In this document: one piece after another, positions 1 to 64,000 of the stretch
Position numbering within the stretch: the first letter of the stretch is position 1
How the letters are laid out: each line of letters opens with the position of its first letter
Assembly (NCBI GenBank): GCA_045636865.1
Contig: JAZTYJ010000019.1
Span: forward strand, 475-64,474
Length of the DNA: 64,000 nucleotides
From: Eubacteriales bacterium
GTDB taxonomy: Bacteria > Bacillota > Clostridia > Oscillospirales > JAAYXM01
Direction of reading: 5' to 3'
Program-made: the position numbers and the translations under genes
Notes under the pieces: generated by a model
Seen by the model: the letters and a program-made list of their open reading frames with translations, nothing else
Databases searched by the model: none
What the model was told of the DNA's origin: nothing

Positions 1-44
1 TCATTATCTATTGTTATGCTGATTTTTTCCTTTAAGGGTTTCAT
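1..44 (-). CDS. 5' end of an unidentified CDS running off the left edge (MKPLKEKISITIDN...)
   Basis: ATG at 44-42 on the minus strand, with GAGGTG (55-50) 5 nt upstream. Only 14 codons are visible. Confidence 0.4.
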   Translation of the reverse strand, partial: MKPLKEKISITIDN

Positions 45-129
45 AATATCACCTCATACATAACTATAGCACAGAATAGGAAAAAATATTGACAAGTAGT
101 ATATAATCGTACTGGAATAATCCTGTTGT

Positions 130-360
130 TGCGATATAAAAAACTGACACATTGCAGAAACTTGCGGAGAGGCGATGCGGAGGGGCGGGGGGAGGTTTCC
201 TAGGCTCGCGGGAGCGAGGCGTGAGTTCTCCCCCGTTTTGCTACTTTTGCAATCAAAAGTAGGCCCGCCCGGCAGGGCTGACCAACTAAAAAACTTATCC
301 CAAAGCAAATTCGACTTATGCCGACAGGATTTAGTGATGGACGATGCAGACATCGTCCCC
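130..360. other. Unassigned GC-rich, highly structured segment (candidate ncRNA or long 5' leader)
   Basis: Nested helices are visible by eye: GGGCGGG 183-189 with CCCGCCC 264-270; GGGAG 190-194 with CTCCC 228-232; CTCGC-GGGA-GCGAG 205-218; CTACTTTTG-CAAT-CAAAAGTAG 241-262; GGACGATG-CAGA-CATCGTCC 339-358. No credible ORF. Confidence 0.3.
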
Positions 361-402
361 TAAAATAAAAAGCAAACAGAGTTTCGATTGTTGCCAGACA
401 AG

Positions 403-440
403 CAAACAACACCCAAGCAAGTTTTCTTGGGTGTTGTTTG
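403..440. terminator. 15-bp hairpin between the metG stop and the structured segment
   Basis: CAAACAACACCCAAG (403-417) pairs with CTTGGGTGTTGTTTG (426-440). A T-rich tail follows on the plus strand (441-447). It lies 5 nt beyond the metG stop on the minus strand. Confidence 0.6.
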
Positions 441-445
441 TTGTT

Positions 446-2365
446 TTAGTGAATCTGTGAGCCTTCCTCAACTGCGTCATCAACAAAGATGACCTTGCAG
501 CCGCCGTCGGGCATATCTGCGGCAAGGAGCATACCGTTGCTCTCAACGCCGCGGAGCTTTGCAGGCTTTAAGTTAGAAACAAGAATAATCTTTTTGCCAA
601 TAAGCTCTTCGGGCTTGTATTCCTTTGCAATTCCCGAAACGATCTGACGCTCTGCCTCACCTGTGTTGAGAATAAGCTTAAGAAGCTTATCTGCCTTCGG
701 AACGGGCTCGCATGCGACAACCTTTGCAACGCGAAGGTCAATTTTGTCAAACTCGTCGTATACGATTTCGTCCTTGTACGGAGCGACTTCCTTCTTCGGA
801 GCTTCGTTTTCCTTTGCAAGCTCCTCAAGCTTCTTTGCCTCATCAATTCGTGCAAATAAAACCTCGGCTGCACCAACTGCTTTTTCACCGCTTTCCGCAA
901 AAACTGAAAGGTCTGCGATTTCACATTTTTCAGCACCGATCTGAGCGATGATCTTTTCTGCGGTTTCCGGCATAAATGGCCAGAGAAGAGTGCCGATAAA
1001 GCGGATGGATTCGAGGAGATTGAAGAGAACCGTTTCAAGGCGGTCGCGCTTTTCTTCGTCCTTTGCAAGAGCCCACGGCTCTGTTTCGTCAATGTATTTG
1101 TTGCTGCGGCGTGCAAGTGAGATGATTTCTTCAAGAGCATCAGCAACGCGATACTCATCCATCTTAGCCTCAACGTTTGCGCGCGTAGAAAGTGCTGTCG
1201 CCTTAAGGTCTGCATCGCAGTCTGCAACGACACTCTTGTAGGAAACCTTGCCGTCAAAGTATTTGTTTGCCATCGCAACCGTACGGTTTACGAGGTTTCC
1301 GAGAGTGTTTGCAAGGTCAGCGTTGAAGCGTGCGATGATTGTTTCGTAAGTAATCGTTCCGTCCTGTGCAAACGGCATTTCGCGGAGAACGTAGTAGCGG
1401 ACAGCATCAACACCAAAATGACGGACGAGGTCATCTGCATAGATAACGTTGCCCTTTGACTTGCTCATCTTGTCGGTTCCGAATAAAAGCCACGGATGAC
1501 CGAAAACCTTTTTCGGAAGCGGCTCTCCGAGAGCCATGAGCATAATCGGCCAGTAAATCGTGTGGAAGCGGAGGATGTCCTTGCCTATGATGTGAACATC
1601 TGCCGGCCAGTATTTGTTATAAAGCTCACCTGAGCCGTCGGGAGAATAGCCGAGGGCTGTGATGTAGTTTGAGAGCGCGTCAATCCAGACGTAGATAACG
1701 TGCTTGTCGTCAAAGGTGACGGGAACGCCCCACTTGAATGATGAACGTGAAACACAGAGATCCTGAAGTCCGGGCTTTAAGAAGTTGTTTACCATCTCGC
1801 GCTTGCGGCTTTCCGGCTGAATGAACTCGGGATTTTCCTCGATGTGCTTCATAAGCGCATCCTGATACTTGCTCATCTTGAAGAAGTAAGCCTCTTCGTT
1901 TGCCTGCTTGACGGGGCGACCGCAGTCGGGGCAGACGCCGTTTTCAACCTGGGTGTCGGTGAAGAAGGATTCACACGGCACGCAGTACCAACCCTTGTAT
2001 TCGCCCTTGTATATATCGCCCTGATCGTAGAGCTTTTTGAAAATCTTCTGAACAGCCTCAACGTGATAATCGTCGGTTGTTCGGATGAACTTGTCATAGC
2101 TTGAGTTCATCATATCCCAGATTTCTCTGATCTCACCGGCTACACCGTCGACGTATTCCTGCGGAGTAACGCCTGTTTCCTTTGCAATATCTTCAATTTT
2201 CTGACCATGCTCGTCGGTTCCCGTAAGGAAAAACACATCGTAGCCCATTGAACGCTTGAAACGAGCGATAGCATCGGTAAGAACGACCTCATAGGTGTTT
2301 CCGATGTGGGGTTTTCTTGATGTGTAAGCAATGGCAGTTGTAATATAAAACTTTTTCTGCTCCAT
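446..2365 (-). CDS. metG: Methionyl-tRNA synthetase with C-terminal tRNA-binding domain
   Basis: ORF track 446..2410. Start moved to ATG 2365 (MEQKKFYITTAIAY), which has an AGAGGAAAC RBS. Class-I motifs PHIGN and KMSKS are present. Confidence 0.95.
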   Translation of the reverse strand: MEQKKFYITTAIAYTSRKPHIGNTYEVVLTDAIARFKRSMGYDVFFLTGTDEHGQKIEDIAKETGVTPQEYVDGVAGEIREIWDMMNSSYDKFIRTTDDYHVEAVQKIFKKLYDQGDIYKGEYKGWYCVPCESFFTDTQVENGVCPDCGRPVKQANEEAYFFKMSKYQDALMKHIEENPEFIQPESRKREMVNNFLKPGLQDLCVSRSSFKWGVPVTFDDKHVIYVWIDALSNYITALGYSPDGSGELYNKYWPADVHIIGKDILRFHTIYWPIMLMALGEPLPKKVFGHPWLLFGTDKMSKSKGNVIYADDLVRHFGVDAVRYYVLREMPFAQDGTITYETIIARFNADLANTLGNLVNRTVAMANKYFDGKVSYKSVVADCDADLKATALSTRANVEAKMDEYRVADALEEIISLARRSNKYIDETEPWALAKDEEKRDRLETVLFNLLESIRFIGTLLWPFMPETAEKIIAQIGAEKCEIADLSVFAESGEKAVGAAEVLFARIDEAKKLEELAKENEAPKKEVAPYKDEIVYDEFDKIDLRVAKVVACEPVPKADKLLKLILNTGEAERQIVSGIAKEYKPEELIGKKIILVSNLKPAKLRGVESNGMLLAADMPDGGCKVIFVDDAVEEGSQIH

Positions 2366-2400
2366 CTTTGTTTCCTCTTTCTGATAAACTATACAAAGAC

Positions 2401-2430
2401 AGTATAACATAAAAGTACACGTTTTTGCAA
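2401..2430 (-). promoter_or_regulatory. Candidate metG promoter
   Basis: On the minus strand: TTGCAA (2430-2425), 18 nt, then TGT-TATACT (2409-2401). This leaves a short leader with no room for a T-box. Confidence 0.45.
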
Positions 2431-2479
2431 CTGCTATACAGAAATATGAAAAATATTTGGAAAAGTTACAAATATGTAG

Positions 2480-2508
2480 TTGAAATCATAATGTTTTGAC
2501 GATATACT
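2480..2508 (+). promoter_or_regulatory. Candidate promoter of the VanW-domain gene
   Basis: TTGAAA (2480-2485), 17 nt, TATACT (2503-2508). Confidence 0.45.
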
Positions 2509-2558
2509 GTATATGTAAAAGAATGTATTTTTAACGAAAATATCAGGGGTTGAGTATT

Positions 2559-4364
2559 ATGAAATTATTTGGTGGCGGTAAGATTTCAAAGCCGGTAAAA
2601 ATTACGCTCGCAGCAGTTTGCGCGCTTGTGCTGATCTTTGCGGCGTTTACTGTTTATGCCTATACCTATAAAAACATTTTTCCGGGAGTTTCTGCCGCCG
2701 GCATTTCGCTTTCGGGAATGACTACAGAAGAGGCGATGCACGCGCTTGATGATGCGTGCCCCGAAAAGTATAACGGCAAAGAGATAGAAGTTGCGATAGA
2801 GGACTTTGAAACAATAACCGTCTCCGCAGACGAGCTTATGCTCAGCTTTGCGTCGGATACCATAGCAGAAAAGGCGTATGCGGTAGGACACGAAGGAAAC
2901 TTCTTTGAGAGGGTTTTCGGAGTGATGAAGGCATGCATCGGAGCAGCTGATGTCGGAGTTTCTGTTGAAGCGGACGAGGAGGCGTGTGCAGCTCTTTCCG
3001 AGAAAATTGCAAAATACGACATAAACCCCGTTGATGCAGCGTATACGATAGAGGATGAAACACTCATCCTTCATCCGCGTTCAGACGGCAAAAAGGTGGA
3101 TTCAAAAGAGTTTTTCGAAAGACTCTTTAACGCCTTTGCCGAAGAGAATTATGAAAAAATCACAGTTGAGAGAGTTCATGCAGAATCTGTTGCTCTTGAT
3201 ATTGACAAGGTTTATTCTGAAGTTCATGCAGAGGTCAAGGACGCATACGTCGAAAAGACGGATACGGGAAGCAAGATTGTTCCTCACGTTCTCGGTATTG
3301 ACTTTGACCTTGAAACCGCAAGAGCGGAATATGACAAGAATCCGAACGGAACAATCAGAATTCCGCTTGCGGTTACACAACCGAAGGTTTATACAAAACA
3401 CCTTGAAACAAATTTGTTTAAATACTGTCTTGCCGAGGTTGAAACATATTTCAGCCCGAAGAAGGTTGCAAGAACTGCAAACGTACGTCTTGCGGCAAGC
3501 CTTGTAAACGGAACGGTCCTGAATCCGGGCGAGGAATTTTCATACAACAAGGTTGTGGGCAAGCGTACCGCAGAGCGCGGATTTAAAGAAGCTGCGATTT
3601 TCTCGCAGGGAGAGGTTGTCGATGGTATCGGCGGCGGAATCTGTCAGGTTTCGTCAACTATCTATATGGCGGCACTCCGTGCGAATATGAAAATAACAGA
3701 GAGAAAGAACCACGCCTTCTACGTTGACTATACCCCGAAGGGGGAGGACGCAACGGTTGTTTACGGCTCTATCGACTTCCGCTTTGTAAATACAAGCGAA
3801 TATCCCATAAAAATCGTCGCAACATCAAAGAATAACTATATAAGAATTCAGATTATGGGAACGGAGCCCGATGAGAAGGTTACTGTAAAGCTTACGAAGA
3901 AAACTCACTCGACAACTCCGTATACGACTCGCGAGAAGACCGTAACCTCACTTGCCGCAGGAAAGAAAGAGGTGTACCAGAAGGGACAGGAAGGTCTCTC
4001 TATGTCCGTATATCGCAACGTTTATGACAAGAACGGAAAGCTTATCGAATCATATCTTGAGAATAACTCAAAATACAAGCCGATGCCGCAGATTATCCAT
4101 GTAGGTGCAGGCGCATCTGCTCCGGCTGTCAATACGACTCCGGAAGAGGAAAAACCGAAGGAAGAAACACCTGCACAGACACCTTCGGAGGATAAGCCCG
4201 CAGGTGAAAATGCGCAGGAGCAGGAAGCTACAACACCGCCGGCTGATAATACAAACGAGGCGCCGGCTGAGGCAACTCCTGCACCCGAGCAGAACACAGA
4301 GACACCGGAAACACCGGCTGAAAACACAAATGAGGAAACAAGCACAGAAACCCCTGCAGAATAA
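2559..4364 (+). CDS. VanW-domain protein with N-terminal membrane anchor and a Pro/Glu/Thr-rich low-complexity tail
   Basis: ORF 2550..4364. ATG 2559 is preferred because AGGGG lies upstream. VanW-type motif GGGICQVSSTIYMAAL. TM segment ITLAAVCALVLIFAAFTVYAY. Confidence 0.8.
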   Translation: MKLFGGGKISKPVKITLAAVCALVLIFAAFTVYAYTYKNIFPGVSAAGISLSGMTTEEAMHALDDACPEKYNGKEIEVAIEDFETITVSADELMLSFASDTIAEKAYAVGHEGNFFERVFGVMKACIGAADVGVSVEADEEACAALSEKIAKYDINPVDAAYTIEDETLILHPRSDGKKVDSKEFFERLFNAFAEENYEKITVERVHAESVALDIDKVYSEVHAEVKDAYVEKTDTGSKIVPHVLGIDFDLETARAEYDKNPNGTIRIPLAVTQPKVYTKHLETNLFKYCLAEVETYFSPKKVARTANVRLAASLVNGTVLNPGEEFSYNKVVGKRTAERGFKEAAIFSQGEVVDGIGGGICQVSSTIYMAALRANMKITERKNHAFYVDYTPKGEDATVVYGSIDFRFVNTSEYPIKIVATSKNNYIRIQIMGTEPDEKVTVKLTKKTHSTTPYTTREKTVTSLAAGKKEVYQKGQEGLSMSVYRNVYDKNGKLIESYLENNSKYKPMPQIIHVGAGASAPAVNTTPEEEKPKEETPAQTPSEDKPAGENAQEQEATTPPADNTNEAPAEATPAPEQNTETPETPAENTNEETSTETPAE

Positions 4365-4373
4365 GGAGAAATA

Positions 4374-5204
4374 ATGGACAGAAAAATCATACGAAAAAGA
4401 ATAAAGCTGATGGCGCAAGGGCTGCTTGCGGGAAGCTGGCTTCGCTCATTTTTGATTGTTTTGCTTCAGACACTGCTCTATGCGGCAATTATCAGCTTTC
4501 TCCCGATTCGCATTCCGACACTTTCGGAGATTGCAAATTTTAGTGGCACACAATACGAAATGCTTATGATGTTTGTTCCGAAGGTAATAACGGAAAGGAC
4601 TATCGCGCTTTGCGTGATAACGCTTATTTTGTATGTTTTGGTAATGGCTCCGTTTTCCGTCGGCATATGCAGATTTTTCCTTCGTGTTGCAAGCGGAGCA
4701 AAAGGAAAAATTTCGGATGTTTTCTCGGTATATACAAATCTCAGAACCGTGTTTTCATCTGTTTGGTTGTCAATTATCATCTTTTTGCTCTCTGCTCTCT
4801 GGATGATTGTTTTTATGTTGATTCCGATAACGGTTACGTTTTGCGGTTCAATAATAAGATCACCGCTTCTTGTAAGTTTTGCAAGCTTGCTTGTGCCGAT
4901 ATCCGCGGTTTTCGGACTTGTCTGGATAAGCAGATATGAATTTGCAAGGTTTATTCTTGCAGAAGGTAGGGCAAAAGGTGCATTTGCGGCAATTTCGGAG
5001 TGCTTTTCTCTTGTGAAAAACCGCACGGGTGAGTGCCTTGCACTTCGCACATCGTATATTCTCTGGGACGTTGCATCTTTTTATATTTATCCGCTTGGTT
5101 TTGTGTATTTTTCGCTTTTTAATACGGTATACGCGCAATACCTCTACTATTTTCGTCAAGGCGAGATGAATATGGGCGAAAATTCTAAAAATACCGAATT
5201 GTAA
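4374..5204 (+). CDS. Polytopic membrane protein, DUF975-like
   Basis: 276-aa ORF with several hydrophobic spans. The N-terminal pattern (K..AK..L.G.W) recalls DUF975. The family call is from memory only. Confidence 0.45.
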   Translation: MDRKIIRKRIKLMAQGLLAGSWLRSFLIVLLQTLLYAAIISFLPIRIPTLSEIANFSGTQYEMLMMFVPKVITERTIALCVITLILYVLVMAPFSVGICRFFLRVASGAKGKISDVFSVYTNLRTVFSSVWLSIIIFLLSALWMIVFMLIPITVTFCGSIIRSPLLVSFASLLVPISAVFGLVWISRYEFARFILAEGRAKGAFAAISECFSLVKNRTGECLALRTSYILWDVASFYIYPLGFVYFSLFNTVYAQYLYYFRQGEMNMGENSKNTEL

Positions 5205-5207
5205 GTG

Positions 5208-5236
5208 TTGACAAACAAAAAACACGGTGGTATAAT
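5208..5236 (+). promoter_or_regulatory. Consensus sigma-A type promoter of the aro operon leader
   Basis: TTGACA (5208-5213), exactly 17 nt, TATAAT (5231-5236). Confidence 0.75.
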
Positions 5237-5265
5237 CATAAAAAAATCGAAAGGCGATAAAAGTA

Positions 5266-5358
5266 ATGAAAGCTTCTCATAAGGCATATGAAATATTTTG
5301 CTACTTTTACTTTTATTTTTTTACAAAATCAAAAGTAAGAGTGATTTCTGTTGCTTAA
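5266..5358 (+). CDS. Candidate leader peptide MKASHKAYEIFCYFYFYFFTKSKVRVISVA (30 codons, Phe/Tyr run)
   Basis: Hand translation. ATG 5266, AAAGG 11 nt upstream, stop TAA 5356-5358. Codons 11-19 read F C Y F Y F Y F F. The ORF is below the length cut-off of the ORF track. Confidence 0.55.
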   Translation: MKASHKAYEIFCYFYFYFFTKSKVRVISVA

Positions 5359-5388
5359 AATAGAGAGGTTTTTTATATAAAAAACTTC

Positions 5389-5429
5389 AAAAGGCTATGC
5401 AGTAGAATCACTGCATAGCCTTTATTTTT
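5389..5429 (+). terminator. Intrinsic terminator (attenuator) immediately upstream of aroF
   Basis: GGCTATGCAGT (5393-5403), loop AGAATC, ACTGCATAGCC (5410-5420), then TTTATTTTT. An A-tract precedes the stem. It ends 22 nt before the aroF ATG. Confidence 0.75.
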
Positions 5430-5451
5430 CGGATTCAGGGAGGATTATAAG

Positions 5452-6456
5452 ATGATTGCAGTACTTAAGAGAGATGTTCCGAAAGCGCAGGTTGATAACC
5501 TCATTGCGTGGCTAAATGAACAGGATATCCGCGTTCACATTTCCGAGGGTGAGTTCCAGACGGTTCTCGGCTTTATCGGTGACACCTCGAACGTTGACGT
5601 TGAGCTTATAGAAGGGCTTGATATTGTTCAGAACGTTACACGCATAACAGAGCCGTTCAAAAGTGCAAACCGCAAGTTTCACCCCGAAAATACGGTCGTA
5701 AGCATAGGCGATGTCAAAATCGGCGACGGAAACTTTGCGCTTATCGCAGGTCCGTGTTCTGTTGAGTCGAAGGAGCAGATTTTAGGGATTGCAGAGTCAG
5801 TTAAAAAATCGGGTGCAGGTCTTCTCCGAGGCGGTGCATTCAAACCGCGCACATCTCCATATGACTTCCAGGGGCTTAAGTCTGAGGGTATCGACTTTCT
5901 CCTTGAGGCAAAGGAGGCAACCGGAATGCCGATAGTTACGGAGATTATGAACGCAAACCATCTCCCGATGTTTGAAAAGGTAGATGTTATTCAGGTCGGC
6001 GCAAGAAATATGCAGAATTTTGAGCTTTTAAAGGAGCTTGGAAGAACAAACAAAACAATCCTCCTAAAGCGCGGGCTTGCAAATACATTGAAAGAGCTCC
6101 TCATGAGTGCTGAATATATTATGGCAGGCGGAAACGAGAACATCATCCTCTGCGAGCGCGGAATCCGCACGTTTGAAACATACACGAGAAACACGCTTGA
6201 CCTCTCTGCTGTTCCGATGCTCAAGGAGCTTTCACACCTCCCTGTTGTTGTTGATCCGAGCCACGCAAGCGGAATTTCAAGGCTCGTAAAGCCGATGGCT
6301 CTTGCAGCGGCGGCCTGCGGAGCAGACGGAATAATGATAGAGGTGCACAACAACCCCAAGCGCGCACTCTGCGACGGTGCACAGTCATTAACTCCCGAGC
6401 AGTTTGACGATGTTGCGCGTGGTATATTTGCGGTAAGGCAGGCGATAGGACAATGA
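5452..6456 (+). CDS. aroF: 3-deoxy-7-phosphoheptulonate (DAHP) synthase, type I-beta, with N-terminal ferredoxin-like regulatory domain
   Basis: 334 aa. Motifs GPCSVES and KPRTSPYDFQG. A ~70-aa N-terminal extension resembles the Thermotoga-type enzymes. RBS GGGAGG. Confidence 0.9.
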   Translation: MIAVLKRDVPKAQVDNLIAWLNEQDIRVHISEGEFQTVLGFIGDTSNVDVELIEGLDIVQNVTRITEPFKSANRKFHPENTVVSIGDVKIGDGNFALIAGPCSVESKEQILGIAESVKKSGAGLLRGGAFKPRTSPYDFQGLKSEGIDFLLEAKEATGMPIVTEIMNANHLPMFEKVDVIQVGARNMQNFELLKELGRTNKTILLKRGLANTLKELLMSAEYIMAGGNENIILCERGIRTFETYTRNTLDLSAVPMLKELSHLPVVVDPSHASGISRLVKPMALAAAACGADGIMIEVHNNPKRALCDGAQSLTPEQFDDVARGIFAVRQAIGQ

Positions 6457-7298
6457 CGATAGGTATAGTCGGGCTCGGTCTTATCGGAGGATCACTCGCA
6501 AAGGCATACAAGTTCAATACCGACTTTACCATATACGGCGCGGATAACGACGAAACAACCTACAAACGCGCAGTTCTGGTAAATGCCGTTGACGGACGCC
6601 TCACGAAAGATAATATTTCAGAATGTGATTTTATTTTTCTCGCGCTTTATCCGGGTGCCGCAATCAGCTATATGGAAGAAAATGCAGAGTTCATCCGCAA
6701 GGATGCGTGTGTTATAGACTGCTGTGGTGTAAAGGAAACTGTTTGCCCAAGGCTTTTTGAGCTGGCAGAAAAATTCGGGTTTGAGTACGTCGGCGGACAT
6801 CCGATGGCAGGTCGTCAGTTTTCGGGATTTCGTTATGCGCAGGAAAATCTCTTCTCGGGCGCATGTATGATTCTTGTTCCGAAAAAAGGAGAAGAAATTG
6901 CCTTTCTTGAAAAGGTAAAGGCAGTTCTTACAAAGGCGGGCTTTGCTCACGTTACGGTGACGACAGCAGAACGCCACGACGAGATAATTGCATACACCTC
7001 CCAGCTCGCCCACGTCGTTTCAAACGCATATGTAAAAAGCCCGAGTGCCGAAGGACACAAAGGCTTCTCTGCAGGAAGCTATCGCGACCTCACGCGCGTT
7101 GCCAAGCTTTCGGAAGGTATGTGGACCGAGCTTTTCCTCGCAAACCGGGGAAACCTCGTGTCTGAAATAGATTTTCTTATTGATTCTCTGACAGAGTACA
7201 GAGATGCGCTTTGCGAAAACGATGCAGAAAGACTTATGATGCTTCTGCGAGAAGGTCGCATGCGCAAGGAAAGGATAGATGAGGAATGGAGAGAATAG
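6453..7298 (+). CDS. tyrA: Prephenate dehydrogenase
   Basis: ATGA overlap with the aroF stop. Rossmann motif IVGLGLIGGS and GGHPMAG motif. Confidence 0.85.
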   Translation: MTIGIVGLGLIGGSLAKAYKFNTDFTIYGADNDETTYKRAVLVNAVDGRLTKDNISECDFIFLALYPGAAISYMEENAEFIRKDACVIDCCGVKETVCPRLFELAEKFGFEYVGGHPMAGRQFSGFRYAQENLFSGACMILVPKKGEEIAFLEKVKAVLTKAGFAHVTVTTAERHDEIIAYTSQLAHVVSNAYVKSPSAEGHKGFSAGSYRDLTRVAKLSEGMWTELFLANRGNLVSEIDFLIDSLTEYRDALCENDAERLMMLLREGRMRKERIDEEWRE

Positions 7299-8347
7299 AG
7301 GTCTCAACCGGAAGAAGTTATGAAGTTCTTATCGGTTCAGGTATAATTTCGGAGATCGGCAAAAAAGCAAAAGAACTCTTTCCGAAAACAAAGAAGGCGG
7401 CAATTATTTCAGATGAAACAACCCACGCTCTCTTTTCCGGAAATGTAAAAAATGCGCTTGAAGACGATGGCTTTGAGGTGCTTGAGATCACCCTGCCTGC
7501 AGGCGAGAATTCAAAAAGTGCAGAGAACTACGTAAAGCTTTTAAATTTGCTTGCAAACGAAAAGTTTTCAAGGAGCGACATCATCGTTGCGCTTGGCGGC
7601 GGAGTTATCGGTGACCTTTCGGGATTTGTTGCGGCAAGCTACCTTCGCGGAATCTCTTTTATTCAGATTCCGACAACGCTTCTTGCGGCGGTGGATTCAT
7701 CCGTCGGAGGAAAAACTGCGATAAACCTCGACGCAGGCAAAAATCTTGCGGGCGCATTCTGGCAGCCGTCGCTTGTTCTTTGCGACACGGATATAATATC
7801 AGACCTTCCCGACGACATTTTTGCAGACGGAATGGCAGAGGTTATAAAGTACGGCGCGATAAGAAGCGAGAAAATTCTTAAGCTCATAACAGACGGCGCA
7901 AAAGAAAATCTTATCAGGATAATTTCAGAGTGTGTAGGGATTAAGCGCGATATAGTGTCAAACGATGAGTTTGATGTCGGTGAGCGTCAGCTTTTAAATT
8001 TCGGGCACACACCGGCACATTCGATAGAAAAAATGAGCGGATTTGAGATAAGCCACGGAAGAGCTGTTGCAATCGGTATGTGCATTATGGCAAAAGCATC
8101 CGAAACTCTCGGCTATTGCAAAGAAAACGTGTCAGATGAAATTGCTTGTCTTTGCAGAAAGTATTCGCTCCCAACAGAGTGTGAGTTTTCGGAAGATGTG
8201 CTTTTTGAAGTTGCAATGTCAGACAAAAAACGCTCGGGCGGATACATAACTTTGGTTCTTCCGAAAATGAGAGGGGAGAGCTTCCTTCTCAAAATACCAG
8301 AGGATGAGATGATAAAGTTTTTCAAAGCAGGATTGGAGAAAGCATAA
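7286..8347 (+). CDS. aroB: 3-dehydroquinate synthase
   Basis: 353 aa. GGGVIGDLSGFVAASYLRGI and HGRAVAIGM motifs. Overlaps the tyrA end. Confidence 0.9.
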   Translation: MERIEVSTGRSYEVLIGSGIISEIGKKAKELFPKTKKAAIISDETTHALFSGNVKNALEDDGFEVLEITLPAGENSKSAENYVKLLNLLANEKFSRSDIIVALGGGVIGDLSGFVAASYLRGISFIQIPTTLLAAVDSSVGGKTAINLDAGKNLAGAFWQPSLVLCDTDIISDLPDDIFADGMAEVIKYGAIRSEKILKLITDGAKENLIRIISECVGIKRDIVSNDEFDVGERQLLNFGHTPAHSIEKMSGFEISHGRAVAIGMCIMAKASETLGYCKENVSDEIACLCRKYSLPTECEFSEDVLFEVAMSDKKRSGGYITLVLPKMRGESFLLKIPEDEMIKFFKAGLEKA

Positions 8348-9612
8348 TGAAAGCTTCGGTTTCTTGCCGCGCACCGCACGGTAGGGTGCAGGTAATCCCG
8401 TCAAAATCAGTCGCTCACAGAGCACTCATTTCGGCGGCTCTGTCGGATGAGGAAACTAAAATAATATGCAACGCAAGGTCAAAGGACATTGAGGCAACGG
8501 CAAGAGTTTTGTCTTCCCTTGGTGCGGAAATTTCGGAAGAGGGCGGATGCTTTCTCGTAAGACCGATAAAAAACTTCCGTGATTCAGATCTTGACTGTGG
8601 CGAGAGCGGTTCAACACTGCGTTTTTTGATTCCCGTCGCGGCAACCATCTCAAAAGAGACAACGTTTGACGGCAAAGGCCGTCTTCCCGAAAGACCGATA
8701 TCAGAGCTTCTTAACTGTCTTTCCGAAAACGGCGCGGAATATGAGTATAACGGACGTCTTCCGCTTAAAATGAGGGGCGGACTTGAATTCGGCAGATTTA
8801 AAATTTCGGGAAAGGTCAGCTCACAGTTCATATCAGGGCTTCTGTTTGCGCTTCCGCGGCTTTCGGGAGACAGTATCATTGAAATTTGCGGCAATCTTGA
8901 ATCCTCAAAATATGTTGAAATAACACTCGATGTGATAAAACAGTTTGGAATCCTTGCCGGGTGGAGAGGCAATGAAATACATATAAAAGGAAACCAGAGC
9001 TACATATCACCGAAGAGCTTTTCTGTAGAGGGAGATTGGTCAAACGCGGCATTCTTCGCATCTCTCGGGGCATTCTCGGAGGAGGGAATAACCTGCACGG
9101 GAATGAATATGAAAAGCATTCAGGGAGATTACGAGATTCTCTCGCTCCTTGAAAGATTCGGTGCAAATGTAACTGAAAACGAAGATTCATTCACCGTAAA
9201 GAAAGGAAAGCTTTGCGGAATATCAATAGATGCATCGGAGATTCCCGACCTTGTGCCCGTGCTTTCGGTTGTTGCATCCGCGGCAGAGGGTGAGACGGTG
9301 ATTTATAACGCGTCGCGCCTTCGCATCAAGGAAAGCGATAGAATAAAAACAACGGTGAAAATGATAAAAAGTCTCGGCGGCGATATCCGTTCGGAAGACG
9401 ATAGCATCATAATCCGCGGCAGAGGGAAACTTCGCGGCGGAGTGGTGGATGGAGAAAACGACCACAGAATCGTTATGAGTGCGGCAATAGCCTCGGCGAT
9501 ATGCAAAGAGCCGGTAATTATTACGGGTGCCGAGGCGGTTGAAAAGTCATACGGCGACTTTTTTGAACGCTTTGCAGATCTCGGTGCAGACGTTTCTATA
9601 TCGGAGGAATAA
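8347..9612 (+). CDS. aroA: 3-phosphoshikimate 1-carboxyvinyltransferase (EPSP synthase)
   Basis: 421 aa. LDCGESGSTLRFL and DHRIVMSAAIAS motifs. TAATG overlap with aroB. Confidence 0.9.
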   Translation: MKASVSCRAPHGRVQVIPSKSVAHRALISAALSDEETKIICNARSKDIEATARVLSSLGAEISEEGGCFLVRPIKNFRDSDLDCGESGSTLRFLIPVAATISKETTFDGKGRLPERPISELLNCLSENGAEYEYNGRLPLKMRGGLEFGRFKISGKVSSQFISGLLFALPRLSGDSIIEICGNLESSKYVEITLDVIKQFGILAGWRGNEIHIKGNQSYISPKSFSVEGDWSNAAFFASLGAFSEEGITCTGMNMKSIQGDYEILSLLERFGANVTENEDSFTVKKGKLCGISIDASEIPDLVPVLSVVASAAEGETVIYNASRLRIKESDRIKTTVKMIKSLGGDIRSEDDSIIIRGRGKLRGGVVDGENDHRIVMSAAIASAICKEPVIITGAEAVEKSYGDFFERFADLGADVSISEE

Positions 9613-9616
9613 GGAT

Positions 9617-10681
9617 ATGAGTTCGATTTTTGGTGAAAATTTAAAAGTTTCGATTTTCGGTCAGTCGCATTCGGATGCGATGGGGGTTGTGATCGAGGGA
9701 TTTCCCGCTGACTTTTCGATTGATGAGGAAAAGCTCCTTGAGTTTATGGCAAGGCGCGCTCCGGGAAAAGGCGCACATACAACCGCCCGCAAGGAAGGCG
9801 ACGTGCCTGAGTTTGTTTCCGGTGTGTTCGATGGGAAAACGACAGGCGCTCCGATTTGTGCGATAATCAGAAATACCGATATGCGCTCAAAGGACTATGA
9901 TTCGCTTAAACGCGTGCCGCGTCCGGGACACGCCGACTTCACCGCATTTATGAAGTACGGCTCCGCCCACGACATCCGCGGCGGAGGTCAGTTTTCCGGT
10001 CGTCTCACGGCTTGTCTCTGTATAGCGGGAGGGCTCTGCCTTCAGTATCTTAAGACGCGCGGCGTGAAAATTGCGGCGCACGTATCACGAATCGGAAACG
10101 CAGAGGATAAGCTCTTGAATCCCGTATCACCGGAGCTTTCGGAGATTATTCAGGGAGATATTCCGACACTCTCTGAAGCTGCGGCAGAGAAGATGATGGC
10201 AGAAATTTTAAGTGCAAAGGAAGACCTCGACTCTGTCGGTGGCGTCATCGAATGTGCGGCGGTTGGAGTTCCCAAGGCTTTGGGTGAGCCGATGTTCGGC
10301 GGAGTTGAAAATCGGATAGCATCAATCGTTTTCGGAATCCCTGCAGTAAAGGGTGTTGAATTCGGCGCAGGATTTTCATCCGCAACTATGCGGGGAAGCG
10401 AGTGCAACGATGCATTTATCCTCGAAAAGGGAAGAGTGAAAACAGAGACGAACAACCACGGTGGCGCGCTTGGAGGAATAACCTCGGGAATGCCGATAAT
10501 TTTCCGCGCGGCAATAAAGCCGACACCGTCGATTGCAAAAAAACAAAAGAGTGTTGACCTTGCAAAAATGTGCGAGACGCATCTTGAAATTTGCGGCCGC
10601 CACGATCCGTGCATCGTGCCGAGAGCCGTGCCCGTTATGGAAGCCGCGCTCGCAATAGCAATTTTGGATATGATGATTTAG
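9617..10681 (+). CDS. aroC: Chorismate synthase
   Basis: ORF 9527..10681. Start moved to ATG 9617 (MSSIFGENLKVSIFGQSH), which follows GGAATAAGG and the aroA stop. RPGHADF motif. Confidence 0.9.
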   Translation: MSSIFGENLKVSIFGQSHSDAMGVVIEGFPADFSIDEEKLLEFMARRAPGKGAHTTARKEGDVPEFVSGVFDGKTTGAPICAIIRNTDMRSKDYDSLKRVPRPGHADFTAFMKYGSAHDIRGGGQFSGRLTACLCIAGGLCLQYLKTRGVKIAAHVSRIGNAEDKLLNPVSPELSEIIQGDIPTLSEAAAEKMMAEILSAKEDLDSVGGVIECAAVGVPKALGEPMFGGVENRIASIVFGIPAVKGVEFGAGFSSATMRGSECNDAFILEKGRVKTETNNHGGALGGITSGMPIIFRAAIKPTPSIAKKQKSVDLAKMCETHLEICGRHDPCIVPRAVPVMEAALAIAILDMMI

Positions 10682-10693
10682 GAAGTGTTTAAA

Positions 10694-11836
10694 ATGGATA
10701 TCAATAATCTCAGAAAAGACATTGACAGTATCGACCGTGAAATTTCAGAGCTTCTTAAAAAGAGAATGGAAACTGCGGCAAAAATTGGTGAGTATAAGAG
10801 GGAAAACGGACTTCCGGTATACGATGCAAAGCGCGAGAGCGAGCTTCTTGACAAGATTGAGGGTTACACGAAAGAAGAGTTTTCTGCTTATGCAAGGGTT
10901 ATCTATCAGACGATTATGGACACCTCGCGTTCATACCAGAGAAAGCTCCTTTTAAAGGATTCTCCCATCCGCACAGCTATGGAAGCTGCTATCGGAAAAA
11001 CCGAAAAGCTCTTTCCTGAGAGTGCGGTTGTCGCGTGTCAGGGCGTTGCAGGTGCATATTCACAGATAGCTTGCGAAAAGCTTTTCAAGAAGCCGAGCAT
11101 TATGTATTTCGGAAGCTTTGAAGACGTTTTCCGCGCGGTTGACAAAAAGCTCTGCAAATACGGCGTTCTGCCGATCGAAAACAGTACGGCAGGTTCAGTA
11201 AATAAGATTTACGACCTTATGGCAAAGTATAAATTCCATATTGTCCGCGGTGCGCGAATTCAGGTTGGACATGCGCTCCTTGCAAAGCGCGGAGTTAACC
11301 TTTCGGACATCACGGAAATCTTCTCTCATGAGCAGGCTATAAATCAATGCAGCGAGTTTTTGGAGAAGAATAAGAACATAAAGGTAACACGCGTTGAGAA
11401 TACAGCGGTTGCAGCACGTATGGTTGCAGAATCCGACAGACGCGACATTGCGGCGCTTTCGTCTCCCGCATGCGCAGAGCTCTATGAGTTGTCACCCATT
11501 TTCGATAACGTCTGCGATCATACGGGAAACTATACGAGATTTATCTGCATCTCAAAAGAGCTTGAGATTTATCCCGGTGCCGACAAGACGAGCCTTATGC
11601 TCAAGATTCCGCATAAGCCCGGTTCACTCTACCGAATCCTTGCGCGCATAAATTCTCTCGGCATAAACCTTGAAAAGCTCGAAAGCCGCCCGAAACCGGG
11701 AAGTGACTTTGAGTTTATGTTCTATTTTGACCTTGGCGCATCTGTCTACTCTCCTGCGCTTTTCGAGCTTATATGCGACCTCGATAACGACATTCCTGGA
11801 TTTAAATATTTCGGAAGCTATAAGGAGATTGTTTAA
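10694..11836 (+). CDS. pheA: Bifunctional chorismate mutase / prephenate dehydratase with ACT domain
   Basis: ORF 10685..11836. ATG 10694 follows AGGAAG. It has an N-terminal CM helix region, the ENSTAGSV PDT motif and a C-terminal ACT-like TSLMLKIPHKPGSLYRIL. Confidence 0.9.
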   Translation: MDINNLRKDIDSIDREISELLKKRMETAAKIGEYKRENGLPVYDAKRESELLDKIEGYTKEEFSAYARVIYQTIMDTSRSYQRKLLLKDSPIRTAMEAAIGKTEKLFPESAVVACQGVAGAYSQIACEKLFKKPSIMYFGSFEDVFRAVDKKLCKYGVLPIENSTAGSVNKIYDLMAKYKFHIVRGARIQVGHALLAKRGVNLSDITEIFSHEQAINQCSEFLEKNKNIKVTRVENTAVAARMVAESDRRDIAALSSPACAELYELSPIFDNVCDHTGNYTRFICISKELEIYPGADKTSLMLKIPHKPGSLYRILARINSLGINLEKLESRPKPGSDFEFMFYFDLGASVYSPALFELICDLDNDIPGFKYFGSYKEIV

Positions 11837-12676
11837 GTGAAAAAGGATATCGTTTTAAAAGTAAATGAAGATGGAGAACTTCTTAAATTCCTCTACGCCG
11901 CGCTCTCGTCACAGCCGAAAGGAAAGGTTAAGTCATACCTTGAGCACCGTCAGGTGCTTGTCAACGGTATAGTAACGACGAAGTTCAATTTACCGCTTGA
12001 AGCGGGAGATGAGGTCAGAGTTTCTCTCTCTGAAGGAAGCGTAAAACCTCACGGAATTGATATTATCTATGAGGATTCGGATTTCGTTGCGGTAAACAAA
12101 CCGGCAGGACTTCTCACCGTAACCGACGGTGAGCGGATTCACACGGCATATTCAAAGCTTTCGGAGAGCCGCAAAGGTGAGATTTTTGTTGTCCACCGTC
12201 TTGACCGTGACACATCTGGAGTTTTGCTCTTTGCAAAAAAGAGAGAGTTTTGCACACTTTTGCAGGAGAGTTGGAATGACCTTGTATATCTTCGCGAATA
12301 CACGGCTATCTGCGAGGGTGTTTTTGAAAGAAAAAAGGGAAGATGTGATACACTTATTGCTGAAAACGCGGTGCACGTCATGTATTCATCGAGCACGGGA
12401 AAGCGCGCAATAACTGATTACGAGGTCGCGCGTGAAAACGAAAACTATTCCCTCGTAAAAGTCAGGCTCTTAACAGGGCGTAAGAATCAGATTCGCGTTC
12501 ATATGAAGGAGCTCGGACATCCCGTTGTTGGAGACAAAAAGTACGGAAGCACGCAGAATCCCATAGGGCGTCTCGGACTTCACGCGTCAGCACTCGGCTT
12601 TACTCATCCCGTAACGGGAAAAGAGATTATCATCCGCGCAAAGAGCGAGAGAAAATTCACATTGCCGAAAAAATAG
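11837..12676 (+). CDS. RluA-family pseudouridine synthase with N-terminal S4-like domain
   Basis: GTG start one nt after the pheA stop. Catalytic motif HRLDRDTSGVLLFAK. Confidence 0.85.
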   Translation: MKKDIVLKVNEDGELLKFLYAALSSQPKGKVKSYLEHRQVLVNGIVTTKFNLPLEAGDEVRVSLSEGSVKPHGIDIIYEDSDFVAVNKPAGLLTVTDGERIHTAYSKLSESRKGEIFVVHRLDRDTSGVLLFAKKREFCTLLQESWNDLVYLREYTAICEGVFERKKGRCDTLIAENAVHVMYSSSTGKRAITDYEVARENENYSLVKVRLLTGRKNQIRVHMKELGHPVVGDKKYGSTQNPIGRLGLHASALGFTHPVTGKEIIIRAKSERKFTLPKK

Positions 12677-12679
12677 AAA

Positions 12680-12712
12680 AGAACCACGTCTGTATGTTAC
12701 AGACGTGGTTCT
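12680..12712. terminator. Bidirectional hairpin terminator
   Basis: AGAACCACGTCTGTA, loop TGT, TACAGACGTGGTTCT, flanked by A- and T-runs. Confidence 0.8.
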
Positions 12713-12715
12713 TTA

Positions 12716-12919
12716 TCAATATCCGAGTTTTTTGATTCGCTCTTGTTCAGCTTTTATATATTTTTCTTTATATGCACCGGGGTTTTCGTATGAGAATCCG
12801 TCCATAACTTCGGGACGACCGGCGTTGAAGTCGGTGACGGTGAACTTTCCGTTATCCTCAATGCGATAAGTATAGACATCAAAATTCAATGTTTTTGTGT
12901 TTCCGTCATTGCTTTTCAA
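12716..12919 (-). CDS. Doubtful small ORF (67 aa, TTG start, no RBS)
   Basis: Present in the ORF track only. No Shine-Dalgarno and no recognisable motif. It could be a gene remnant. Confidence 0.2.
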   Translation of the reverse strand: MKSNDGNTKTLNFDVYTYRIEDNGKFTVTDFNAGRPEVMDGFSYENPGAYKEKYIKAEQERIKKLGY

Positions 12920-12969
12920 AACACTTTATGATAAGATATACACAAAGATTTACAGAAGGAGTGATTGTC

Positions 12970-14055
12970 TTGAAAATGACATTCCGCTGGTACGGCGAAG
13001 GCAACGATAAGATAAGCCTTTCCGACATCAAGCAGATTCCCGGCGTAGACGGTATCGTCTGGGCTCTTCACCACAAGATGCCGGGCGAAATCTGGGAGGA
13101 AGAAGAAATCGCAGAAGTCAAGCGCCAGCTTGATGAGTACGGTTTTAATATGGACGTTGTTGAATCAGTAAACGTTCACGACGATATCAAAATCGGTCTT
13201 CCCACAAGAGACAAATACATAGAAAACTACAAGCAGTGTATCAGAAACCTCGCAAAATACGGCGTCAAGGTTATCTGCTACAACTTTATGCCGATTTTTG
13301 ACTGGACAAGAAGTAACCTCTTCCATCCGGTTGGTGACGGTTCAACAGCTCTTTACTACGAAAAGGGTATGATTCAGGACGATTACAACGCAATGGCTGA
13401 ATATATCCTCAATTTCACAGAAAAGTACAATATGTCATTCCCCGGCTGGGAGCCTGAGAGAATGGCAAAGCTTGATGAGCTCTTCAAGGCATACGAGGGC
13501 GTTGACCACGAAAAGCTCTGGGCAAACCTCAAATACTTCCTCGAGGCACTTATGCCGACCTGCCGCGAGTGCGACGTCAAAATGGCTATCCATATGGACG
13601 ATCCACCATGGGATATCTTCGGTCTTCCGCGTCTCCTTGTTGACGAGGCAAGCATCGACAGATTCTTAAAGATGGTTGACGATGAATACAACTGCCTCAC
13701 TCTCTGCTCGGGAAGCCTCGGTGCAAACCCGGACAACAACGTTGCAGACATCGTCCGCAAGCATTGTGACAGAATCGCATTTGCTCACATCAGAAACGTC
13801 AAGCACTTCCCGAACGGCGACTTCACGGAAGCATCACACCGCGACTGCGATGGCGATACGGGTGTTCTTGAAATCGTTAAGGCATACCACGACTGCGGCT
13901 TTGAAGGATATATCCGCCCTGACCACGGCAGACACCTCTGGTCAGAAGGCCCCGGAAGCGTCCGCCCGGGCTACGGTCTTTACGACCGCGCTCTCGGAAT
14001 TATGTATATGCACGGAATCTGGGATACTCTTGACCGCATAAAGGGAATAAAGTAA
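12970..14055 (+). CDS. uxuA: Mannonate dehydratase
   Basis: ORF 12889..14055. Start placed at TTG 12970 (MKMTFRWYG...), 8 nt after AGGAG. ATG 12976 is an alternative. The N-terminus is typical of UxuA. Confidence 0.85.
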   Translation: MKMTFRWYGEGNDKISLSDIKQIPGVDGIVWALHHKMPGEIWEEEEIAEVKRQLDEYGFNMDVVESVNVHDDIKIGLPTRDKYIENYKQCIRNLAKYGVKVICYNFMPIFDWTRSNLFHPVGDGSTALYYEKGMIQDDYNAMAEYILNFTEKYNMSFPGWEPERMAKLDELFKAYEGVDHEKLWANLKYFLEALMPTCRECDVKMAIHMDDPPWDIFGLPRLLVDEASIDRFLKMVDDEYNCLTLCSGSLGANPDNNVADIVRKHCDRIAFAHIRNVKHFPNGDFTEASHRDCDGDTGVLEIVKAYHDCGFEGYIRPDHGRHLWSEGPGSVRPGYGLYDRALGIMYMHGIWDTLDRIKGIK

Positions 14056-14073
14056 ACAAAAGTTTGCGAAAAA

Positions 14074-14105
14074 CAAGACCGCATCTGTTCTCCGGTGCGG
14101 TCTTG
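14074..14105 (+). terminator. uxuA terminator hairpin
   Basis: CAAGACCGCA pairs with TGCGGTCTTG across a 12-nt loop, followed by AATTTTGATTT. Confidence 0.6.
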
Positions 14106-14184
14106 AATTTTGATTTCAAGGTCATTTTTATGCAAAATAACAAAAAAATTTTGGTTTTTTTGCTAATATTTTCAAAAAATATAG

Positions 14185-14213
14185 TTGTAAATTGAAAAGA
14201 AATCGTTTATAAT
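14185..14213 (+). promoter_or_regulatory. Candidate gap promoter
   Basis: TTGTAA (14185-14190), 17 nt, TATAAT (14208-14213). Confidence 0.55.
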
Positions 14214-14237
14214 ATATAGTAATGTGAAAAAAATTAG

Positions 14238-15260
<1,023 letters not shown>

Positions 15261-15277
15261 GATTTAATTTACAAACC

Positions 15278-15310
15278 AAAACACCGCTTCAGACGAAGCG
15301 GTGTTTTTTT
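15278..15310 (+). terminator. gap terminator
   Basis: ACACCGCTTC, loop AGAC, GAAGCGGTGT, followed by T6. Confidence 0.85.
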
Positions 15311-15321
15311 GTAGAGAGAAA

Positions 15322-15351
15322 CGGGAGATATGCAGATTTGCATATCTCCCG
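15322..15351 (-). terminator. Terminator hairpin at the end of the minus-strand sugar cluster
   Basis: CGGGAGATATGCA, loop GATT, TGCATATCTCCCG, lying 10 nt beyond the stop at 15361. Confidence 0.6.
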
Positions 15352-15360
15352 AAATAGTAT

Positions 15361-16863
15361 TTAGTTATCAAACATTTTGTTGATTTCAGTTATTGTGTTG
15401 CGAACCAGGAGATCGCCGCCTTCGTGTCCCGTGTCACCGCTTGTGATGTATGCGCTGTAATGACCGTGTTTCTCAGCCTTCTCCGTCGGGAGATATGCAT
15501 GAGATCCGCAGCAGAGCTGAACGATAAAGGTCTGCTTTGCATAGCTTCGAGCCTTCATGCGGAGAGCAAAGTCGAGGAAGAGTTCATACGGATTAGTCGC
15601 AATTGCGATATCTCCGAAACGAACAACGTGATACTCAATCGGAACAACTTCCGTAAGTTGCTGCTCGCGGTATCTGAGAATTTCACCTGCGTAGACGTGC
15701 ATTCTGGCGATGTCGACATAGTCAAAGTTTCCCTTATGCTTGTTCTTCTCAATGTAAGCCTCAAGCTCGCGTACTGCATTTTCATACTGTGAGGGAGTGA
15801 CCTTGCGAAGCGGAAGATTTAAGTTTATGACCTCATGCTCAAAGATTGCCTCGTCCTTGTATTCTTCAATCTCATCATAAACCGCGATGATTTCGTTTGC
15901 GATACGTTTGCCGACTCTGTTGCAACCCTTGATGTCAAACATCGACGGGTCAGCCTTGCGCTCAATAACGTTCGGGCGGTCGATGTTCGGATCGTCAATC
16001 GGAGTTTCGGGCTCAACCCATCTTACGAGGTCGCGCGGGCACTGGTCGCCGCCTGCACCGCAGAGTGCGAGGAGGTGAACATCTTCGCCGAATCTTTCGC
16101 GGAGATATGCTTTCGTTCTGCCCCAGAAGTCAGCAGAAATAAAGCTTCTCTGCTCAAGAATCTGGGCGGGGCAGGCGATGTTTGCAACAACACCTGTGAG
16201 TTTTTTGTTCTTATCGAAGAAGTAGAGAAGCTCAACACCTGAGTCGTTTCCGCCTTCAAGACCAATAAAGTTTGCGGTGTTTGTGTCACCCCACATCTTC
16301 GCTGTACCGTCATCATAGCAGACGCGGCGGTTCATACCGACTGCGGCACGGCCGAATTCGTTTGCATAAAGAGCTTCTTTGCGGTTGTCCCACGCGCGTT
16401 TTGCGGCAAGGGCAATCTTGTCCGTGAGAAGCTCAAGTGCTTCTTCCGGAGAGCAGACGCTCTCATCGGGTGTAACCTTTTTCTCGTACGTTATACCATC
16501 AGGGAGATATTCTTCAACGATGGCTGCCGCCGATGCGATGGTTGAAGCGGAGGCTGCAGACGGTGATGCAAAAACGAGAGAGGTGTGAGTGTGCGTTGCG
16601 CAGACGATGAGCTTTTTCGGGTCAACCTCGTCTGTGAGCTTTGCAAACTTCTCTCTTGCAATTTCAAGCTGCGCCTCTTTGATCTGCGCAATATCTGCAG
16701 AGACGAAAATCATCTGTTCTCCGTCTGCTTCTACTGCAAGTGCTGTAGCCGTGATGTCTGATTCGACATATTCTGAAATTCTTTCAAAAAACTGACCTGC
16801 AAGGCTTGCTTTTTTTGGGGGGATAAGGCTCTCTTCAGCCCAACCTGCATATATTTTTCCCAT
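15361..16863 (-). CDS. Paralog A of an unknown-function hydrolase-like protein (neutral-ceramidase-N-terminal-like)
   Basis: 500-aa ORF with a good RBS (GGAGGAAG). The pattern GWAEE..IP...SLAGQ...R.S..V.SD.. and the CATHTHTS core recall the ceramidase_alk N-domain. That family call is from memory and tentative. Confidence 0.6.
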   Translation of the reverse strand: MGKIYAGWAEESLIPPKKASLAGQFFERISEYVESDITATALAVEADGEQMIFVSADIAQIKEAQLEIAREKFAKLTDEVDPKKLIVCATHTHTSLVFASPSAASASTIASAAAIVEEYLPDGITYEKKVTPDESVCSPEEALELLTDKIALAAKRAWDNRKEALYANEFGRAAVGMNRRVCYDDGTAKMWGDTNTANFIGLEGGNDSGVELLYFFDKNKKLTGVVANIACPAQILEQRSFISADFWGRTKAYLRERFGEDVHLLALCGAGGDQCPRDLVRWVEPETPIDDPNIDRPNVIERKADPSMFDIKGCNRVGKRIANEIIAVYDEIEEYKDEAIFEHEVINLNLPLRKVTPSQYENAVRELEAYIEKNKHKGNFDYVDIARMHVYAGEILRYREQQLTEVVPIEYHVVRFGDIAIATNPYELFLDFALRMKARSYAKQTFIVQLCCGSHAYLPTEKAEKHGHYSAYITSGDTGHEGGDLLVRNTITEINKMFDN

Positions 16864-16939
16864 TTTAACTTCCTCCGGAATGAAGTGTATGTATTTTCGG
16901 GAAGAACAGGAAGCCGTGAGACTTCCTGTTCTGCTTTAA

Positions 16940-18448
16940 TTATTTTGAAAACATTTCGTTGATTTGGGTAATTGTCTCGCGGACAAGGAGGTCGCCGCCT
17001 TCGTGGCCGGTTTCACCGCTTGTGATATATGCGCTGTAGTGACCGTGAGCCTCAGCCTGCGCTGTCGGGAGATATCCGTGAGCACCGCAGGAGAGCTGAA
17101 CGATGAATGTCTGCTTTGCATAACTTCTTGCCTTTATGCGGAGAGCAAAGTCAAGGAAGAGCTCGTACGGGTTTGTTGCAAAAGCAATATCGCCGAAGCG
17201 GACAACGTGATATTCAATCGGGAAAAGCTCTGTAAACTGCTGTGTCTGGAAACGGATGATTTCGCCTGCGTAGATATACATCTTTGCGATGTCGACAAAG
17301 TCAAAGTTACCCTTGTCTTTATTCTTTTCGACGTAAAACTCAAGCTCTCTGATTGCGTTTTCGTGCTGTGTGGGAGTAACCTTGCGAAGCGGAGTGTTGA
17401 GAGTGAGTGCTTTGTGTTCAAAGACAGCTTCACTCTTTAAGTCTGCTTCTTCGATTTCGTCGTAAACCGCGATGATTTCGTTTGCGATACGTCTGCCGAC
17501 TCTGTTGCAACCCTTGATGTCAAACATTGACGGGTCAGCCTTGCGCTCAATGACGTGCTGACGGTCGATGTTCGGGTCGTCAATCGGAGTTTCGGGTTCT
17601 ACCCATCTTACGAGGTCGCGCGGGCACTGGTCGCCGCCTGCACCGCAGAGTGAGAGAAGGTAAATATCTTCGCCGAATCTTTCGCGGAGATATGCCTTTG
17701 TTCTGCCCCAGAAGTCAGCAGAGATAAAGCTTCTCTGCTCGAGAATCTGTGAGGGACAAGCGATATTTGCGGCAACACCCGTGAGTTTCTTATTCTTATC
17801 GAAGAAGTAGAGAAGCTCGATGCCTGAGTCGTTTCCGCCTTCGAGACCGATGAAGTTTGCGCTGTTTGTGTCGCCCCACATCTTTGCTGTACCGTCATCG
17901 TAGCAGACGCGGCGGTTCATACCGACTGCGGCACGGCCGAATTCGTTTGTGTAGTAAGCCTCTGCTCTGCTGCTCCATGCCTTATATGCGGCAAGGGCAA
18001 TTTTATCCGTGATGAGCTCAAGTGCTTCCTTCGGTGTGCAGACAGAGTCGTCGGGAGTAACCTTCTCTTCGTACTTCTGACCTTCGGGGAGATATGACTC
18101 GATGATTTCAGTTGTAGAAGCAATAGGTGAGGACGGACCTGCATCGTTGCTGTCGGCAAGAAGAGAGGTGTGAGTGTGTGTTACTGCAACGATGAGTTTG
18201 TCTGTATCAAAATCAGGAGCAAGTTTTGCGAGTTTTTCTCTTGAAAGCTTCATCTGACCGTCTGTAATTTTTACAAGGTCTGCAGAAGCCATAATCATCT
18301 GCTCACCATCTGCCTCAACTGCGAGAGCTGTAACGGTGATGTCAGATTCAACGTATTCTGAAATTCTTTCAAAAAACTGACCTGCAAGGCTTGCTTTTTT
18401 TTCGGGGATGATGGACTCTTCAGCCCATCCAACATATATTTTTCCCAT
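16940..18448 (-). CDS. Paralog B of the same hydrolase-like family
   Basis: 502 aa, collinear with paralog A along the whole length (MGKIY.GWAEES.IP.KKASLAGQFFERISEYVESDIT...). RBS GGAGGAAAC. Confidence 0.6.
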   Translation of the reverse strand: MGKIYVGWAEESIIPEKKASLAGQFFERISEYVESDITVTALAVEADGEQMIMASADLVKITDGQMKLSREKLAKLAPDFDTDKLIVAVTHTHTSLLADSNDAGPSSPIASTTEIIESYLPEGQKYEEKVTPDDSVCTPKEALELITDKIALAAYKAWSSRAEAYYTNEFGRAAVGMNRRVCYDDGTAKMWGDTNSANFIGLEGGNDSGIELLYFFDKNKKLTGVAANIACPSQILEQRSFISADFWGRTKAYLRERFGEDIYLLSLCGAGGDQCPRDLVRWVEPETPIDDPNIDRQHVIERKADPSMFDIKGCNRVGRRIANEIIAVYDEIEEADLKSEAVFEHKALTLNTPLRKVTPTQHENAIRELEFYVEKNKDKGNFDFVDIAKMYIYAGEIIRFQTQQFTELFPIEYHVVRFGDIAFATNPYELFLDFALRIKARSYAKQTFIVQLSCGAHGYLPTAQAEAHGHYSAYITSGETGHEGGDLLVRETITQINEMFSK

Positions 18449-18466
18449 TTCTGTTTCCTCCGCAAA

Positions 18467-19822
18467 TTAGATAATGTATATGCCGAGCATATCGCAGAGA
18501 TTTTCTATAAGCTCTGAATTATCACCGTAAGAGATGATGTAGTGCTGGCACATAACGTTTTCTGCAAAATCAGGAACATCGTCAAGGATGATTTCAAGTC
18601 CCGGAAGCTGCGGAGCCGGCTGAGTCCATCCTGCTTCCTCCCACTTTCTCGGTGTAACACCCTCACCGACTACCATATGCATGTAGTAGTTGCCGTCTTC
18701 GTATGTAAGGCGGCACATTGTAACCTTTCCGGGCTTTACGCGACTTACATTGAGGATACCCTCTGAAAGCTCGCCGAATGCCGCAGGCATAACGGTAACT
18801 TCGCCGTCAACACACTCTGCCGGAACAAAGTCGGGAACACCTGCAAGAACGCGGTCTTCAAAGAACTCGTAGAATTCGAGGTAGAACGCACACTGACCTG
18901 TGAGGTATTTTACCATAAGCTGTGTGATTCCGCCGAGAGAGTCGTTCTCGGGGATTGTGCAGAGCTTTTCCTCATCGGAGAGGAGCATAAATATCGGAGC
19001 CGGCGGGAAGCCGAGAAGCTTCTTCATACCGTCAACGTCCTTAAGGGAGATCGCGTCATATCCGCGCTCGTCGCAGATAGACTTGATTGCAAGATAGTAT
19101 CCTGCAGCCTTCTTCATGCTTTCGGGGTTTGCAGGCTTTAGGAACTTCCACTTTGACATTGCGTTGTCAATAACTGCCTGAATTTCTGCATCTGAAAGTT
19201 TTTCGTAACGCTGCTGAATCTCAAGCATCTCAAATGTCTCGATTTCGGGACCTATCTGACGCTTGAGTGAGCCGCCGTCATAAAGTGTGCCGTAGAGATT
19301 CATATCGCGATAGCCTGCCTGACCTGCCTTTGCGTGGCGGAGGCGTGCTGCAGCACTTGCAGCAATCGCGTAGTTTGCGACCTTCTTTGTGTTTGACGGA
19401 AGACCGATGATGTCGTAGATATACTTAAAGTCATATCCGAGGTCGTAGAATGTTTTGCGGAGAGCAGTTGTGCCTGCCTGGTCAGCAGTTGTGACGAGAC
19501 GGTCGCCTTCCATCCATCCGCAAAGACCCCACAGAACCATCGGCTTGTGGCGGAAATGCTCTGTAACCTTTACTACCGCGTGGGTCGGAATCCAACCTGC
19601 GATACAGCAGACGAGAACGTCAAAGTCCTGTCCTTTGAGAGCGTCAATAGCTTTTTTAACGTCTTTTTCCTCGTAATCGTCAGTTACGGGATATACGCTT
19701 ATAAGGTCAAGTCCTTCTTTTTTAAGACCTGCCTCTGCTTCTTTAACTTTTTTGAGTATAATGTCGGCAGGGGTGTTTACTTCACCAAATCCGACAAATG
19801 CTGCCTTTACCATATTCTTCAC
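18467..19822 (-). CDS. L-fucose/L-arabinose isomerase-family protein (substrate unknown)
   Basis: 451 aa. The N-terminal layout (KAAFVGFGEVNTP..., DVLVCCIAGW) is typical of the FucI/AraA-like family. Call is from memory. Confidence 0.5.
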   Translation of the reverse strand: MKNMVKAAFVGFGEVNTPADIILKKVKEAEAGLKKEGLDLISVYPVTDDYEEKDVKKAIDALKGQDFDVLVCCIAGWIPTHAVVKVTEHFRHKPMVLWGLCGWMEGDRLVTTADQAGTTALRKTFYDLGYDFKYIYDIIGLPSNTKKVANYAIAASAAARLRHAKAGQAGYRDMNLYGTLYDGGSLKRQIGPEIETFEMLEIQQRYEKLSDAEIQAVIDNAMSKWKFLKPANPESMKKAAGYYLAIKSICDERGYDAISLKDVDGMKKLLGFPPAPIFMLLSDEEKLCTIPENDSLGGITQLMVKYLTGQCAFYLEFYEFFEDRVLAGVPDFVPAECVDGEVTVMPAAFGELSEGILNVSRVKPGKVTMCRLTYEDGNYYMHMVVGEGVTPRKWEEAGWTQPAPQLPGLEIILDDVPDFAENVMCQHYIISYGDNSELIENLCDMLGIYII

Positions 19823-21225
19823 ACCTTTCTTGTATTAAGAATATCATCATATTTCACGAAGCTTTCATAAACCTCGCTAAAGTCTGCACCTGTCGGTGCA
19901 TATTCCTTATCAGTTTCAATGTTTTTGCAGGCATCCTCAACTGATGAAAAGACGCCTGCGCCGACACCTGCAAGGATTGCAGAGCCGAGACACGCAGTTT
20001 CTTTATTCTTGAGAGTGAGGAGATGCTTGCCTGTCATATCGGCTTTTATTCTGCACCAGAGAGGGCTCTTTGCGCCGCCACCCATAATGCGGATTTCGTC
20101 AACCGGTACGCCGAGATAGTCAAGGTTTGACTTGAGCATACAAGCAACGGATTCCATAATACTGCGGACAAAATGCGCCGGAGTGTGCTCGGGTGCGATG
20201 CCCGTAAAGCTTCCCTTTGCGTCGGGATTATATTTCGGCATAGTTGAGCCGCAAAGGTAGGGGAGGAAGGTAAGCCCTTCGCAACCGGGTGCGACCGACT
20301 CTGCCATTTCATCAAGCTCAATAAAGGATTTATCCTTTAAAAATGCCTCGCGGAACCACTTGAGAGCCATGCCTGCAGTTGCGCTCCACGAAAGAAGAGC
20401 GAAGCTTCCGTCAAAGCTGTAATGGCAGGGGACGAAGCTTTTTTCGTCGTATTCGGGAATCTTGTCCGTCGGGACATAAATAGCCATAGTGGTACCCGTC
20501 ATAACGCTGATTCTTCCCATTTTGATAACGCCTGCGCCTATCGCACCTGCAACCTGATCCATCGCAGAGGTTGAAACCTTTATGCCGTCATAGTCTCCGA
20601 CGTATTTTCCGCTGTCAAGAAGAGTGGGGAGCTGATTTTCGGACACGCCGATAAAATCGAGCATCTCCTTCCAGTAAGCGGAATTTCTGATGTCGAAGTA
20701 GATAGTTGATGACTGAAGAGTTTTCTCTGTTACGAATCTGCCCGTAAGCTTGTAGAGAAGGTAGTCTTCAAGCAAAAAGATTTTCTTTGTTTTTGCCCAG
20801 ACCTCGGGTTCGTTGCGTTTTACCCACAAAAGCTTGCAGGCAGGCCATGTGGCCGTAATCTCGGGCTGCCCCGTAACCTCAAAAACCTTCTTCCTGCCAA
20901 AGTGTGCATCAATCATTGCGGCTTCTTCGGTCGCACGGTTATCAAGCCACACAATGGCATCGCGGACGGGATTTCCGTTCTCATCCGTGAGGATAAGCGT
21001 CTCGCACTGCGTGTCGATTGCAAGGCAATCGACCGCAGCGGACTTTTTTATGTTTTCAAGCGCATTTGTGAGAAGAGACCAATACTTTTCGGGCTCAAGC
21101 TCAACTATGTTTCCGGAAGTTTTTAAGGTATAATCCTCTGTCGATTCGGCAAGTGTCTTAAGATTTTCATCAAAAAGCACCGCCTTGACAGATGTGGTTC
21201 CGAAATCAATTCCAAGACAATTCAT
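19819..21225 (-). CDS. FGGY-family carbohydrate kinase (xylulokinase-like)
   Basis: 468 aa. N-terminus LGIDFGTTSVKAVLFD and C-terminal GGGAKSPLW motif. 4-nt overlap with the downstream isomerase gene. Confidence 0.85.
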   Translation of the reverse strand: MNCLGIDFGTTSVKAVLFDENLKTLAESTEDYTLKTSGNIVELEPEKYWSLLTNALENIKKSAAVDCLAIDTQCETLILTDENGNPVRDAIVWLDNRATEEAAMIDAHFGRKKVFEVTGQPEITATWPACKLLWVKRNEPEVWAKTKKIFLLEDYLLYKLTGRFVTEKTLQSSTIYFDIRNSAYWKEMLDFIGVSENQLPTLLDSGKYVGDYDGIKVSTSAMDQVAGAIGAGVIKMGRISVMTGTTMAIYVPTDKIPEYDEKSFVPCHYSFDGSFALLSWSATAGMALKWFREAFLKDKSFIELDEMAESVAPGCEGLTFLPYLCGSTMPKYNPDAKGSFTGIAPEHTPAHFVRSIMESVACMLKSNLDYLGVPVDEIRIMGGGAKSPLWCRIKADMTGKHLLTLKNKETACLGSAILAGVGAGVFSSVEDACKNIETDKEYAPTGADFSEVYESFVKYDDILNTRKV

Positions 21226-21230
21226 ATTGA

Positions 21231-21851
21231 TTATCTTTTGAGCTGGAGATCGTAGTGTGGATCGTATGCCTTTTCTTCGTCTGTGTACTTGTGGAGAGTG
21301 TCGATAACTTCACCGTTGTTCCACTTTCTGTCGCCTACGTCCTCAGTTGTACCCATAACTGTAACGTTGAGCTGACGACGACGTGCACGAACGTGATCCC
21401 AGTCAACAAAGTAGATGTGAGCGAACTCACCGCCGTCAAGAACGCCGTCCTTGATTGTCATAAGTTCGCTTGTGCCGAAGAATACGCTGCGGAGGTGTCC
21501 GTCTGTGTTCATGCTTGTGAAGTCACCCGGCTCGTTGACGTATCTGCCGAACTGTGTGTGGAGCGGACCCGGATGACGGTACTGATGCTCTTCAGCAAAG
21601 TCCGGAATCATCTTTCTCATAATGTCGAGAAGGTCGTGCTGGAGATATTCGATATCGAATGAACCGATGTCGTGTGAGCACTCCTGAATCATAACTGAGC
21701 AAGTTGTGTGGTGTGATGCGATAGCAACTGTACCGTTCTTAATGCCTGAAGCCTGAACGATTTCGATGATTTCTTTTGATACGTCGTGGAAAGTCGGGAT
21801 CCAACCTTTTGACTGTAACTCTAATTCCTTCTGAAAAATCTTGAATTCCAT
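21231..21851 (-). CDS. YjbQ/UPF0047-like protein with C-terminal extension
   Basis: 206 aa. The core GTVAIASHHTTCSVMIQECSHD resembles the HTT(A/C)S..I.E motif of UPF0047. Confidence 0.5.
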   Translation of the reverse strand: MEFKIFQKELELQSKGWIPTFHDVSKEIIEIVQASGIKNGTVAIASHHTTCSVMIQECSHDIGSFDIEYLQHDLLDIMRKMIPDFAEEHQYRHPGPLHTQFGRYVNEPGDFTSMNTDGHLRSVFFGTSELMTIKDGVLDGGEFAHIYFVDWDHVRARRRQLNVTVMGTTEDVGDRKWNNGEVIDTLHKYTDEEKAYDPHYDLQLKR

Positions 21852-21875
21852 GATAAAATCCTCCTAAAAAATTTT

Positions 21876-22469
21876 TTATTTGTTGAGTCTTTCGCCTACT
21901 GCACCGCCGGGATGGATTGTCGCAAACTTTTCGTTCTGGAAATCCGTCTCCTCGATGATTGCCGTCTGCAGAACGTGGAAAATCATACAGAGGGCAGTTG
22001 TCGAAGTGGTTCCCTGGCAGTTGTATTTATCCGTTTCGCGGTTGACGTGCTGCTTGAGCACGACATCCGCACCGAGAGCAAGAGGCGAATCCATGTTCTC
22101 GGTAACGGAAATTACCTTGATGTTTTTCTTCTTGCAGATGTCAAGAATCGGGAGAAGCTCCTGTGTCTTTCCGCCGCGTGATGCAAATACCATAACATCA
22201 CCCTCCTGCAAAAAGCCCGTTGCGCCGTGAACAGCCTCGGCAGGGGATATGAACCTCGCCGGCTGCTCAACGCAGCAGAGAAGATGCGCAAAGTGTTGGC
22301 AGATTATGCCGCTGTGTCCGCATCCGCAGGTGCCGATTCGCGGCGCGCGGATGAGAAGCTCAACAGCCTTTGAATATGCATCCTCGTCAAAATAATCGAG
22401 CATTTCCTTAATGCATTCATACTCGGTTATGTATGCCTGTTTTGCCTGAAGTAAAGCTTCTTTTTTCAT
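21876..22469 (-). CDS. SIS-domain sugar-phosphate isomerase (PHI/KpsF-like)
   Basis: 197 aa. GCGHSG nucleotide/sugar-phosphate loop, and FASRGGKTQE followed by VISVTEN, as in SIS domains. Confidence 0.7.
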   Translation of the reverse strand: MKKEALLQAKQAYITEYECIKEMLDYFDEDAYSKAVELLIRAPRIGTCGCGHSGIICQHFAHLLCCVEQPARFISPAEAVHGATGFLQEGDVMVFASRGGKTQELLPILDICKKKNIKVISVTENMDSPLALGADVVLKQHVNRETDKYNCQGTTSTTALCMIFHVLQTAIIEETDFQNEKFATIHPGGAVGERLNK

Positions 22470-22481
22470 AAGATTTACTCC

Positions 22482-23183
22482 TTAAGCGTGAAGCTCGTCC
22501 CAGGCCTTGCGGAGATTATAAAGCATCTCCTCAACCATAGCAGCCTGGTCGTCTGCCTTGATAATGCCGCTTGTTGAACCCGTAGCCTGAGCTCCGAGCT
22601 TTATTGTATCATAAACGTCCTTGCCGTTTGAGATACCTGCACCCTGAAGCACCATAATGTCGGGGTTGATTTCGTTGACGGTCTTAATCGTTTCGATAAC
22701 GTAGTTGCTGTCACTTGTCTTGCCTGTTCCGATAAGGTCTGTCGGCTCTGCAACGATGAGGTTCGGGCCCATCTTTGCGATAGCCTTGACGTCCTCAACC
22801 GTATCTGCACAAACGATTGTGCCAAGCCCTACCTCGTCAGCGCGGGCGATGGTTTTTTCAATTTCTTCCATAGTGAGCGGGCATTCTGCATGGTTGAGCA
22901 TAACGCCGACAGCCCCTGCTGCCTTGACAGCTTCGGGAAGAACGCTTCCGAGACCTCTGCCTATCGGGAGATAGTCCATATGCTGTGCAAAAACAAGGAT
23001 TCTTTCCGTGTTGTCTGCGAGCAGCTTGATGTCAGTATACTGAGGTGTAACGATGACATCGAGGTCATATTTGAGCGCAACCTTGTCGATTACTTTTGCG
23101 AGTCTGAGCATATCCTCGCCATACATGTATGCTTTCGGTCCGATTTCGAAAAACGGCGGTTTGATTTTCAAACCTTTATACAT
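22482..23183 (-). CDS. Archaeal-type triose-phosphate-isomerase paralog with altered N-terminal substrate motif
   Basis: 233 aa. VFAQHMD, VLPEAVKAAGAVGVMLNHAE and IVAEPTDLIGTG match archaeal TIM blocks from memory. The INFK motif reads IGPK here. Confidence 0.65.
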   Translation of the reverse strand: MYKGLKIKPPFFEIGPKAYMYGEDMLRLAKVIDKVALKYDLDVIVTPQYTDIKLLADNTERILVFAQHMDYLPIGRGLGSVLPEAVKAAGAVGVMLNHAECPLTMEEIEKTIARADEVGLGTIVCADTVEDVKAIAKMGPNLIVAEPTDLIGTGKTSDSNYVIETIKTVNEINPDIMVLQGAGISNGKDVYDTIKLGAQATGSTSGIIKADDQAAMVEEMLYNLRKAWDELHA

Positions 23184-23222
23184 TGAAAAGCACCTCCTTT
23201 AAATTGTTGTTTACATATATTT

Positions 23223-23252
23223 ATAATACAACAGGAAAACCCCGTATGTCAA
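23223..23252 (-). promoter_or_regulatory. Candidate promoter of the seven-gene sugar cluster
   Basis: On the minus strand: TTGACA (23252-23247), 18 nt, TATTAT (23228-23223). Confidence 0.55.
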
Positions 23253-23288
23253 CAATTTCTTGCTTTTGTTTTGCCTATTTTTCAAAAC

Positions 23289-23370
23289 CGAAAGAAAAAC
23301 GAAAGAATATGTTTTTAATCGAAAGTATATTTCGGGTAAAGTGAAAGTTGCTTTGTTGACATACCGAAAG
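23289..23370. repeat. Array of five (C/T)GAAAG direct repeats, a candidate DeoR operator array
   Basis: CGAAAG at 23289, 23300, 23320 and 23365, and TGAAAG at 23342. Spacings are 11, 20, 22 and 23 nt. The last copy sits inside the spacer of the DeoR-gene promoter. Confidence 0.45.
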
Positions 23371-23384
23371 AGGAGTGGTATAAT
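23356..23384 (+). promoter_or_regulatory. Consensus promoter of the DeoR-family regulator gene
   Basis: TTGACA (23356-23361), 17 nt, TATAAT (23379-23384). Confidence 0.7.
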
Positions 23385-23410
23385 TTTTGTAGAAAACAAG
23401 AGGTGAGAAT

Positions 23411-24175
23411 ATGGTTGCAGATGACAGAAAACAAAAAATACTTGATCTTTTAAAGACAAACGGAAGTGTCAAGGTTGCAGAACTCAGCCGTCTTTTTGAT
23501 GTCTCGGAGGTAACGGTCAGAAACTACCTTGCCGATATGGAAAGCAAAGGCCTTCTTTCAAGAATCCACGGCGGCGCGCTGAGCTCATACAAGCCGTATT
23601 ACAGCATGAATCTCAACCAGAGACTTGAAACAAATCACTCGGAGAAGGTTAAAATTGCCGAGCGCATTTCGCAGATGATAAAGCAGAACGATACGGTTAT
23701 GCTGAATTCGGGAACAACAACGCTTCTTGCGTTCCGAAAGTTTCCTGCGGAGTACAACCTCAATATTGTTACAAACTCAATTTCCATCGCGCTTGAGGCA
23801 TCAAGCAACCCGAATTACAACGTAATCTTAATCGGCGGAAGCATCAACACAAAATATCAGTTTTCGTTCGGAAACGATGCCGCAGACCAGCTCAAGCGTT
23901 ATCACGCGGATAAGCTCATCCTCTCGGTAGACGGAATTGATCTCTCCGCAGGATTTACTACTTATTATGATAAAGAAGCAGACATCGACAGGGTGATGAT
24001 AGAAAATTCCGACCATTGCATAGTCGCGGCAGACAGTTCAAAATTCTGCCACAACGCGTTTGTCAGAATTTCTGATTTGTCGGTTGCCGATACCATTGTT
24101 ACAAATGCAAGGTTAAATCGCGAATACTCCGAAAGATTTGACGAACTCGGCATAAAAACAGTATTTACGGATTAA
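23411..24175 (+). CDS. DeoR-family transcriptional regulator
   Basis: 254 aa. N-terminal HTH VKVAELSRLFDVSEVTVRNYLADMESKGLLSRIHGGA and a DeoR C-terminal sensor domain. Confidence 0.9.
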   Translation: MVADDRKQKILDLLKTNGSVKVAELSRLFDVSEVTVRNYLADMESKGLLSRIHGGALSSYKPYYSMNLNQRLETNHSEKVKIAERISQMIKQNDTVMLNSGTTTLLAFRKFPAEYNLNIVTNSISIALEASSNPNYNVILIGGSINTKYQFSFGNDAADQLKRYHADKLILSVDGIDLSAGFTTYYDKEADIDRVMIENSDHCIVAADSSKFCHNAFVRISDLSVADTIVTNARLNREYSERFDELGIKTVFTD

Positions 24176-24205
24176 AAAAAGAGAGCATCATTGATGCTCT
24201 CTTTT
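24174..24205. terminator. Bidirectional terminator between the DeoR gene and the SLH gene
   Basis: A-run, GAGAGCATC, loop ATT, GATGCTCTC, T-run. Confidence 0.8.
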
Positions 24206-24211
24206 GATCTT

Positions 24212-24892
24212 TTATTTTTCAAGAACTGTGCGGAGTGTTTCAAATGCGCGACCGTCCTTGCCGTCTTTAAACTGCCACGCAAATGCGCGCTGCTGTTCAT
24301 AGTCCGGCGCGAAGGGCGACGGGTTTGTGTCATATGCAAGCGGAAGGTCGAGCGCGCGAGAGAGAACAAGTGCGACAAATCCGCGTGTTGCGGGAGTTCC
24401 CACTTCGAAGATGAGGCCTTCAATCAGTCCGTTTTTGCGAGCGATGTCGATGTAATCCATCGGATAAACAAGCTCGGTTGCATTGACTCTCTGGGATAAT
24501 ACGTATTTGTCGTATTTGAGCACGCAGACTATCATCTTAAGCGCCTGCTCACAGGTAACGTTATCGTCAGGCTTGAAAGTGCCGTTGGGGAATCCGCCGA
24601 CAATATCAAGGCTCTGCGCAAGAGCGATGTGCGGTGTTGCCCAATGTCCTTTGGGGACATCGGAGAAAAGCGAAACCGCACCCGGAAGAATTTGCTCGTT
24701 CATTGCGGTAACGAGCATCTTTGTCATCTGTGCGCGGGTGATGTTTTCTTCAAGACGGAGAGAGCCGTCGGGAAAACCGTTCATAATGCCGTATTTTCCG
24801 AGGTCTGCCGCCGCATCCTCGGGGGTGAGCGCAAAGCAGGTCGCTCCGAGAAGGAGGGAGAGAATAAGCGCTGCGCTGATTAACTTCTTCAT
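24212..24892 (-). CDS. Secreted SLH-domain protein (SLH repeats only)
   Basis: 226 aa. Signal peptide MKKLISAALILSLLLGATCFA. SLH-type repeats: GIMNGFPDGSLRLEENITRAQMTKM, FSDVPKGHWATPHIALAQSLDIVGGFPNGTFKPDDNVTCEQALKM. Confidence 0.8.
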   Translation of the reverse strand: MKKLISAALILSLLLGATCFALTPEDAAADLGKYGIMNGFPDGSLRLEENITRAQMTKMLVTAMNEQILPGAVSLFSDVPKGHWATPHIALAQSLDIVGGFPNGTFKPDDNVTCEQALKMIVCVLKYDKYVLSQRVNATELVYPMDYIDIARKNGLIEGLIFEVGTPATRGFVALVLSRALDLPLAYDTNPSPFAPDYEQQRAFAWQFKDGKDGRAFETLRTVLEK

Positions 24893-24910
24893 AAAAAACA
24901 GCTCCTTAAA

Positions 24911-25201
24911 TTATTTCGGGATTTTTATGGTTTTGTTCTTTGCAGACTCGCGATAAAGAACAAACTTGTTGCCGATGCATTGAACGGGGAAAGCGTTTGT
25001 TCTCTCGCAGATTTCCGTGCAGGCCTCGCGCGTGCCGAGAAAAGCGTTTTCGAGAATCTTGATTTTAATGAGCTCGTTTGCCTCAAGTGCGAGGTCTATC
25101 ATCTCTATTGTTGCATCGTCGATGCCGTCTTTTCCTATCTGATATTTTGCGTCAATACCGTTTGCGAGCCCTCTTAAATATGCTCTCTGCTTACTTGTCA
25201 T
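24911..25201 (-). CDS. yhbY: YhbY/CRM-domain RNA-binding protein
   Basis: 96 aa. LTSKQRAYLRGLAN...IGK.G......I..AL...ELIK.K pattern typical of YhbY. Confidence 0.85.
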   Translation of the reverse strand: MTSKQRAYLRGLANGIDAKYQIGKDGIDDATIEMIDLALEANELIKIKILENAFLGTREACTEICERTNAFPVQCIGNKFVLYRESAKNKTIKIPK

Positions 25202-25323
25202 TTACAATCTCCTTAATACATTAAATTAAATACCTCGCTATATTATATTCCATTTTGAAGTTTTTTTCAAGTATATAAAGAAACGCTCGCACCCTCATAG
25301 GCTTCAAGTCCCACGTTAATAAT

Positions 25324-25353
25324 AAAAAACGACACTCGAAAGTGTCGTTTTTT
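25324..25353. terminator. Bidirectional terminator downstream of tRNA-Leu
   Basis: A6, CGACACT, loop CGAA, AGTGTCG, T6. Confidence 0.8.
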
Positions 25354-25355
25354 AT

Positions 25356-25441
25356 TGGTGCCGGTGGTGGGACTTGAACCCACACGGTGTTGCCACCAAC
25401 GGATTTTGAGTCCGTCACGTCTGCCATTCCATCACACCGGC
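25356..25441 (-). tRNA. tRNA-Leu (anticodon CAA), CCA encoded
   Basis: The reverse complement reads GCCGGTGTGATGGAATGGCAGACGTGACGGACTCAAAATCCGTTGGTGGCAACACCGTGTGGGTTCAAGTCCCACCACCGGCACCA. It has a 7-bp acceptor stem, anticodon loop CT-CAA-AA, a long variable arm and a GGTTCAAGTCC T-arm. Confidence 0.9.
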
Positions 25442-25454
25442 TGATAACTTTAAT

Positions 25455-25483
25455 ATTATACAATAACTTTTTCGGTTTGGCAA
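25455..25483 (-). promoter_or_regulatory. Promoter of tRNA-Leu
   Basis: On the minus strand: TTGCCA (25483-25478), 17 nt, TATAAT (25460-25455), 13 nt before the tRNA 5' end. Confidence 0.65.
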
Positions 25484-25518
25484 GTAAAAATTGTAATTAT
25501 TTTGAAATCTCTATTTCC

Positions 25519-25547
25519 TTGCCTTCGACAAAAACATATGTTATAAT
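25519..25547 (+). promoter_or_regulatory. Candidate smpB promoter
   Basis: TTGCCT (25519-25524), 17 nt, TATAAT (25542-25547). Confidence 0.6.
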
Positions 25548-25578
25548 TGGGTAAAATGATAGGGAAGGGGTGTTTCGT

Positions 25579-26043
25579 ATGGCAGAAACTTCTATTCGCC
25601 AGATTGCGAAAAATCGCAAGGCGTGGCACGACTACACAATTGAAGATTCGTATGAAGCGGGAATTTCGCTGTGCGGAACCGAAGTCAAATCCCTTCGTCA
25701 GGGTGCTGTCAACCTTAAAGACTCGTTCTGCTCGGTTAAAGACGGCGAGCTCATCGTCCACGGGATGCACATAAGCCCATATGAGCACGGTAACATCTTT
25801 AACCGCGAGCCGAGGCGCAACCGAAAGCTGCTTATGCACAAATCAGAAATCCGCCGCCTTGCCGCCGCGCAAGCACAGCAGGGTTACACCATAATTCCGC
25901 TTTCAATATATTTCAAGGGCTCACTCGTCAAGGTTCAGGTAGGGCTCTGTAAGGGTAAGAAGCTCCACGACAAGCGCGATGCCGCCGCAGCACGCGATGC
26001 AAAGCGCGAGATGGACAGAGCGATAAAGGAACAACGAGGTTAA
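25579..26043 (+). CDS. smpB: SsrA-binding protein SmpB
   Basis: ORF 25570..26043. ATG 25579 follows AGGGGTG. KNRKAWHDYTIEDSYEAGISLCGTEVKSLR is the canonical SmpB N-terminus. Confidence 0.95.
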   Translation: MAETSIRQIAKNRKAWHDYTIEDSYEAGISLCGTEVKSLRQGAVNLKDSFCSVKDGELIVHGMHISPYEHGNIFNREPRRNRKLLMHKSEIRRLAAAQAQQGYTIIPLSIYFKGSLVKVQVGLCKGKKLHDKRDAAAARDAKREMDRAIKEQRG

Positions 26044-26047
26044 AGAA

Positions 26048-26887
26048 ATGATTTGCGAAACAATATTTTTAAAAGATGTGTTTCCTGGATTTGAAACGGA
26101 TTCATTCATTACATCATACGTTCACTCAAATTGCATTTCTGTCGAGCCGGACAGAAAGCGGGCAGCGGTTGTGATTTGTCCCGGTGGTGCATATTATGAT
26201 TTGAGTCTTCGGGAAAAAGAACCGATAGCAGAGGCGTTTTACGCTATGGGTTATAACGCGTTTGTTCTTGAATACTCAACAGCTTGCCGCAACAACAATA
26301 AATACCCGACACAGCTTCTTGAATCGAGCGCCGCGCTTGCATATATCCGAAGAAACTGCGAAAAATATAATACCAAAAAGGATGCGCTGATGATAGCCGG
26401 TTTTTCGGCAGGCGGACACATGGCGGCTATGCTCGGTGCGCTCTGGAATGAAAAAGTTGTTACGGAGACGCTCAGTATAGAATTTGGTGAAAACAGACCT
26501 GATGGTCTTATCCTTTCATATCCGGTAATTACGGGTGGCGAGTTTGCTCATCGTGGTTCGTTTGATAATCTTCTTGGCGAAAACCCGAGCGAAGATGTGG
26601 TTTTTAAGACTTCTCTTGAAAATTCGGTAGGAGAGCATACACCGCCGGCATTTATCTGGCATACGTTTACAGACGAGGGCGTTCCGGTCGAAAACGCGTT
26701 TCTTTTCGCAAATGCGATGAGACGTGCAAGCGTTCCGTTTGAGATGCATATTTTCCCTGACGGACCTCACGGAATAGCTCTCGGAAACCTTGAAACAGGA
26801 GTAGAAGGCCATCCGTTTTATAATCAGCACGTCGCGTCGTGGACGGGATTGTGTGATAATTGGATAAAAAAGTTTATTGATAGATAA
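26048..26887 (+). CDS. Alpha/beta hydrolase (esterase/lipase-like)
   Basis: 279 aa. Nucleophile elbow GFSAGGH and an oxyanion-region CPGGAY. 4 nt after the smpB stop. Confidence 0.75.
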   Translation: MICETIFLKDVFPGFETDSFITSYVHSNCISVEPDRKRAAVVICPGGAYYDLSLREKEPIAEAFYAMGYNAFVLEYSTACRNNNKYPTQLLESSAALAYIRRNCEKYNTKKDALMIAGFSAGGHMAAMLGALWNEKVVTETLSIEFGENRPDGLILSYPVITGGEFAHRGSFDNLLGENPSEDVVFKTSLENSVGEHTPPAFIWHTFTDEGVPVENAFLFANAMRRASVPFEMHIFPDGPHGIALGNLETGVEGHPFYNQHVASWTGLCDNWIKKFIDR

Positions 26888-27241
26888 GGGGGCGTAAAGG
26901 CTTCGACGGGGATGTTGAAGCACGAGTAGCGGGCAGAGGCGCAGAGCCGCTTTAAAAGCTGCAACTTAATTTTTATAAATTAACTAACAACAATAAACTT
27001 ATTGCTGCTTAATTAATCAGCAGCCATCTTCCCCGGGAGGACCACGGCCCGGGAGTAAGGTGTCATGCAGTGGTGAACGTGATCGGGCAAAGCTTTGAAC
27101 CCGGCATGTAAGATGAAGCTACCAAGTTTGGAAGCCCGCCTGTCGGCGTCCATACGAGGGAATGTAAACATCAGGCTGCGCCCGGAGAAACTTTTGTGAA
27201 TACGTTTTCGGACGGGGGTTCGACTCCCCCCGCCTCCACCA
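26888..27241 (+). ncRNA. ssrA: tmRNA (SsrA)
   Basis: 5' GGGGGCGTAAAGGCTTCGACGGGG and 3' GGACGGGGGTTCGACTCCCCCCGCCTCCACCA. The acceptor stem GGGGGCG/CGCCTCC has the G3-U70 pair. An internal reading frame ends ...LTNNNKLIAA-TAA (26999-27001 stop region). Confidence 0.95.
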
Positions 27242-27272
27242 CTCAGTTTCACGTAAATAGTGAAATAAGTAA

Positions 27273-27314
27273 AAAGTGCCGCATAGCCAATATTTACTGG
27301 CTATGCGGCACTTT
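27273..27314 (+). terminator. ssrA terminator
   Basis: AAAGTGCCGCATAGCC (27273-27288) pairs with GGCTATGCGGCACTTT (27299-27314), a 16-bp stem. Confidence 0.75.
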
Positions 27315-27324
27315 GCTTTGTCAA

Positions 27325-28060
27325 GAGACAACCACCGGCAGTGCCGGTGGGATAAAAAAGCTTTAGCTATGAGCGGAAAAAGAATCCTCCTTTGTTTAAA
27401 ATAGAAGTGGGTTTGCCAACCACAACGAAAGAAAACAAAGGAGGAATCAAGAATGAAACTTGACACAAACAGTTTATCACATACGAAAAGGGATTGCAAA
27501 TACCACATAATATTTGCGCCTAAATATCGCAGACAAGTAATATATGGAAAGATCAAAGCAGACATAGGGATAATGTTGCGTAAATTGTGTGAATACAAAG
27601 GAATAGAAATGCTTGAGGCAGAGGCGTGCAAAGATCATATACATATGTTGGTATCAATACCGCCAAAGTATAGTGTAGCACAAATAATGGGTTACTTGAA
27701 AGGTAAGAGTAGTCTGATGATATTTGAGAAATATGCCAATATGAAGTACAAGTACGGAAATAGACATTTTTGGTGTAGAGGGTATTATGTTGACACAGTA
27801 GGGCGTAATAAAAAAGCAATAGCAGAGTACATACGGAACCAGCTACAAGAAGACATAGCGACAGACCAAATGTCATTGGTAGAGTATGTTGACCCGTTTA
27901 CGGGTAAGCAGGCAAAAGAAGGCAAATAAAAAGCCCCTTTAGGGGCTTGCCGGTGAAAGTGTTGCGGTTGGCAGACCTTTCGACGAGCCTATAGGCTCGG
28001 TCGGCATTATGCCCTAAGGGGGCTTGTGCATACTACCGGCACGGCCGGTAGTCATGATTT
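27325..28060 (+). mobile_element. IS200-type insertion sequence (tnpA only); ends approximate
   Basis: A Y1 transposase gene is flanked by related subterminal hairpins: CCACCGGC-AGT-GCCGGTGG (27332-27350) and ACTACCGGC-ACG-GCCGGTAGT (28032-28052). No inverted terminal repeats, as expected for IS200/IS605. Confidence 0.75.
27453..27929 (+). CDS. tnpA: IS200/IS605-family Y1 (HUH) transposase TnpA
   Basis: 158 aa. HUH motif DHIHMLVSIPP and catalytic-Tyr region WCRGYYVDTVG. RBS AAAGGAGG. Confidence 0.92.
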   Translation: MKLDTNSLSHTKRDCKYHIIFAPKYRRQVIYGKIKADIGIMLRKLCEYKGIEMLEAEACKDHIHMLVSIPPKYSVAQIMGYLKGKSSLMIFEKYANMKYKYGNRHFWCRGYYVDTVGRNKKAIAEYIRNQLQEDIATDQMSLVEYVDPFTGKQAKEGK

Positions 28061-28139
28061 GATTTTATCGGAGATGTGTGATAAAATGAAAACATAAAAC
28101 CAAATATATTCACACAGAGTGTCGGTTGTGCCGCAAATG

Positions 28140-28322
28140 CTTTTCGGGTAAGGCATAATTGGTGGAAAGGGAATGGGGTGAGAATCCCCTGCGATAACTG
28201 TCGGTGTGTGCATCGAAGTTTTTATATCCGTTATCGAAAGATAGTCATTGGGAAACCGAGAAGGCAGGATATAAAAATGCGGACTTTTTGTCTATATGGT
28301 GTAAGCCACAAGACCTGCTTTG
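28140..28322 (+). promoter_or_regulatory. Cobalamin (B12) riboswitch aptamer
   Basis: GGTGGAAAGGGAATGGGGTGAGAATCCCCTGCG...ACTGTCGG core (28161-28205), plus the B12 box AGCCACAAGACCTGC (28304-28318). Confidence 0.85.
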
Positions 28323-28430
28323 ATATTATTCCGCAAGCGCGGCTTCTGCACAGGAATAGTATTTTCGGATTTGAGGAAAAAGGTTTTTTGCACTTGTGTC
28401 CGGATTGTGAGCAATCACAGGAAAACTCAG

Positions 28431-28471
28431 CTGTGGTAATTTTTCTTTTGAAAGGTTACCGCAGTTTTTTT
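28431..28471 (+). terminator. Riboswitch expression-platform terminator
   Basis: CTGTGGTAA (28431-28439) pairs with TTACCGCAG (28456-28464), followed by T7. Confidence 0.7.
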
Positions 28472-28508
28472 ATTTTAAATTAAACGTCCTGCGAAGGTGA
28501 GGTGATTT

Positions 28509-29396
28509 TTGGTGGGATTTAAAACATATCATCCGATTGTGAATTTTACATATTTCGTGCTCGTGATAGGTTTTTCGTGTGCGCTTTTGCATCCTGCGGC
28601 ATTGTGCATTTCGCTGCTTTGCGGTTTTGTATATTCCGTGATGCTGAAAGGCAAAAAGGCGATAAAGACGAATCTTTTGTATATGCTGCCGATGCTTATT
28701 GCGATGGCACTGATAAATCCCGCCTTCAATCACGAGGGGATTACGATTATAACATATCTGCCGAGCGGAAACCCGCTGACTCTCGAATCGATTATCTACG
28801 GAATGTGCGCGGCAACAATGATAGTGAGCGTAATTTGCCATTTCTCCTGCTATTGCGAGGTTATGACGAGCGATAAATTCATATATCTTTTCGGAAGGAT
28901 TATTCCGTCTCTGTCGCTTATAATCTCAATGACACTCCGCTTTGTGCCGAGATTCCGTGCACAGCTTAAGGTTGTTGCGGAGGCGCAGAAATGTATGGGG
29001 CGCGATGCAGAAGGCGGAAAGCTTATAAAACGCGCAAGGTGCGGGCTCAATATCCTGTCGGTTATGACGACGTGGGCTCTTGAAAACGCAATCGACACCG
29101 CGGACAGTATGAAATCCCGCGGCTACGGACTCCCCGGAAGGACAGCTTTTTCAATCTTTAAGTTTTCAAGACGCGACAAGACTGCGCTTTTTTCCATTTT
29201 GCTTCTTGGTGCATATACGTTTGCGGGAAAGCTTTTTGGCGGGATGACTTTTGAATTCTTCCCGAAGATTTCGGCGGCGGATGTTTCGGTATATGGAATA
29301 AGTGTGTTTTTGTCATATTTACTTCTTTGCATAAGTCCTGTAATAATTGAAATATGGGAGGTGAGAAAATGGAAAGCTTCAAGGTCGAAAATCTGA
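28509..29396 (+). CDS. ECF transporter transmembrane (T) component, CbiQ/EcfT family
   Basis: 295 aa, polytopic. TTG/GTG start after AGGTGAGGTGA. C-terminal coupling region ...ALENAIDTADSMKSRGY. Confidence 0.75.
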   Translation: MVGFKTYHPIVNFTYFVLVIGFSCALLHPAALCISLLCGFVYSVMLKGKKAIKTNLLYMLPMLIAMALINPAFNHEGITIITYLPSGNPLTLESIIYGMCAATMIVSVICHFSCYCEVMTSDKFIYLFGRIIPSLSLIISMTLRFVPRFRAQLKVVAEAQKCMGRDAEGGKLIKRARCGLNILSVMTTWALENAIDTADSMKSRGYGLPGRTAFSIFKFSRRDKTALFSILLLGAYTFAGKLFGGMTFEFFPKISAADVSVYGISVFLSYLLLCISPVIIEIWEVRKWKASRSKI

Positions 29397-31999
29397 ATTT
29401 TTGTTATCCCGACAGACAGGAGAAGGCACTCAAAGATATAACCTTCACGGTGAAAGAAGGCGAATTTGTTCTTCTTTGCGGAAAATCCGGTTGCGGAAAG
29501 ACAACACTTTTAAGGCTTTTAAAACCGTCACTTGCGCCGTTTGGATCTCTTTGCGGAGAAATCTTTTTTAACGGCAAAAAGCTTTCAGACTATGACCTGA
29601 AAGAGCAGACAAAGGATATCGGCTTTGTGATGCAGAACCCCGATAATCAGATTGTCTGCGACAAGGTGTGGCACGAGCTTGCCTTCGGTCTTGAGAGTCT
29701 TGCGATGAAACAGAGCGAAATCAGAATAAGAGTGTCTGAAATGGCGTCGTTCTTCGGCATACAGAATTGGTTTTATAAGAATGTGTCGGAGCTTTCGGGT
29801 GGACAGAAGCAACTTCTCAACCTTGCCTCCGTTATGGTTATGCAACCGTCGGTGCTCATTCTTGACGAGCCTGCAAGTCAGCTTGATCCCATCAGCGCAG
29901 GTGAGTTTTTAAAAACGCTTGAAAAGATAAACCGCGAGCTTGGAACTACCATTATTCTCTCGGAGCATCGTCTTGAGGATGCGTTTCCCATGGCGGACCG
30001 CGTCATTGTTATGGACGAGGGCGAAATTATCGCAGACGATAAGCCGCGTCGCGTCGGAGAAATTTTAAAAGAGAAAAATCACGATATGTGCAGAGCTCTC
30101 CCGACACCCATGAGGGTTCACGGGCGCGTTGAAAACTCTCTGCCGTGCCCCTTGACGGTCAGAGAGGGGAGAGTGTGGCTTGAAGAGTATTCGGGAGAGA
30201 CGGTGCTCAAACCGGATCTGATTCCGAAAGACACTAAAAAATCCTGCGATGAAGTCGCAATAGAAGTTAAAGATGCATATTTCAGATATGAAAAGGACGC
30301 GCCTGATGTCATAAAGGGATTTGATTTGAACGTAAAAAAGGGCGAGCTTTTCTGCCTTGTTGGAGATAACGGTACGGGAAAGACAACTGCTCTTTCGCTG
30401 ATATCCGGGCTTAACAAGCCATACAGAGGCGATGTGTTGATAAACGGCCGGAGTGTTTCGGAAATCGGAAGCTTGTATAACGGGTTACTTTCTTGTCTTC
30501 CGCAGAATGTGCAGAGCGTGTTTGTGAAAAAGACGGTTTACCTTGATCTGATGGATATGCTCAAAGATGAAAAGATCCCGCAGGAAGAAAAGGAAGAAAG
30601 GGTGCACAACATAGCTTTTATTTGCAGAATAGAAAACCTGCTTGAGTGTCATCCGTATGATTTGTCGGGCGGAGAGCAGCAGAGAGCCGCGCTTGCAAAG
30701 GTTCTGCTCTTGAAACCTCAGGTACTGCTTCTTGATGAGCCTACGAAGGGAATGGATGCACATTTTAAAGAAGAATTTGCCGACATCCTTTCGGATTTAA
30801 AGAAAAACGGAACAACCGTTCTTATGGTATCACACGACATAGAGTTTGCGGCAGAGTATGCCGACAGATGTGCGCTTTGCTTTGACGGAAGCATAACATC
30901 GTCAGGCACTCCGCGGGAGTTTTTCGGCGGCAACAGCTTCTACACAACAGTTGCAAACCGAATGGCGAGAACAAGACTTTCAGACGCGCTTCTTGCAGAA
31001 GACATAATTCTTGCCTGCGGCGGAGCACCCGAGGCGCGGGAGCAAAAAGAGCGAAAAATAAATTGGAAAAGCTCAGACTCTCAAAAGCCGCCGCAAAAAG
31101 AAAAAAGGCTCACTTCTGCAAGAATTATAACCGGAAGCATATTTGCTTTGCTTTTTGTACTGACGACAATCATAAGCTATATGGGTACATATTCTCTGCA
31201 GACACTTTCTGTAGTTGAAATTGCCGTTGCCTGTTTCTGTTTCTTTCCTCAAAGGGGAGAAGAAATTGAAGTGGCATATAAGCCGAAATCCGATGGCAAA
31301 CTTGCAAAACGAACTCTTGTTGCGGCATTTTTGATACTGCTTTTAATACCGTTGACAATTTATTTCGGCATTTTTGTGTTGGATGACAGAAAATATTATT
31401 TTACAAGTCTTTTAATCATTTTTGAAACGATAATTCCGTTCTGCCTTGTGTTTGAGTCAAGAAAACCCAAGGCGAGAGAACTCGTCATTATAAGCGTGCT
31501 TTGTGCAATAGCGGTAGCGGGAAGGGCGGCATTTTTTATGCTGCCGCAGTTTAAACCGGTCATCGCGCTTGTAATTATCGCAGGAGTGTGCTTCGGCGGT
31601 GAAACGGGCTTTTTGGTCGGCGCGGTTACGGGATTTGTTTCAAACTTTTTTGCAGGTCAGGGACCGTGGACGCCGTGGCAGATGTTTGCTTTCGGCATCA
31701 TCGGATTTATCGCCGGAATACTTTTCGGGAAACGCTTTTTGAAAAAAACGCGGTTGTCTCTTTGTGCCTTTGGTTTTCTTGCGACATTTGTGATATACGG
31801 CGGCATTATAAATCCCGCGTCCGTAATTATGTGGCAGGATAAAATCACGTGGGAGATGATCGCAACCGCTTATATTGCGGGAGTACCGTTTGACACAATT
31901 CACGCATTTTCAACTGCGTTTTTCCTCTGGTTTCTTTCAGGTCCTATGATAGACAAGCTTGAGCGGATTAAAGTGAAATACGGCCTGATAGAACGATGA
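29369..31999 (+). CDS. Fusion protein: two ECF/ABC ATPase domains plus a C-terminal S-component-like membrane domain
   Basis: ORF 29354..31999. ATG 29369 follows GGGAGGTGAG. Walker A motifs GKSGCGKTT and GDNGTGKTT. Signature motifs LSGGQKQ and LSGGEQQ. The last ~300 aa have about 6-7 hydrophobic spans and GQGPWTPWQM. Confidence 0.8.
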   Translation: MESFKVENLNFCYPDRQEKALKDITFTVKEGEFVLLCGKSGCGKTTLLRLLKPSLAPFGSLCGEIFFNGKKLSDYDLKEQTKDIGFVMQNPDNQIVCDKVWHELAFGLESLAMKQSEIRIRVSEMASFFGIQNWFYKNVSELSGGQKQLLNLASVMVMQPSVLILDEPASQLDPISAGEFLKTLEKINRELGTTIILSEHRLEDAFPMADRVIVMDEGEIIADDKPRRVGEILKEKNHDMCRALPTPMRVHGRVENSLPCPLTVREGRVWLEEYSGETVLKPDLIPKDTKKSCDEVAIEVKDAYFRYEKDAPDVIKGFDLNVKKGELFCLVGDNGTGKTTALSLISGLNKPYRGDVLINGRSVSEIGSLYNGLLSCLPQNVQSVFVKKTVYLDLMDMLKDEKIPQEEKEERVHNIAFICRIENLLECHPYDLSGGEQQRAALAKVLLLKPQVLLLDEPTKGMDAHFKEEFADILSDLKKNGTTVLMVSHDIEFAAEYADRCALCFDGSITSSGTPREFFGGNSFYTTVANRMARTRLSDALLAEDIILACGGAPEAREQKERKINWKSSDSQKPPQKEKRLTSARIITGSIFALLFVLTTIISYMGTYSLQTLSVVEIAVACFCFFPQRGEEIEVAYKPKSDGKLAKRTLVAAFLILLLIPLTIYFGIFVLDDRKYYFTSLLIIFETIIPFCLVFESRKPKARELVIISVLCAIAVAGRAAFFMLPQFKPVIALVIIAGVCFGGETGFLVGAVTGFVSNFFAGQGPWTPWQMFAFGIIGFIAGILFGKRFLKKTRLSLCAFGFLATFVIYGGIINPASVIMWQDKITWEMIATAYIAGVPFDTIHAFSTAFFLWFLSGPMIDKLERIKVKYGLIER

Positions 32000-32031
32000 A
32001 ATGATATGTTCAGATTACGTGCGTTTCGATG

Positions 32032-32067
32032 AAGCACCCCGATTTGTTGAAAAATCGGGGTGCTTTT
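32032..32067 (+). terminator. Terminator after the ECF genes
   Basis: AAGCACCCCGATTT pairs with AAATCGGGGTGCTT, followed by TTG. Confidence 0.75.
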
Positions 32068-32091
32068 GTATGCCAATATTTCACAAAAGTA

Positions 32092-32120
32092 TTGAAAAAA
32101 TTTTATTCATAATATATAAT
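32092..32120 (+). promoter_or_regulatory. Candidate promoter of the Na/Pi cotransporter gene
   Basis: TTGAAA (32092-32097), 17 nt, TATAAT (32115-32120). Confidence 0.55.
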
Positions 32121-32160
32121 TTACAATAGGTTAAATTTTAATGATGGGAGAATATGACCT

Positions 32161-33963
32161 ATGGACACTTTTATTATGGTTATCACAATGCTTGGCGGTC
32201 TTGCAATGTTCCTTTACGGAATGGAGATCATGGGCGACGGACTCAAAAACGGATCGGGTCCCGCGCTTAAGAAATTTCTCGGCAAGCTTACGCACAACGT
32301 ATTTTTAGGGCTCCTCACAGGTACGATTGTTACTGCGATAATTCAGAGCTCGACTGCTACCATTGTTCTTACGGTAGGGCTTATCGGCGCGGGAATCCTC
32401 AACCTTCGTCAGGCCGTAAGTATTGTTATGGGCGCAAATATCGGTACTACCGTTACTGCGCAGATAATCAGACTTATGGATATTGATTCTTCGGGCAACG
32501 CCATCCTTGAGCTTTTTAAGCCGACTACACTTGCGCCGGTTGCGCTTGTTATCGGCATTCTCCTCATTATGTTCATAAAGCGCGGGAATGCAAAGAACGT
32601 CGGTATGATCGCGATGGGTTTTGGTATTCTCTTTATCGGTCTTGATTTTATGACCGAGGCGGTAAAGCCGCTTGCAGAGTCTGATATGTTTAAGAATGTT
32701 ATAGAATACTTCAGCAATATGCCGATTATGGGCATCGTTATCGGTCTTGTATTTACGGTTATCATCCAGAGCTCATCTGCTGCCGTCGGTATCTTGCAGA
32801 CACTTGCATCGTCAACGGGCATCATTGACTTTAACCTTGTCTATCCGATGATTATGGGTATCAACATCGGTACCTGTGTTACAACCGCTATGGTCTGCTC
32901 AATCGGAACTGGAAAGGATGCAAAGCGCGCAGGTGTTGTTCATATTCTCTTTAACACAATAGGTACGGTTGCATTTATGATTGCAATGACGCTCCTTCGT
33001 AATTTCGGCGCATTCCCGACTCTTTGGAACAGCACGGTTGACAGCGGCGTTATCGCAAACTTCCAGACAATATTCAACGTTATCACGGCACTTGTGCTTC
33101 TTCCGTTTGCAGGTCTTCTCGTCAAGGCATCAAGCAGGATTATCAAGGACGATTCGACCGGAGAGGACAAGTACCCCGAGCTTGCAGCACTTGATACAAA
33201 GCTTATGATTTCTCCGACGGTTGCTCTCGAAGGTGTCACAAAGGGCTTTGTTGCAATGGCAAAGGCTGCACGCGACAACCTCGGTCTCGGTATTGCCCAG
33301 CTTGCCAATTATGATGAGAATGTAACCGAGGTAATTTCTGCATGCGAAAACAGACTTGACTCGTTTGCAGACTCAGCAGACAATTATCTCATCGAGCTTT
33401 CAAGAAAAATTGAAAACGAAAAGGACAATCGCCACCTCAATATGCTTATGCAGTGCGTTCCGGATATTGAACGTATAGGCGACTATGCTACAAACCTTGA
33501 TGAGCTCGCGCTCAAGATAAAGGATGAGGATCGCGCATTCTCCGAGAGCGCGCAGAAGGAGCTTCAGATTACGAGCGACGCAGTGCTCGGAATTATCAAC
33601 CTCACAGTTGAGGCAATTGAAAAGAACAGCGACGAGATTGCAAAGCGCATAGAGCCGTTTGAAGAAGTTATCGACGATATGGTTCTTATGCTTCGAAACC
33701 GCCACGCAGAGCGTCTCCGCAAGGGTATTTGTGTAGTTGATTCGGGACTTATCTTCCTCGAAGCTCTCACATATCTTGAACGTGCGGCTGACCAGTGCTC
33801 AAGCATTGCGCTTCAGTTCCTTGGCAGAAACAATGCGGACATTATGAAAAATCACCACGCATATCTTGTTGAGCTTCACGCTGCAGGAGACACTTCATAT
33901 ATGGCTGAACAGGAAATGCGTCGCAAGCAGTATCTTGTTGAACTTGAAAGCATTTTAATTTAG
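32161..33963 (+). CDS. Na+/phosphate cotransporter family protein with C-terminal PhoU-like domain
   Basis: 600 aa. Duplicated QSSTAT / QSSSAAV repeat motifs in the membrane part and a helical, PhoU-like C-terminus. Confidence 0.8.
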   Translation: MDTFIMVITMLGGLAMFLYGMEIMGDGLKNGSGPALKKFLGKLTHNVFLGLLTGTIVTAIIQSSTATIVLTVGLIGAGILNLRQAVSIVMGANIGTTVTAQIIRLMDIDSSGNAILELFKPTTLAPVALVIGILLIMFIKRGNAKNVGMIAMGFGILFIGLDFMTEAVKPLAESDMFKNVIEYFSNMPIMGIVIGLVFTVIIQSSSAAVGILQTLASSTGIIDFNLVYPMIMGINIGTCVTTAMVCSIGTGKDAKRAGVVHILFNTIGTVAFMIAMTLLRNFGAFPTLWNSTVDSGVIANFQTIFNVITALVLLPFAGLLVKASSRIIKDDSTGEDKYPELAALDTKLMISPTVALEGVTKGFVAMAKAARDNLGLGIAQLANYDENVTEVISACENRLDSFADSADNYLIELSRKIENEKDNRHLNMLMQCVPDIERIGDYATNLDELALKIKDEDRAFSESAQKELQITSDAVLGIINLTVEAIEKNSDEIAKRIEPFEEVIDDMVLMLRNRHAERLRKGICVVDSGLIFLEALTYLERAADQCSSIALQFLGRNNADIMKNHHAYLVELHAAGDTSYMAEQEMRRKQYLVELESILI

Positions 33964-33989
33964 CAAAATAACGGATAGGAATGATATTC

Positions 33990-35240
33990 ATGGGTAACGA
34001 AAATAAACGCATCTACCTTTCTTCTCCGACTATGCATGGTGAAGAACTTGTGTATATGAAGGAAGCATTTGATACAAACTGGATGTCAACTGTCGGCAAA
34101 AACATAAACGAAATTGAGAGAATCGCATGCGAGAGAATCGGATGCAAATATTCAGTGGCACTTGCTTCAGGCACGTCTGCACTGCATCTTGCAATGAAAC
34201 TTGCAGGTGTGAAGTCGGGGGAGAGGGTATTCTGCTCTGATGTAACGTTTGGTGCAACGGTAAATCCTGTCGTTTATGAGGGAGGAATCCCCGTATTTAT
34301 TGACACGGAATATGATACGTGGAATATGGATCCGGCAGCACTTGAAAAGGCGTTTGAAATTTATCCCGAAGTGAAGGTGGTAGTTTTAGTTCACCTTTAC
34401 GGCACTCCGGCAAAAGTCGACGAAATCAAGGCTGTTTGCGATAAGTATGGTGCGATTATCGTTGAGGATGCCGCGGAATCGCTTGGCGCTACATATAAGG
34501 GAAAAGAAACAGGCTCGTTTGGCTTATATAACTGCATAAGCTTCAACGGAAACAAGATTATCACAGGTTCATCCGGCGGAATGCTCCTTACGGACAACCT
34601 TGATGCCGCAAACAAGGTGAGAAAATGGTCTACTCAGAGCAGAGAAAATGCTCCGTGGTATCAGCACGAGGAAGTCGGGTATAACTACCGTATGAGCAAC
34701 GTTATTGCAGGGTGCGTAAGAGGGCAGTTTCCGCATCTTGATGAGCACATTGCACAGAAGAAGGCGATTTATGAAAGATATAAGGCGGCGTTTGCAGACC
34801 TTCCGGTTAGCATGAACCCGATAGACTTTGAAAATTCAGTCCCGAACTACTGGCTTTCGTGTATGATTATCGACGAAGATGCTATGTGCAGACAGGTGCG
34901 TGGGGAGTGCGAAGCGCTCTACATCTCGGAAAAGGGCAAATCCTGCCCGACGGAGATTCTTGATGCAATAACAACCGTCAATGCGGAAGGACGCCCTATC
35001 TGGAAACCGATGCATATGCAGCCGATATACAGAAATCACGCATTCATTACGCGTGAAGGAAGCGGCAGATGCAAGACGAATGCATATATTTCGGGAGGCG
35101 AGCTCGGTCGTGACGGTAAGCCTCTTGATGCGGGTATGGACATCTTCCACCGCGGACTTTGTCTGCCGAGTGATAACAAGATGACCGCAGAAGAACAGGA
35201 TAAAATAATCGAAGTTATCAGGCGTTGTTTTGATAAATAA
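33990..35240 (+). CDS. DegT/DnrJ/EryC1/StrS-family sugar aminotransferase (PLP)
   Basis: ORF 33981..35240. YLSSPTMHGEE, SGTSALHLA and the Lys-containing SFNGNKIITGSSGGML motif. Confidence 0.85.
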   Translation: MGNENKRIYLSSPTMHGEELVYMKEAFDTNWMSTVGKNINEIERIACERIGCKYSVALASGTSALHLAMKLAGVKSGERVFCSDVTFGATVNPVVYEGGIPVFIDTEYDTWNMDPAALEKAFEIYPEVKVVVLVHLYGTPAKVDEIKAVCDKYGAIIVEDAAESLGATYKGKETGSFGLYNCISFNGNKIITGSSGGMLLTDNLDAANKVRKWSTQSRENAPWYQHEEVGYNYRMSNVIAGCVRGQFPHLDEHIAQKKAIYERYKAAFADLPVSMNPIDFENSVPNYWLSCMIIDEDAMCRQVRGECEALYISEKGKSCPTEILDAITTVNAEGRPIWKPMHMQPIYRNHAFITREGSGRCKTNAYISGGELGRDGKPLDAGMDIFHRGLCLPSDNKMTAEEQDKIIEVIRRCFDK

Positions 35241-35243
35241 ATG

Positions 35244-35270
35244 AAAAGGGCGAGGTTTCGCCCTTTTTTT
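35244..35270 (+). terminator. Terminator after the aminotransferase gene
   Basis: AAAAGGGCGA, loop GGTT, TCGCCCTTTTTTT. Confidence 0.85.
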
Positions 35271-35294
35271 GTAAATCGGTGGTGAAGATATAAG

Positions 35295-36194
35295 GTGGAG
35301 CTTCAGAAACAGTTTAAGATGGTTGCGGAGGTTGCAAGGTGCGGAAGCATATCAAAGGCTGCAAAAACTCTAGGCATTGCACAGCCGACCCTGTCAAAGT
35401 ATATCTCAAATCTTGAGGAAAAGCTCGGAACAGAGCTTTTTGACAGACGGAAACTTCCGCTTTCGCTGACGGAGGCGGGAGAGAGGTATGTAAGGGCAGG
35501 AAACCGGATTGTAGATATTTATTCGCAGCTTGAGAGAGACCTTGAAAAGCTTGGTGAAGGAGAAACTCAGACGGTGAGAGTGGGCATAAGCCCGACACGT
35601 GCCCATTATATGCTGGCTTCCATTGTGGATGAATTTAGAAAGAAGAACTCTTGTGCAAAGCTTGTAGTCAGAGAGAGGACAACTTCACAGCTAAGTGCCG
35701 ATCTCGTGCGAGGTGATATAGATCTTGCGATTTCCCTCAAGTGTGACGGAATGCGCGAATTTGCGCTTCGGAGACTTTTTTCTGAAAAGATTATGATAGC
35801 TGTTCCGAAAGAGTATCAAAAGTCCGATGCAATGCAGATTCTGAAGGAGTGCCCGTTTATAACCATCGGCGAAGGGCTCCGTATGTCCGATGTTCTGCTT
35901 GATATTCTTGACGAGGTGGGTGGCAAAGAGCCTGATTTGTCCGTGCAGTCAATCGAGTCTGCACTGTCTCTTGCAAACAGAGGGGCAGGGGTTGCGCTCG
36001 CGCCGTCATATATAGCGGAATACGGTCGCTTTGACAACCTGATTTTCATAGAGCTTCCCGATGAGGTGAAGAGACATTTCGGAGCAAGCCTCGAAAGAGA
36101 GGTTTGTGTGTTCTATAAGAAGAACCGGACGCTCTCAAAAGCTGAAGCGGATTTTATAAAAGCCTGCGAAGGTATTGCAAAATACAACTTATAA
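35295..36194 (+). CDS. LysR-family transcriptional regulator
   Basis: 299 aa, GTG start. HTH ISKAAKTLGIAQPTLSKYISNLEEKLGTELFDR. Confidence 0.9.
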   Translation: MELQKQFKMVAEVARCGSISKAAKTLGIAQPTLSKYISNLEEKLGTELFDRRKLPLSLTEAGERYVRAGNRIVDIYSQLERDLEKLGEGETQTVRVGISPTRAHYMLASIVDEFRKKNSCAKLVVRERTTSQLSADLVRGDIDLAISLKCDGMREFALRRLFSEKIMIAVPKEYQKSDAMQILKECPFITIGEGLRMSDVLLDILDEVGGKEPDLSVQSIESALSLANRGAGVALAPSYIAEYGRFDNLIFIELPDEVKRHFGASLEREVCVFYKKNRTLSKAEADFIKACEGIAKYNL

Positions 36195-36240
36195 TAAAAA
36201 TATCATATATAGCATTTTTGCTATATATGATATTTTTATT
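36193..36240. repeat. Perfect 22-bp A/T-rich inverted repeat
   Basis: AATAAAAATATCATATATAGCA (36193-36214), loop TTTT, TGCTATATATGATATTTTTATT (36219-36240). It overlaps the LysR stop codon. Confidence 0.9.
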
Positions 36241-36296
36241 GCTATTTTGCCGATGGTATTGTATAGTAGTATCATAAAAACAAAGGGGGAAGTCAT

Positions 36297-37655
36297 ATGC
36301 CTTCTGCAATAATTTATCTTGGCATACTGCTTGCGGTGGTAATTCTCTGGTTTATGCTTCTTAAAAGACCGGTTTATGAAGCTATCCTGATAAGCTTTAT
36401 CGTGCTTCTTGCAGTTACAAACAGCTGGGGAGATGTTTGGGCGTACATAGACAAAAGCCTCTCAACCTCTCTTCTCTATTCGATGACCGCATTTGTTGCA
36501 ATGTCGGTAATACTGACAAAGACGAAAACGATAGACAGCTGTGTTGCCATTATTCTATCACTCCTCGGCAGAGTTACGGGTGGCGCAGGTTATGTTTCTG
36601 TTATAGCAAGCACGTTTATGGGTGCACTCTCGGGAAGCGGTCCGGGAAACGTTATGGCAACGGGTGCGCTTACGATTCCCGCTATGAAAAAAACGGGTTT
36701 TCCACCTGAGCTTGCCGCAAATATCGAAAGTAATGCAAGCTATATGGGCAATATGATTCCGCCGTCATCAAACATAGTTGCCGCACTCGGCGCGTATACG
36801 GCGCTCTATCCTGCCGCTGATATGACAATCGGCAAGTTCTGGATGGTTTTGTGGGGCGTTTCGGTATGGTTTATTTTGCAGAGAATTTTAATGGTTTATC
36901 TTTTCTGCAAATATTACAAGGTAAAGCCGATGTCGAAAGAAGAGCTTCCTGACCTTAAAACAGTTCTGAAAACCGGCTGGCAGGGACTTCTTCTTCCGGT
37001 TATCATTCTTCTTCCGTTCTTCCTTGACTATTTGTTTAAGGATACTCTCTTTACAGCGCGTCTCGGGACAGACGGTGCAAAGTTCTTCTCCTCAAGCCTT
37101 CTTATTTTCATACCCGGAATTTCTGCAATATATGCGCTTTTGATTTCAAAGGACAAGAGCTTCTTAAAGCCGTCGAAGATGGCGGACACATTTTCAAAGA
37201 GCGTAAAGACAATTGCGCCGGCAGTCGGCGTTTGTGTCGTCGGTTATATGATAGGCGCGCTTTTTGCATCTCTTGATATTGCAACGGAAATGGAAACTTT
37301 CATCGCATCAATGCATATGGGAAAGTTTGGTATGGTAATGTTCGTATGCATTTTTACGTGTTTCCTCGGAATGGTTATACCCGGCTCATCACTCGTAGTA
37401 ATCTTCGGCAGCGTGTTTATAACGGTTCTTGCATCTGTCGGAGTCAATCCGCTTCTTGCGGCGGCAATGCTCCCGTGCATCTGCGGCGTTATGTGCGGAA
37501 TCACACCGCCGCTCGGACTCGGCATGTATGCAGGTATGTCGCTTGCAGAATCTGATTTCGGAAAGACGTTTAAAAACAACCTCTGGTGGGTAGGCACGCA
37601 GTTTGTTATGGAAGTTGCTGTTCTTATGGGACTGCTTCCGATATTCGGACTGTAA
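36297..37655 (+). CDS. TRAP-transporter large permease (DctM-like)
   Basis: 452 aa, polytopic. GGAGYVSVIASTFMGALSGSGPGNVMATGALTIPAMKKTGF matches the DctM signature region from memory. Confidence 0.7.
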   Translation: MPSAIIYLGILLAVVILWFMLLKRPVYEAILISFIVLLAVTNSWGDVWAYIDKSLSTSLLYSMTAFVAMSVILTKTKTIDSCVAIILSLLGRVTGGAGYVSVIASTFMGALSGSGPGNVMATGALTIPAMKKTGFPPELAANIESNASYMGNMIPPSSNIVAALGAYTALYPAADMTIGKFWMVLWGVSVWFILQRILMVYLFCKYYKVKPMSKEELPDLKTVLKTGWQGLLLPVIILLPFFLDYLFKDTLFTARLGTDGAKFFSSSLLIFIPGISAIYALLISKDKSFLKPSKMADTFSKSVKTIAPAVGVCVVGYMIGALFASLDIATEMETFIASMHMGKFGMVMFVCIFTCFLGMVIPGSSLVVIFGSVFITVLASVGVNPLLAAAMLPCICGVMCGITPPLGLGMYAGMSLAESDFGKTFKNNLWWVGTQFVMEVAVLMGLLPIFGL

Positions 37656-37668
37656 GGAGGTAAGTGAT

Positions 37669-37941
37669 ATGAAAAAAGCATTTGAAAAAACAGCCCTGAT
37701 AATCAAAAAAATCTTCGGCTACGGAACATACGTTTCGCTTTTTGTCGGAGGACTTACCTTTTTCGGGTACGTTGCAGCCTTCATAATCGGCGGAGAAACA
37801 GCAACGGAGATTTGCACATTTATCTACAAGAAGGTAATTCCGGTTATAATTTACCTTGCAAACTGCATGATACTTCTCGGAATATTTTCGATGTATCTCT
37901 CGGGAGAATATGCGCTGACCCCTGAAAAAAAGAAAAAGTAA
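37669..37941 (+). CDS. Small membrane protein (90 aa), function unknown
   Basis: ORF 37603..37941. ATG 37669 follows AAGGAGG. Has two to three hydrophobic spans. Confidence 0.6.
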   Translation: MKKAFEKTALIIKKIFGYGTYVSLFVGGLTFFGYVAAFIIGGETATEICTFIYKKVIPVIIYLANCMILLGIFSMYLSGEYALTPEKKKK

Positions 37942-37942
37942 G

Positions 37943-37977
37943 AAAAACAGGTCATCTTTTAAGATGACCTGTTTTTT
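37943..37977. terminator. Bidirectional terminator
   Basis: AAAAACAGGTCATCTT, loop TT, AAGATGACCTGTTTTT. Confidence 0.85.
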
Positions 37978-37987
37978 GTATAAGATT

Positions 37988-39157
37988 TTATTCCTGACAT
38001 TCAAGATATGCCTTGTAGAAGAGCTTTGCATCGTGTTCAAAAAGACATTTCTTGTCAAAGAATGCTTTGACTTTCGGTTTTGCGAGAGTGGGTCCGCACA
38101 TAATCTGCTCATAATCCATTGCGGGATGGGAATTGATTTCGCAAAGCTTCATGCCGTCCTGCGTGATGATGATGTCAAGTCCGAGATAATCGAGAGAAGA
38201 AACGTGCTGACAGAGATCGTCTATCTTCTGACGTACATATTTCCAGTTGGGGAGGCTTGATTTGCTCCACTCTATGCCTGTGTCCGGATGTTTTGTGAGC
38301 ATCCATTTGCCGTCAGGACAAAAACGCTTGTATCTTATGCAGAAATCGTTGTATTTGCCGGTTTCAAAGTCAAAGCCGACACCGACTCCTCCTGATGAGA
38401 GGTTACTTGCGCCGCCGTTTGTTGAAGTTCCGAATCGTGCATAGGAAACTGCACACGACCATGTAGCAGGGGAGTAGAGGGTTTTTTTCGGATCCTTTAC
38501 CATAATTACTCTCAAGGTGCACTCGCTGTCAGGCCAGACCTTTGCAAGTTCTTCGTGCTGATGGGCATATTCTGTAATTATGTAGTTGCGCATTGAATCG
38601 CGGATTTCTTCAAAACGCTTCATATCTATCTGCTTGTTGTTTTCGAGCATTACGCCGTCTTTGAGTTCAAGCTTGATAAAGCCGAGACCTCCGGATGTTC
38701 CGGAATTTGGCTTCATAGCAAGAATGCCTTTGTGTCTGAGGAGATTGATGAGAAAATCCTCATCTTTTCCGATGCACTCGGGAAGATCCATAAGATAAGT
38801 ATAACTGCCGTCGTTTTCAACGTAGGCGTAGTATTCGGGCATGGTGCTCTCACAACCGTTGCTGTTGAGAACATATTTGAGAGTTGTTTTGTCAAGCCAC
38901 TTTAAAAAGTGGTTGTTGAGAGGATGGAGCATAAAGTATTGATAATCGGGAATGAAGGATTTATAGTTTTCTTCCGTAAGCCCGTAAAGCTCTATTCTGC
39001 CGGGGTAAAAACCTCTCTCAAGAGCCCAACGTGCCTGTTCCGGAGTTGCCGGAAAAGCCTTTTCGTCATCTGAAAGCTTCTTTACAAACATCCTTGCCCA
39101 TTTATAGTCCATTCCCAGTTCGCGGACTTTATCAAGTAATTTATCATAATTGGTCAT
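37988..39157 (-). CDS. ATP-grasp protein (sugar-transfer-associated ATP-grasp-like)
   Basis: 389 aa. The C-terminal GLDIIITQDGMKLCEINSHP is typical of the ATP-grasp Mg/ATP site. The subfamily call is from memory. Confidence 0.55.
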   Translation of the reverse strand: MTNYDKLLDKVRELGMDYKWARMFVKKLSDDEKAFPATPEQARWALERGFYPGRIELYGLTEENYKSFIPDYQYFMLHPLNNHFLKWLDKTTLKYVLNSNGCESTMPEYYAYVENDGSYTYLMDLPECIGKDEDFLINLLRHKGILAMKPNSGTSGGLGFIKLELKDGVMLENNKQIDMKRFEEIRDSMRNYIITEYAHQHEELAKVWPDSECTLRVIMVKDPKKTLYSPATWSCAVSYARFGTSTNGGASNLSSGGVGVGFDFETGKYNDFCIRYKRFCPDGKWMLTKHPDTGIEWSKSSLPNWKYVRQKIDDLCQHVSSLDYLGLDIIITQDGMKLCEINSHPAMDYEQIMCGPTLAKPKVKAFFDKKCLFEHDAKLFYKAYLECQE

Positions 39158-39272
39158 AATGGCAACTTCCTTTCAAATAATTACAACTCACAAATATATT
39201 ATCATAAATGTAAAAATATTGCAAGTAATTAAAAAAATAGCAACTTTTATGAAAAAAAGAGAGCGTTTTAGG

Positions 39273-39301
39273 TTGAATTTCAGATGCCATTATGGTATCA
39301 T
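39273..39301 (+). promoter_or_regulatory. Candidate promoter of the polysaccharide locus
   Basis: TTGAAT (39273-39278), 17 nt, TATCAT (39296-39301). Confidence 0.5.
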
Positions 39302-39344
39302 ATAAATGTATATTTGTGCGCAGAATAAAAGGAAGGGTGCGAAA

Positions 39345-40010
39345 ATGAGAAAATTCAATCTTTTTTTAAAAAGAACTTTTGATATCATTGTAAGCCTTGT
39401 TATCATAGTTGTGCTGACTGTTATACCTTTCTTCATAATTGTTCCGATTCTGATCAGAGCAACTTCAAAGGGCCCTGCAATTTTTACGCAGGAAAGGGTT
39501 GGCAAAGACGGCAAGTTATTTAAGATTTACAAGTTCCGCACAATGAGGATACCTGAAGACAGCCTTGATGAGAACGGAAACGAACTTACACCAAAAGAGA
39601 GAATAACAAAGGTTGGACGTTTTTTGAGAAAAACAAGTCTTGACGAACTAGCTCAGGTCTTCAATATTTTAAACGGAACTATGAGTATAGTCGGACCAAG
39701 ACCTACGCTTCCGCATCAGATTGAAAATTACAGCGAAAGACATCATCGTCGCCATGAAATGCGTCCCGGTGTTACGGGATGGGCACAGGTCAACGGACGT
39801 AACGAGCTCACATGGACCGAGAAGATTGAGTTTGATATTGAATACATAGATAAATTCAATTTCCTTTTTGACATAAAAATTCTTTTCAAAACAGTTGGCG
39901 TCGTTTTGTTGGGAAAAGGTATTGAGTTTACAAAGAGCGATAACTTAAGCAAATTCAAAACGGCTGAAGAGACACTGGAAGTCGAGGTTTCTGAAGAAAC
40001 AAAAGTCTGA
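39345..40010 (+). CDS. Initiating phosphoglycosyl transferase (small PglC/WbaP-C-terminal type 'bacterial sugar transferase')
   Basis: ORF 39306..40010. ATG 39345 follows AAGGAAGGG. One N-terminal hydrophobic helix, with KFRTM, DELAQ, IVGPRP and PGVTGWAQV motifs. Confidence 0.88.
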   Translation: MRKFNLFLKRTFDIIVSLVIIVVLTVIPFFIIVPILIRATSKGPAIFTQERVGKDGKLFKIYKFRTMRIPEDSLDENGNELTPKERITKVGRFLRKTSLDELAQVFNILNGTMSIVGPRPTLPHQIENYSERHHRRHEMRPGVTGWAQVNGRNELTWTEKIEFDIEYIDKFNFLFDIKILFKTVGVVLLGKGIEFTKSDNLSKFKTAEETLEVEVSEETKV

Positions 40011-40027
40011 TTTTAAGGAGCGGCTTT

Positions 40028-41263
40028 ATGAAGGCACTTGTTCTTTGCGGAGGTTTGCCGCAGATTGCATTGATAAAGGATTTAAAGGCACGAGGAATTA
40101 AAACTCTTCTCGCGGATATGAACGACAAGGTTGCGGCGCGCGAGTATGCCGATGAGTTTTACAAGGTCTCTGTTCTTGATGTTGACGCGGTAAGAAACCT
40201 TGCAAGAGAACAGAAGGTGGATTTTGTAATAACTGTCTGTGCAGATCAGGTTCTTCAGGTTTCGGCTGAGGTTTCAAGAGATCTGGGACTTCCGTGTTAC
40301 ATAGACTTTGAGACGGCAGAGAATGTTTCGAAAAAGTCGTATATGAAAGATACTTTTGTAAAGAGCGGAGTTCCGACATCAAGATTTGTTATAATGGAGA
40401 CCTTTGACGAAGAAAAGACAGATCATCTTGAGTATCCGATAATTGTAAAGCCGGTTGATGCTTACAGCTCACGCGGCGTAACAAAGGTTTCAAATGTTAA
40501 TGAGCTTCGCGCAGCGTTTGACAAAGCAAAGAGTATAAGCCGCACGGGAAACGTGATCATTGAGGAGTTCGTCGAAGGACGCGAAATTTCGGTTGACGTT
40601 TACGTTGAAGATGGAAAAGCACATATCCTCTGTATGACAGAGCTTTTCAAAATAGGTGAAGGCGGCAAGTTTATAATAAACCGCAGCTATTTTCCGGCTG
40701 CCGTTTCAGATGATATTGCGGCGCAGATAGCGGACACGGCACAGAAAATTGCCGATGGCTTTAAGCTTAAAAATACGCCGATGCTTGTGCAGCTTATTAC
40801 TGACGGGAAGAAAATATCCGTTGTTGAGTTCTGTGCAAGAACAGGCGGCGGAATAAAGTTCCTTATGATTAAAAAGCATACCGGATTTGACGTTGTCAAG
40901 GCGGTTGCGGACCTGACTTTAGGACTCTTGCCGCACGTTGGAGAACTTAAAAAGCCGGATAAAATAACGCTCAATGAGTTCGTATATTGCTTTGATGGTG
41001 TGCTTGATCATTTGGAAGGCTTTGATGAGCTTTTAAAAGAAGGAATCATTGATGAGTTTTCCCGATTCAAGGCTCCGGGAACTGCTTTCGGAGAGATTAA
41101 CGGAAGCGGAGACCGCGTTGCATACTTCAGCATATCGGCAAGCTCGGAAGAGGAGCTTATTAAGCGGCATAAGCTTGCAAACGGCAGAATCCGTGCAGTT
41201 TCAGTTGACGGGAAAGACCTTATAAGACACGATCTTCTTGAAAAATTTCACAGGGAGAAATAA
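40028..41263 (+). CDS. ATP-grasp domain protein (carboxylate-amine ligase type)
   Basis: 411 aa. PreATP-grasp N-terminus (KALVLCGG..., DFVITVCAD), then KKSYMKD.F...GVPT, PIIVKPVDAYSSRGV and IIEEFVEGREISVD. Confidence 0.75.
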   Translation: MKALVLCGGLPQIALIKDLKARGIKTLLADMNDKVAAREYADEFYKVSVLDVDAVRNLAREQKVDFVITVCADQVLQVSAEVSRDLGLPCYIDFETAENVSKKSYMKDTFVKSGVPTSRFVIMETFDEEKTDHLEYPIIVKPVDAYSSRGVTKVSNVNELRAAFDKAKSISRTGNVIIEEFVEGREISVDVYVEDGKAHILCMTELFKIGEGGKFIINRSYFPAAVSDDIAAQIADTAQKIADGFKLKNTPMLVQLITDGKKISVVEFCARTGGGIKFLMIKKHTGFDVVKAVADLTLGLLPHVGELKKPDKITLNEFVYCFDGVLDHLEGFDELLKEGIIDEFSRFKAPGTAFGEINGSGDRVAYFSISASSEEELIKRHKLANGRIRAVSVDGKDLIRHDLLEKFHREK

Positions 41264-41304
41264 AGAAAGCCATAGTGTTAGATAAGAAATTGAGGATAGA
41301 TTCT

Positions 41305-42501
41305 ATGAAAAAAGATGTAGTAATCGTGGCGAATTTTTGTGGAGAATTTAATTCTGCAAATAATGGCAGATTTAAAAACATTGCCAACATGCTATCTGAA
41401 GAGTGTGATATTGAAATTATCACTAGCGATTTCAGACACGGAACAAAAACACCAAAGACGGATTTTTCTGTAGATGGCAATTTTAAAGCAACTTTTATCC
41501 ATGAACCGCATTATTCGAAAAATATTTGTATAAAGAGATTTTTTGCTCACTACATTTTTTCGAAAAATGTCAGAAAGTATCTTGAGCAAAGAAAAGTTCC
41601 GGACCTTCTGTACTGTGCGGTTCCCTCACTTGATGTAGCATTTGAAGTGGCGAAATATGCGAAAAAGAAAAAGATTAACTTCATCCTGGATATTCAGGAT
41701 TTGTGGCCCGAAGCCTTCCGTATGGTTTTTGACATTCCGGTTGTGAGTGATATCATTTACGGTCCTATGATGAGAAAAGCAAATAAAATATACTCCGCGG
41801 CGGATGAAGTTGTTGCGGTTTCAAAGACATATGCGGATCGTGCAATGATTGTGAACAAAAAATGCAAGACACCTATAGTCGCCTTTCTTGGAACTGATTT
41901 GGATAAGGTTGATATTGAAATAAAAAATCCTTTGATTGTCCAAAAAGAAGGAAATGAAATTTTCATGGCATACATTGGAACATTGGGAAACAGTTACGAT
42001 TTAATAAGTGTTTTGTCTGCGATGAAATTGCTGAAAGAGGAAGGCAGAGCGAAAGAACTTAAGTTTATTGTTATGGGTAGTGGGCAGCTGAAGGAAAAGT
42101 TCGAGGAGTTTGCAAGAGAAAACGAACTGAATGTTGTATTTACAGGAAAGCTTCCATATCCACAAATGATAGCGGAACTTGCATATTGTGATTTTGCAGT
42201 TAATCCGATAAAAGCAAAGTCGGCGGGAAGTATCATAAATAAGGTTGGCGATTACGCGGCAGTCGGAATTCCCGTTGTTAATACGCAGAATTGCGAGGAG
42301 TACAGAAATCTGATTGATGAATACGGGGCCGGAATCAATTGCGAGAACGGAAATATTCGGGACTTGGCAGATGCAATAGAAAAAATGCACGATGATGCCG
42401 AATTGAGAGTGCGGATGGGGAAGGCAAATCGCAGATTGGCAGAGGATAAATTCAACAGATCGACGTCTTACAAAAAAATATGTGAGTTGATACTAAAATG
42501 A
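41305..42501 (+). CDS. Glycosyltransferase, GT4-like (GT-B fold)
   Basis: ORF 41275..42501. ATG 41305 follows GAGGATAG. The C-terminal half has FTGKLPY..., SAGSIINKVGDYAAVGIPVV. Confidence 0.75.
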   Translation: MKKDVVIVANFCGEFNSANNGRFKNIANMLSEECDIEIITSDFRHGTKTPKTDFSVDGNFKATFIHEPHYSKNICIKRFFAHYIFSKNVRKYLEQRKVPDLLYCAVPSLDVAFEVAKYAKKKKINFILDIQDLWPEAFRMVFDIPVVSDIIYGPMMRKANKIYSAADEVVAVSKTYADRAMIVNKKCKTPIVAFLGTDLDKVDIEIKNPLIVQKEGNEIFMAYIGTLGNSYDLISVLSAMKLLKEEGRAKELKFIVMGSGQLKEKFEEFARENELNVVFTGKLPYPQMIAELAYCDFAVNPIKAKSAGSIINKVGDYAAVGIPVVNTQNCEEYRNLIDEYGAGINCENGNIRDLADAIEKMHDDAELRVRMGKANRRLAEDKFNRSTSYKKICELILK

Positions 42502-43715
42502 AAGTTTTAATAATAAGCCACAATTGCTTTAGTCGGACACAAAACATGGGAAAAACGCTGATGTCCCTTTTCAGCGAGTTTAAAAAAGAGGATCTCATGC
42601 AACTCTATTTTCATCCGGCTATACCGACGGTGGACTGTTGTGATAACTACTATAGAATAACTGATAGGGACGCAATCAATTCTATTTTGAAGAGGGGAAG
42701 TTGCGGCAAAACCGTAAGTGCGGATATAAGAAGAGGTTGTGAAATTAAAACCGAACAAGAGAGCGGGAAGATAAAAAACAAAAGTTTTTTTATGCGCAGA
42801 ATAAGAGATTTGCTTTGGGAAATAAGCGCATGGAAAAGTGCAGGCCTTAAAAAGTGGCTCCTTGAAGGGAGCCCCGATATAGTGTTTTTTGCATCAGGTG
42901 ATGCGGTGTTTTCGCAAAAGATAGCGAGATGGGTATCAAAGTTTCTTGATATTCCGCTCGTTACATATGTCTGTGATGAATACTATTTTTACCATAAAGG
43001 TTTGCTCAAAAGGGTATTGACTAAAAATATCGCAAAGACGATTAAATCATCAGAAAGAGTTATTGCGATTTGTGAGGACTTGGGAAAGATTTATTTTGAA
43101 ACATTCGGAACAGAGTATGATGCTGTTATGACCGGAAGTTCTTTTGAGGCGGGAAGCCTTGAGAAGAAAAAGTGTGAGGAAATATCATATATCGGAAATA
43201 CAGCGCTCAACCGGTGGAAAAGTCTGATAGATATTGCTGACGTTTTAGATGATTTAAACAGGGAAAATTCATGGAACTATAAGCTTGTTTATTACGGAAG
43301 CAAAAATTGTGAACTTGAAAACAAGATAGAATACGGCGGCTTTTTGAACGTGGAAGGAATTGCGCAGGCAATGTCAAAGAGCTGTATGCTTGTGCACGTT
43401 GAAACCTTTGATAAGGAATACATTCCGAGGCTTGAATATTCTGTTTCTACAAAAATTGCAGACAGTCTTGCAAGTGGCAGTTGTATGCTTGCGTACGGAC
43501 CGGGAAAACTTGCATCGATGAAACACCTTGTGCGGAACAATTGCTGTGTTTTTGCAGAAAACAAGGCTGATCTGAAAAGGGAACTTGGCAAGATTTTTCT
43601 CGCCGAGCAGGAAATAGCAAAAAAAGAAGCAAATGCTCTTGAAACTGCAAGAAAGTTTCATAATAGCAAGACAAATAGTTTAAAACTTCGTAAAATACTT
43701 GAAGAACTTGCATAG
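42498..43715 (+). CDS. Putative GT-B-fold glycosyltransferase (divergent)
   Basis: 405 aa, ATGA overlap with the upstream gene. N-terminus MKVLIISHN... and C-terminal STKIADSLASGSCMLAYGP resemble GT4-type sugar-donor sites. Weak call. Confidence 0.45.
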   Translation: MKVLIISHNCFSRTQNMGKTLMSLFSEFKKEDLMQLYFHPAIPTVDCCDNYYRITDRDAINSILKRGSCGKTVSADIRRGCEIKTEQESGKIKNKSFFMRRIRDLLWEISAWKSAGLKKWLLEGSPDIVFFASGDAVFSQKIARWVSKFLDIPLVTYVCDEYYFYHKGLLKRVLTKNIAKTIKSSERVIAICEDLGKIYFETFGTEYDAVMTGSSFEAGSLEKKKCEEISYIGNTALNRWKSLIDIADVLDDLNRENSWNYKLVYYGSKNCELENKIEYGGFLNVEGIAQAMSKSCMLVHVETFDKEYIPRLEYSVSTKIADSLASGSCMLAYGPGKLASMKHLVRNNCCVFAENKADLKRELGKIFLAEQEIAKKEANALETARKFHNSKTNSLKLRKILEELA

Positions 43716-43745
43716 GTAAATATTTGAAGACTATGGGTGGAAAGA

Positions 43746-45014
43746 ATGAAAAAAAGCAATGAGAATCAATTGATTAATGGCAAGGAGAGAAAAAAGGAAA
43801 AGCTGGAGAGTACTCTGGTTTTTACGTTGTGCTTTGTCTTGTTTGCTCCGTCATTGAATAATTATTTAAACTGCTTTTTACAAACGGGATTAAAGTATGA
43901 GGTGAAATATATTTCGGAAGCGGTTTACATTGCTTTGGCCGGACTTGGAGCTATACAGGCTTTCAGATGCTTCTACAAGGATATGATAGTTTTAACAATA
44001 GCCTTATTCCTGATTATCGGAGGGGCTTGCAGCTTTTTTATTTATCCGGAAATAAGAGATGTAATTTATGGAGACCCGGTAGATCTGATATACAATCCGT
44101 TGAATAAGCTTGTGTTTTTCTGCGTTCCTGCGCTCATTTATTCGTCGTTTATATCCGATTTTGAAAAGTTGTTCGGTGCTATGGTCAAATGGGCTCGGGT
44201 TACTGTCATAACAGGCGTTTTTACATATGTATTTGTTGTTATCGTAAAAGAAAGAGATTTACAGTACATGGTTTTTTCATATTTTCTGCTGACTTCCATT
44301 TGTATCTGTATAGAGAATTTCAGAGGAACAAAGAACAAGGTTGATCTGGTACTTGCGGTAATAGGCGCCTTTTCGATTTTGTTTTGCGGTGCAAGAGGCG
44401 CGGTTGTTTCTTTGCTTTCATATATAATACTTCGGGGTATGCTTGGTAATGCAAACGACCTTTCCTTGAAAAAAGCAATGAGGGTTATAGTAGTTGCAAT
44501 GCTTATGCTTATTTTCTTTTTGTTCTGGGAACCTATACTTGAATGGTTTTTAGAGATTGGTGAAAAGATGGGGATCTCATCAAGATTCCTTACAGCTATT
44601 GAAGAGGGAACCTTGCTTGAAAGTTCAGGTCGAGACAAGATTTCGCATGCTACATGGAAAGCGATAAAAAGTAATCCGTTGGGATACGGCATATTTGGAG
44701 ACAGATATGCAACAGGTGCGTATGGAAATGGGAAATACACTTATTCCCACAATATTCTGTTGGAAAGCATTTGTTCTTTCGGCTTGATTTTCGGAACAAT
44801 GTTTATAGTAGTATTCTTCAAGCGTATCGTCAGGGCTATCAGACAGGAGAAGAAGTTTTACAATATGACAATCTGGTCACTAATACCGTATGGTATCTTC
44901 CAACTCTTCTTCTCATCCAGTATGTTTGAAAATGTTACATTTTATATACTTTTTGCATTGATATTTACAAATAAAACAGGAAGAGTTGATGGACGCAATG
45001 AGAAGGTTAGCTAA
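43746..45014 (+). CDS. O-antigen/repeat-unit polymerase (Wzy-like) membrane protein
   Basis: ORF 43737..45014, about 10 hydrophobic spans, plus a Wzy_C-like loop (GARGAVVSLL ... SHNILLESI). Confidence 0.65.
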   Translation: MKKSNENQLINGKERKKEKLESTLVFTLCFVLFAPSLNNYLNCFLQTGLKYEVKYISEAVYIALAGLGAIQAFRCFYKDMIVLTIALFLIIGGACSFFIYPEIRDVIYGDPVDLIYNPLNKLVFFCVPALIYSSFISDFEKLFGAMVKWARVTVITGVFTYVFVVIVKERDLQYMVFSYFLLTSICICIENFRGTKNKVDLVLAVIGAFSILFCGARGAVVSLLSYIILRGMLGNANDLSLKKAMRVIVVAMLMLIFFLFWEPILEWFLEIGEKMGISSRFLTAIEEGTLLESSGRDKISHATWKAIKSNPLGYGIFGDRYATGAYGNGKYTYSHNILLESICSFGLIFGTMFIVVFFKRIVRAIRQEKKFYNMTIWSLIPYGIFQLFFSSSMFENVTFYILFALIFTNKTGRVDGRNEKVS

Positions 45015-45669
45015 ATTTTTTGTCTGTTTTTTAAACAAGGTAAAGTACAAGAAAAAAGCTGATATAAAGTTGTCGGCTACGGTGCTTGGGAAGTGCAAAT
45101 TTGAGGGGAAAAACGCCGTAGGTAAAAAAAGTCGATTTGTAAATTCTTCGTTGGGGTATGCCTCATATATAGGTCGGAATTGTTCATTTTCAGAGACGAG
45201 AATAGGACGGTATTGTTCGATAGGAAGCGATGTGGCGATAGTTTCGTCAACCCATCCGACGGAAAATATGGTTTCAACGCATCCTTCGTTTTTCTCAAAG
45301 AGTTATAAAAATCTTTCGTATGTTGAAAAGGCGAAATGTGAGGAAATATTGAGAGATGAAAGCGGTTTGCAATGCGAAATCGGCAACGACGTCTGGATAG
45401 GAAATAAGGTACTTATAAAGGGTGGAGTTAAAATCGGCAATGGTGCCGTAATCGGTATGGGCAGCGTTATCACAAAAGATGTTCCGCCTTATGCGATTGT
45501 GGGAGGCGTTCCTGCAAAGGTGATAAGATACCGTGCGGATAAGGAAACTATTGAAAAATTGGAGAAAATGCAGTGGTGGAATAATCCGGAGGAGTGGGTT
45601 AGAGAAAATGCAGGGCTTTTTTGCGATTTGAAAGCATTTATAGGAGAGTTTGGAAATGAAAATATGTGA
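44986..45669 (+). CDS. Hexapeptide-repeat (left-handed beta-helix) O-acetyltransferase
   Basis: 227 aa. IGNDVWIGNKVLIKGGVKIGNGAVIGMGSVITKDVPPYAIVGGVPAKVIRYR. Confidence 0.85.
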   Translation: MMDAMRRLAKFFVCFLNKVKYKKKADIKLSATVLGKCKFEGKNAVGKKSRFVNSSLGYASYIGRNCSFSETRIGRYCSIGSDVAIVSSTHPTENMVSTHPSFFSKSYKNLSYVEKAKCEEILRDESGLQCEIGNDVWIGNKVLIKGGVKIGNGAVIGMGSVITKDVPPYAIVGGVPAKVIRYRADKETIEKLEKMQWWNNPEEWVRENAGLFCDLKAFIGEFGNENM

Positions 45670-46798
45670 TGTCGTAAAAAACTCAATATGGAATGACCCG
45701 CGTGTTCGCAAACAGATAATCAGCTATATAGAAAACGGTGTGGATCTTTTTTGCGTTGGAATAAAAAGCAAGGATTACAACGAGGAAGAAGTAAAGAAGA
45801 TACCGTGCCCTGTAAAATTAGAAGAAGTTAACAGTAAGCTAAGAAATGCAAATATTTCCGTGTTCAAAAAAATATGGCGTGAGATATCTGTTAACAAGGC
45901 TATTGTAAAAACAATAGTTGAGGGTAACCCCGATGTAATACATGCAAATGACTTAAACGCGCTCGTGCCTGCTTATAAAGCGGCAAAAAAGATAAAATGC
46001 AAGCTTGTTTACGATACTCATGAGGTTTTTCTCGAAAACGCAGGAGTAGTTTCAAATAAGGTTATGAAATTTATTTGGGGCTATTATGAGAGAAAAATAG
46101 TGAAGAAATTAGACCTTATGGTTTGTGTAAGCCATGCAGCTTCGGATTATTTTGCGGAAAAGTATAAAATAGAAAAGCCGATGGTTGTTACCAACTGCGC
46201 GCTCAAAAGTGAAGAGGTTGACAAAATCAGCATAGAAAAAAATGATGGATTTGAAGTTTTAAATCACGGAAAGTTTTATTCAGGGCGCGGCTATGAAACT
46301 ATGGTTGATGCGTGTGCGTTGGTTTCTGATATGCCGGAAATAAAGCTGGTTGTACGCGGATTTGGGGAACTGGAAGGCGCGATCAGGGAAAAAGCGGAAA
46401 AGCTCAAGAACAAAGAACAGTTTAAAATATATCCGCCTGTGCTGGTTAAGGATATGATAACGTCGGCAGCAAAGTCCCGTGTTGGAGTTGCAATAACAGT
46501 TCCGTACTGTCTGAATTTCAAATTGTCTGTTTCAAATAAGATTTTTGAGTATGCTTCAGCAGGACTTCCGGTGATTATGTCAGATATTCCGGAACACCGA
46601 TATCTTAATGATAAATACGGAATCGGCATTGTTTTAAGAGAAAACACCGCTGAATGTTTAGCTGAGGCCGTAAGAAAATTTTATAACGACAGAGAACTCT
46701 ATGATCGCTGTGTTGCAGGTGTTGAAAAAATGTCAATGGAAGTAACATGGGAGAATGAGTTTAAAAAATTGATAGATGCGGAAAAGAAAATGGTATAG
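45656..46798 (+). CDS. Glycosyltransferase, GT4 family
   Basis: ORF 45650..46798. ATG 45656 lies 7 nt after AGGAGAG. NKIFEYASAGLPVIMSDIPEH motif. Confidence 0.8.
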   Translation: MKICDVVKNSIWNDPRVRKQIISYIENGVDLFCVGIKSKDYNEEEVKKIPCPVKLEEVNSKLRNANISVFKKIWREISVNKAIVKTIVEGNPDVIHANDLNALVPAYKAAKKIKCKLVYDTHEVFLENAGVVSNKVMKFIWGYYERKIVKKLDLMVCVSHAASDYFAEKYKIEKPMVVTNCALKSEEVDKISIEKNDGFEVLNHGKFYSGRGYETMVDACALVSDMPEIKLVVRGFGELEGAIREKAEKLKNKEQFKIYPPVLVKDMITSAAKSRVGVAITVPYCLNFKLSVSNKIFEYASAGLPVIMSDIPEHRYLNDKYGIGIVLRENTAECLAEAVRKFYNDRELYDRCVAGVEKMSMEVTWENEFKKLIDAEKKMV

Positions 46799-46818
46799 CT
46801 TTTTGGGAGAGAAGAGTC

Positions 46819-47904
46819 ATGTTGAAAATATGCCTTAGCTATGATTATGAGCTGTTTATGGGAAAGAATAACGGCTCTGCTGAAGAAATCCTTTTTAACC
46901 CTACAGAAAAAATTAAAAATGCAATGGATGAATTTGGAGTAAAGGGCGTATTTTTTGTTGATGTGTGTTCAGCAATAGCGCATCGAAAAATGGGTTTGTC
47001 GGCATACAGCGATGCATTTGATGCGCAACTAAAAAAGCTGGTTGCAGATGGGCATGATGTTCAACTGCATATACATACAAGTTGGCTTAAGGCAAAATTG
47101 GAAGACAATCAGCTTCTCATCAGCCAGGAAGGTTACCGTATTCATGAGTTTGGTTTCGATGAAGCCAAAGAGAACAATGTTCGGAGTATAATTAAAGAAT
47201 CTGTAGACTATTTGAATTCAGTTTGTAAGGGTGCGCGTGACGATTATAAGTGCATGGCATACCGAGCAGGAGGTTTTTGTATTCAGCCTGAACACGAGTT
47301 GCTTAAGGTTCTTTGTGAAAATGGAATATTAATTGATTCTACCGTTGTGCCGGGGTATAGTTCTTTGGATACTGTAAATTACTCTGATTTCAGGCATGTG
47401 CCCAAGGCGTTGAATTGGCGCATAGCACCTGAAACCGGAATTTCAAAAGCAAGCCAATATGGGTTGTTTGAAGTTCCGATAGCTACGTCAAAGCCACGCC
47501 TCATTGAGTGTTTGTTTACTAAAAAGAAGGATAGGAGTTTGCCGGGAGTAAAGCCGAAAGGCGAATACGTGAAATTTTCATCAAAAAATAAACCGGCGAA
47601 AAAAAGCAAAATTCGAAAAAAGCTTGATTTGCTTTTCAACTATCGCTTTATTTCGCTCGACTCACGTCATTACAAGGCAATAATCAGGGATTTGGAATTC
47701 ATCTATAAAAAATACAAGTTGCACAAGAGTGATGGATACATATGTCTTATATGTCATCCGAAGATAACTGATGATGTGAGAATAGAGAATTTAAAAAAAT
47801 TAATCTCCGAAGTCTTAAAACAAAAAGAAAAGTTTGAATTTGTAACAATGGAAGATATAGAAAAAGAAATTCGGACAGATAAAGGGATTGAAAAAGATGC
47901 TTAA
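46819..47904 (+). CDS. Polysaccharide-deacetylase-like protein (tentative)
   Basis: 361 aa. SYDYELFMG and HDVQLHIHTSW patterns recall CE4-like/DUF-type deacetylases found in capsule loci. Weak call. Confidence 0.35.
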   Translation: MLKICLSYDYELFMGKNNGSAEEILFNPTEKIKNAMDEFGVKGVFFVDVCSAIAHRKMGLSAYSDAFDAQLKKLVADGHDVQLHIHTSWLKAKLEDNQLLISQEGYRIHEFGFDEAKENNVRSIIKESVDYLNSVCKGARDDYKCMAYRAGGFCIQPEHELLKVLCENGILIDSTVVPGYSSLDTVNYSDFRHVPKALNWRIAPETGISKASQYGLFEVPIATSKPRLIECLFTKKKDRSLPGVKPKGEYVKFSSKNKPAKKSKIRKKLDLLFNYRFISLDSRHYKAIIRDLEFIYKKYKLHKSDGYICLICHPKITDDVRIENLKKLISEVLKQKEKFEFVTMEDIEKEIRTDKGIEKDA

Positions 47905-48901
47905 AGAAATTCATTCAATAGGAGAACTGTCATCTCGCGGAAGACAAATTGTTGGCGACAGCTTGTTTTTCTCGGATGAATTTAAAAGATTAGCCGAAGG
48001 TGAAAATCGAGAATTTCTTATTCTTGCCGACGAGGAATATGTAATACCGGTAACGGTAACGAGGAAAATTTGTTTTGTTTATGCTTCTTTTTTGTTTCAT
48101 CCATTGAGCATAAACGGGAAAAAGAATGATGAGTGTTCTTCTTTTTTGGATGAATGTGTGAAGTTTTTGGCGGGAAGAAAAAAGGTTCAATTTATTCTGC
48201 CTACGCCGGCTTATGCGGATTTTGAAGCATATCCGCAAAAAAGCAAGAGGATCTGTTTCGGAAACTACATATGCGATTTGAAACTCGGTGAAGAAGTGTT
48301 GCTTGCAAATATGCACAGTAAACACAGAAACGCAGTCAGAAAGGCTCAAAAGGATGGAGTAATCGTAAAAAGCGGAACCACGGAAGAATTGATCTCTGAA
48401 TATGTTCAGATGGATAACGCTACATGGGAGCGAAGTGGAAAAAGCTCACTTGGAGCGGGATTTTACAAAAAAAAGATAGAGAATCTTGGAGATTACTGTA
48501 CGATTTTTATCGCGTATAAGGATGATGAGCCACAATCGGGAGCACTTATTTATTACGACAGTAAACGTGGATATTATATGTTTGGTGCAAACAAGGATCG
48601 TCCTTATACAGGTTCAGGAAACCTTTTGCAGTGGGAAATAATGAAATTCCTGATGGAACAGGGTGTTGAAGAATATAGTTTTGTCGGTTGCAGAATTAAC
48701 GAAGATGAAAATTCAAAATATCATGACATACAGCGCTTCAAGTCGCGGTTTGGCGGCGAGATGAAAACAGGATTTATGTTTAAATGTGTGTGTAACTTCG
48801 TTATGTACGGGCTGTTTCGGATGGTTATGATTTTGAAAACAAGAAAAATCGAGAAGGATGTCATAGACCAAGAAATTCCGAAGTGGAGAGAGTTAAATTG
48901 A
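47897..48901 (+). CDS. FemAB-like / GNAT-fold aminoacyl (peptidyl) transferase
   Basis: ORF 47888..48901. ATG 47897 follows AAAGGGA. NMHSKHRNAVRKAQKDGV ... GALIYYDSKRGYYMFGAN ... GSGNLLQWEIMKF fits the FemAB family pattern from memory. Confidence 0.6.
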   Translation: MLKEIHSIGELSSRGRQIVGDSLFFSDEFKRLAEGENREFLILADEEYVIPVTVTRKICFVYASFLFHPLSINGKKNDECSSFLDECVKFLAGRKKVQFILPTPAYADFEAYPQKSKRICFGNYICDLKLGEEVLLANMHSKHRNAVRKAQKDGVIVKSGTTEELISEYVQMDNATWERSGKSSLGAGFYKKKIENLGDYCTIFIAYKDDEPQSGALIYYDSKRGYYMFGANKDRPYTGSGNLLQWEIMKFLMEQGVEEYSFVGCRINEDENSKYHDIQRFKSRFGGEMKTGFMFKCVCNFVMYGLFRMVMILKTRKIEKDVIDQEIPKWRELN

Positions 48902-48926
48902 GTATAGAAGCAGAGGATGTATTATT

Positions 48927-50168
48927 ATGGCAAAGATTGGCATATTAACTTTTCATCGTTCTATAAATTGTGGAGCGGTTGCTCAGTGTTATTCGTTAAC
49001 AAGGCGAATTCAAAAAGATTTTCCTGATGCTACGGTAGAGGTAATTGATTATGTGCCTCAATTTCGTCTTGACAACTACAATCCGAGTATATCAAAATTT
49101 CTTGTTCGCTCATTCTCACTTAAAAGAGGACTGCTTTTCAATATAAAACTTGCCTTGAAAAAGATTTCAACTCTCTTGTTTCACAGAGAATATTTAAGAG
49201 AGAAAAAAATCAGATACAAAAAGTTTCAGGAATCGATGTCTGCATTGCCGCTTTCAGAAAAAAAGTATAGGCAAAACGATGTTGAAGAGTTTTGCAAAGA
49301 AGTTCAAAATGAATATGATGTTATAGTGGTCGGCAGTGACTGCGTCTGGGAGTGGACAACGGTTCCGTTTCCAAATGCATACTATCTGTGTGGGAAGTAT
49401 GGAGCTGTAAAACTCAGCTATGCGGCTTCGGTCGGAACAGATGACCACAAAAAGCTTTCCAAAGAACAACAAAAAGCACTCTCAACAGCACTTGCGGACT
49501 TTTTCTACGTTGGAGTCCGCGATACATCGAGCGAGTATGTGGTGAAGGGTGTAAATGAGGATTTGCAACCAAATCATAATTGTGATCCGTCGACATTTTT
49601 TGATGTTTCAGAACTCTCGGAATACAAAAAACAGGTGGAAGAGATTCTGGTTTCAAGAGGCATTGACTTGAATAAACCGATAGTGGGAATCATGGGCGAT
49701 GAAAGAGTTGCAAAACTTGCAAAAAGCATATTTGGAAACTCGGTGCAGTATGTTGCATTATATGCTTCAAATCATCTGTGTGATGTTTCGTTGGTTGATC
49801 TCACTGTTTTGCAGTGGACGACAGCTTTTTCTTTTTTCGACATTACATTTACAACGTATTTTCACGGCACAATGTTTTCTTTAGTCAATCTAACTCCGGT
49901 AATATCGCTGGATTATTTACCTGAAACCACCGAGCAAATAACGAAATTGCACGAGCTCTACTCAAAGCGTTTGGATTTGCCTGGTTTTTATCATAGGGGA
50001 AAACAATATTTCGGAAAAGACGATATTGAAAGAATTGGGAGCATCGCAAAACATCTCATAAAAAATCCTCCGAAAGAAAAAATTGCACAAGAATTGTGCA
50101 AGGAATCAGAAAGCTATATGTCGTTTTATAATGCGCTCAGGAAGGCTTTGTCATACGGGGAGATGTAA
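48927..50168 (+). CDS. Polysaccharide pyruvyl transferase family protein
   Basis: 413 aa. The N-terminus KIGILTFHRSINCGAVAQCYSL is typical of PS_pyruv_trans proteins. Confidence 0.7.
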   Translation: MAKIGILTFHRSINCGAVAQCYSLTRRIQKDFPDATVEVIDYVPQFRLDNYNPSISKFLVRSFSLKRGLLFNIKLALKKISTLLFHREYLREKKIRYKKFQESMSALPLSEKKYRQNDVEEFCKEVQNEYDVIVVGSDCVWEWTTVPFPNAYYLCGKYGAVKLSYAASVGTDDHKKLSKEQQKALSTALADFFYVGVRDTSSEYVVKGVNEDLQPNHNCDPSTFFDVSELSEYKKQVEEILVSRGIDLNKPIVGIMGDERVAKLAKSIFGNSVQYVALYASNHLCDVSLVDLTVLQWTTAFSFFDITFTTYFHGTMFSLVNLTPVISLDYLPETTEQITKLHELYSKRLDLPGFYHRGKQYFGKDDIERIGSIAKHLIKNPPKEKIAQELCKESESYMSFYNALRKALSYGEM

Positions 50169-50171
50169 CAG

Positions 50172-51578
50172 TTGAGAAAAAAATATAAAAATTTGGCGGT
50201 AAATACGGCTTTGCTTGCATTAGGAAGCTTTTCTACGAGCTTTCTGGGTTTGATATTCACCCCATTATATACGAATGTTCTGTCTACTGCAGAATACGGA
50301 ATATATGATCTTATAGTAACTACTTCATCTTTATTATATCCGTTTTTTACATTGGCCATAGGAGAAGCTATTCTCAGATATGCTCTTGATAAGTCTTCAG
50401 ACAAACATACTATTTTCAGCAGCGGAATGCATGTGTGCCTGGTGGGTTTGTTGCTGTTGATATTGGCTTTTCCGATAGTTTCGCGCACAGTTATCAAGGA
50501 ATACAGCATGTATTTTTACGCATATTTCTTTATGCACTGTGTTGGCGTCATTACAATGAATTTTGTGAAGGGAATAGAGGATGTAAAACATTATTCGATA
50601 GCCGGAATAGTGAAAACCGTAATTATGATAAGCTTGAATTTGATATGCTTATTGTTGTTAAAAACGGGAGTCAGAGGATATTTGTTTTCTGTAATAGCCG
50701 GACAGGTTGTTGCTTTCATATATTTGTTCTTTGCTTCAAAGCTTTACAGATATCTTCGTCCATTCTGGAAAATGGACTTCGGGCTGATAAAAAAGACATT
50801 GATTTATTCTATTCCGATTATCCCCAATTCCATAAGCTGGTGGATTTCAAATTCATCAGACAAGTATATTCTGAAATACTATACGGATTTATCTCAAATC
50901 GGAATATATTCAGTATCATACAAAATTCCATCAATAATAATGACGGTTATGACGGTGTTTTTGTCAGCGTGGCAACTGTCAGCGGTTGTGGACTTCGGCA
51001 GTGAAGAATCAAGTGAGTTTTTTACGGATATATATAAAAAATGCATTGATGCAAACTTTTTAATAGCTTCAATGGTTATCGCTTTTAGTCCGATTATGTC
51101 TAAAATTTTATTTGCAAAGGATTTCTTTTCTGCGTGGAAATATGTTCCGGTATTAGTTCTTGCAAATGTATTTAATGTTTTGGCGACATTCCTGGGAAGC
51201 GTTTATACTTCAGCGAAAAAAACAAAAATGCTTGCGCTTACAACTGTTTTTGCGGCGCTAACAAATATCATTTTGAATTTTGTGCTGATTCCGAAGTTTG
51301 GTGCTATGGGCGCTGCTATAGCAACAATGATTGCATATTTCTGTATGTGGATATTCAGAATTATCAATACAAGGAAGATTATAAGGATAGATTTTGATCT
51401 GAAAAATGATATAATATGTTTGTTTGCTTTGGGCTTGCAGATAATACTGCTGGAGAGCCAGACCTTTGTTGGATGGATTATAACATTGTTGATCTTTGCC
51501 ATAATGCTTGTCATAAAACGGGCACTTTTTGTTTCACTGATAAGCATTGTGCTGAATAAATTCCGAAAAATTAATTAA
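50172..51578 (+). CDS. Wzx-type oligosaccharide flippase (MOP superfamily)
   Basis: 468 aa, TTG start, about 12-14 hydrophobic spans. N-terminus NTALLALGSFSTSFLGLIFTPLYTNVLSTAEYGIYDL. Confidence 0.8.
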   Translation: MRKKYKNLAVNTALLALGSFSTSFLGLIFTPLYTNVLSTAEYGIYDLIVTTSSLLYPFFTLAIGEAILRYALDKSSDKHTIFSSGMHVCLVGLLLLILAFPIVSRTVIKEYSMYFYAYFFMHCVGVITMNFVKGIEDVKHYSIAGIVKTVIMISLNLICLLLLKTGVRGYLFSVIAGQVVAFIYLFFASKLYRYLRPFWKMDFGLIKKTLIYSIPIIPNSISWWISNSSDKYILKYYTDLSQIGIYSVSYKIPSIIMTVMTVFLSAWQLSAVVDFGSEESSEFFTDIYKKCIDANFLIASMVIAFSPIMSKILFAKDFFSAWKYVPVLVLANVFNVLATFLGSVYTSAKKTKMLALTTVFAALTNIILNFVLIPKFGAMGAAIATMIAYFCMWIFRIINTRKIIRIDFDLKNDIICLFALGLQIILLESQTFVGWIITLLIFAIMLVIKRALFVSLISIVLNKFRKIN

Positions 51579-51646
51579 ATGATGTACTGTCAAAATTTAC
51601 AGATGTTTGTTGCCAAGAAAATGACAGATGTTTTGGAGGAAATAAT

Positions 51647-52684
51647 ATGTCACTTTTTAAAGACAAAACTTTACTCATAACCGGAGGAACCGGAAGCTTT
51701 GGGAATGCGGTTTTAAACCGATTCTTAAAGACCGATATCGGTGAAATCCGCATCTTTTCACGCGATGAGAAAAAGCAGGACGATATGCGCCATGAATTTC
51801 AGGCAAAGATGCCGGATGTCGCAGAAAAAATCAAGTTCTACATAGGCGATGTCAGAGACCTTGCATCAGTAAAAAATGCGATGCACGGCGTTGACTATAT
51901 CTTCCACGCTGCTGCACTCAAGCAGGTTCCTTCCTGCGAATTCTTCCCGATAGAGGCTGTAAAGACAAACGTTTTCGGAACAGAGAATGTTCTTACCGCT
52001 GCAATTGATGCAGGTGTTAAGAACATCGTCTGCCTGTCTACCGACAAGGCGGCGTATCCCGTAAACGCTATGGGAACAAGCAAGGCAATGATGGAGAAAG
52101 TTATCGTTGCAAAGTCAAGAACGGTTGATCCGTCAAAGATTAAGATTTCCTGTACACGCTACGGCAACGTTATGTGCTCGCGCGGATCTGTCATTCCGCT
52201 CTGGATTGATCAGATAAGAGACGGTAAGCCGATTACCATAACAGATCCGACTATGACTCGTTTTATTATGTCTCTTGATGAGGCTGTTGACCTTGTTCTT
52301 TTCGCATTTGAACACGGCGAAAACGGCGATATTCTTGTTCAGAAGGCACCTGCCTGCACAATTAAAACTCAAGCAGAGGCTGTTTGTGAGCTCTTTGGCG
52401 GAGACAAGGAGAATATTCAGGTTATCGGTATCCGACACGGTGAGAAGATGTATGAAACTCTCCTCACAAATGAAGAGTGTGCAAATGCTATTGATATGGG
52501 AAACTTCTATCGCGTTCCGTCTGACAAGCGCGGACTTAACTACGACAAGTATTTCAAAGACGGAGATACAGAGCGCAACACTCTCACGGAGTTTAATTCA
52601 AACAACACACAGCTTTTGACTGTTGAGCAGACGAAAGAGAAGATTGCGGCGCTTGCATATATTCAGGAAGAGCTTAAAAAGTAA
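51647..52684 (+). CDS. UDP-N-acetylglucosamine 4,6-dehydratase/5-epimerase (CapE/FnlA type)
   Basis: 345 aa. DKTLLITGGTGSFGNAVLNRFLKTDIGEIRIFSRDEKKQDDMRHEF and KFYIGDVRD match the FnlA/CapE N-terminus. Confidence 0.88.
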   Translation: MSLFKDKTLLITGGTGSFGNAVLNRFLKTDIGEIRIFSRDEKKQDDMRHEFQAKMPDVAEKIKFYIGDVRDLASVKNAMHGVDYIFHAAALKQVPSCEFFPIEAVKTNVFGTENVLTAAIDAGVKNIVCLSTDKAAYPVNAMGTSKAMMEKVIVAKSRTVDPSKIKISCTRYGNVMCSRGSVIPLWIDQIRDGKPITITDPTMTRFIMSLDEAVDLVLFAFEHGENGDILVQKAPACTIKTQAEAVCELFGGDKENIQVIGIRHGEKMYETLLTNEECANAIDMGNFYRVPSDKRGLNYDKYFKDGDTERNTLTEFNSNNTQLLTVEQTKEKIAALAYIQEELKK

Positions 52685-52708
52685 ACTCGCAAAGGGGTAA
52701 AAATTTGC

Positions 52709-53863
52709 ATGAACACGGAGAAACTGTTATTTGATCTTCTTCGCTTTACATTAAAAGGGGAGATGCTTGCGGATAACGTTAAAAAGTGCATAGATGAAGA
52801 GTCGCTTTTAAAACTCTATGCTATGTCAAAAAAGCATGATCTTGCTCATATTATTGGTTTTGCTTTAGCTGAAAACGGCTTGCTTTTGAAAGGTGAAACA
52901 GCTGAAAAATTCAAGAATCAGACAATGCTTGCAGTTTACAGACACGAAATCAAGATGGCGGAGCTTAAAAGCATATCCGAACTTTTTGAGAATGAAAAAA
53001 TAGAACATCTGCAGCTAAAAGGGCAGACAGTTGCGAGGTTTTATCCTGAACCGTGGATGAGGACAAGCTGTGATATTGATATACTCGTAAGCCCGAACGA
53101 CCTTTCGCGCGCAAAGACGCTTTTGTGCGAAAAACTGGGATACGAATGCAGGGAAGAGGGGCATTATGAAGTTTCGCTGTACTCTCCGAGCGGAATGCAT
53201 CTTGAACTGCATTTTAAAATGAGGGAGAGCTCTGCTCAACTCAATAAGAGCCTTGATGAGCTTTCCAACTTTGTGGTGAAAAGCGGCGAGGGTGAATATT
53301 CTCTGGCGTTTAAGGATGAGTTTCTTTTTTCATATGTTGTCATTCATGCGGCAGATCATTTTGCAAGAAGCGGTTGCGGAATCCGCCAGATTCTTGATTT
53401 GTGGTTTCTTGATAAAAAACTTTACGTTTCCGAAGAGGCCTTGACTTCGCTTCTGGACGAGCGCGGTGCGACTCTGTTTTTTGAGAGAACACGACAGTTG
53501 AATGCGGTGTGGATGGAAAACGCCGAGCATACGCAGATAACAAAGAAAATGGAAGAGTTTATACTTGGCAGCGGAGTTTACGGAACGCACGAAAATTATC
53601 TTGTTTTGACACAGGAGAAGCTCGGAGGACGACGGGGATTTTTCTTGAAAAGACTGTTTCTTAAAAGAGAACATCTCCAGTTTTATTATCCTATACTGAA
53701 AAAACACCCGTATCTTATGCCGTTTGTTCAGGTGTGGAGATGGATACAGTCTGTTTTCAATAAAAAAGCACAGAATGCGATTCGTGAATTTGGCAATCTC
53801 AAAAAGATGTCTGAAGAAAAAACAAGTGAAATAACGGATATCGTTAAAGAGCTTGGATTATAA
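52709..53863 (+). CDS. Uncharacterised nucleotidyltransferase-family protein (NTP_transf_5-like)
   Basis: 384 aa. SCDIDILVSPNDLSRAKTLL and LELHF motifs. Confidence 0.6.
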   Translation: MNTEKLLFDLLRFTLKGEMLADNVKKCIDEESLLKLYAMSKKHDLAHIIGFALAENGLLLKGETAEKFKNQTMLAVYRHEIKMAELKSISELFENEKIEHLQLKGQTVARFYPEPWMRTSCDIDILVSPNDLSRAKTLLCEKLGYECREEGHYEVSLYSPSGMHLELHFKMRESSAQLNKSLDELSNFVVKSGEGEYSLAFKDEFLFSYVVIHAADHFARSGCGIRQILDLWFLDKKLYVSEEALTSLLDERGATLFFERTRQLNAVWMENAEHTQITKKMEEFILGSGVYGTHENYLVLTQEKLGGRRGFFLKRLFLKREHLQFYYPILKKHPYLMPFVQVWRWIQSVFNKKAQNAIREFGNLKKMSEEKTSEITDIVKELGL

Positions 53864-53885
53864 AGACAGACAAAGGAGTAAAAAG

Positions 53886-55088
53886 ATGAACATACTTGTT
53901 ACGGGCGCCTATGGCTTCGTTGGGAAAAACCTCTGTGCTGCACTCAAAAACATCCGCGACGGAAAGGACAGAACCCATCCTGAAATAAAAATAGACAGCA
54001 TCTTCGAGTTTGATATTGATACACCGAAGGAGCTTCTTGATACATACTGCAAGGAAGCGGATTTCGTTTTCAATCTCGCGGGGGTGAACCGTCCGCAGAA
54101 CAATGACGAATTTATGCAGGGAAATTTCGGCTTTGCATCAGAGCTTCTTGATGCGCTCAAAAAGCATAAGAACAAAGCTCCCGTTATGATAAGCTCATCA
54201 ATTCAGGCGACCTGTATCGGCAGATACGACAGCGACTACGGAAGAAGCAAAAAGGCAGGCGAGGAGCTTATTTTTGCATACGGTGAGGAGACCGGCGCGA
54301 AGGTGCTTGTTTACCGGTTCCCGAACCTCTTCGGAAAGTGGTGCCGCCCGAATTACAACTCGGTTGTTGCGACATTCTGCAACAACATTGCAAATTCTCT
54401 TCCGATTCAGGTGAACGACAGAAACGTAACCCTTGAGCTTTTGTATATTGATGATCTCGTTGGCGAAATGCTTGCGGCACTTGAGGGGCGTGAGCATCGA
54501 TGCACGTTTGACGGAATTGACACGGTGCTTTGCGAAGATGGAAAATATTGTGCGGCTCCGATTACACACAAGGTTACGCTCGGCGAGATAGTCGATCTGC
54601 TCTATTCGTTTGAAAAACAGCCGCAGACGCTTGTTCTTCCGGAGATTCCGGACGGAAGCTTTGCGAAAAAGCTTTATTCGACATATCTCTCATATCTCCC
54701 GCAGGAGAAAGCGAGCTTTGCGCTTAAAATGAACGTTGATGACAGGGGAAGTTTTACGGAGCTTTTGAAAACCGCAAACTGCGGACAGGTTTCCGTTAAT
54801 ATTTCAAAGCCGGGGATTACAAAGGGCGAACATTGGCACAATACAAAGTGGGAATTCTTTATAGTTGTTTCGGGAAAGGGTCTTATAAGACAGAGAAAAA
54901 TCGGAACAGACGAAATTCGCGACTTTTATGTGAGCGGAGATAAAATTGAGGCTGTTCATATGCTTCCCGGATATACTCACAACATAATAAATTTATCGGA
55001 TACCGAAGATCTTGTTACGGTCATGTGGGCAAACGAGCAGTTTGACCCGAACCACCCGGACACGTTTTTTGAAAAGGTTGAAGATTGA
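53886..55088 (+). CDS. CapF/FnlB-type bifunctional reductase/epimerase (SDR domain plus cupin domain)
   Basis: ORF 53853..55088. ATG 53886 follows AAAGGAG. Long blocks match S. aureus CapF from memory: FGKWCRPNYNSVVATFC, VTLGEIVDLLYSF, NVDDRGSFTE, QVSVNISKPGITKGEHWH, MWANEQFDPNHPDTFF. Confidence 0.9.
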   Translation: MNILVTGAYGFVGKNLCAALKNIRDGKDRTHPEIKIDSIFEFDIDTPKELLDTYCKEADFVFNLAGVNRPQNNDEFMQGNFGFASELLDALKKHKNKAPVMISSSIQATCIGRYDSDYGRSKKAGEELIFAYGEETGAKVLVYRFPNLFGKWCRPNYNSVVATFCNNIANSLPIQVNDRNVTLELLYIDDLVGEMLAALEGREHRCTFDGIDTVLCEDGKYCAAPITHKVTLGEIVDLLYSFEKQPQTLVLPEIPDGSFAKKLYSTYLSYLPQEKASFALKMNVDDRGSFTELLKTANCGQVSVNISKPGITKGEHWHNTKWEFFIVVSGKGLIRQRKIGTDEIRDFYVSGDKIEAVHMLPGYTHNIINLSDTEDLVTVMWANEQFDPNHPDTFFEKVED

Positions 55089-55124
55089 TAATTTGGTTTT
55101 ACAGCAGAAAGGAATATTTTAGGC

Positions 55125-56219
55125 ATGAAATTAGGTATAGTAGGACTTCCGAATGTCGGAAAGAGTACACTTTTTAACGCAATTACAAACGCGGGGGCGG
55201 AGGCTGCAAACTATCCGTTCTGCACAATTGAGCCGAACGTCGGAACGGTTGCAGTTCCTGATGCGAGAGTTGACGCACTCTCAAAGCTTTATAATACGGA
55301 AAAGACAACTTATGCAACTGTTGAGTTCGTTGACATTGCAGGGCTTGTTAAGGGTGCGGCATCGGGAGAAGGTCTCGGAAATAAGTTTCTTTCTCACATC
55401 CGCGCGGTTGATGCGATTGTTCACGTTGTTCGCTGCTTTGCAGATGACAACATCGTTCACGTCGAGGGAGGAATTGACCCCATCCGCGACGTTGACACCA
55501 TAAACTACGAGCTCATTCTTTCCGATATCGAAATGCTCGAGCGTCGTCTTGACAAGACGAGAAAAGCGGCAAAGGGAGATAAGGGACTTCTCAAGGAGGT
55601 TGAGCTTTTGGAAAAGCTTTCTGCTCACCTCGGTGAAGGAAAGTGCGCAAGAGGCTTTGAGGCAGATGACGAAGAGGCGGCAATTATCAGCACGGTTGAG
55701 CTTCTTACCGCAAAGCCGGTTATATATGCGGCCAATATGTCGGAAGACGACTTTGTTTCGGGTATTGATTCAAACGAGTATTATCTCAAGTTAAAGGCGT
55801 TTGCGGAGGCTGAAGGCTCGCAGATAATTCCGATTTGTGCAAAGCTCGAAGAAGAGATTTTAGAGCTTGCAGAGGATGAAAGAGAGATGTTCCTTTCAGA
55901 GCTTGGGCTTACGCAGTCAGGTCTTGACCGTATGATTCAGGTCTGTTATTCTCTCCTCGGTCTTATTTCGTATCTCACCGCAGGTACTCCCGAGGTTCGT
56001 GCGTGGACAATTACAAAGGGAACAAAAGCTCCTCAGGCGGCAGGCAAGATACATACCGACTTTGAACGCGGATTTATCCGTGCGGAAGTCATAAGATATG
56101 ACGACCTTATGGAGTGCGGCTCAACTGCTGTCGCAAGAGACCGCGGCCTTATGCGAAGCGAAGGAAAAGAATATGTTGTCGAAGATGGCGATGTAATTCT
56201 TTTCAGATTCAACGTTTAA
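55125..56219 (+). CDS. ychF: Ribosome-binding ATPase YchF
   Basis: 364 aa. GIVGLPNVGKSTLFNA, DIAGLVKGAS and a C-terminal TGS-like domain. Confidence 0.95.
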   Translation: MKLGIVGLPNVGKSTLFNAITNAGAEAANYPFCTIEPNVGTVAVPDARVDALSKLYNTEKTTYATVEFVDIAGLVKGAASGEGLGNKFLSHIRAVDAIVHVVRCFADDNIVHVEGGIDPIRDVDTINYELILSDIEMLERRLDKTRKAAKGDKGLLKEVELLEKLSAHLGEGKCARGFEADDEEAAIISTVELLTAKPVIYAANMSEDDFVSGIDSNEYYLKLKAFAEAEGSQIIPICAKLEEEILELAEDEREMFLSELGLTQSGLDRMIQVCYSLLGLISYLTAGTPEVRAWTITKGTKAPQAAGKIHTDFERGFIRAEVIRYDDLMECGSTAVARDRGLMRSEGKEYVVEDGDVILFRFNV

Positions 56220-56230
56220 TGTGAATACGA

Positions 56231-56270
56231 AAAGCACCTTCGGGCTAAAATAAGCTCGGAGGTGCTTTTG
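56231..56270 (+). terminator. ychF terminator
   Basis: AAAGCACCTTCGGGCT pairs with AGCTCGGAGGTGCTTT (long stem with G-U pairs), followed by TGTTTT. Confidence 0.7.
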
Positions 56271-56272
56271 TT

Positions 56273-57037
56273 TTGAGTAAATATTCAGGATTTTTAAGTA
56301 AAGTCGCAAAAAGCGGATTTTACATAATCCTCTTCCTCTGCATTTCTGCAATAGGAATTTCGGGTTATGTGATGTATGTCGCGCGCGATGCGGCAAAGGA
56401 TGTCAGGGAGGAAATTGAGACGCAGGGGGTTCTTGAGATTCCTTTCCCCGATTATGACGAACCGGACTTTGATACGGGTGAGGTCTTATCGGACATTGAG
56501 AATAAAACGGACTACGATACCGAAGAGACAATGTCAGAGCAGATAAAACAAAAGGAAGAGGCTGAAAAAGAGCCTGTAAGTAAAAAGGAGACTCCGCAAC
56601 CCGTTGAGAAAAAACAGGAGGCAGTTTATACCGTTGCCCTTGGCGGAGCAATAACGACTCCGTTTTCGGGAGAGGAGCTCATAAAGAGCAAAACGATGGA
56701 CGACTGGCGCATCCATCAGGGTGTTGATATAAAAGGTGAGCTCGGTGCCGAAGTGAGAGCGATTTGTGACGGCGAAGTGTCGGAAGTGAAGAGGGATGAA
56801 ATGCTCGGGTGCGTTGTTAAACTCACGCATAAGGGCGGAATTTGCAGCATATATGCAAATCTTTCAGAGGACATTCCCGTTGCGAAGGGCGATGTGATAA
56901 AGGGGGGCGACGTTGTCGGAAAAGTGGGCAACAGTGCGCTTTCCGAGTGTCTTGACGAGCCGCATCTGCATCTTGAGGTGACGGAAAACGGAAAGCATAT
57001 TGACCCGCTCTCACTCTTCCCGGCGGGAGAGGATTAA
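56273..57037 (+). CDS. Membrane-anchored M23 (LytM-domain) peptidase, possibly SpoIIQ-like
   Basis: 254 aa. TTG is the only in-frame start upstream of the TM segment GFYIILFLCISAIGISGYVMYV. HQGVDI and HLHLEV zinc-site motifs. Confidence 0.8.
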   Translation: MSKYSGFLSKVAKSGFYIILFLCISAIGISGYVMYVARDAAKDVREEIETQGVLEIPFPDYDEPDFDTGEVLSDIENKTDYDTEETMSEQIKQKEEAEKEPVSKKETPQPVEKKQEAVYTVALGGAITTPFSGEELIKSKTMDDWRIHQGVDIKGELGAEVRAICDGEVSEVKRDEMLGCVVKLTHKGGICSIYANLSEDIPVAKGDVIKGGDVVGKVGNSALSECLDEPHLHLEVTENGKHIDPLSLFPAGED

Positions 57038-57047
57038 GAAATAAAAG

Positions 57048-57091
57048 TTGTCAAAATCTTGTCAAAAATTAATTAAAAATTGTGCTATAAT
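57048..57091 (+). promoter_or_regulatory. Candidate late promoter: tandem TTGTCAAAA repeats plus an extended -10
   Basis: TTGTCAAAA at 57048 and 57059. TGC-TATAAT at 57083-57091. Confidence 0.5.
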
Positions 57092-57103
57092 ACAGATAAT
57101 ACG

Positions 57104-57137
57104 AAAAGCGTACACATTTAGTTGTGTGCGCTTTTTT
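57104..57137 (+). terminator. Intrinsic terminator between the late promoter and terS
   Basis: AAAA, GCGTACACA (57108-57116), loop TTTAGT, TGTGTGCGC (57123-57131), T6. Confidence 0.65.
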
Positions 57138-57159
57138 GTATTCGAAAGGAGGTGAGACA

Positions 57160-57435
57160 ATGGCAAAAAGGCGAACTTCAATAAAGAGAGAACTTCAAAA
57201 AATTGTGCGCAGAAGACTCTCTGATGAGGAGCTTTCGGAAAAAGGAATACCGATTTTCGGTAGGAAAAGCGCAAGCGTTATTGAGGCGCTCGCGCTGGCT
57301 CAGGTGAAAAAGGGACTTGAGGGTGATCTGAAGGCTGCGATGTTTATTGAAGAGCTTCTTGGCACGGCAGAGGATGACGGTGCGCAGTCATACGATGTTG
57401 TTGTCAGAGTTGTCGGCGGGCAGAATGGAAATTAG
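57160..57435 (+). CDS. Putative phage terminase small subunit
   Basis: ORF 57124..57435. ATG 57160 follows AAGGAGGTG. 91 aa with a basic N-terminus (MAKRRTSIKRELQKIVRRR). Its position directly upstream of terL, overlapping it, supports the call. Confidence 0.5.
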   Translation: MAKRRTSIKRELQKIVRRRLSDEELSEKGIPIFGRKSASVIEALALAQVKKGLEGDLKAAMFIEELLGTAEDDGAQSYDVVVRVVGGQNGN

Positions 57436-58735
57436 TATCACAAAACGTCAGAGCGACTTTATAAATGCTACGGCAGGCGAGGTGCTTTTCGGCGGCGCGG
57501 CAGGCGGAGGAAAATCCTACGGTCAGCTTGTTGACGCGCTTCTGTTTGCGCTTAAGTATCCGAAATCAAAGCAGCTCATATTGAGACGGACTCTTCCTGA
57601 GCTTGAAAAATCACTTGTAAGGTGTGCGCTTGAAATTTATCCGAGGGATATTTTTACTTACAAGTCAGCAAAGCACGAGGGAATTTTCAAAAACGGCTCA
57701 ATTATTGATTTCGGGTATTGCGATACCGAGAACGACGTTTACAGGTATCAGTCTGCAGAGTATGACGTGATCCGTTTTGACGAACTGACTCATTTTACGG
57801 AGCAGATGTACGTTTATCTGATTTCGAGAGTGCGAGGTGCGAATTCGTATCCGAAGCAGATAAAAAGTTCAACGAATCCGGGTGGTATCGGACATTCGTG
57901 GGTGAAGTCAAGATTCATAGACATAGGGAGCCCTGATAAGGAACATCTCGGAAGAATTTTCATTCCGTCAAAGGTGCGGGACAATTCTTTCCTGATGAAA
58001 AAGGATCCGGGGTACATAAAACGCCTTGAGAAACTGTCGGGAAAGGATAAGGAGGCGCTTCTTTACGGAAACTGGGATATCTTTGAAGGACAATACTTCA
58101 CCGAATGGCGACGAGAGATTCACGTGATTGAGCCGTTTGAAATTCCGAAGGAGTGGCGGAGATATTTCGTTATGGACTATGGGCTTGATATGCTCGCGGG
58201 GTATTGGATTGCGCTTGATACAAACGGAAGGGCGTATGTTTACCGTGAGGTGTATCAGAGCGGGCTCATAATTTCTGCTGCGGCAAAGAGGATACTTGAG
58301 GTTTCGGATGAAAAGGTCTACGCATCCCTCGCGCCTCCGGATCTGTGGAACAGACGTCAGGATACGGGAAAGAGTGCGGCAGAGATTTTTGCAGAAAACG
58401 GCATAAAGCTCATTGCGGCGAAAAATGATCGCGTACAGGGGTGGTATAACCTTAAAGAATGGCTCTCACCCTATGTCGATGAGACGGGGTATATGTGCGC
58501 TTCCCTGCGGATTTTTTCAAGCTGCAAAAATCTTATAAGGACTCTTCCTGCGCTTTCGATATCATCCCAAAATCCCAATGATGCGTCAACCACTCCGCAT
58601 GAGCTTACTCACGCTCCGGATGCGATACGCTATTTTGTCGCAGGGAGACCGGCACCTGCGATGAGACAGCGCGAAGAAGAAAGTATTACGCCGGAATTTG
58701 AAAGGCAGGTTGAAGACCTGCTTGAATTTAACTGA
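57425..58735 (+). CDS. Phage terminase large subunit
   Basis: ORF 57347..58735, start placed at ATG 57425. Walker A FGGAAGGGKS, Walker B YDVIRFDELTHF, a coupling motif SSTNPGG and a C-terminal nuclease half. Confidence 0.9.
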   Translation: MEISITKRQSDFINATAGEVLFGGAAGGGKSYGQLVDALLFALKYPKSKQLILRRTLPELEKSLVRCALEIYPRDIFTYKSAKHEGIFKNGSIIDFGYCDTENDVYRYQSAEYDVIRFDELTHFTEQMYVYLISRVRGANSYPKQIKSSTNPGGIGHSWVKSRFIDIGSPDKEHLGRIFIPSKVRDNSFLMKKDPGYIKRLEKLSGKDKEALLYGNWDIFEGQYFTEWRREIHVIEPFEIPKEWRRYFVMDYGLDMLAGYWIALDTNGRAYVYREVYQSGLIISAAAKRILEVSDEKVYASLAPPDLWNRRQDTGKSAAEIFAENGIKLIAAKNDRVQGWYNLKEWLSPYVDETGYMCASLRIFSSCKNLIRTLPALSISSQNPNDASTTPHELTHAPDAIRYFVAGRPAPAMRQREEESITPEFERQVEDLLEFN

Positions 58736-58746
58736 GGAGATTATAT

Positions 58747-60081
58747 ATGAATAAAGAGAATTTAAAGATAACAAGTTATAAAAGCTCGATTTCAGAGCTG
58801 CCTGATTATCCGTCTGATAAAGGGTATAGCGCAAGACAGCTTAAAGAGCTCTTTGACGCGCGAAGCGATGGTGAAATCAAGGAAAAGCATAATGCGCTTG
58901 TCGATGCCTTTGCGGAAGCCGAAGACAAGTCGTCAAAGCATATTGAAAATCGTGATAACCCGCATAGCATTACAAAGGCGCAGATAGGACTCTCAAACGT
59001 TGATAACACATCTGACATGGATAAGCCGATAAGCAATTCGGCGAAGGCTTTGTTTGATGAACTTTCAGAACGCATAGAAGGAGTTGACGAGTTTCGGAAA
59101 CATTGTGGAAAAAATGATAATCCGCATGGTGTTACAAAAGAACAGTTAGGTCTTTCGAATGTTGACAATACTTCCGATGCGGATAAGCCGATGAGCGAAA
59201 AAACCCGCAGATACATAGACGAGTTGAATTGGAAAAATGCCCCGAAAAACAAGCTTGATTATGCAGAGGAGCATAATATCCGCGATTGTACAGACGGCGT
59301 CTTTGCGGAAATCAGCCTCGTCGGTAAAAGTGTGCAGAATGCATTGCCGGGTGTCTCAAACAATGTTGAATTTGAGAGTGTTGAAAATCCGACAATCACA
59401 CTCAGATCTACACCATCTGCTGTTGAAAAGAAAGAGGTAACATTTCAGGGGATCACTTTGCATGGCATTATGAATTTCGGTGATGTGTGGATTTGTCGCG
59501 ATGAAATTAATATGTCAGACGGACGGGTAAAGCTGATTCGCCGATGCGGCATAATTGAGGACGCGAGCACTCTCGGTTGGGTCGCAGGCGATAAAACGGG
59601 TGTGTATTACGCAGAGCTTGATGTATTCTATATGGGTGACGGCGTTGGATCATTCGGATATTGTACATCATATCGTTACGGCTTTGCCGACACTCAAAAT
59701 ACATTCAACGCCGGAAGTAATCAGATTTCGGCAGGCGGAAAAAGCTATATTGTGTTCAATACAGATGTCGAGACACTTGATCAGTTTAAAAGATCCATGG
59801 AGAATCAAAAGATATTGTACGCTTTGGAAAATCCGACGGAAACAGATTTGACGGAAACCGAAGCAGGTAGGGCTTTGTGCGCGCTGCGTACGAAATATCC
59901 TGAAATTTATATTGCTTCAAATACCGATTTGAGCATTACCTATGCGTGTGATATTCGCACTTTTTTGGAGGATATGAAGAAAACGACCTCGGATTTGGGT
60001 GCATGCACAAATATGCTGTCGGGCGATATGGAGTTTTTGCGCGAGAGAATCGACATAATCGAATCAAGGATATTTATGTGA
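58747..60081 (+). CDS. Phage tail-fibre-like protein with duplicated NPH..TK.Q.GLSNVDNTSD.DKP.S motif
   Basis: 444 aa. The motif occurs twice (aa 71-96 and 125-150). This motif is common near the N-termini of phage tail fibres (from memory). Confidence 0.55.
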   Translation: MNKENLKITSYKSSISELPDYPSDKGYSARQLKELFDARSDGEIKEKHNALVDAFAEAEDKSSKHIENRDNPHSITKAQIGLSNVDNTSDMDKPISNSAKALFDELSERIEGVDEFRKHCGKNDNPHGVTKEQLGLSNVDNTSDADKPMSEKTRRYIDELNWKNAPKNKLDYAEEHNIRDCTDGVFAEISLVGKSVQNALPGVSNNVEFESVENPTITLRSTPSAVEKKEVTFQGITLHGIMNFGDVWICRDEINMSDGRVKLIRRCGIIEDASTLGWVAGDKTGVYYAELDVFYMGDGVGSFGYCTSYRYGFADTQNTFNAGSNQISAGGKSYIVFNTDVETLDQFKRSMENQKILYALENPTETDLTETEAGRALCALRTKYPEIYIASNTDLSITYACDIRTFLEDMKKTTSDLGACTNMLSGDMEFLRERIDIIESRIFM

Positions 60082-60087
60082 TGAGAG

Positions 60088-62223
60088 GTGGAAAAGGTGG
60101 CTAAGAAGAATCAAAATCAAAACGCGGTTTATGCGAAAAAATACACAAGTTTTCTTGGTGTTGATTTTTCAAAGGATGCCTCGATGGTAGACGACAGGCG
60201 AAGTCCTGATGCGCAGAACGTGATTTCTGATCTTGACGGACTTCCCGAGAAGAGAGTCGGTTGGCGCGTCCTTGAAAACTTTGAGGGCAGAATAAACGGG
60301 ATTTTCAGCTTCGTTACAGAAGAAGCCCGGTGTACGATTGTTCACGCCGGAGATAAAATTTTTAAGCTCCGCGACGGTGAGCGAGAGGAACTGTATTCGG
60401 GATGTGCCGACAACATCTCATGCGGAAAGCTCTTCAAAGGAAAACTCTATATCCTGACGGGAAGCGAGTATCTCGTTTTTGACGGCGAAAAGTGTGTGCG
60501 TGCAGAGGAATATGACGAAATGTATGCTCCGATAACGCAGATTAACGGTGCGCGAATTCCTATATGTGAAGACGGTGACATAATTAATGAGTATCATAAT
60601 AGTGACTTCAGAAAATGGATTAAAGAAGGCGTTTTGCCGGATGTAAACAACCCTATAATCCCCGATGAAGTTGAGCTCAATCTCATCTCGGGGAGAAGAA
60701 GAAACACCTTTGAGAGTACCGGACATTATAACGCGTTCATTCTTGACAGCAAAATAGATCCGGGAAGTCGCGTGGTTATGAAAAATATTTCCACAGGAGA
60801 AGTTATCTTTGATATTGTTTTTTCGGATAAAGAGCAGCTTCAGGATGATTACTATTCGGTTTATGAAAACGTGGAAGACGAAAATTTGTATACCAGTTAT
60901 GAAGGTGCACTGGTCAAAATTGAAGGCTACATCAATAAAGATGCGATGCTTCCAATTGAAGAAAAAATATATTCGGTTGAGTATCTTTATATTGGAAACT
61001 CTGAAAGAAATAACTGCGGATTTGTTGCGTGTCGTCCGCGCAGTGTAAAAAGTGCGAGTGATGGAATTGATGAAATTTCGGTAGAATACACACATAAAAT
61101 AGATGGCTATACAGAGAGAATAGACAAATGCCGTTTTATGGACGTGTTTGAAAATCGTGTCTTTTTCTCCGGTAACCCTGACTATCCGAATGTTGAATGG
61201 GCATCTGGAGTGAATGACCCCCTTTTTGTGCCCGACATAAATTACACGGAGATAGGTCTTGATTCAAGTCGGATAATGGGTTATCTCCGTGTAGGTGCCG
61301 AACAGGCAATAATCAAGAGCGACGGCGACGGTTCAACTACATATATGCGCTCATACCAGAGTCTGTCGGATGGAGAGGTTATCTTTCCGATAAAACAAGG
61401 AATAAGCGGACTTGGAGCGATATCGTCACGTGCGATGACAACATTTCTTGATGACCCTGTTTATCTTACGCGAAACGGAGTTTATGCAATCGCGCAACAG
61501 GATATTTCGAGCGAACGTGCGCTGTGTATGCGCTCAACCCGAGTAAACGGCAAATTGCTATTTGAGAAAAATCTCGAAAACGCCGTGATGTGTGAGTGGG
61601 ATGGATATCTGATTCTTTGCGTAAACGGGAAATGTTTCGTCGCGGATGCTTCTAAAAAGTCGTATTCGGGAAACAAGACGTCAACATTTGAATATGAATG
61701 GTATTTCTGGACGAATATTCCTGCGCGCGTTCTTTGTGAAAGCAAAGGGACTCTTTTCTTTGGTACGGATGACGGACGTCTTTGTTGTTTCAATAGCGAT
61801 ATGAAAAACGAAAGAGGCGAAATTTTATCATCTGCATATACAGATAATGGAAATGCCATCTGTGCGATATGGTCAACCCCGCTCTCGGATGACGGGGACT
61901 TTACGTGTCTTAAAACGATGCTTAAAAAAGGCTCGGGAGTTTTTCTTAAGTCGTATAACAGGTCGGGAGTTTCCGTAGCGATAAAAACCGATTCGGAAGA
62001 TGTAGGTGAAATTACAGAGAAAAACGCGGGAATATTCAATTTTGAGGACCTTGACTTTGAAAATTTCACCTTCAATACATCGTCGTATACGGTGGTACCG
62101 TTCAACAGAAAGGTTAAAAAGTACAAAGCGATACAGATAGTTTGCAAAAACGACAAACCAAACCACGCCTTTGGAATAGGCGGAATAATAAGAAAATATT
62201 TTTATGCAAAAACAGACAAATAG
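60088..62223 (+). CDS. Large phage structural-type protein (711 aa), function unknown
   Basis: Long ORF, co-oriented and tightly packed with its neighbours. No motif recognised. Confidence 0.6.
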   Translation: MEKVAKKNQNQNAVYAKKYTSFLGVDFSKDASMVDDRRSPDAQNVISDLDGLPEKRVGWRVLENFEGRINGIFSFVTEEARCTIVHAGDKIFKLRDGEREELYSGCADNISCGKLFKGKLYILTGSEYLVFDGEKCVRAEEYDEMYAPITQINGARIPICEDGDIINEYHNSDFRKWIKEGVLPDVNNPIIPDEVELNLISGRRRNTFESTGHYNAFILDSKIDPGSRVVMKNISTGEVIFDIVFSDKEQLQDDYYSVYENVEDENLYTSYEGALVKIEGYINKDAMLPIEEKIYSVEYLYIGNSERNNCGFVACRPRSVKSASDGIDEISVEYTHKIDGYTERIDKCRFMDVFENRVFFSGNPDYPNVEWASGVNDPLFVPDINYTEIGLDSSRIMGYLRVGAEQAIIKSDGDGSTTYMRSYQSLSDGEVIFPIKQGISGLGAISSRAMTTFLDDPVYLTRNGVYAIAQQDISSERALCMRSTRVNGKLLFEKNLENAVMCEWDGYLILCVNGKCFVADASKKSYSGNKTSTFEYEWYFWTNIPARVLCESKGTLFFGTDDGRLCCFNSDMKNERGEILSSAYTDNGNAICAIWSTPLSDDGDFTCLKTMLKKGSGVFLKSYNRSGVSVAIKTDSEDVGEITEKNAGIFNFEDLDFENFTFNTSSYTVVPFNRKVKKYKAIQIVCKNDKPNHAFGIGGIIRKYFYAKTDK

Positions 62224-62240
62224 AAAGGATGAATAAAATT

Positions 62241-63065
62241 ATGGCAACAACACAGGTAACTTATCAGGATCCGTACGGAAAATCGGCAACAGGATGGATA
62301 ATCGACGGAAAAACATTTAAAGATTCACAAGGAAAAGAACGAATAGACATCGGCTCTGTTGTACCCACCGCCGGCGGAACGTATGTCTACACAGGCGAAG
62401 GCGGAGTAAAAACTCCCGGAAGTATGGTGAGCGATATCAGCAGGGAGTATCAAAAACTTGGGATAGGTCTCAAAGACGGATATGACGCAAAGGTGCAGGC
62501 AATAGACCTTGCAACACAGAACAGAGGTCAGCAAATCGAGAGACAGAAGCAGTTGGCAAATCAGAGATACATTGATGCAAACAGAAGTGCGTATAATGCG
62601 TATATAGCGGCATCAAACCCATACGGTGCGGCAGGTGAGCAACTTGCAAAGCTCGGCCTTGCAAATTCCGGCTACGCAGAAAGCTCAAAGCTGAAGCTTG
62701 CAAGCGCCTATCAGCAGGCACTTTCTGAAAATGAAAGACAGAAAAATGATTATTTAAATGAGCTTGAAGCGGCGTATATTGATGCAAAGTATCAGGGTGA
62801 TATCGAAAAGGCAAACGCCCTTGCGGATTACCACAACCTTGTTTATAATCACGGAATTGATACGGCAGAAGCAATTATGAATATGCAGCTTCGCGCGTAT
62901 GATTCGGGAAATGCAAGAAATAAGGAAATATGGGACCGCCAGAATGCCGCTGCCGAGCGCGAGCGTGATGATTATTACAAGAAGTGGCAGATGGCATACA
63001 ATCTTAAAAAAAGCGGTCTCACCACGGCTGAAATCGAAGCTGTTATGGCGAATATAGGGTGGTAA
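62241..63065 (+). CDS. Phage protein, Gln/Ala-rich helical (274 aa), function unknown
   Basis: ORF 62142..63065. ATG 62241 follows AAAGGA and the upstream stop (62221-62223). Confidence 0.55.
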   Translation: MATTQVTYQDPYGKSATGWIIDGKTFKDSQGKERIDIGSVVPTAGGTYVYTGEGGVKTPGSMVSDISREYQKLGIGLKDGYDAKVQAIDLATQNRGQQIERQKQLANQRYIDANRSAYNAYIAASNPYGAAGEQLAKLGLANSGYAESSKLKLASAYQQALSENERQKNDYLNELEAAYIDAKYQGDIEKANALADYHNLVYNHGIDTAEAIMNMQLRAYDSGNARNKEIWDRQNAAAERERDDYYKKWQMAYNLKKSGLTTAEIEAVMANIGW

Positions 63066-63068
63066 GCT

Positions 63069-63269
63069 ATGGTCTGGAATCTTATATTTATGTTTTTTGG
63101 CGCGCTTATCTTCGGCGCCGGAATGCTCTTTGAGAGAGATTCGCTTTTTGTGCCGGAGGAAGAAAAGGAAGATGCAGAAGAAAACATCCCCGAGGGTGTG
63201 TTAAGACAATGGGAAAACCTTCTCGGATATGACGGAAATGAACAGGAGGAATACGATGAGAATATCTAA
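63069..63269 (+). CDS. Small phage membrane protein with acidic tail (66 aa)
   Basis: One TM segment (LIFMFFGALIFGAGMLF), then an E/D-rich tail. Overlaps the portal start. Confidence 0.45.
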   Translation: MVWNLIFMFFGALIFGAGMLFERDSLFVPEEEKEDAEENIPEGVLRQWENLLGYDGNEQEEYDENI

Positions 63270-64000
63270 AAAACCAACGGAAATCTGGAATGAGTACACA
63301 AAGGCGGTCTCCTACAACAAAGGCATTGAGCTTTATGAAACAGTGAGAAAAAACGAAAACTTTTTCATCGGCAGACAATGGGAAGGATTAAACGCCCCCG
63401 ACCTTTCAAAGCCCGTAATAAACGTTTTGCGCCGCGTTGTAAACTATTTCATCTCAATGATAGTTGCAAACGACATCGGTATTGCATTTACGCCTTTTAA
63501 GAAGGATAAAGAAATGCTGAAAAAAGCAAAAATCTGGGCAGATGAGGTTGAAAACATAATCGAAGTTGCAAAGATTAAGGAGAAATCGCGCGATATCATA
63601 AGAAATGCGGCAGTGGACGGCGACGGTATCCTCTATTTTTACTTCGACAAGGGTAATGGCAAAAGTGCGCTTTCAAAAGGCAGAATTGAATGTGAGGTCG
63701 TTGATAACACAAACCTCATGTTCGGAAATCCGTATATTGCCGACATTCAGAAGCAACCGTACGTTCTTGTGGAAATCCGGAAGCACGTGGAGGCCGTGCG
63801 CGACGAAGCAATCCAAAACGGAATGAGCGAGCTTAAGGCGTACGAAATTCTCCCCGATGAGCAGTATGAGATGTATGACATAAACAAAAATCGCGGCGGA
63901 GATGAGCTTTGCACCGTGATAATGAAGTTCTGGAAAGAAAATGGAACTGTTCACGCCGTCAAAACCACGCGCGACGCCGTAATCCGCGAGGAATGGGATA
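63256..64000 (+). CDS. Phage portal protein, 5' part (runs off the right edge)
   Basis: Hand translation from ATG 63256 (AGGAGGA RBS) stays open to the end of the window. MRISKKPTEIWNEYTKAVSYNKGIELYETVRKNENFFIGRQWEGLNAPDLSKPVINVLRRVVNYFISMIV... resembles the N-terminal region of P22 gp1-type portals (from memory). Absent from the ORF track because no stop lies in the window. Confidence 0.6.
   Translation, partial: MRISKKPTEIWNEYTKAVSYNKGIELYETVRKNENFFIGRQWEGLNAPDLSKPVINVLRRVVNYFISMIVANDIGIAFTPFKKDKEMLKKAKIWADEVENIIEVAKIKEKSRDIIRNAAVDGDGILYFYFDKGNGKSALSKGRIECEVVDNTNLMFGNPYIADIQKQPYVLVEIRKHVEAVRDEAIQNGMSELKAYEILPDEQYEMYDINKNRGGDELCTVIMKFWKENGTVHAVKTTRDAVIREEWD

Follow-up and report, generated by a model that had tools for sequence, protein, structure and literature searches.

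Classical attenuators are textbook regulators in enterobacteria, where Phe-rich leader peptides attenuate pheA and pheST, and they are rare in Firmicutes, in which T-boxes, TRAP and riboswitches dominate. In the E. coli pheL-pheA and pheM-pheST leaders (Rfam Phe_leader, RF01859), a Phe-codon ORF, alternative 1:2/2:3/3:4 hairpins and a terminator precede the Phe-pathway gene, and read-through depends on stalling of the translating ribosome. Control of aromatic genes by T-boxes or TRAP is established for Bacilli and Clostridium (PMC2494555); there the RNA is bound by uncharged tRNA or by a protein. Classical leader-peptide attenuation replacing T-boxes has been described in Firmicutes for other amino acids and operons and in narrow taxa, namely as predicted His leaders of the Bacillus cereus group, Peptostreptococcaceae (C. 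difficile) and Erysipelotrichales (PMC2965389, PMC9413887) and as the Leu-rich ilv attenuator peptide of S. aureus (PMC5794164). Two described leaders are found upstream of aroF itself. The C. glutamicum aroR leader carries an F-Y-F run, and attenuation was shown experimentally with, in the available account, a response to Phe only (Neshat et al. 2014, via PMC11802643). The uORFC-13-1 motif occurs exclusively upstream of aroF and comprises promoter-like boxes, an RBS, a start codon and a U-rich Phe-coding run immediately 5' of an intrinsic terminator, plus an additional conserved helix (Brewer et al. 2021, PMC8632094). It was reported with 24 representatives from Acholeplasma and unassigned environmental sequences only, with "at least one" Phe codon and Tyr unmentioned (PMC8632094).

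In the 64-kb stretch of DNA analyzed here (the window), the aroF-tyrA-aroB-aroA-aroC-pheA operon is preceded by an element that is in all probability a classical ribosome-mediated (leader-peptide) transcription attenuator. Its layout and its presumed stall-dependent read-through follow those of E. coli pheL-pheA; unlike pheL, its codon run alternates Phe and Tyr, and the whole common pathway together with tyrA and pheA would be controlled rather than pheA alone, in a Clostridia-type Firmicute rather than a gamma-proteobacterium. No sequence or structure homology to Phe_leader was detected, as RF01859 scored 20 bits against a gathering threshold of 55 and aligned only with the terminator region (5350-5428). 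With C. glutamicum aroR, compared by its description in the available account (PMC11802643), the element shares a mixed Phe/Tyr leader in front of a DAHP-synthase operon, whereas that actinobacterial leader has three regulatory codons and the family described here has 7-9. The His and Leu leaders of other Firmicutes show no sequence relation to it. With T-box and TRAP systems it would share the goal of charged-tRNA or Trp sensing and a terminator/antiterminator output in the 5' leader, but the proposed sensor is the translating ribosome. By description, the element also fits uORFC-13-1 (upstream of aroF, RBS, start codon, Phe-coding U run and adjacent terminator); however, its cultured carriers Sporobacter, Pseudoflavonifractor and Flintibacter lie outside the reported range of that motif, and uORFC-13-1 was not among the Rfam 15 matches for the window or related loci. 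The element probably belongs to an undescribed attenuator family of Oscillospirales-type Clostridia, which may be distinct from uORFC-13-1. A sequence-only reading of the window had called such an attenuator unusual; for Firmicutes this holds in general, but C. glutamicum aroR-aroF (PMC11802643), Acholeplasma uORFC-13-1 (PMC8632094) and the His leaders (PMC2965389, PMC9413887) are precedents. It is very likely that a known kind of mechanism, a ribosome-stalling switch, is seen here in a new lineage.

Table 1. Coordinates of the leader element and of the operon behind it in the window.
Feature	Position	Strand	Details
Sigma-70-type promoter	5208-5236	+	TTGACA 5208-5213, 17-nt spacer, TATAAT 5231-5236
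Leader-ORF Shine-Dalgarno	5250-5254	+	AAAGG, 11 nt 5' of the ATG; weak, slightly distant
Leader peptide ORF	5266-5358	+	30 codons plus TAA (5356-5358); encodes MKASHKAYEIFCYFYFYFFTKSKVRVISVA
P1 long hairpin (regions 1:2), putative anti-antiterminator	5268-5373	+	MFE of free RNA up to 5389
Putative regulatory codon run (region 1)	5296-5322	+	Codons 11-19, F C Y F Y F Y F F
Conserved box, predicted antiterminator 5' strand (region 2)	5340-5354	+	AGUGAUUUCUGUUGC; family consensus GUGAUUUnUGCUGC
AT-rich spacer hairpin	5365-5388	+	10 bp, 5365-5374:5379-5388; nested in the loop of the antiterminator helix
Intrinsic terminator (regions 3:4)	5390-5429	+	Stem 5390-5403:5410-5423, 14 bp, -21.4 kcal/mol
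Predicted antiterminator 3' strand (region 3)	5399-5412	+	Within the terminator: distal 5' arm, loop, initial 3 nt of the 3' arm
Putatively regulated operon	5452-12676	+	Gene identities from NCBIfam matches
aroF (DAHP synthase)	5452-6456	+	NCBIfam
tyrA	6453-7298	+	NCBIfam
aroB	7286-8347	+	NCBIfam
aroA	8347-9612	+	NCBIfam
aroC	9617-10681	+	NCBIfam; probable start ATG 9617
pheA (chorismate mutase/prephenate dehydratase, CM/PDT)	10685-11836	+	NCBIfam
RluA-family pseudouridine synthase	11837-12676	+	NCBIfam
Terminator-like hairpin after the operon	12678-12714		Terminator scan

All features named in the sequence-only reading were recovered where it had placed them. The perfect promoter scored 12/12, was the sole perfect match in a promoter scan of 4000-14500 and additionally carries an extended -10 TG (5228-5229); the transcription start would lie near 5243. 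The 30-codon ORF was likewise verified, with aromatic residues at eight of nine positions of codons 11-19, the proposed ribosome stall sites at low Phe-tRNA or Tyr-tRNA. The hairpin formed by the codon run was present as claimed (5303-5314 with 5331-5342, 12 bp including one G-U) and is lengthened to 18 bp (5302-5319:5325-5343) in the MFE fold, and both the AT-rich hairpin and the strong terminator were found again, the latter with a loop of AGAAUC and an AUUUUU (ATTTTT) tract whose last position, 5429, is separated from the aroF ATG by 22 nt. In a scan of the whole 64 kb, the aroF leader was the single mini-ORF with an amino-acid run of this kind, and no other attenuator of this type was found. 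Counter to an attenuator, the Shine-Dalgarno of the leader ORF in the window is weak. Overall, between promoter and aroF lie an ORF with a Shine-Dalgarno of its own, a cluster of codons for the pathway end products, a terminator and a predicted antiterminator that excludes it.

Conservation was assessed over 79 usable AroF loci from other species, and detailed counts were made over 66 loci. The leader architecture is shared by at least 68 of the 79 loci, or about 73 if five weaker cases are included, and the 68 loci have orthologous short ORFs with 6-9 Phe/Tyr per 9 residues. The sequence-only reading had staked itself on conservation of the ORF, its aromatic run and the terminator in relatives, and the outcome was clearly positive across about 70 other species. 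The frame encoding the run is open from an ATG with Shine-Dalgarno in 64/66 loci compared with 5/66 for the other two frames; ATG is the leader start in 62/66, and an SD-like motif lies upstream in 56/66. A promoter (at least 10/12) at a fixed distance, with about 30 nt between the end of its -10 element and the leader ATG, occurs in 56/66 loci versus 1/66 shuffled controls. Nearly all loci have a terminator hairpin of canonical make-up, a GC-rich stem followed by a U tract, 20-80 nt upstream of aroF; in all loci with such an ORF it follows the run by 50-90 nt. Close relatives L001 and L002 also have the AT-rich hairpin, and other loci often have a different spacer hairpin.

Within the leader peptide, the Phe/Tyr run is the sole conserved part. 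The C-termini differ among species while the underlying nucleotides are kept, and those of the conserved box are read in different frames (KVKVISAA or KSKSDLCC) or come after the stop codon, which indicates that RNA rather than peptide is conserved there. The run is separated from the antiterminator strand by a median of 16 nt (66 loci), and in 66/66 loci the stop codon falls no more than 15 nt upstream of this strand, inside it or after it, so that a stalled ribosome would leave the strand free and an unstalled one would cover it. In total, the runs of the 66 loci contain 258 Phe, 244 Tyr and 2 Trp codons. The Phe:Tyr ratio is 220:219 in loci with tyrA behind aroF and 34:15 in those without, and leaders before stand-alone aroF genes are Tyr-dominated; Tyr-dominated runs include YYYYYFY and YAYYYVLY.

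Folding of the leader RNA (5240-5451) yielded a z-score of -6.2, with 0/200 shuffles folding equally well. Free RNA up to 5389 adopts P1, a segment of -29.5 kcal/mol built from an 18-bp core (5302-5319:5325-5343) and the helices 5290-5294:5344-5348, 5282-5286:5352-5356 and 5268-5280:5360-5373, in which both the codon run and the box 5340-5354 are included and the box is sequestered. The antiterminator helix 5340-5354:5399-5412 has 14 bp and a duplex energy of -15.7 kcal/mol, compared to -7.65 ± 2.36 for shuffles. The sequence-only reading had picked out AGTGATT (5340-5346) with AATCACT (5406-5412) as a weak antiterminator candidate: the pairing stands, but it is the core of this longer helix, which co-evolves with the terminator, and "weak" does not apply. 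When ribosome occupancy, as the same reading had proposed, and also transcript length were modeled, mutually exclusive structures were obtained and the predicted fold switched with ribosome position. With the ribosome on any of codons 11-19 and the RNA ending at 5413, the antiterminator is the MFE structure, whereas a ribosome at the stop codon, or the full-length RNA, gives the terminator fold. The antiterminator appears only under such modeling; the plain unconstrained MFE consists of P1 and terminator alone. As full-length RNA always favors the terminator, read-through would depend on kinetics, as in trp. P1 was expected to act as a thermodynamic block without a ribosome, which is not clearly so in the window: at equilibrium the antiterminator also arises in ribosome-free RNA cut at 5413, so that blocking by P1 without translation would rest on folding order and comparative data. 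The full-leader MFE also pairs 5248-5253 with 5426-5431, and the aroF Shine-Dalgarno (GGGAGG, 5438-5443) is free in every predicted fold, at least 8 nt past the end of the terminator hairpin.

Judged from sequence comparison among the loci, all three helices co-evolve. Antiterminator pairing is stronger between strands of the same locus than across loci (-17.1 vs -12.6 kcal/mol), as is the P1 duplex (-24.2 vs -17.9), each with p<1e-4 in a permutation test that is uncorrected for phylogeny. For the terminator stem, both partners have changed in 13/14 pairs, with 88% of cells paired; in the P1 core 81.5% are paired, with GCAGC:GCUGC pairs conserved or co-varying by pair counts, and in the antiterminator 79% are paired versus 31-55% when slid. 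Pair counts were above shuffled and slid controls. In MAFFT-aligned loci, conservation prevails over covariation in the antiterminator, with 8 double-change pairs vs 7.0 in shuffles (163/500). Compensatory changes include AGCGAUU:AAUCGCU (L010, L035), AGUAAUUC:GAAUUACU (L019, L022) and UACCGC:GUGGUA (L016). The conserved ORF, Phe/Tyr run, frame and terminator, together with the co-evolving antiterminator, thus lend support to the leader-peptide attenuator suggested in the sequence-only reading.

A covariance model of the family (R1) was built from 34 other species, leaving out the window and its three closest relatives. This model matched the window at 5266-5429 on the plus strand over its full length (positions 1-167 of 167; 89.3 bits, E=6.6e-18), followed at 27.9 bits by the opposite strand of the same terminator, and it also matched 31 held-out loci. 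In a motif-first metagenome search with the RNA motif alone, aroF was found downstream in 25 of 26 matches, 83-210 nt away. At gathering score, Rfam returned no relevant family in the window, in 13 leaderless loci or in 20 diverse leader-bearing loci, and at E<=10 (5100-5550) nothing beyond generic hairpin or terminator alignments below threshold (TD-2, Srn266, rli40, Phe_leader). The T-box model had no match at E<=10 in 5100-5550, nor at gathering score in the window and 33 related loci, and six leader peptides had no NCBIfam or Pfam match at E<=10. No description of a Clostridia aroF, Phe or Tyr leader was found in the open-access literature searched, and the Weinberg 2017 paper on 224 motifs has no aroF, Phe or uORF entry.

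In the proposed mechanism, transcription would start from the promoter at 5208-5236 and a ribosome would translate the 30-codon leader, as is presumed to occur in vivo. When charged Phe-tRNA and Tyr-tRNA are plentiful, the ribosome would pass the aromatic codons and cover the box on its way to the stop at 5356, and after its release P1 would bury the box again. A buried box could not pair with the emerging terminator, which would then form and release a leader RNA of about 185 nt. When either Phe-tRNA or Tyr-tRNA is scarce, a ribosome stalled within 5296-5322 would melt the 5' strand of P1 and free the box, which could pair with 5399-5412 before the 3' arm of the terminator is complete, and RNA polymerase would read into aroF. 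Such a switch requires the ribosome to be within about 100 nt of RNA polymerase and presumably involves polymerase pausing and ribosome/polymerase synchrony; in the available account, transcription and translation are largely uncoupled in B. subtilis (Johnson 2020, via review PMC7858274).

The codon content suggests that stalling responds to both Phe and Tyr. It is unlikely that the same attenuator senses Phe only, with the Tyr codons a by-product of a UUUUAC repeat that pairs with GUAAAA in P1, even though the run does double as an RNA pairing partner, so UAC and UAU could be constrained at the RNA level, and the F-Y-F leader of C. glutamicum responded, in the available account, to Phe and not to Tyr limitation (PMC11802643). 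If Phe alone mattered, the frame UUU-ACU (F-T-F-T) would do equally well, yet nearly all loci (64/66) use the F-Y frame. The Tyr-dominated runs and the shift of the F:Y ratio with tyrA presence also speak against sensing of Phe alone, as does the operon, which yields both TyrA and PheA. Less credible by far is an RNA switch that works without translation, be it a riboswitch, a T-box-like tRNA sensor or a TRAP/PyrR-like protein-binding attenuator, with an incidental short ORF. T-box or TRAP control is classical for Firmicute aromatic genes, and a binding site might conceivably be formed by the conserved box and hairpins, but neither a T-box nor any other relevant Rfam family was found in the window and 33 related loci, and a leader of about 185 nt lacking specifier loop and T-box sequence is too short and simple for a T-box. 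Conservation of frame, ATG, Shine-Dalgarno and aromatic codon identity, but not of the remaining peptide, and stop codons that fit ribosome geometry in every one of the 66 loci, favor a translated leader instead.

The strong promoter, ORF and strong terminator resemble a self-contained unit, and an independent small gene, for a small RNA or for a micropeptide that is hydrophobic and aromatic, having no regulatory tie to aroF, would account for them. This is very improbable, since the unit immediately precedes aroF, in the same orientation, in about 70 genomes and in 25 of the 26 metagenome matches, conserves nothing of its peptide beyond the run, and leaves aroF otherwise promoterless because of the mere 22 nt between U tract and ATG; moreover, an unconditional terminator would not need an antiterminator that co-evolves with it. 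It is also highly unlikely that stalling acts mainly via Rho access, mRNA stability or aroF translation. An RBS sequestor replaces the terminator in some attenuators (PMC9413887), and the pairing of 5248-5253 with 5426-5431 could be read in this direction; against this, the canonical terminator is present in nearly all loci and the aroF Shine-Dalgarno is unsequestered in all predicted folds. Attenuation by a leader peptide at the intrinsic terminator thus remains the preferred reading.

The same device was found in more than 90 related gut Clostridia; carriers comprise about 70 species-level genomes and 26 metagenome contigs, with Sporobacter termitidis DSM 10068, Flintibacter faecis BX5, Pseudoflavonifractor sp. 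AF19-9AC and Hominicoprocola fusiformis among cultured organisms. In this large and poorly studied group of gut and rumen Clostridia, a single device seems to govern the whole common aromatic pathway together with the Tyr and Phe branches. The mechanism introduces no new principle, and the weight of the finding lies with regulation and annotation in this lineage: it provides a covariance model and a rule for annotating a mini-ORF missed by gene callers, and suggests a natural Phe/Tyr-responsive expression element for the carrier organisms. It also offers a test case for whether ribosome-polymerase coupling is tight enough in Clostridia for attenuation, given the uncoupling in B. subtilis reviewed in PMC7858274. 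A wider proposal is offered tentatively and with slightly more doubt than confidence: in Oscillospirales and neighboring gut and rumen Clostridia, the shikimate-Phe-Tyr operon could be regulated chiefly by an undescribed RNA/uORF family that senses both Phe-tRNA and Tyr-tRNA with a Phe:Tyr mix tuned to the downstream genes (about 1:1 with tyrA, Phe-biased without it and Tyr-only before stand-alone aroF), and its conservation would imply tight, pause-synchronized transcription-translation coupling in these Firmicutes, unlike the "runaway" transcription of B. subtilis.

The gene order aroF-tyrA-aroB-aroA is retained in 54/80 loci, and locus L083 shows a PaaK/IorA context. A role of the leader hairpin as terminator of the upstream gene (4374-5204) was considered and rejected, as the promoter and leader intervene and a different gene lies upstream outside L001-L003. 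The upstream gene is common to these three loci only, which indicates that the leader element travels with aroF.

The promoter, short ORF, hairpins and terminator that a sequence-only reading had placed upstream of aroF were all recovered when the sequence from 4900 to 5600 was read, including the aromatic run, in which eight of codons 11-19 specify Phe or Tyr. The proposed 12-bp pairing of this run with a downstream strand also held, growing to 18 bp (partner 5325-5343) in the minimum free energy (MFE) fold. The leader region folded with z = -6.2, and none of 200 shuffles was equally stable. Within 4000-14500 the 12/12 promoter match was unique, and a scan of the whole 64-kb window identified no further mini-ORF with an amino-acid run. 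Because an A tract lies upstream and a U tract downstream of the terminator, it scores on both strands; its minus-strand version is used by no convergent gene.

Coordinates of the aroF leader elements and of other features
Feature	Coordinates	Strand	Remark
Promoter	TTGACA 5208-5213, 17 nt, TATAAT 5231-5236	+	12/12 match; extended -10 TG
Leader ORF, 30 codons	ATG 5266 to TAA 5356-5358	+	encodes MKASHKAYEIFCYFYFYFFTKSKVRVISVA
AT-rich hairpin, 10 bp	5365-5388	+	fold
Terminator, 14 bp, then AUUUUU	5390-5423	+	ends 22 nt before aroF ATG
tmRNA	26888-27241		Rfam, 158.6 bits
tRNA	25359-25441	-	Rfam
Cobalamin riboswitch	28134-28336		Rfam, 40.3 bits
PaaK-like gene, contig L083	3109..1787	-	following leader
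IorA-like gene, contig L083	1790..45	-	following leader

An AroF protein scan with one genome per species returned 80 loci (67-91% identity), mostly from Oscillospiraceae, Acutalibacteraceae, Ruminococcus, Lachnospiraceae and unclassified Clostridia MAGs, with several cultured strains among them. A short ORF with 6-9 Phe/Tyr per 9-residue window was present 150-290 nt upstream of aroF in 68 loci, and weaker yet recognisable leaders in five more (L029, L041, L069, L073 and L075); at one locus the upstream DNA was too short for judgement, aroF directly followed another gene in three, and only about four had a plain short promoter region. In 56/66 loci, vs 1/66 shuffled controls, a promoter match of at least 10/12 preceded the leader ATG by ~30 nt; nearly every locus also had an intrinsic terminator, placed 50-90 nt past the run and 20-80 nt ahead of aroF. 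Only the window and its three closest relatives share the upstream neighbour, while 54 loci retain the order aroF-tyrA-aroB-aroA, which assigns the leader element to the aro operon. Three close loci (L009, L012 and L030) carry only a short AT-rich promoter region before aroF, without leader or terminator, and no T-box was found in leaderless loci; some lineages have therefore lost or replaced the attenuator. Two loci from non-Firmicute bins, labelled Treponemataceae (L016) and Alloprevotella sp. (L075), carry a Clostridia-type aroF and the same leader, which points to mis-binning or horizontal transfer.

The U-rich repeat UUUUAC is stop-free in all frames and could equally encode F-T-F-T or L-L-L-L. 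However, an ATG with a Shine-Dalgarno (SD) motif opens the F-Y frame in 64/66 loci vs 5/66 for the other two frames together (ATG starts in 62/66, SD-like motifs in 56/66). The runs comprise 258 Phe, 244 Tyr and just 2 Trp codons, in keeping with an operon that supplies Tyr and Phe and lacks trp genes. After the run, nucleotides are conserved and the peptide is not: the frame through the box GUGAUUUnUGCUGC (5340-5354) gives ..VISAA.. in some species and ..SDLCC.. in others, and elsewhere the box follows the stop codon. The run is therefore conserved as codons and the box as RNA, and we infer that the leader is translated.

The box can pair with the terminator across its distal 5' arm, its loop and the opening bases of its 3' arm. 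In an alignment-free permutation test (RNAduplex, 45 nt after the run against the terminator 5' half, 66 distinct loci), this antiterminator duplex averaged -17.1 kcal/mol within loci vs -12.6 across loci (p<1e-4), and compensatory changes were seen (for example, AGCGAUU:AAUCGCU in L010 and L035; AGUAAUUC:GAAUUACU in L019 and L022). A competing long hairpin, P1, pairs box GCUGC with a conserved GCAGC that encodes 'FAA(E)Y' right before the run, and GUAAAAG with the run itself (-24.2 within vs -17.9 across loci, p<1e-4); in L016 the pairing reads UACCGC:GUGGUA. In a MAFFT alignment of 38 species, 75% of P1 and terminator cells were paired vs 39-49% with slid partners, and 13/14 terminator pairs were altered on both sides. 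The antiterminator was paired in 79% of cells vs 31-55% slid, with a covariation score of 0.218 vs 0.169 in shuffles (0/500); its double-change pairs showed no excess over shuffles in this alignment because the box is strongly conserved.

Predicted folds of the window RNA shifted with ribosome position. Free RNA ending at 5389 adopted P1 (5268-5373) with the box buried, and a ribosome modelled as a 28-nt footprint on any of codons 11-19, with the RNA ending at 5413, gave an MFE structure holding the antiterminator 5340-5354:5399-5412, which encloses the AT-rich hairpin. Placing the ribosome at the stop codon, or folding the full-length RNA, produced the terminator. Energies were -29.5 (P1), -21.8 (antiterminator segment) and -21.4 kcal/mol (terminator), and the antiterminator duplex (-15.7) was equalled or bettered by 0.4% of shuffles. 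Free RNA cut at 5413 also reached the antiterminator at equilibrium; what supports a block by P1 without translation is therefore folding order together with the comparative data, and not thermodynamics. The geometry in every species fits the classical attenuation model: stop codons fall beyond the antiterminator strand at 30 loci, within it at 9 and ≤15 nt before it at 27, with none farther upstream, and a median of 16 nt separates the end of the run from that strand.

A classical leader-peptide attenuator is the best explanation, and the interpretation originally proposed is backed by strong comparative evidence. With Phe-tRNA and Tyr-tRNA plentiful, the ribosome would clear the run and cover the box, or P1 would re-form; in either case the terminator would form and end transcription. 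When either tRNA is low, the ribosome would stall within 5296-5322 and free the box to pair with 5399-5412, blocking the terminator so that the operon is transcribed. Dual sensing of Phe and Tyr, the transcription start and pausing are likewise presumed. Phe:Tyr codons stand at 220:219 where tyrA follows aroF and at 34:15 where aroB directly follows (L024, L027, L031, L045, L063 and L058, without tyrA), and the leaders of stand-alone aroF loci (L054, L065, L041 and L073) are Tyr-dominated (YYYYYFY, YAYYYVLY, AYYYALY). A codon mix tuned to the downstream genes is only suggestive, since these groups represent few independent lineages.

A covariance model, R1, built from 34 species with the window and its closest relatives (L001-L003) left out, matched 5266-5429 end to end (89.3 bits, E=6.6e-18), with nothing near this score elsewhere in the window. 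R1 found 31 more held-out leaders, each just upstream of aroF, and gave no match in loci judged leaderless. An RNA-only pattern (run, gap, box) retrieved 26 metagenome contigs, with aroF 83-210 nt downstream on the same strand in 25/26, and R1 matched all 26 (62-131 bits). Contig L083 carries a complete leader (3312-3454, minus strand, 106 bits to R1) with no aroF behind it; a second promoter-like site, ~200 nt and then genes for a PaaK-like AMP-ligase and an IorA-like TPP/ferredoxin oxidoreductase follow. Such enzymes are the ones expected to make Phe/Tyr keto-acids from arylacetates. In this setting the leader may govern another route to aromatics, or it may be a remnant of rearrangement.

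At Rfam gathering scores, the window matched nothing but the tmRNA, tRNA and cobalamin riboswitch, all elsewhere. A permissive scan of 5100-5550 gave sub-threshold matches to the terminator only, with Phe_leader at 20 bits (gathering score, 55) and no T-box match. The E. coli pheL-pheA leader shares the same logic but no homology. In C. glutamicum, a mixed F-Y-F leader (aroR) before aroF is experimentally established, and Phe alone mattered (PMC11802643). The description of the uORFC-13-1 motif by Brewer et al., upstream of aroF in Acholeplasma and environmental sequences, fits the present architecture; its reported range lacks the cultured Clostridia that bear the present leader (PMC8632094). 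Among Firmicutes, the earliest leader-peptide attenuators noted were those for His in Bacilli (PMC2965389); further ones, also for His, were later predicted in C. difficile relatives (PMC9413887). A literature search confined to papers readable without subscription found no published description of a Clostridia aroF Phe/Tyr leader. The leader is a new member of a well-known class of regulators and probably represents a family not described before. What makes it of interest is how widely it occurs in gut Clostridia and its implications for transcription-translation coupling in Firmicutes (PMC7858274), not a novel mechanism.

Behind the leader lie aroF (DAHP synthase), tyrA, aroB, aroA, aroC, pheA (chorismate mutase/prephenate dehydratase) and an RluA-family pseudouridine synthase gene (11837-12676). 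The latter begins 1 nt past the pheA stop, and a terminator-like hairpin (12678-12714) marks its end; for these reasons it seems to close the aromatic operon, an odd passenger there. The mechanical aroC ORF, opening at GTG 9527, shares 86 nt with aroA (region 9527-9640); its true start is probably ATG 9617, right after the aroA stop (9610-9612) and GGAGG (9603-9607). Upstream of the leader, a hydrophobic 276-aa ORF (4374-5204) matching no NCBIfam family stops 3 nt short of the -35 box. No terminator separates the two, so read-through from this ORF would also reach the leader. The gene preceding this ORF (2550-4364) encodes a VanW-like domain.

Follow-up and report, generated by a model that had tools for sequence, protein, structure and literature searches.

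The question raised by this locus is which pathway is encoded by seven tightly packed minus-strand genes (15361-23183) of an uncultured Clostridium from the cattle gut, and what kind of sugar it could serve. The window, i.e., the whole 64-kb stretch of DNA that was analysed, contains the operon together with a divergent regulator gene.

Organisation and control of the operon

The features of the locus are as follows:

22482-23183, minus strand, TIM paralog (ORF, 233 aa)
21876-22469, minus strand, SIS isomerase (ORF, 197 aa)
21231-21851, minus strand, YjbQ/UPF0047 protein (ORF, 206 aa)
19819-21225, minus strand, FGGY kinase (ORF, 468 aa)
18467-19822, minus strand, FucI-like isomerase (ORF, about 449 aa)
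16940-18448, minus strand, H500a (ORF, 502 aa)
15361-16863, minus strand, H500b (ORF, paralog of H500a)
23411-24175, plus strand, DeoR-family regulator (Pfam HTH_DeoR and DeoRC, E 2.5e-45)
23184-23410, divergent control region of 227 bp with both promoters and the box array
23252..23223, minus strand, operon promoter TTGACA-18-TATTAT (11/12 matches)
23356..23384, plus strand, deoR promoter, perfect TTGACA-17-(TG)TATAAT
23284-23330 and 23363-23371, A[AC]CGAAAG[AT] box array, candidate DeoR operators
16903..16932, minus strand, hairpin with an 11-bp stem in the 76-nt gap between H500a and H500b
15271..15351, minus strand, operon terminator 3' of H500b

The intergenic distances from the TIM paralog to H500b are 12, 24, 5, -4 (an overlap), 18 and 76 nt. 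The ORF coordinates, gaps and promoter confirmed the layout proposed in the sequence-only reading, that is, seven genes behind one promoter diverging from a DeoR gene. The 4-nt overlap between the kinase and FucI-like genes requires a GTG start of the latter; since alignments with its homologues begin at residues 3-5, translation may in fact begin a few codons further downstream. Lacking a T-run behind it, the hairpin between the H500 genes does not qualify as a strong terminator, and the ribosome-binding site of H500b (GGAGGA) lies downstream of it. The operon terminator consists of a hairpin with a 13-bp stem (15351..15322), followed by TTTCTCTCT and then by a second hairpin common to the convergent gap gene. 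Small near-identical metatranscriptome contigs (assembled, low depth) map to H500a, the isomerase and the kinase.

Three of the six exact A[AC]CGAAAG[AT] matches of the window fall inside the control region, and CGAAA[GA] boxes adjoin the -35 box in orthologous loci; judged by these motifs, the boxes are candidate operators of the DeoR protein, the presumed repressor of the operon. Both -35 boxes are located within one perfect 12-nt inverted repeat. The closest NCBIfam model of the regulator is AgaR, with 198 bits, below the cut-off of 260.

Pfam searches revealed no aldolase, dehydrogenase, transporter or glycoside hydrolase among the seven genes, and the window as a whole has no gene for a transporter, aldolase or transaldolase; thus, this copy of the cluster is not self-sufficient. 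The earlier statement that aldolases and transporters are absent holds for the window but not for the system, as related loci carry a transaldolase and an MFS transporter.

Protein families and conserved residues

Each of the seven family calls made from motifs stood: Pfam and NCBIfam confirmed TIM, SIS, UPF0047 and FGGY (and DeoR), the FucI-like call had weak profile matches and an AF2 model, and the ceramidase-N-like calls had AF2/Foldseek and a family profile. The TIM paralog belongs to the archaeal type (NF003302, 201.6 bits, above the cut-off of 132; PDB 1hg3, E 7e-43). It retains K17, H98, E146 and the phosphate loops, while the canonical Asn is replaced (INFK to IGPK). The Asn-less FE..xK motif is present in all TIM orthologues of the cluster as well as in the 40-46%-identical copies of locus L096 and Treponema. 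With the Asn lost but the Lys, His and Glu residues and the phosphate loops kept, the protein would suit a substrate that exceeds a triose phosphate in length.

The SIS protein has a single KpsF/GutQ-like domain without CBS domains (Pfam SIS, E 1.3e-18); the NCBIfam GutQ and KpsF models matched at about 1e-33, far under their cut-offs. Its best solved relative is the Listeria SIS protein 3fxa (E 1e-38), which was reported to be a glucose-6-phosphate isomerase. The long YjbQ protein matched Pfam UPF0047 with 83 bits, above the cut-off of 27, and TIGR00149 with 66.4, below the cut-off of 67.75. Counterparts in Treponema, Caldicoprobacterales and other Clostridia share 80-83% identity with it. 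Overexpression of yjbQ in E. coli gave a pdxB bypass via a C4 phosphate intermediate (PMC3010111), which is a weak lead on the role of YjbQ.

The kinase (Pfam FGGY_N and FGGY_C) is XylB-like, with 315 bits for TIGR01312 XylB, below the cut-off of 380, and E 2.9e-48 against the xylulokinase PDB 2itm. For the FucI-like isomerase, Pfam Fucose_iso_C and AraA_central matches were sub-threshold, and the closest NCBIfam model, SftI sulfoquinovose isomerase, reached just 41 bits where the cut-off is 700. Its AF2 model (pLDDT 72, moderate) matched L-arabinose isomerases with E 1.7e-18 and TM 0.70. E292 aligns with FucI E337 and AraA E306, and E316 with AraA E333 and FucI D361, while only a visual comparison pairs H427 with FucI H528 and AraA H450. 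The FucI/AraA-like call was thus confirmed, and the protein is predicted to be a short aldose-ketose isomerase of this fold with catalytic Glu/Glu/His.

H500a and H500b have no Pfam or NCBIfam match. The AF2 model of H500a (pLDDT 75, pTM 0.81, moderate confidence) matched the neutral ceramidases 2zws and 4wgk with E 3e-14 (Foldseek best 2.7e-14), and the broad H500 family profile matched 2zws with E 2.8e-15. As modelled, H500a is a cytoplasmic metallohydrolase-like protein of neutral-ceramidase fold. H500 shares with neutral/alkaline ceramidases (PF04734) the fold of the catalytic domain, the ATHTH motif and the zinc-ligand Glu and Tyr positions, and H91, H93, E429 and Y459 are invariant throughout the H500 family. 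Unlike ceramidases, H500 has no signal peptide or C-terminal domain, it scores below the Pfam threshold, the identity is about 11%, and its context is carbohydrate rather than lipid. The third His zinc ligand is also missing, replaced by C-P-[AS]-Q; hence, the chemistry could differ from amide hydrolysis. The paralogs are 79.4% identical. H500b outscores H500a against nearly every related locus and is the copy nearer to the cluster-linked orthologues of other genomes, and H500a occupies the position of the transaldolase gene in relatives.

Co-conservation and related systems

The co-conservation asked about in the sequence-only reading was found: the gene set is co-conserved across many gut bacteria. 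In 80 species-representative genomes, the FucI-like gene is surrounded by the same families, with the order rearranged in some (the same gene set in loci L036, L041, L062 and L072), and the organisms bearing the cluster inhabit herbivore guts. Among the 35 species loci with full flanks around the FucI-like gene, 11 carry all six families of the window, ten of these together with an FSA/TalC-type transaldolase (TAL). H500 is present in 31 of the 35 and the FGGY kinase in 26, adjoining the FucI-like gene, while an MFS transporter lies 3' of H500 in 14. All 19 loci with TIM, SIS and YjbQ contain the kinase and isomerase; H500 and TAL occur in 17 of them and the DeoR gene in 14. Identity of the FucI-like protein between species is 82-94%; genomes that share just 56% identity in MetRS share 73-89% in the cluster proteins.

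A second Clostridia lineage and a Treponema carry looser versions of the cluster, with the hydrolase and transporter swapped (GH4, ABC systems); in other lineages a GH4 glycosidase occupies the H500 position. Sampling from the YjbQ side recovered DeoR, FGGY kinase, FucI/AraA isomerase, TIM and SIS in two of three independent contexts, one of them in Treponema, with front ends of either CUT2 ABC and DUF4432 (Treponema) or CUT1 ABC and GH4. The Treponema version has a non-orthologous isomerase.

Full-text literature searches found no described pathway matching the cluster, in agreement with the earlier reading. Profile searches, proposed there as a check, placed the isomerase and kinase under the curated cut-offs of every named enzyme, including those of the classical isomerase-kinase operons. 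As in araBAD, fucPIK, rhaBAD and xylAB, a FucI/AraA-fold aldose-ketose isomerase stands beside an FGGY kinase with a sugar-responsive repressor, and the relatives of the window add a dedicated transporter and a monosaccharide-supplying hydrolase. However, the cluster has no class II aldolase or 4-epimerase after the kinase; the TIM paralog, SIS, YjbQ and transaldolase stand in its place.

The Brucella erythritol pathway (EryA, EryB, EryC, EryH/TpiA2, EryI/RpiB, then Tal or Fba) and the related mycobacterial tetritol routes share with the cluster an FGGY kinase, DeoR-type control, a second sugar-phosphate isomerase, redox-free back-end isomerisations, an exit transaldolase (in the window's relatives) and a TIM-family isomerase for a non-triose-phosphate substrate, predicted here. 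The erythritol-type analogy was strengthened by the transaldolase found in relatives, but membership in the Brucella Ery pathway was rejected, as no EryB-type dehydrogenase or EryC-type racemase gene is present and SIS replaces RpiB. The TIM paralog is also of archaeal type, the FucI/AraA-fold isomerase, YjbQ and ceramidase-fold hydrolases are additional, and the hosts are anaerobic gut Clostridia and Treponema. Overall, the earlier interpretation was partly supported: its family calls, the lack of a matching pathway and the analogy stood.

A candidate pathway and its alternatives

On balance, we lean towards the operon encoding DeoR-repressed catabolism of an aldose, probably plant- or gut-derived; its reactions, their order, the inducer and the substrate are what we infer from the gene set. 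H500a and/or H500b would release the sugar from a conjugate in the cytoplasm by cutting an amide or other hydrolysable link. This role, suggested earlier, is plausible given the H500 position taken by GH4 and the distant H500 relatives fused to the sugar-related domains AP_endonuc_2, GH2 sugar-binding or GDSL/LamG. The FucI/AraA-fold isomerase would then convert the aldose to a ketose and the XylB-like kinase would phosphorylate it, the ketose phosphate being the likely DeoR inducer. The Asn-less TIM paralog, SIS isomerase and YjbQ would shift the carbonyl or invert centres without redox, and the resulting sugar phosphate would feed into glycolysis or the pentose-phosphate pathway. The cluster-encoded FSA/TalC-type transaldolase would carry out this final step in most relatives, where the MFS transporter would serve for uptake; as the window has neither, both must be encoded elsewhere in this genome.

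The favoured version, speculative and drawn by analogy, might run from a tetrose through tetrulose and tetrulose-phosphate to erythrose-4-phosphate and transaldolase, mirroring the back end of the Brucella route. There, transaldolase is among the enzymes taking erythrose-4-phosphate into central metabolism and is needed for its assimilation (PMC11508834). A pentose or hexose would suit equally well, since DUF4432, which is mutarotase-like, and a CUT2 monosaccharide ABC transporter accompany the Treponema version.

It is unlikely that two independent modules are merely adjacent, namely the isomerase and H500 (with the kinase) for various glycan-degradation loci and TIM, SIS, YjbQ and transaldolase for general sugar-phosphate housekeeping or repair. 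The isomerase-H500 pair does occur without kinase, TIM, SIS and YjbQ, in LacI-controlled (LacI/MFS) or glycosidase-rich loci, so the halves may be separable; a lone long YjbQ is found in Caldicoprobacterales, and across phyla YjbQ is 80% identical versus 32-59% for its partners. Against this, kinase and isomerase accompany every TIM, SIS and YjbQ locus, the association outlasts gene-order rearrangement and is retained after transfer to a spirochaete, whose isomerase is non-orthologous, and the window has a single promoter and terminator with gaps of 5-24 nt. Distinctly unlikely is a C6-anionic sugar route modelled on the sulfo-transaldolase pathway (SftI, SftT), in which a sulfo-, phospho- or carboxy-aldohexose would be imported by an organo-anion-like MFS, isomerised by an SftI-like enzyme and split by an FSA/TalC-type transaldolase, the C3 product passing to the kinase and TIM paralog. 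SftI is the closest curated family and also interconverts G6P and F6P (PMC7491151), the isomerase is similarly short (about 445 aa), a TAL_FSA-family enzyme and an MFS of weak PgtP/UhpC similarity are co-conserved among relatives, and the hosts are gut Firmicutes of herbivores, where sulfoquinovose is abundant (PMC13219744). However, the SftI similarity is very low, about 90 loci contain no sulfoquinovosidase (GH31), sulfolactaldehyde reductase/dehydrogenase or sulfonate exporter, the known pathway requires no kinase, TIM, SIS or YjbQ, and the window lacks the transaldolase.

We consider very unlikely a triose salvage or gluconeogenic module, in which glyceraldehyde or dihydroxyacetone would be isomerised, phosphorylated and passed through a true TIM to fructose-6-phosphate (FSA-type aldolase) and glucose-6-phosphate (PGI-like SIS). 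The TIM score above its subfamily cut-off, the relatives' partner closest to fructose-6-phosphate aldolase models and the reported activity of 3fxa agree with it, but the canonical Asn is absent from every clade member, a 450-aa FucI/AraA-fold isomerase and the mutarotase-like partner in Treponema make little sense for trioses, and no role is left for H500 and YjbQ. Little credence is given to a biosynthetic cluster for a rare sugar or N-acylated amino-sugar/polyol, with the ceramidase-fold enzymes working in the acyl-transfer direction and the product exported. Neutral ceramidases can also run in reverse, and some variant loci have MATE exporters, a class-III aminotransferase or a GFO-family oxidoreductase; the DeoR/LacI-type repressors, uptake-type ABC and MFS transporters, nearby glycosidases (GH4, GH3, GH28, GH88), the transaldolase connecting to central metabolism and the absence of nucleotidyl- or glycosyltransferases from the clusters argue against it.

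We know of no physiological role for the ceramidase-fold hydrolase family or the YjbQ family. If catabolism of an aldose is the true function of the operon, the cluster would place both families in sugar catabolism.

Organisation and control region of the operon

The sequence-only reading had described seven minus-strand ORFs and a divergent DeoR regulator gene, and these were all found again at the same positions and with the same spacing, the distances from TIM to H500b being 12, 24, 5, -4, 18 and 76 nt. The promoter proposed for the operon was likewise recovered by the promoter scan.

Features of the operon and its control region (positions in the window)
22482-23183, minus strand: ORF, TIM paralog (TIM)
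21876-22469, minus strand: ORF, SIS protein (SIS)
21231-21851, minus strand: ORF, YjbQ protein (YjbQ)
19819-21225, minus strand: ORF, FGGY kinase (FGGY)
18467-19822, minus strand: ORF, FucI-like isomerase
16940-18448, minus strand: ORF, ~500-aa neutral-ceramidase-fold paralog (H500a)
15361-16863, minus strand: ORF, second such paralog (H500b)
23411-24175, divergent from the operon: DeoR regulator gene
23252..23223, minus strand: operon promoter TTGACA-18-TATTAT (promoter scan)
23356..23384: deoR promoter, perfect TTGACA-17-TATAAT with extended TG (promoter scan)

Directly 3' of H500b lies a hairpin with a 13-bp stem and a T-rich tail, and a second hairpin is common to the convergent gene gap. 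The 76-nt spacer between H500a and H500b contains an 11-bp-stem hairpin without a T-run, followed by the RBS GGAGGA. No riboswitch or leader was detected in the operon by Rfam. Within the 227 bp of the intergenic region, A[AC]CGAAAG[AT] occurs three times exactly and at least once in degenerate form; since the 64-kb window contains six exact copies in total, this represents a strong local excess. CGAAA[GA] boxes also adjoin the -35 box at the orthologous loci of other species, and the boxes are regarded as a candidate DeoR operator. A perfect 12-nt inverted repeat, GTATGTCAACAA / TTGTTGACATAC (window 23244-23255 and 23353-23364), includes the two -35 boxes, that of the operon promoter and that of the deoR promoter. 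In one gut metatranscriptome, short near-identical contigs were detected for H500a, the isomerase and the kinase, which shows that RNA is present at low depth and says nothing on co-regulation.

The interval 12976-15260, which separates the operon from a block of aromatic amino-acid biosynthesis genes (5452-11836), carries uxuA (mannonate dehydratase) and gap (GAPDH), each standing alone; gap converges on H500b, and the terminator region is common to both. The uxuA/gap neighbourhood is not conserved at related loci. smpB (25570-26043) is separated from the tmRNA gene (26888-27241) by a BD-FAE-type esterase gene (26048-26887), and at three loci from other genomes (L005, L062 and L080) esterases belonging to the same ORF cluster or Pfam family adjoin the isomerase/H500 genes. 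A cobalamin riboswitch at 28134-28336 is followed by a 295-aa ORF lacking annotation and by an 881-aa protein (region to 31999), the latter consisting of two ABC ATPase domains fused to an ECF S-component. At 40000-52000, the GC content drops to 0.37-0.41 with a strongly positive GC skew; two genes, one for a sugar-transfer ATP-grasp protein and one for Bac_transf (37988-40010), immediately precede this stretch, which probably represents either an acquired island or a surface-polysaccharide locus.

Families of the encoded proteins

The FucI-like isomerase passed none of the curated thresholds for FucI, AraA or SftI, and its Pfam matches were all sub-threshold (Fucose_iso_C, 25.9 vs. 29.3; AraA_central, 23.1 vs. 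24). The nearest curated family was the sulfoquinovose isomerase SftI, at 41 bits against an NCBIfam cut-off of 700, followed by AraA (25 vs. 622) and FucI (16 vs. 775). An AF2 model of moderate confidence (pLDDT 72) matched L-arabinose isomerases in Foldseek (E 1.7e-18, TM 0.70) as well as fucose and D-arabinose isomerases (E ~1e-11), and on this model the protein is predicted to have the three-domain FucI/AraA fold. In the hhalign comparison with E. coli FucI and AraA, E292 (PENDSL) corresponds to FucI E337 and AraA E306, and E316 (LEF) to AraA E333 and FucI D361; the overall probability was low (~4-5%), and the ENDSL..LM..LTG motif match is nonetheless clear. H427 was paired with FucI H528 by eye only. 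Judged from these alignments, both acidic catalytic residues and the His that binds the metal appear to be present, the FucI and AraA active-site numbers following the literature. The FGGY kinase is XylB-like and failed the equivalog test, its nearest model being TIGR01312 XylB (315.4 vs. a cut-off of 380.25), and it also scored below the cut-off of PRK15027 (178 vs. 912).

The TIM paralog scored 201.6 bits against the archaeal-type TIM subfamily NF003302 (cut-off 132) and aligned with Pyrococcus TIM (E 7e-43). It retains Lys17, His98, Glu146 and the phosphate loops, including GAGIS. However, the canonical TIM Asn is replaced by Gly (INFK to IGPK) and HTGH by GLGS, so that, despite passing NF003302, the protein lacks one of the features of a bona fide TIM (Asn, Lys, His, Glu and phosphate loops). 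None of the 23 cluster orthologues has the Asn, nor do the copies of 40-46% identity from another Clostridia lineage and a Treponema, and an FE..xK motif is common to them all. As the Asn is missing throughout the clade, the protein was treated as a paralog with changed specificity. The SIS protein is a single KpsF/GutQ-like domain, scoring far under every equivalog cut-off, and among solved structures Listeria 3fxa is closest to it.

The YjbQ protein is a clear member of PF01894 (UPF0047; 83.4 bits vs. a cut-off of 27) and falls slightly under the cut-off of TIGR00149 (66.4 vs. 67.75). It is ~60 residues longer than the solved UPF0047 members (134-151 aa). To our knowledge, UPF0047/YjbQ is a widespread family without known function, although its crystal structures are some 20 years old. 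In E. coli, pdxB can be bypassed by overexpressing yjbQ, apparently by way of 2-oxo-3-hydroxy-4-phosphobutanoate (PMC3010111), which gives a weak lead toward C4 phosphate chemistry.

H500a and H500b are 79% identical and have no match in Pfam or NCBIfam. An AF2 model of moderate confidence (pLDDT 75, pTM 0.81) matched neutral ceramidases only in Foldseek (2zws, 2zxc and 4wgk; E 2.7e-14 to 1.6e-12, probability 1.0, TM ~0.55). Sequence searches of the PDB, with H500 alone or with a narrow profile, gave no match, and the P. aeruginosa neutral ceramidase 2zws (E 2.8e-15) came up only when the profile was built from 71 diverse relatives. The earlier ceramidase-N-like call is borne out by both results, and H500 is predicted from the model to share the fold of the neutral/alkaline ceramidase catalytic domain. 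All 71 relatives share H91, H93, E429 and Y459; the profile alignment with 2zws matches ATHTH and the ligand Glu, and the position of the third His is C-P-[AS]-Q (ceramidase zinc-ligand and active-site numbering as in the literature). Unlike neutral/alkaline ceramidases, H500, with its 500 aa, lacks the C-terminal domain, an N-terminal signal peptide apparent by eye and a threshold score for PF04734, against which even distant relatives reach only 17-33 bits (cut-off 32.1), borderline at most.

The H500 superfamily comprises 5,058 clusters at 50% identity (E <= 1e-3), and in public sources the members go by 'hypothetical protein' only. In distant members (P0375, P0383, P0361, P0368 and P0352), the ceramidase-fold domain is fused to xylose-isomerase-like TIM barrels, GH2 sugar-binding domains, a CBM9-like domain (weak match) or GDSL/LamG modules. 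The sugar-related fusions point to carbohydrate rather than lipid substrates. Two tandem H500 genes also follow the isomerase at the related locus L049 (11375-14402), and the duplication is thus not confined to the window.

Conservation and distribution of the cluster

The window organism comes from a bovine gut metagenome, and its relatives are known as MAGs, assigned to Lachnospiraceae and to Oscillospiraceae-like Clostridia, whose hosts are ruminants and other animals. ORFs were clustered for 80 species-representative loci sampled centred on the isomerase, 35 of which had full flanks. Among these 35, H500 was present at 31, FGGY at 26, TIM and SIS at 14 each and YjbQ at 13. All six window families occurred together at 11, ten of which also encode a 224-aa FSA/TalC-type transaldolase (TAL), and the set is co-conserved. 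The 19 loci with TIM, SIS and YjbQ all carry FGGY, and 17 of them carry H500. The absence of an aldolase and a transporter noted in the sequence-only reading holds for the window, as no homologues of TAL, MFS, aminotransferase, GFO, PGA_cap or M20 were found anywhere in its 64 kb, but it does not extend to the relatives, which carry TAL at 17 of the 19 loci and a PgtP/UhpC-like MFS transporter at 14 of the 35. H500a sits in the slot that holds the TAL gene in relatives. The gene order is altered and the gene set unchanged at L036, L041, L062 and L072. Smaller versions also occur: LacI / isomerase-H500-MFS, DeoR / MATE-kinase-isomerase-H500-aminotransferase-GFO, and versions with PGA_cap and M20 peptidase genes. 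The public names of the cluster proteins are only 'hypothetical protein', 'L-fucose isomerase-like' and 'YjbQ family'.

Sampling from the YjbQ side covered three contexts only. The Treponema sp. contig is arranged as DeoR / FGGY, AraA-type isomerase, DUF4432, CUT2 ABC, long YjbQ, frameshifted TIM, short YjbQ and SIS; its TIM paralog consists of two ORFs (93 and 151 aa) with an apparent frameshift (L094 10651-11381). Two loci of another Clostridia lineage (L096/L097) have the order DeoR-TIM-short YjbQ-FGGY-FucI-like-CUT1 ABC-GH4, with the long YjbQ and a SIS fragment divergently transcribed and interrupted by a prophage; this SIS is a 102-aa fragment adjoining prophage holin and tail genes (L096 10723-11031). 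The ABC systems of these loci include the solute-binding proteins Peripla_BP_4 (L094 6087-7190) and SBP_bac_1 (L096 3592-4881). In Caldicoprobacterales, the long YjbQ stands on its own. DeoR, kinase, isomerase, TIM paralog, SIS and YjbQ therefore recur across phyla, and the front-end transporter and hydrolase (H500, GH4 or none) are exchangeable. This is the pattern expected of the catabolism of one monosaccharide whose sources differ between bacteria.

Compared with the organisms of loci L008, L040, L048 and L053, the window organism shows ~56% identity in MetRS (window 446-2410). The identities of the cluster proteins to the same loci were 87-89% for TIM, 82-88% for YjbQ, 85% for the isomerase, 78-79% for SIS, 76-79% for the kinase and 73-75% for DeoR, which indicates either horizontal spread among gut Clostridia or unusually strong constraint. 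No mobile-element genes flank the cluster in the window. The 206-aa long YjbQ (window 21231-21851) is 80-83% identical to those at L094 10001-10621 (Treponema), L096 10001-10726 and L098 10001-10621, a level maintained across this Clostridium, Treponema, Caldicoprobacterales and another Clostridia lineage. At these loci TIM, SIS, kinase and isomerase are only 32-59% identical, so whole-cluster transfer cannot account for the conservation of YjbQ.

Proposed pathway and alternative readings

The operon is a familiar hydrolase-isomerase-kinase logic joined to an unfamiliar back end, and involves two protein families with no assigned function. From family chemistry and gene association, the hydrolase would free a sugar, the FucI/AraA-fold isomerase would yield a ketose, and the FGGY kinase would yield the ketose phosphate, which by analogy with other DeoR-family regulators is likely the DeoR inducer. 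The TIM paralog, SIS and YjbQ would rearrange this phosphate in a redox-free manner, and a transaldolase would hand the product to the pentose-phosphate pathway.

The closest precedent for the TIM/SIS/YjbQ step is the Brucella erythritol route, in which a TIM-family enzyme and a second isomerase lead to erythrose-4-P and assimilation requires a transaldolase or Fba (PMC11508834). The erythritol analogy drawn earlier stands as far as the counterpart of the TIM-family EryH and the TAL of the relatives are concerned. An FGGY kinase, the family of EryA, is encoded as well, with XylB as its nearest model (315 vs. 380). The analogy does not amount to Ery membership, because EryB dehydrogenase and an AP_endonuc_2-type (EryC) protein are absent both from the seven genes and from those that recur around the full cluster, and because the second isomerase is SIS instead of the RpiB family (EryI). 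The substrate may also be a pentose, hexose or heptose.

A known fucose, arabinose, xylose or tagatose operon was rejected, as all curated equivalog scores were far under their cut-offs. Uronate catabolism was also rejected, since the adjoining uxuA is not conserved at other loci. In agreement with the claim that no described pathway matches, full-text literature searches returned no paper pairing YjbQ with FGGY or ceramidase with fucose isomerase, only irrelevant papers on UPF0047 with isomerase, kinase or catabolism, and no match to the cluster in the apiose/apulose literature.

The isomerase is remotely similar to SftI, an enzyme that also acts on G6P and F6P (PMC7491151), and this suggests a sulfo-TAL-like route for a C6-anionic sugar. 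However, of SftI, SftT, sulfoquinovosidase and sulfolactaldehyde reductase/dehydrogenase, the window has the remote SftI-like isomerase only; TAL is missing there, and no GH31 or sulfolactaldehyde enzymes occur at any related locus. Sulfoquinovose degradation itself was rejected, as all its marker genes are absent. The view that two separable modules merely sit together is partly true, as it holds in part for the isomerase-H500 pair, but it is contradicted from the other side by the kinase, found at all 19 loci where TIM, SIS and YjbQ co-occur. A triose salvage module does not fit an Asn-less TIM, and a biosynthetic cluster is made unlikely by the type of regulators, the uptake systems and the glycosidases nearby.

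The cluster is a real and widely conserved operon, probably catabolic, that has apparently not been described before. It is conceivable, though we consider it rather doubtful, that it represents a cross-phylum redox-free sugar-phosphate isomerisation pathway in which UPF0047/YjbQ proteins are genuine enzymes, in what would be their first physiological role, the Asn-less archaeal-type TIM clade acts on a substrate larger than triose phosphate, and the Pfam-less H500 superfamily (~5,000 clusters) consists of new carbohydrate-active hydrolases feeding the pathway. If the proposed pathway holds, it would add a further isomerase cascade beyond erythritol and tetritol catabolism, give the first functional context for a ceramidase-fold superfamily with thousands of members and no Pfam model of its own, and provide a direct test system for the function of YjbQ/UPF0047. 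The cluster would also point to a nutrient niche, not recognised so far, that belongs to abundant uncultured Clostridia of ruminant and other animal guts, in which enzymes 73-89% identical, compared with 56% for a housekeeping synthetase of these genomes, point to strong selection or recent spread.
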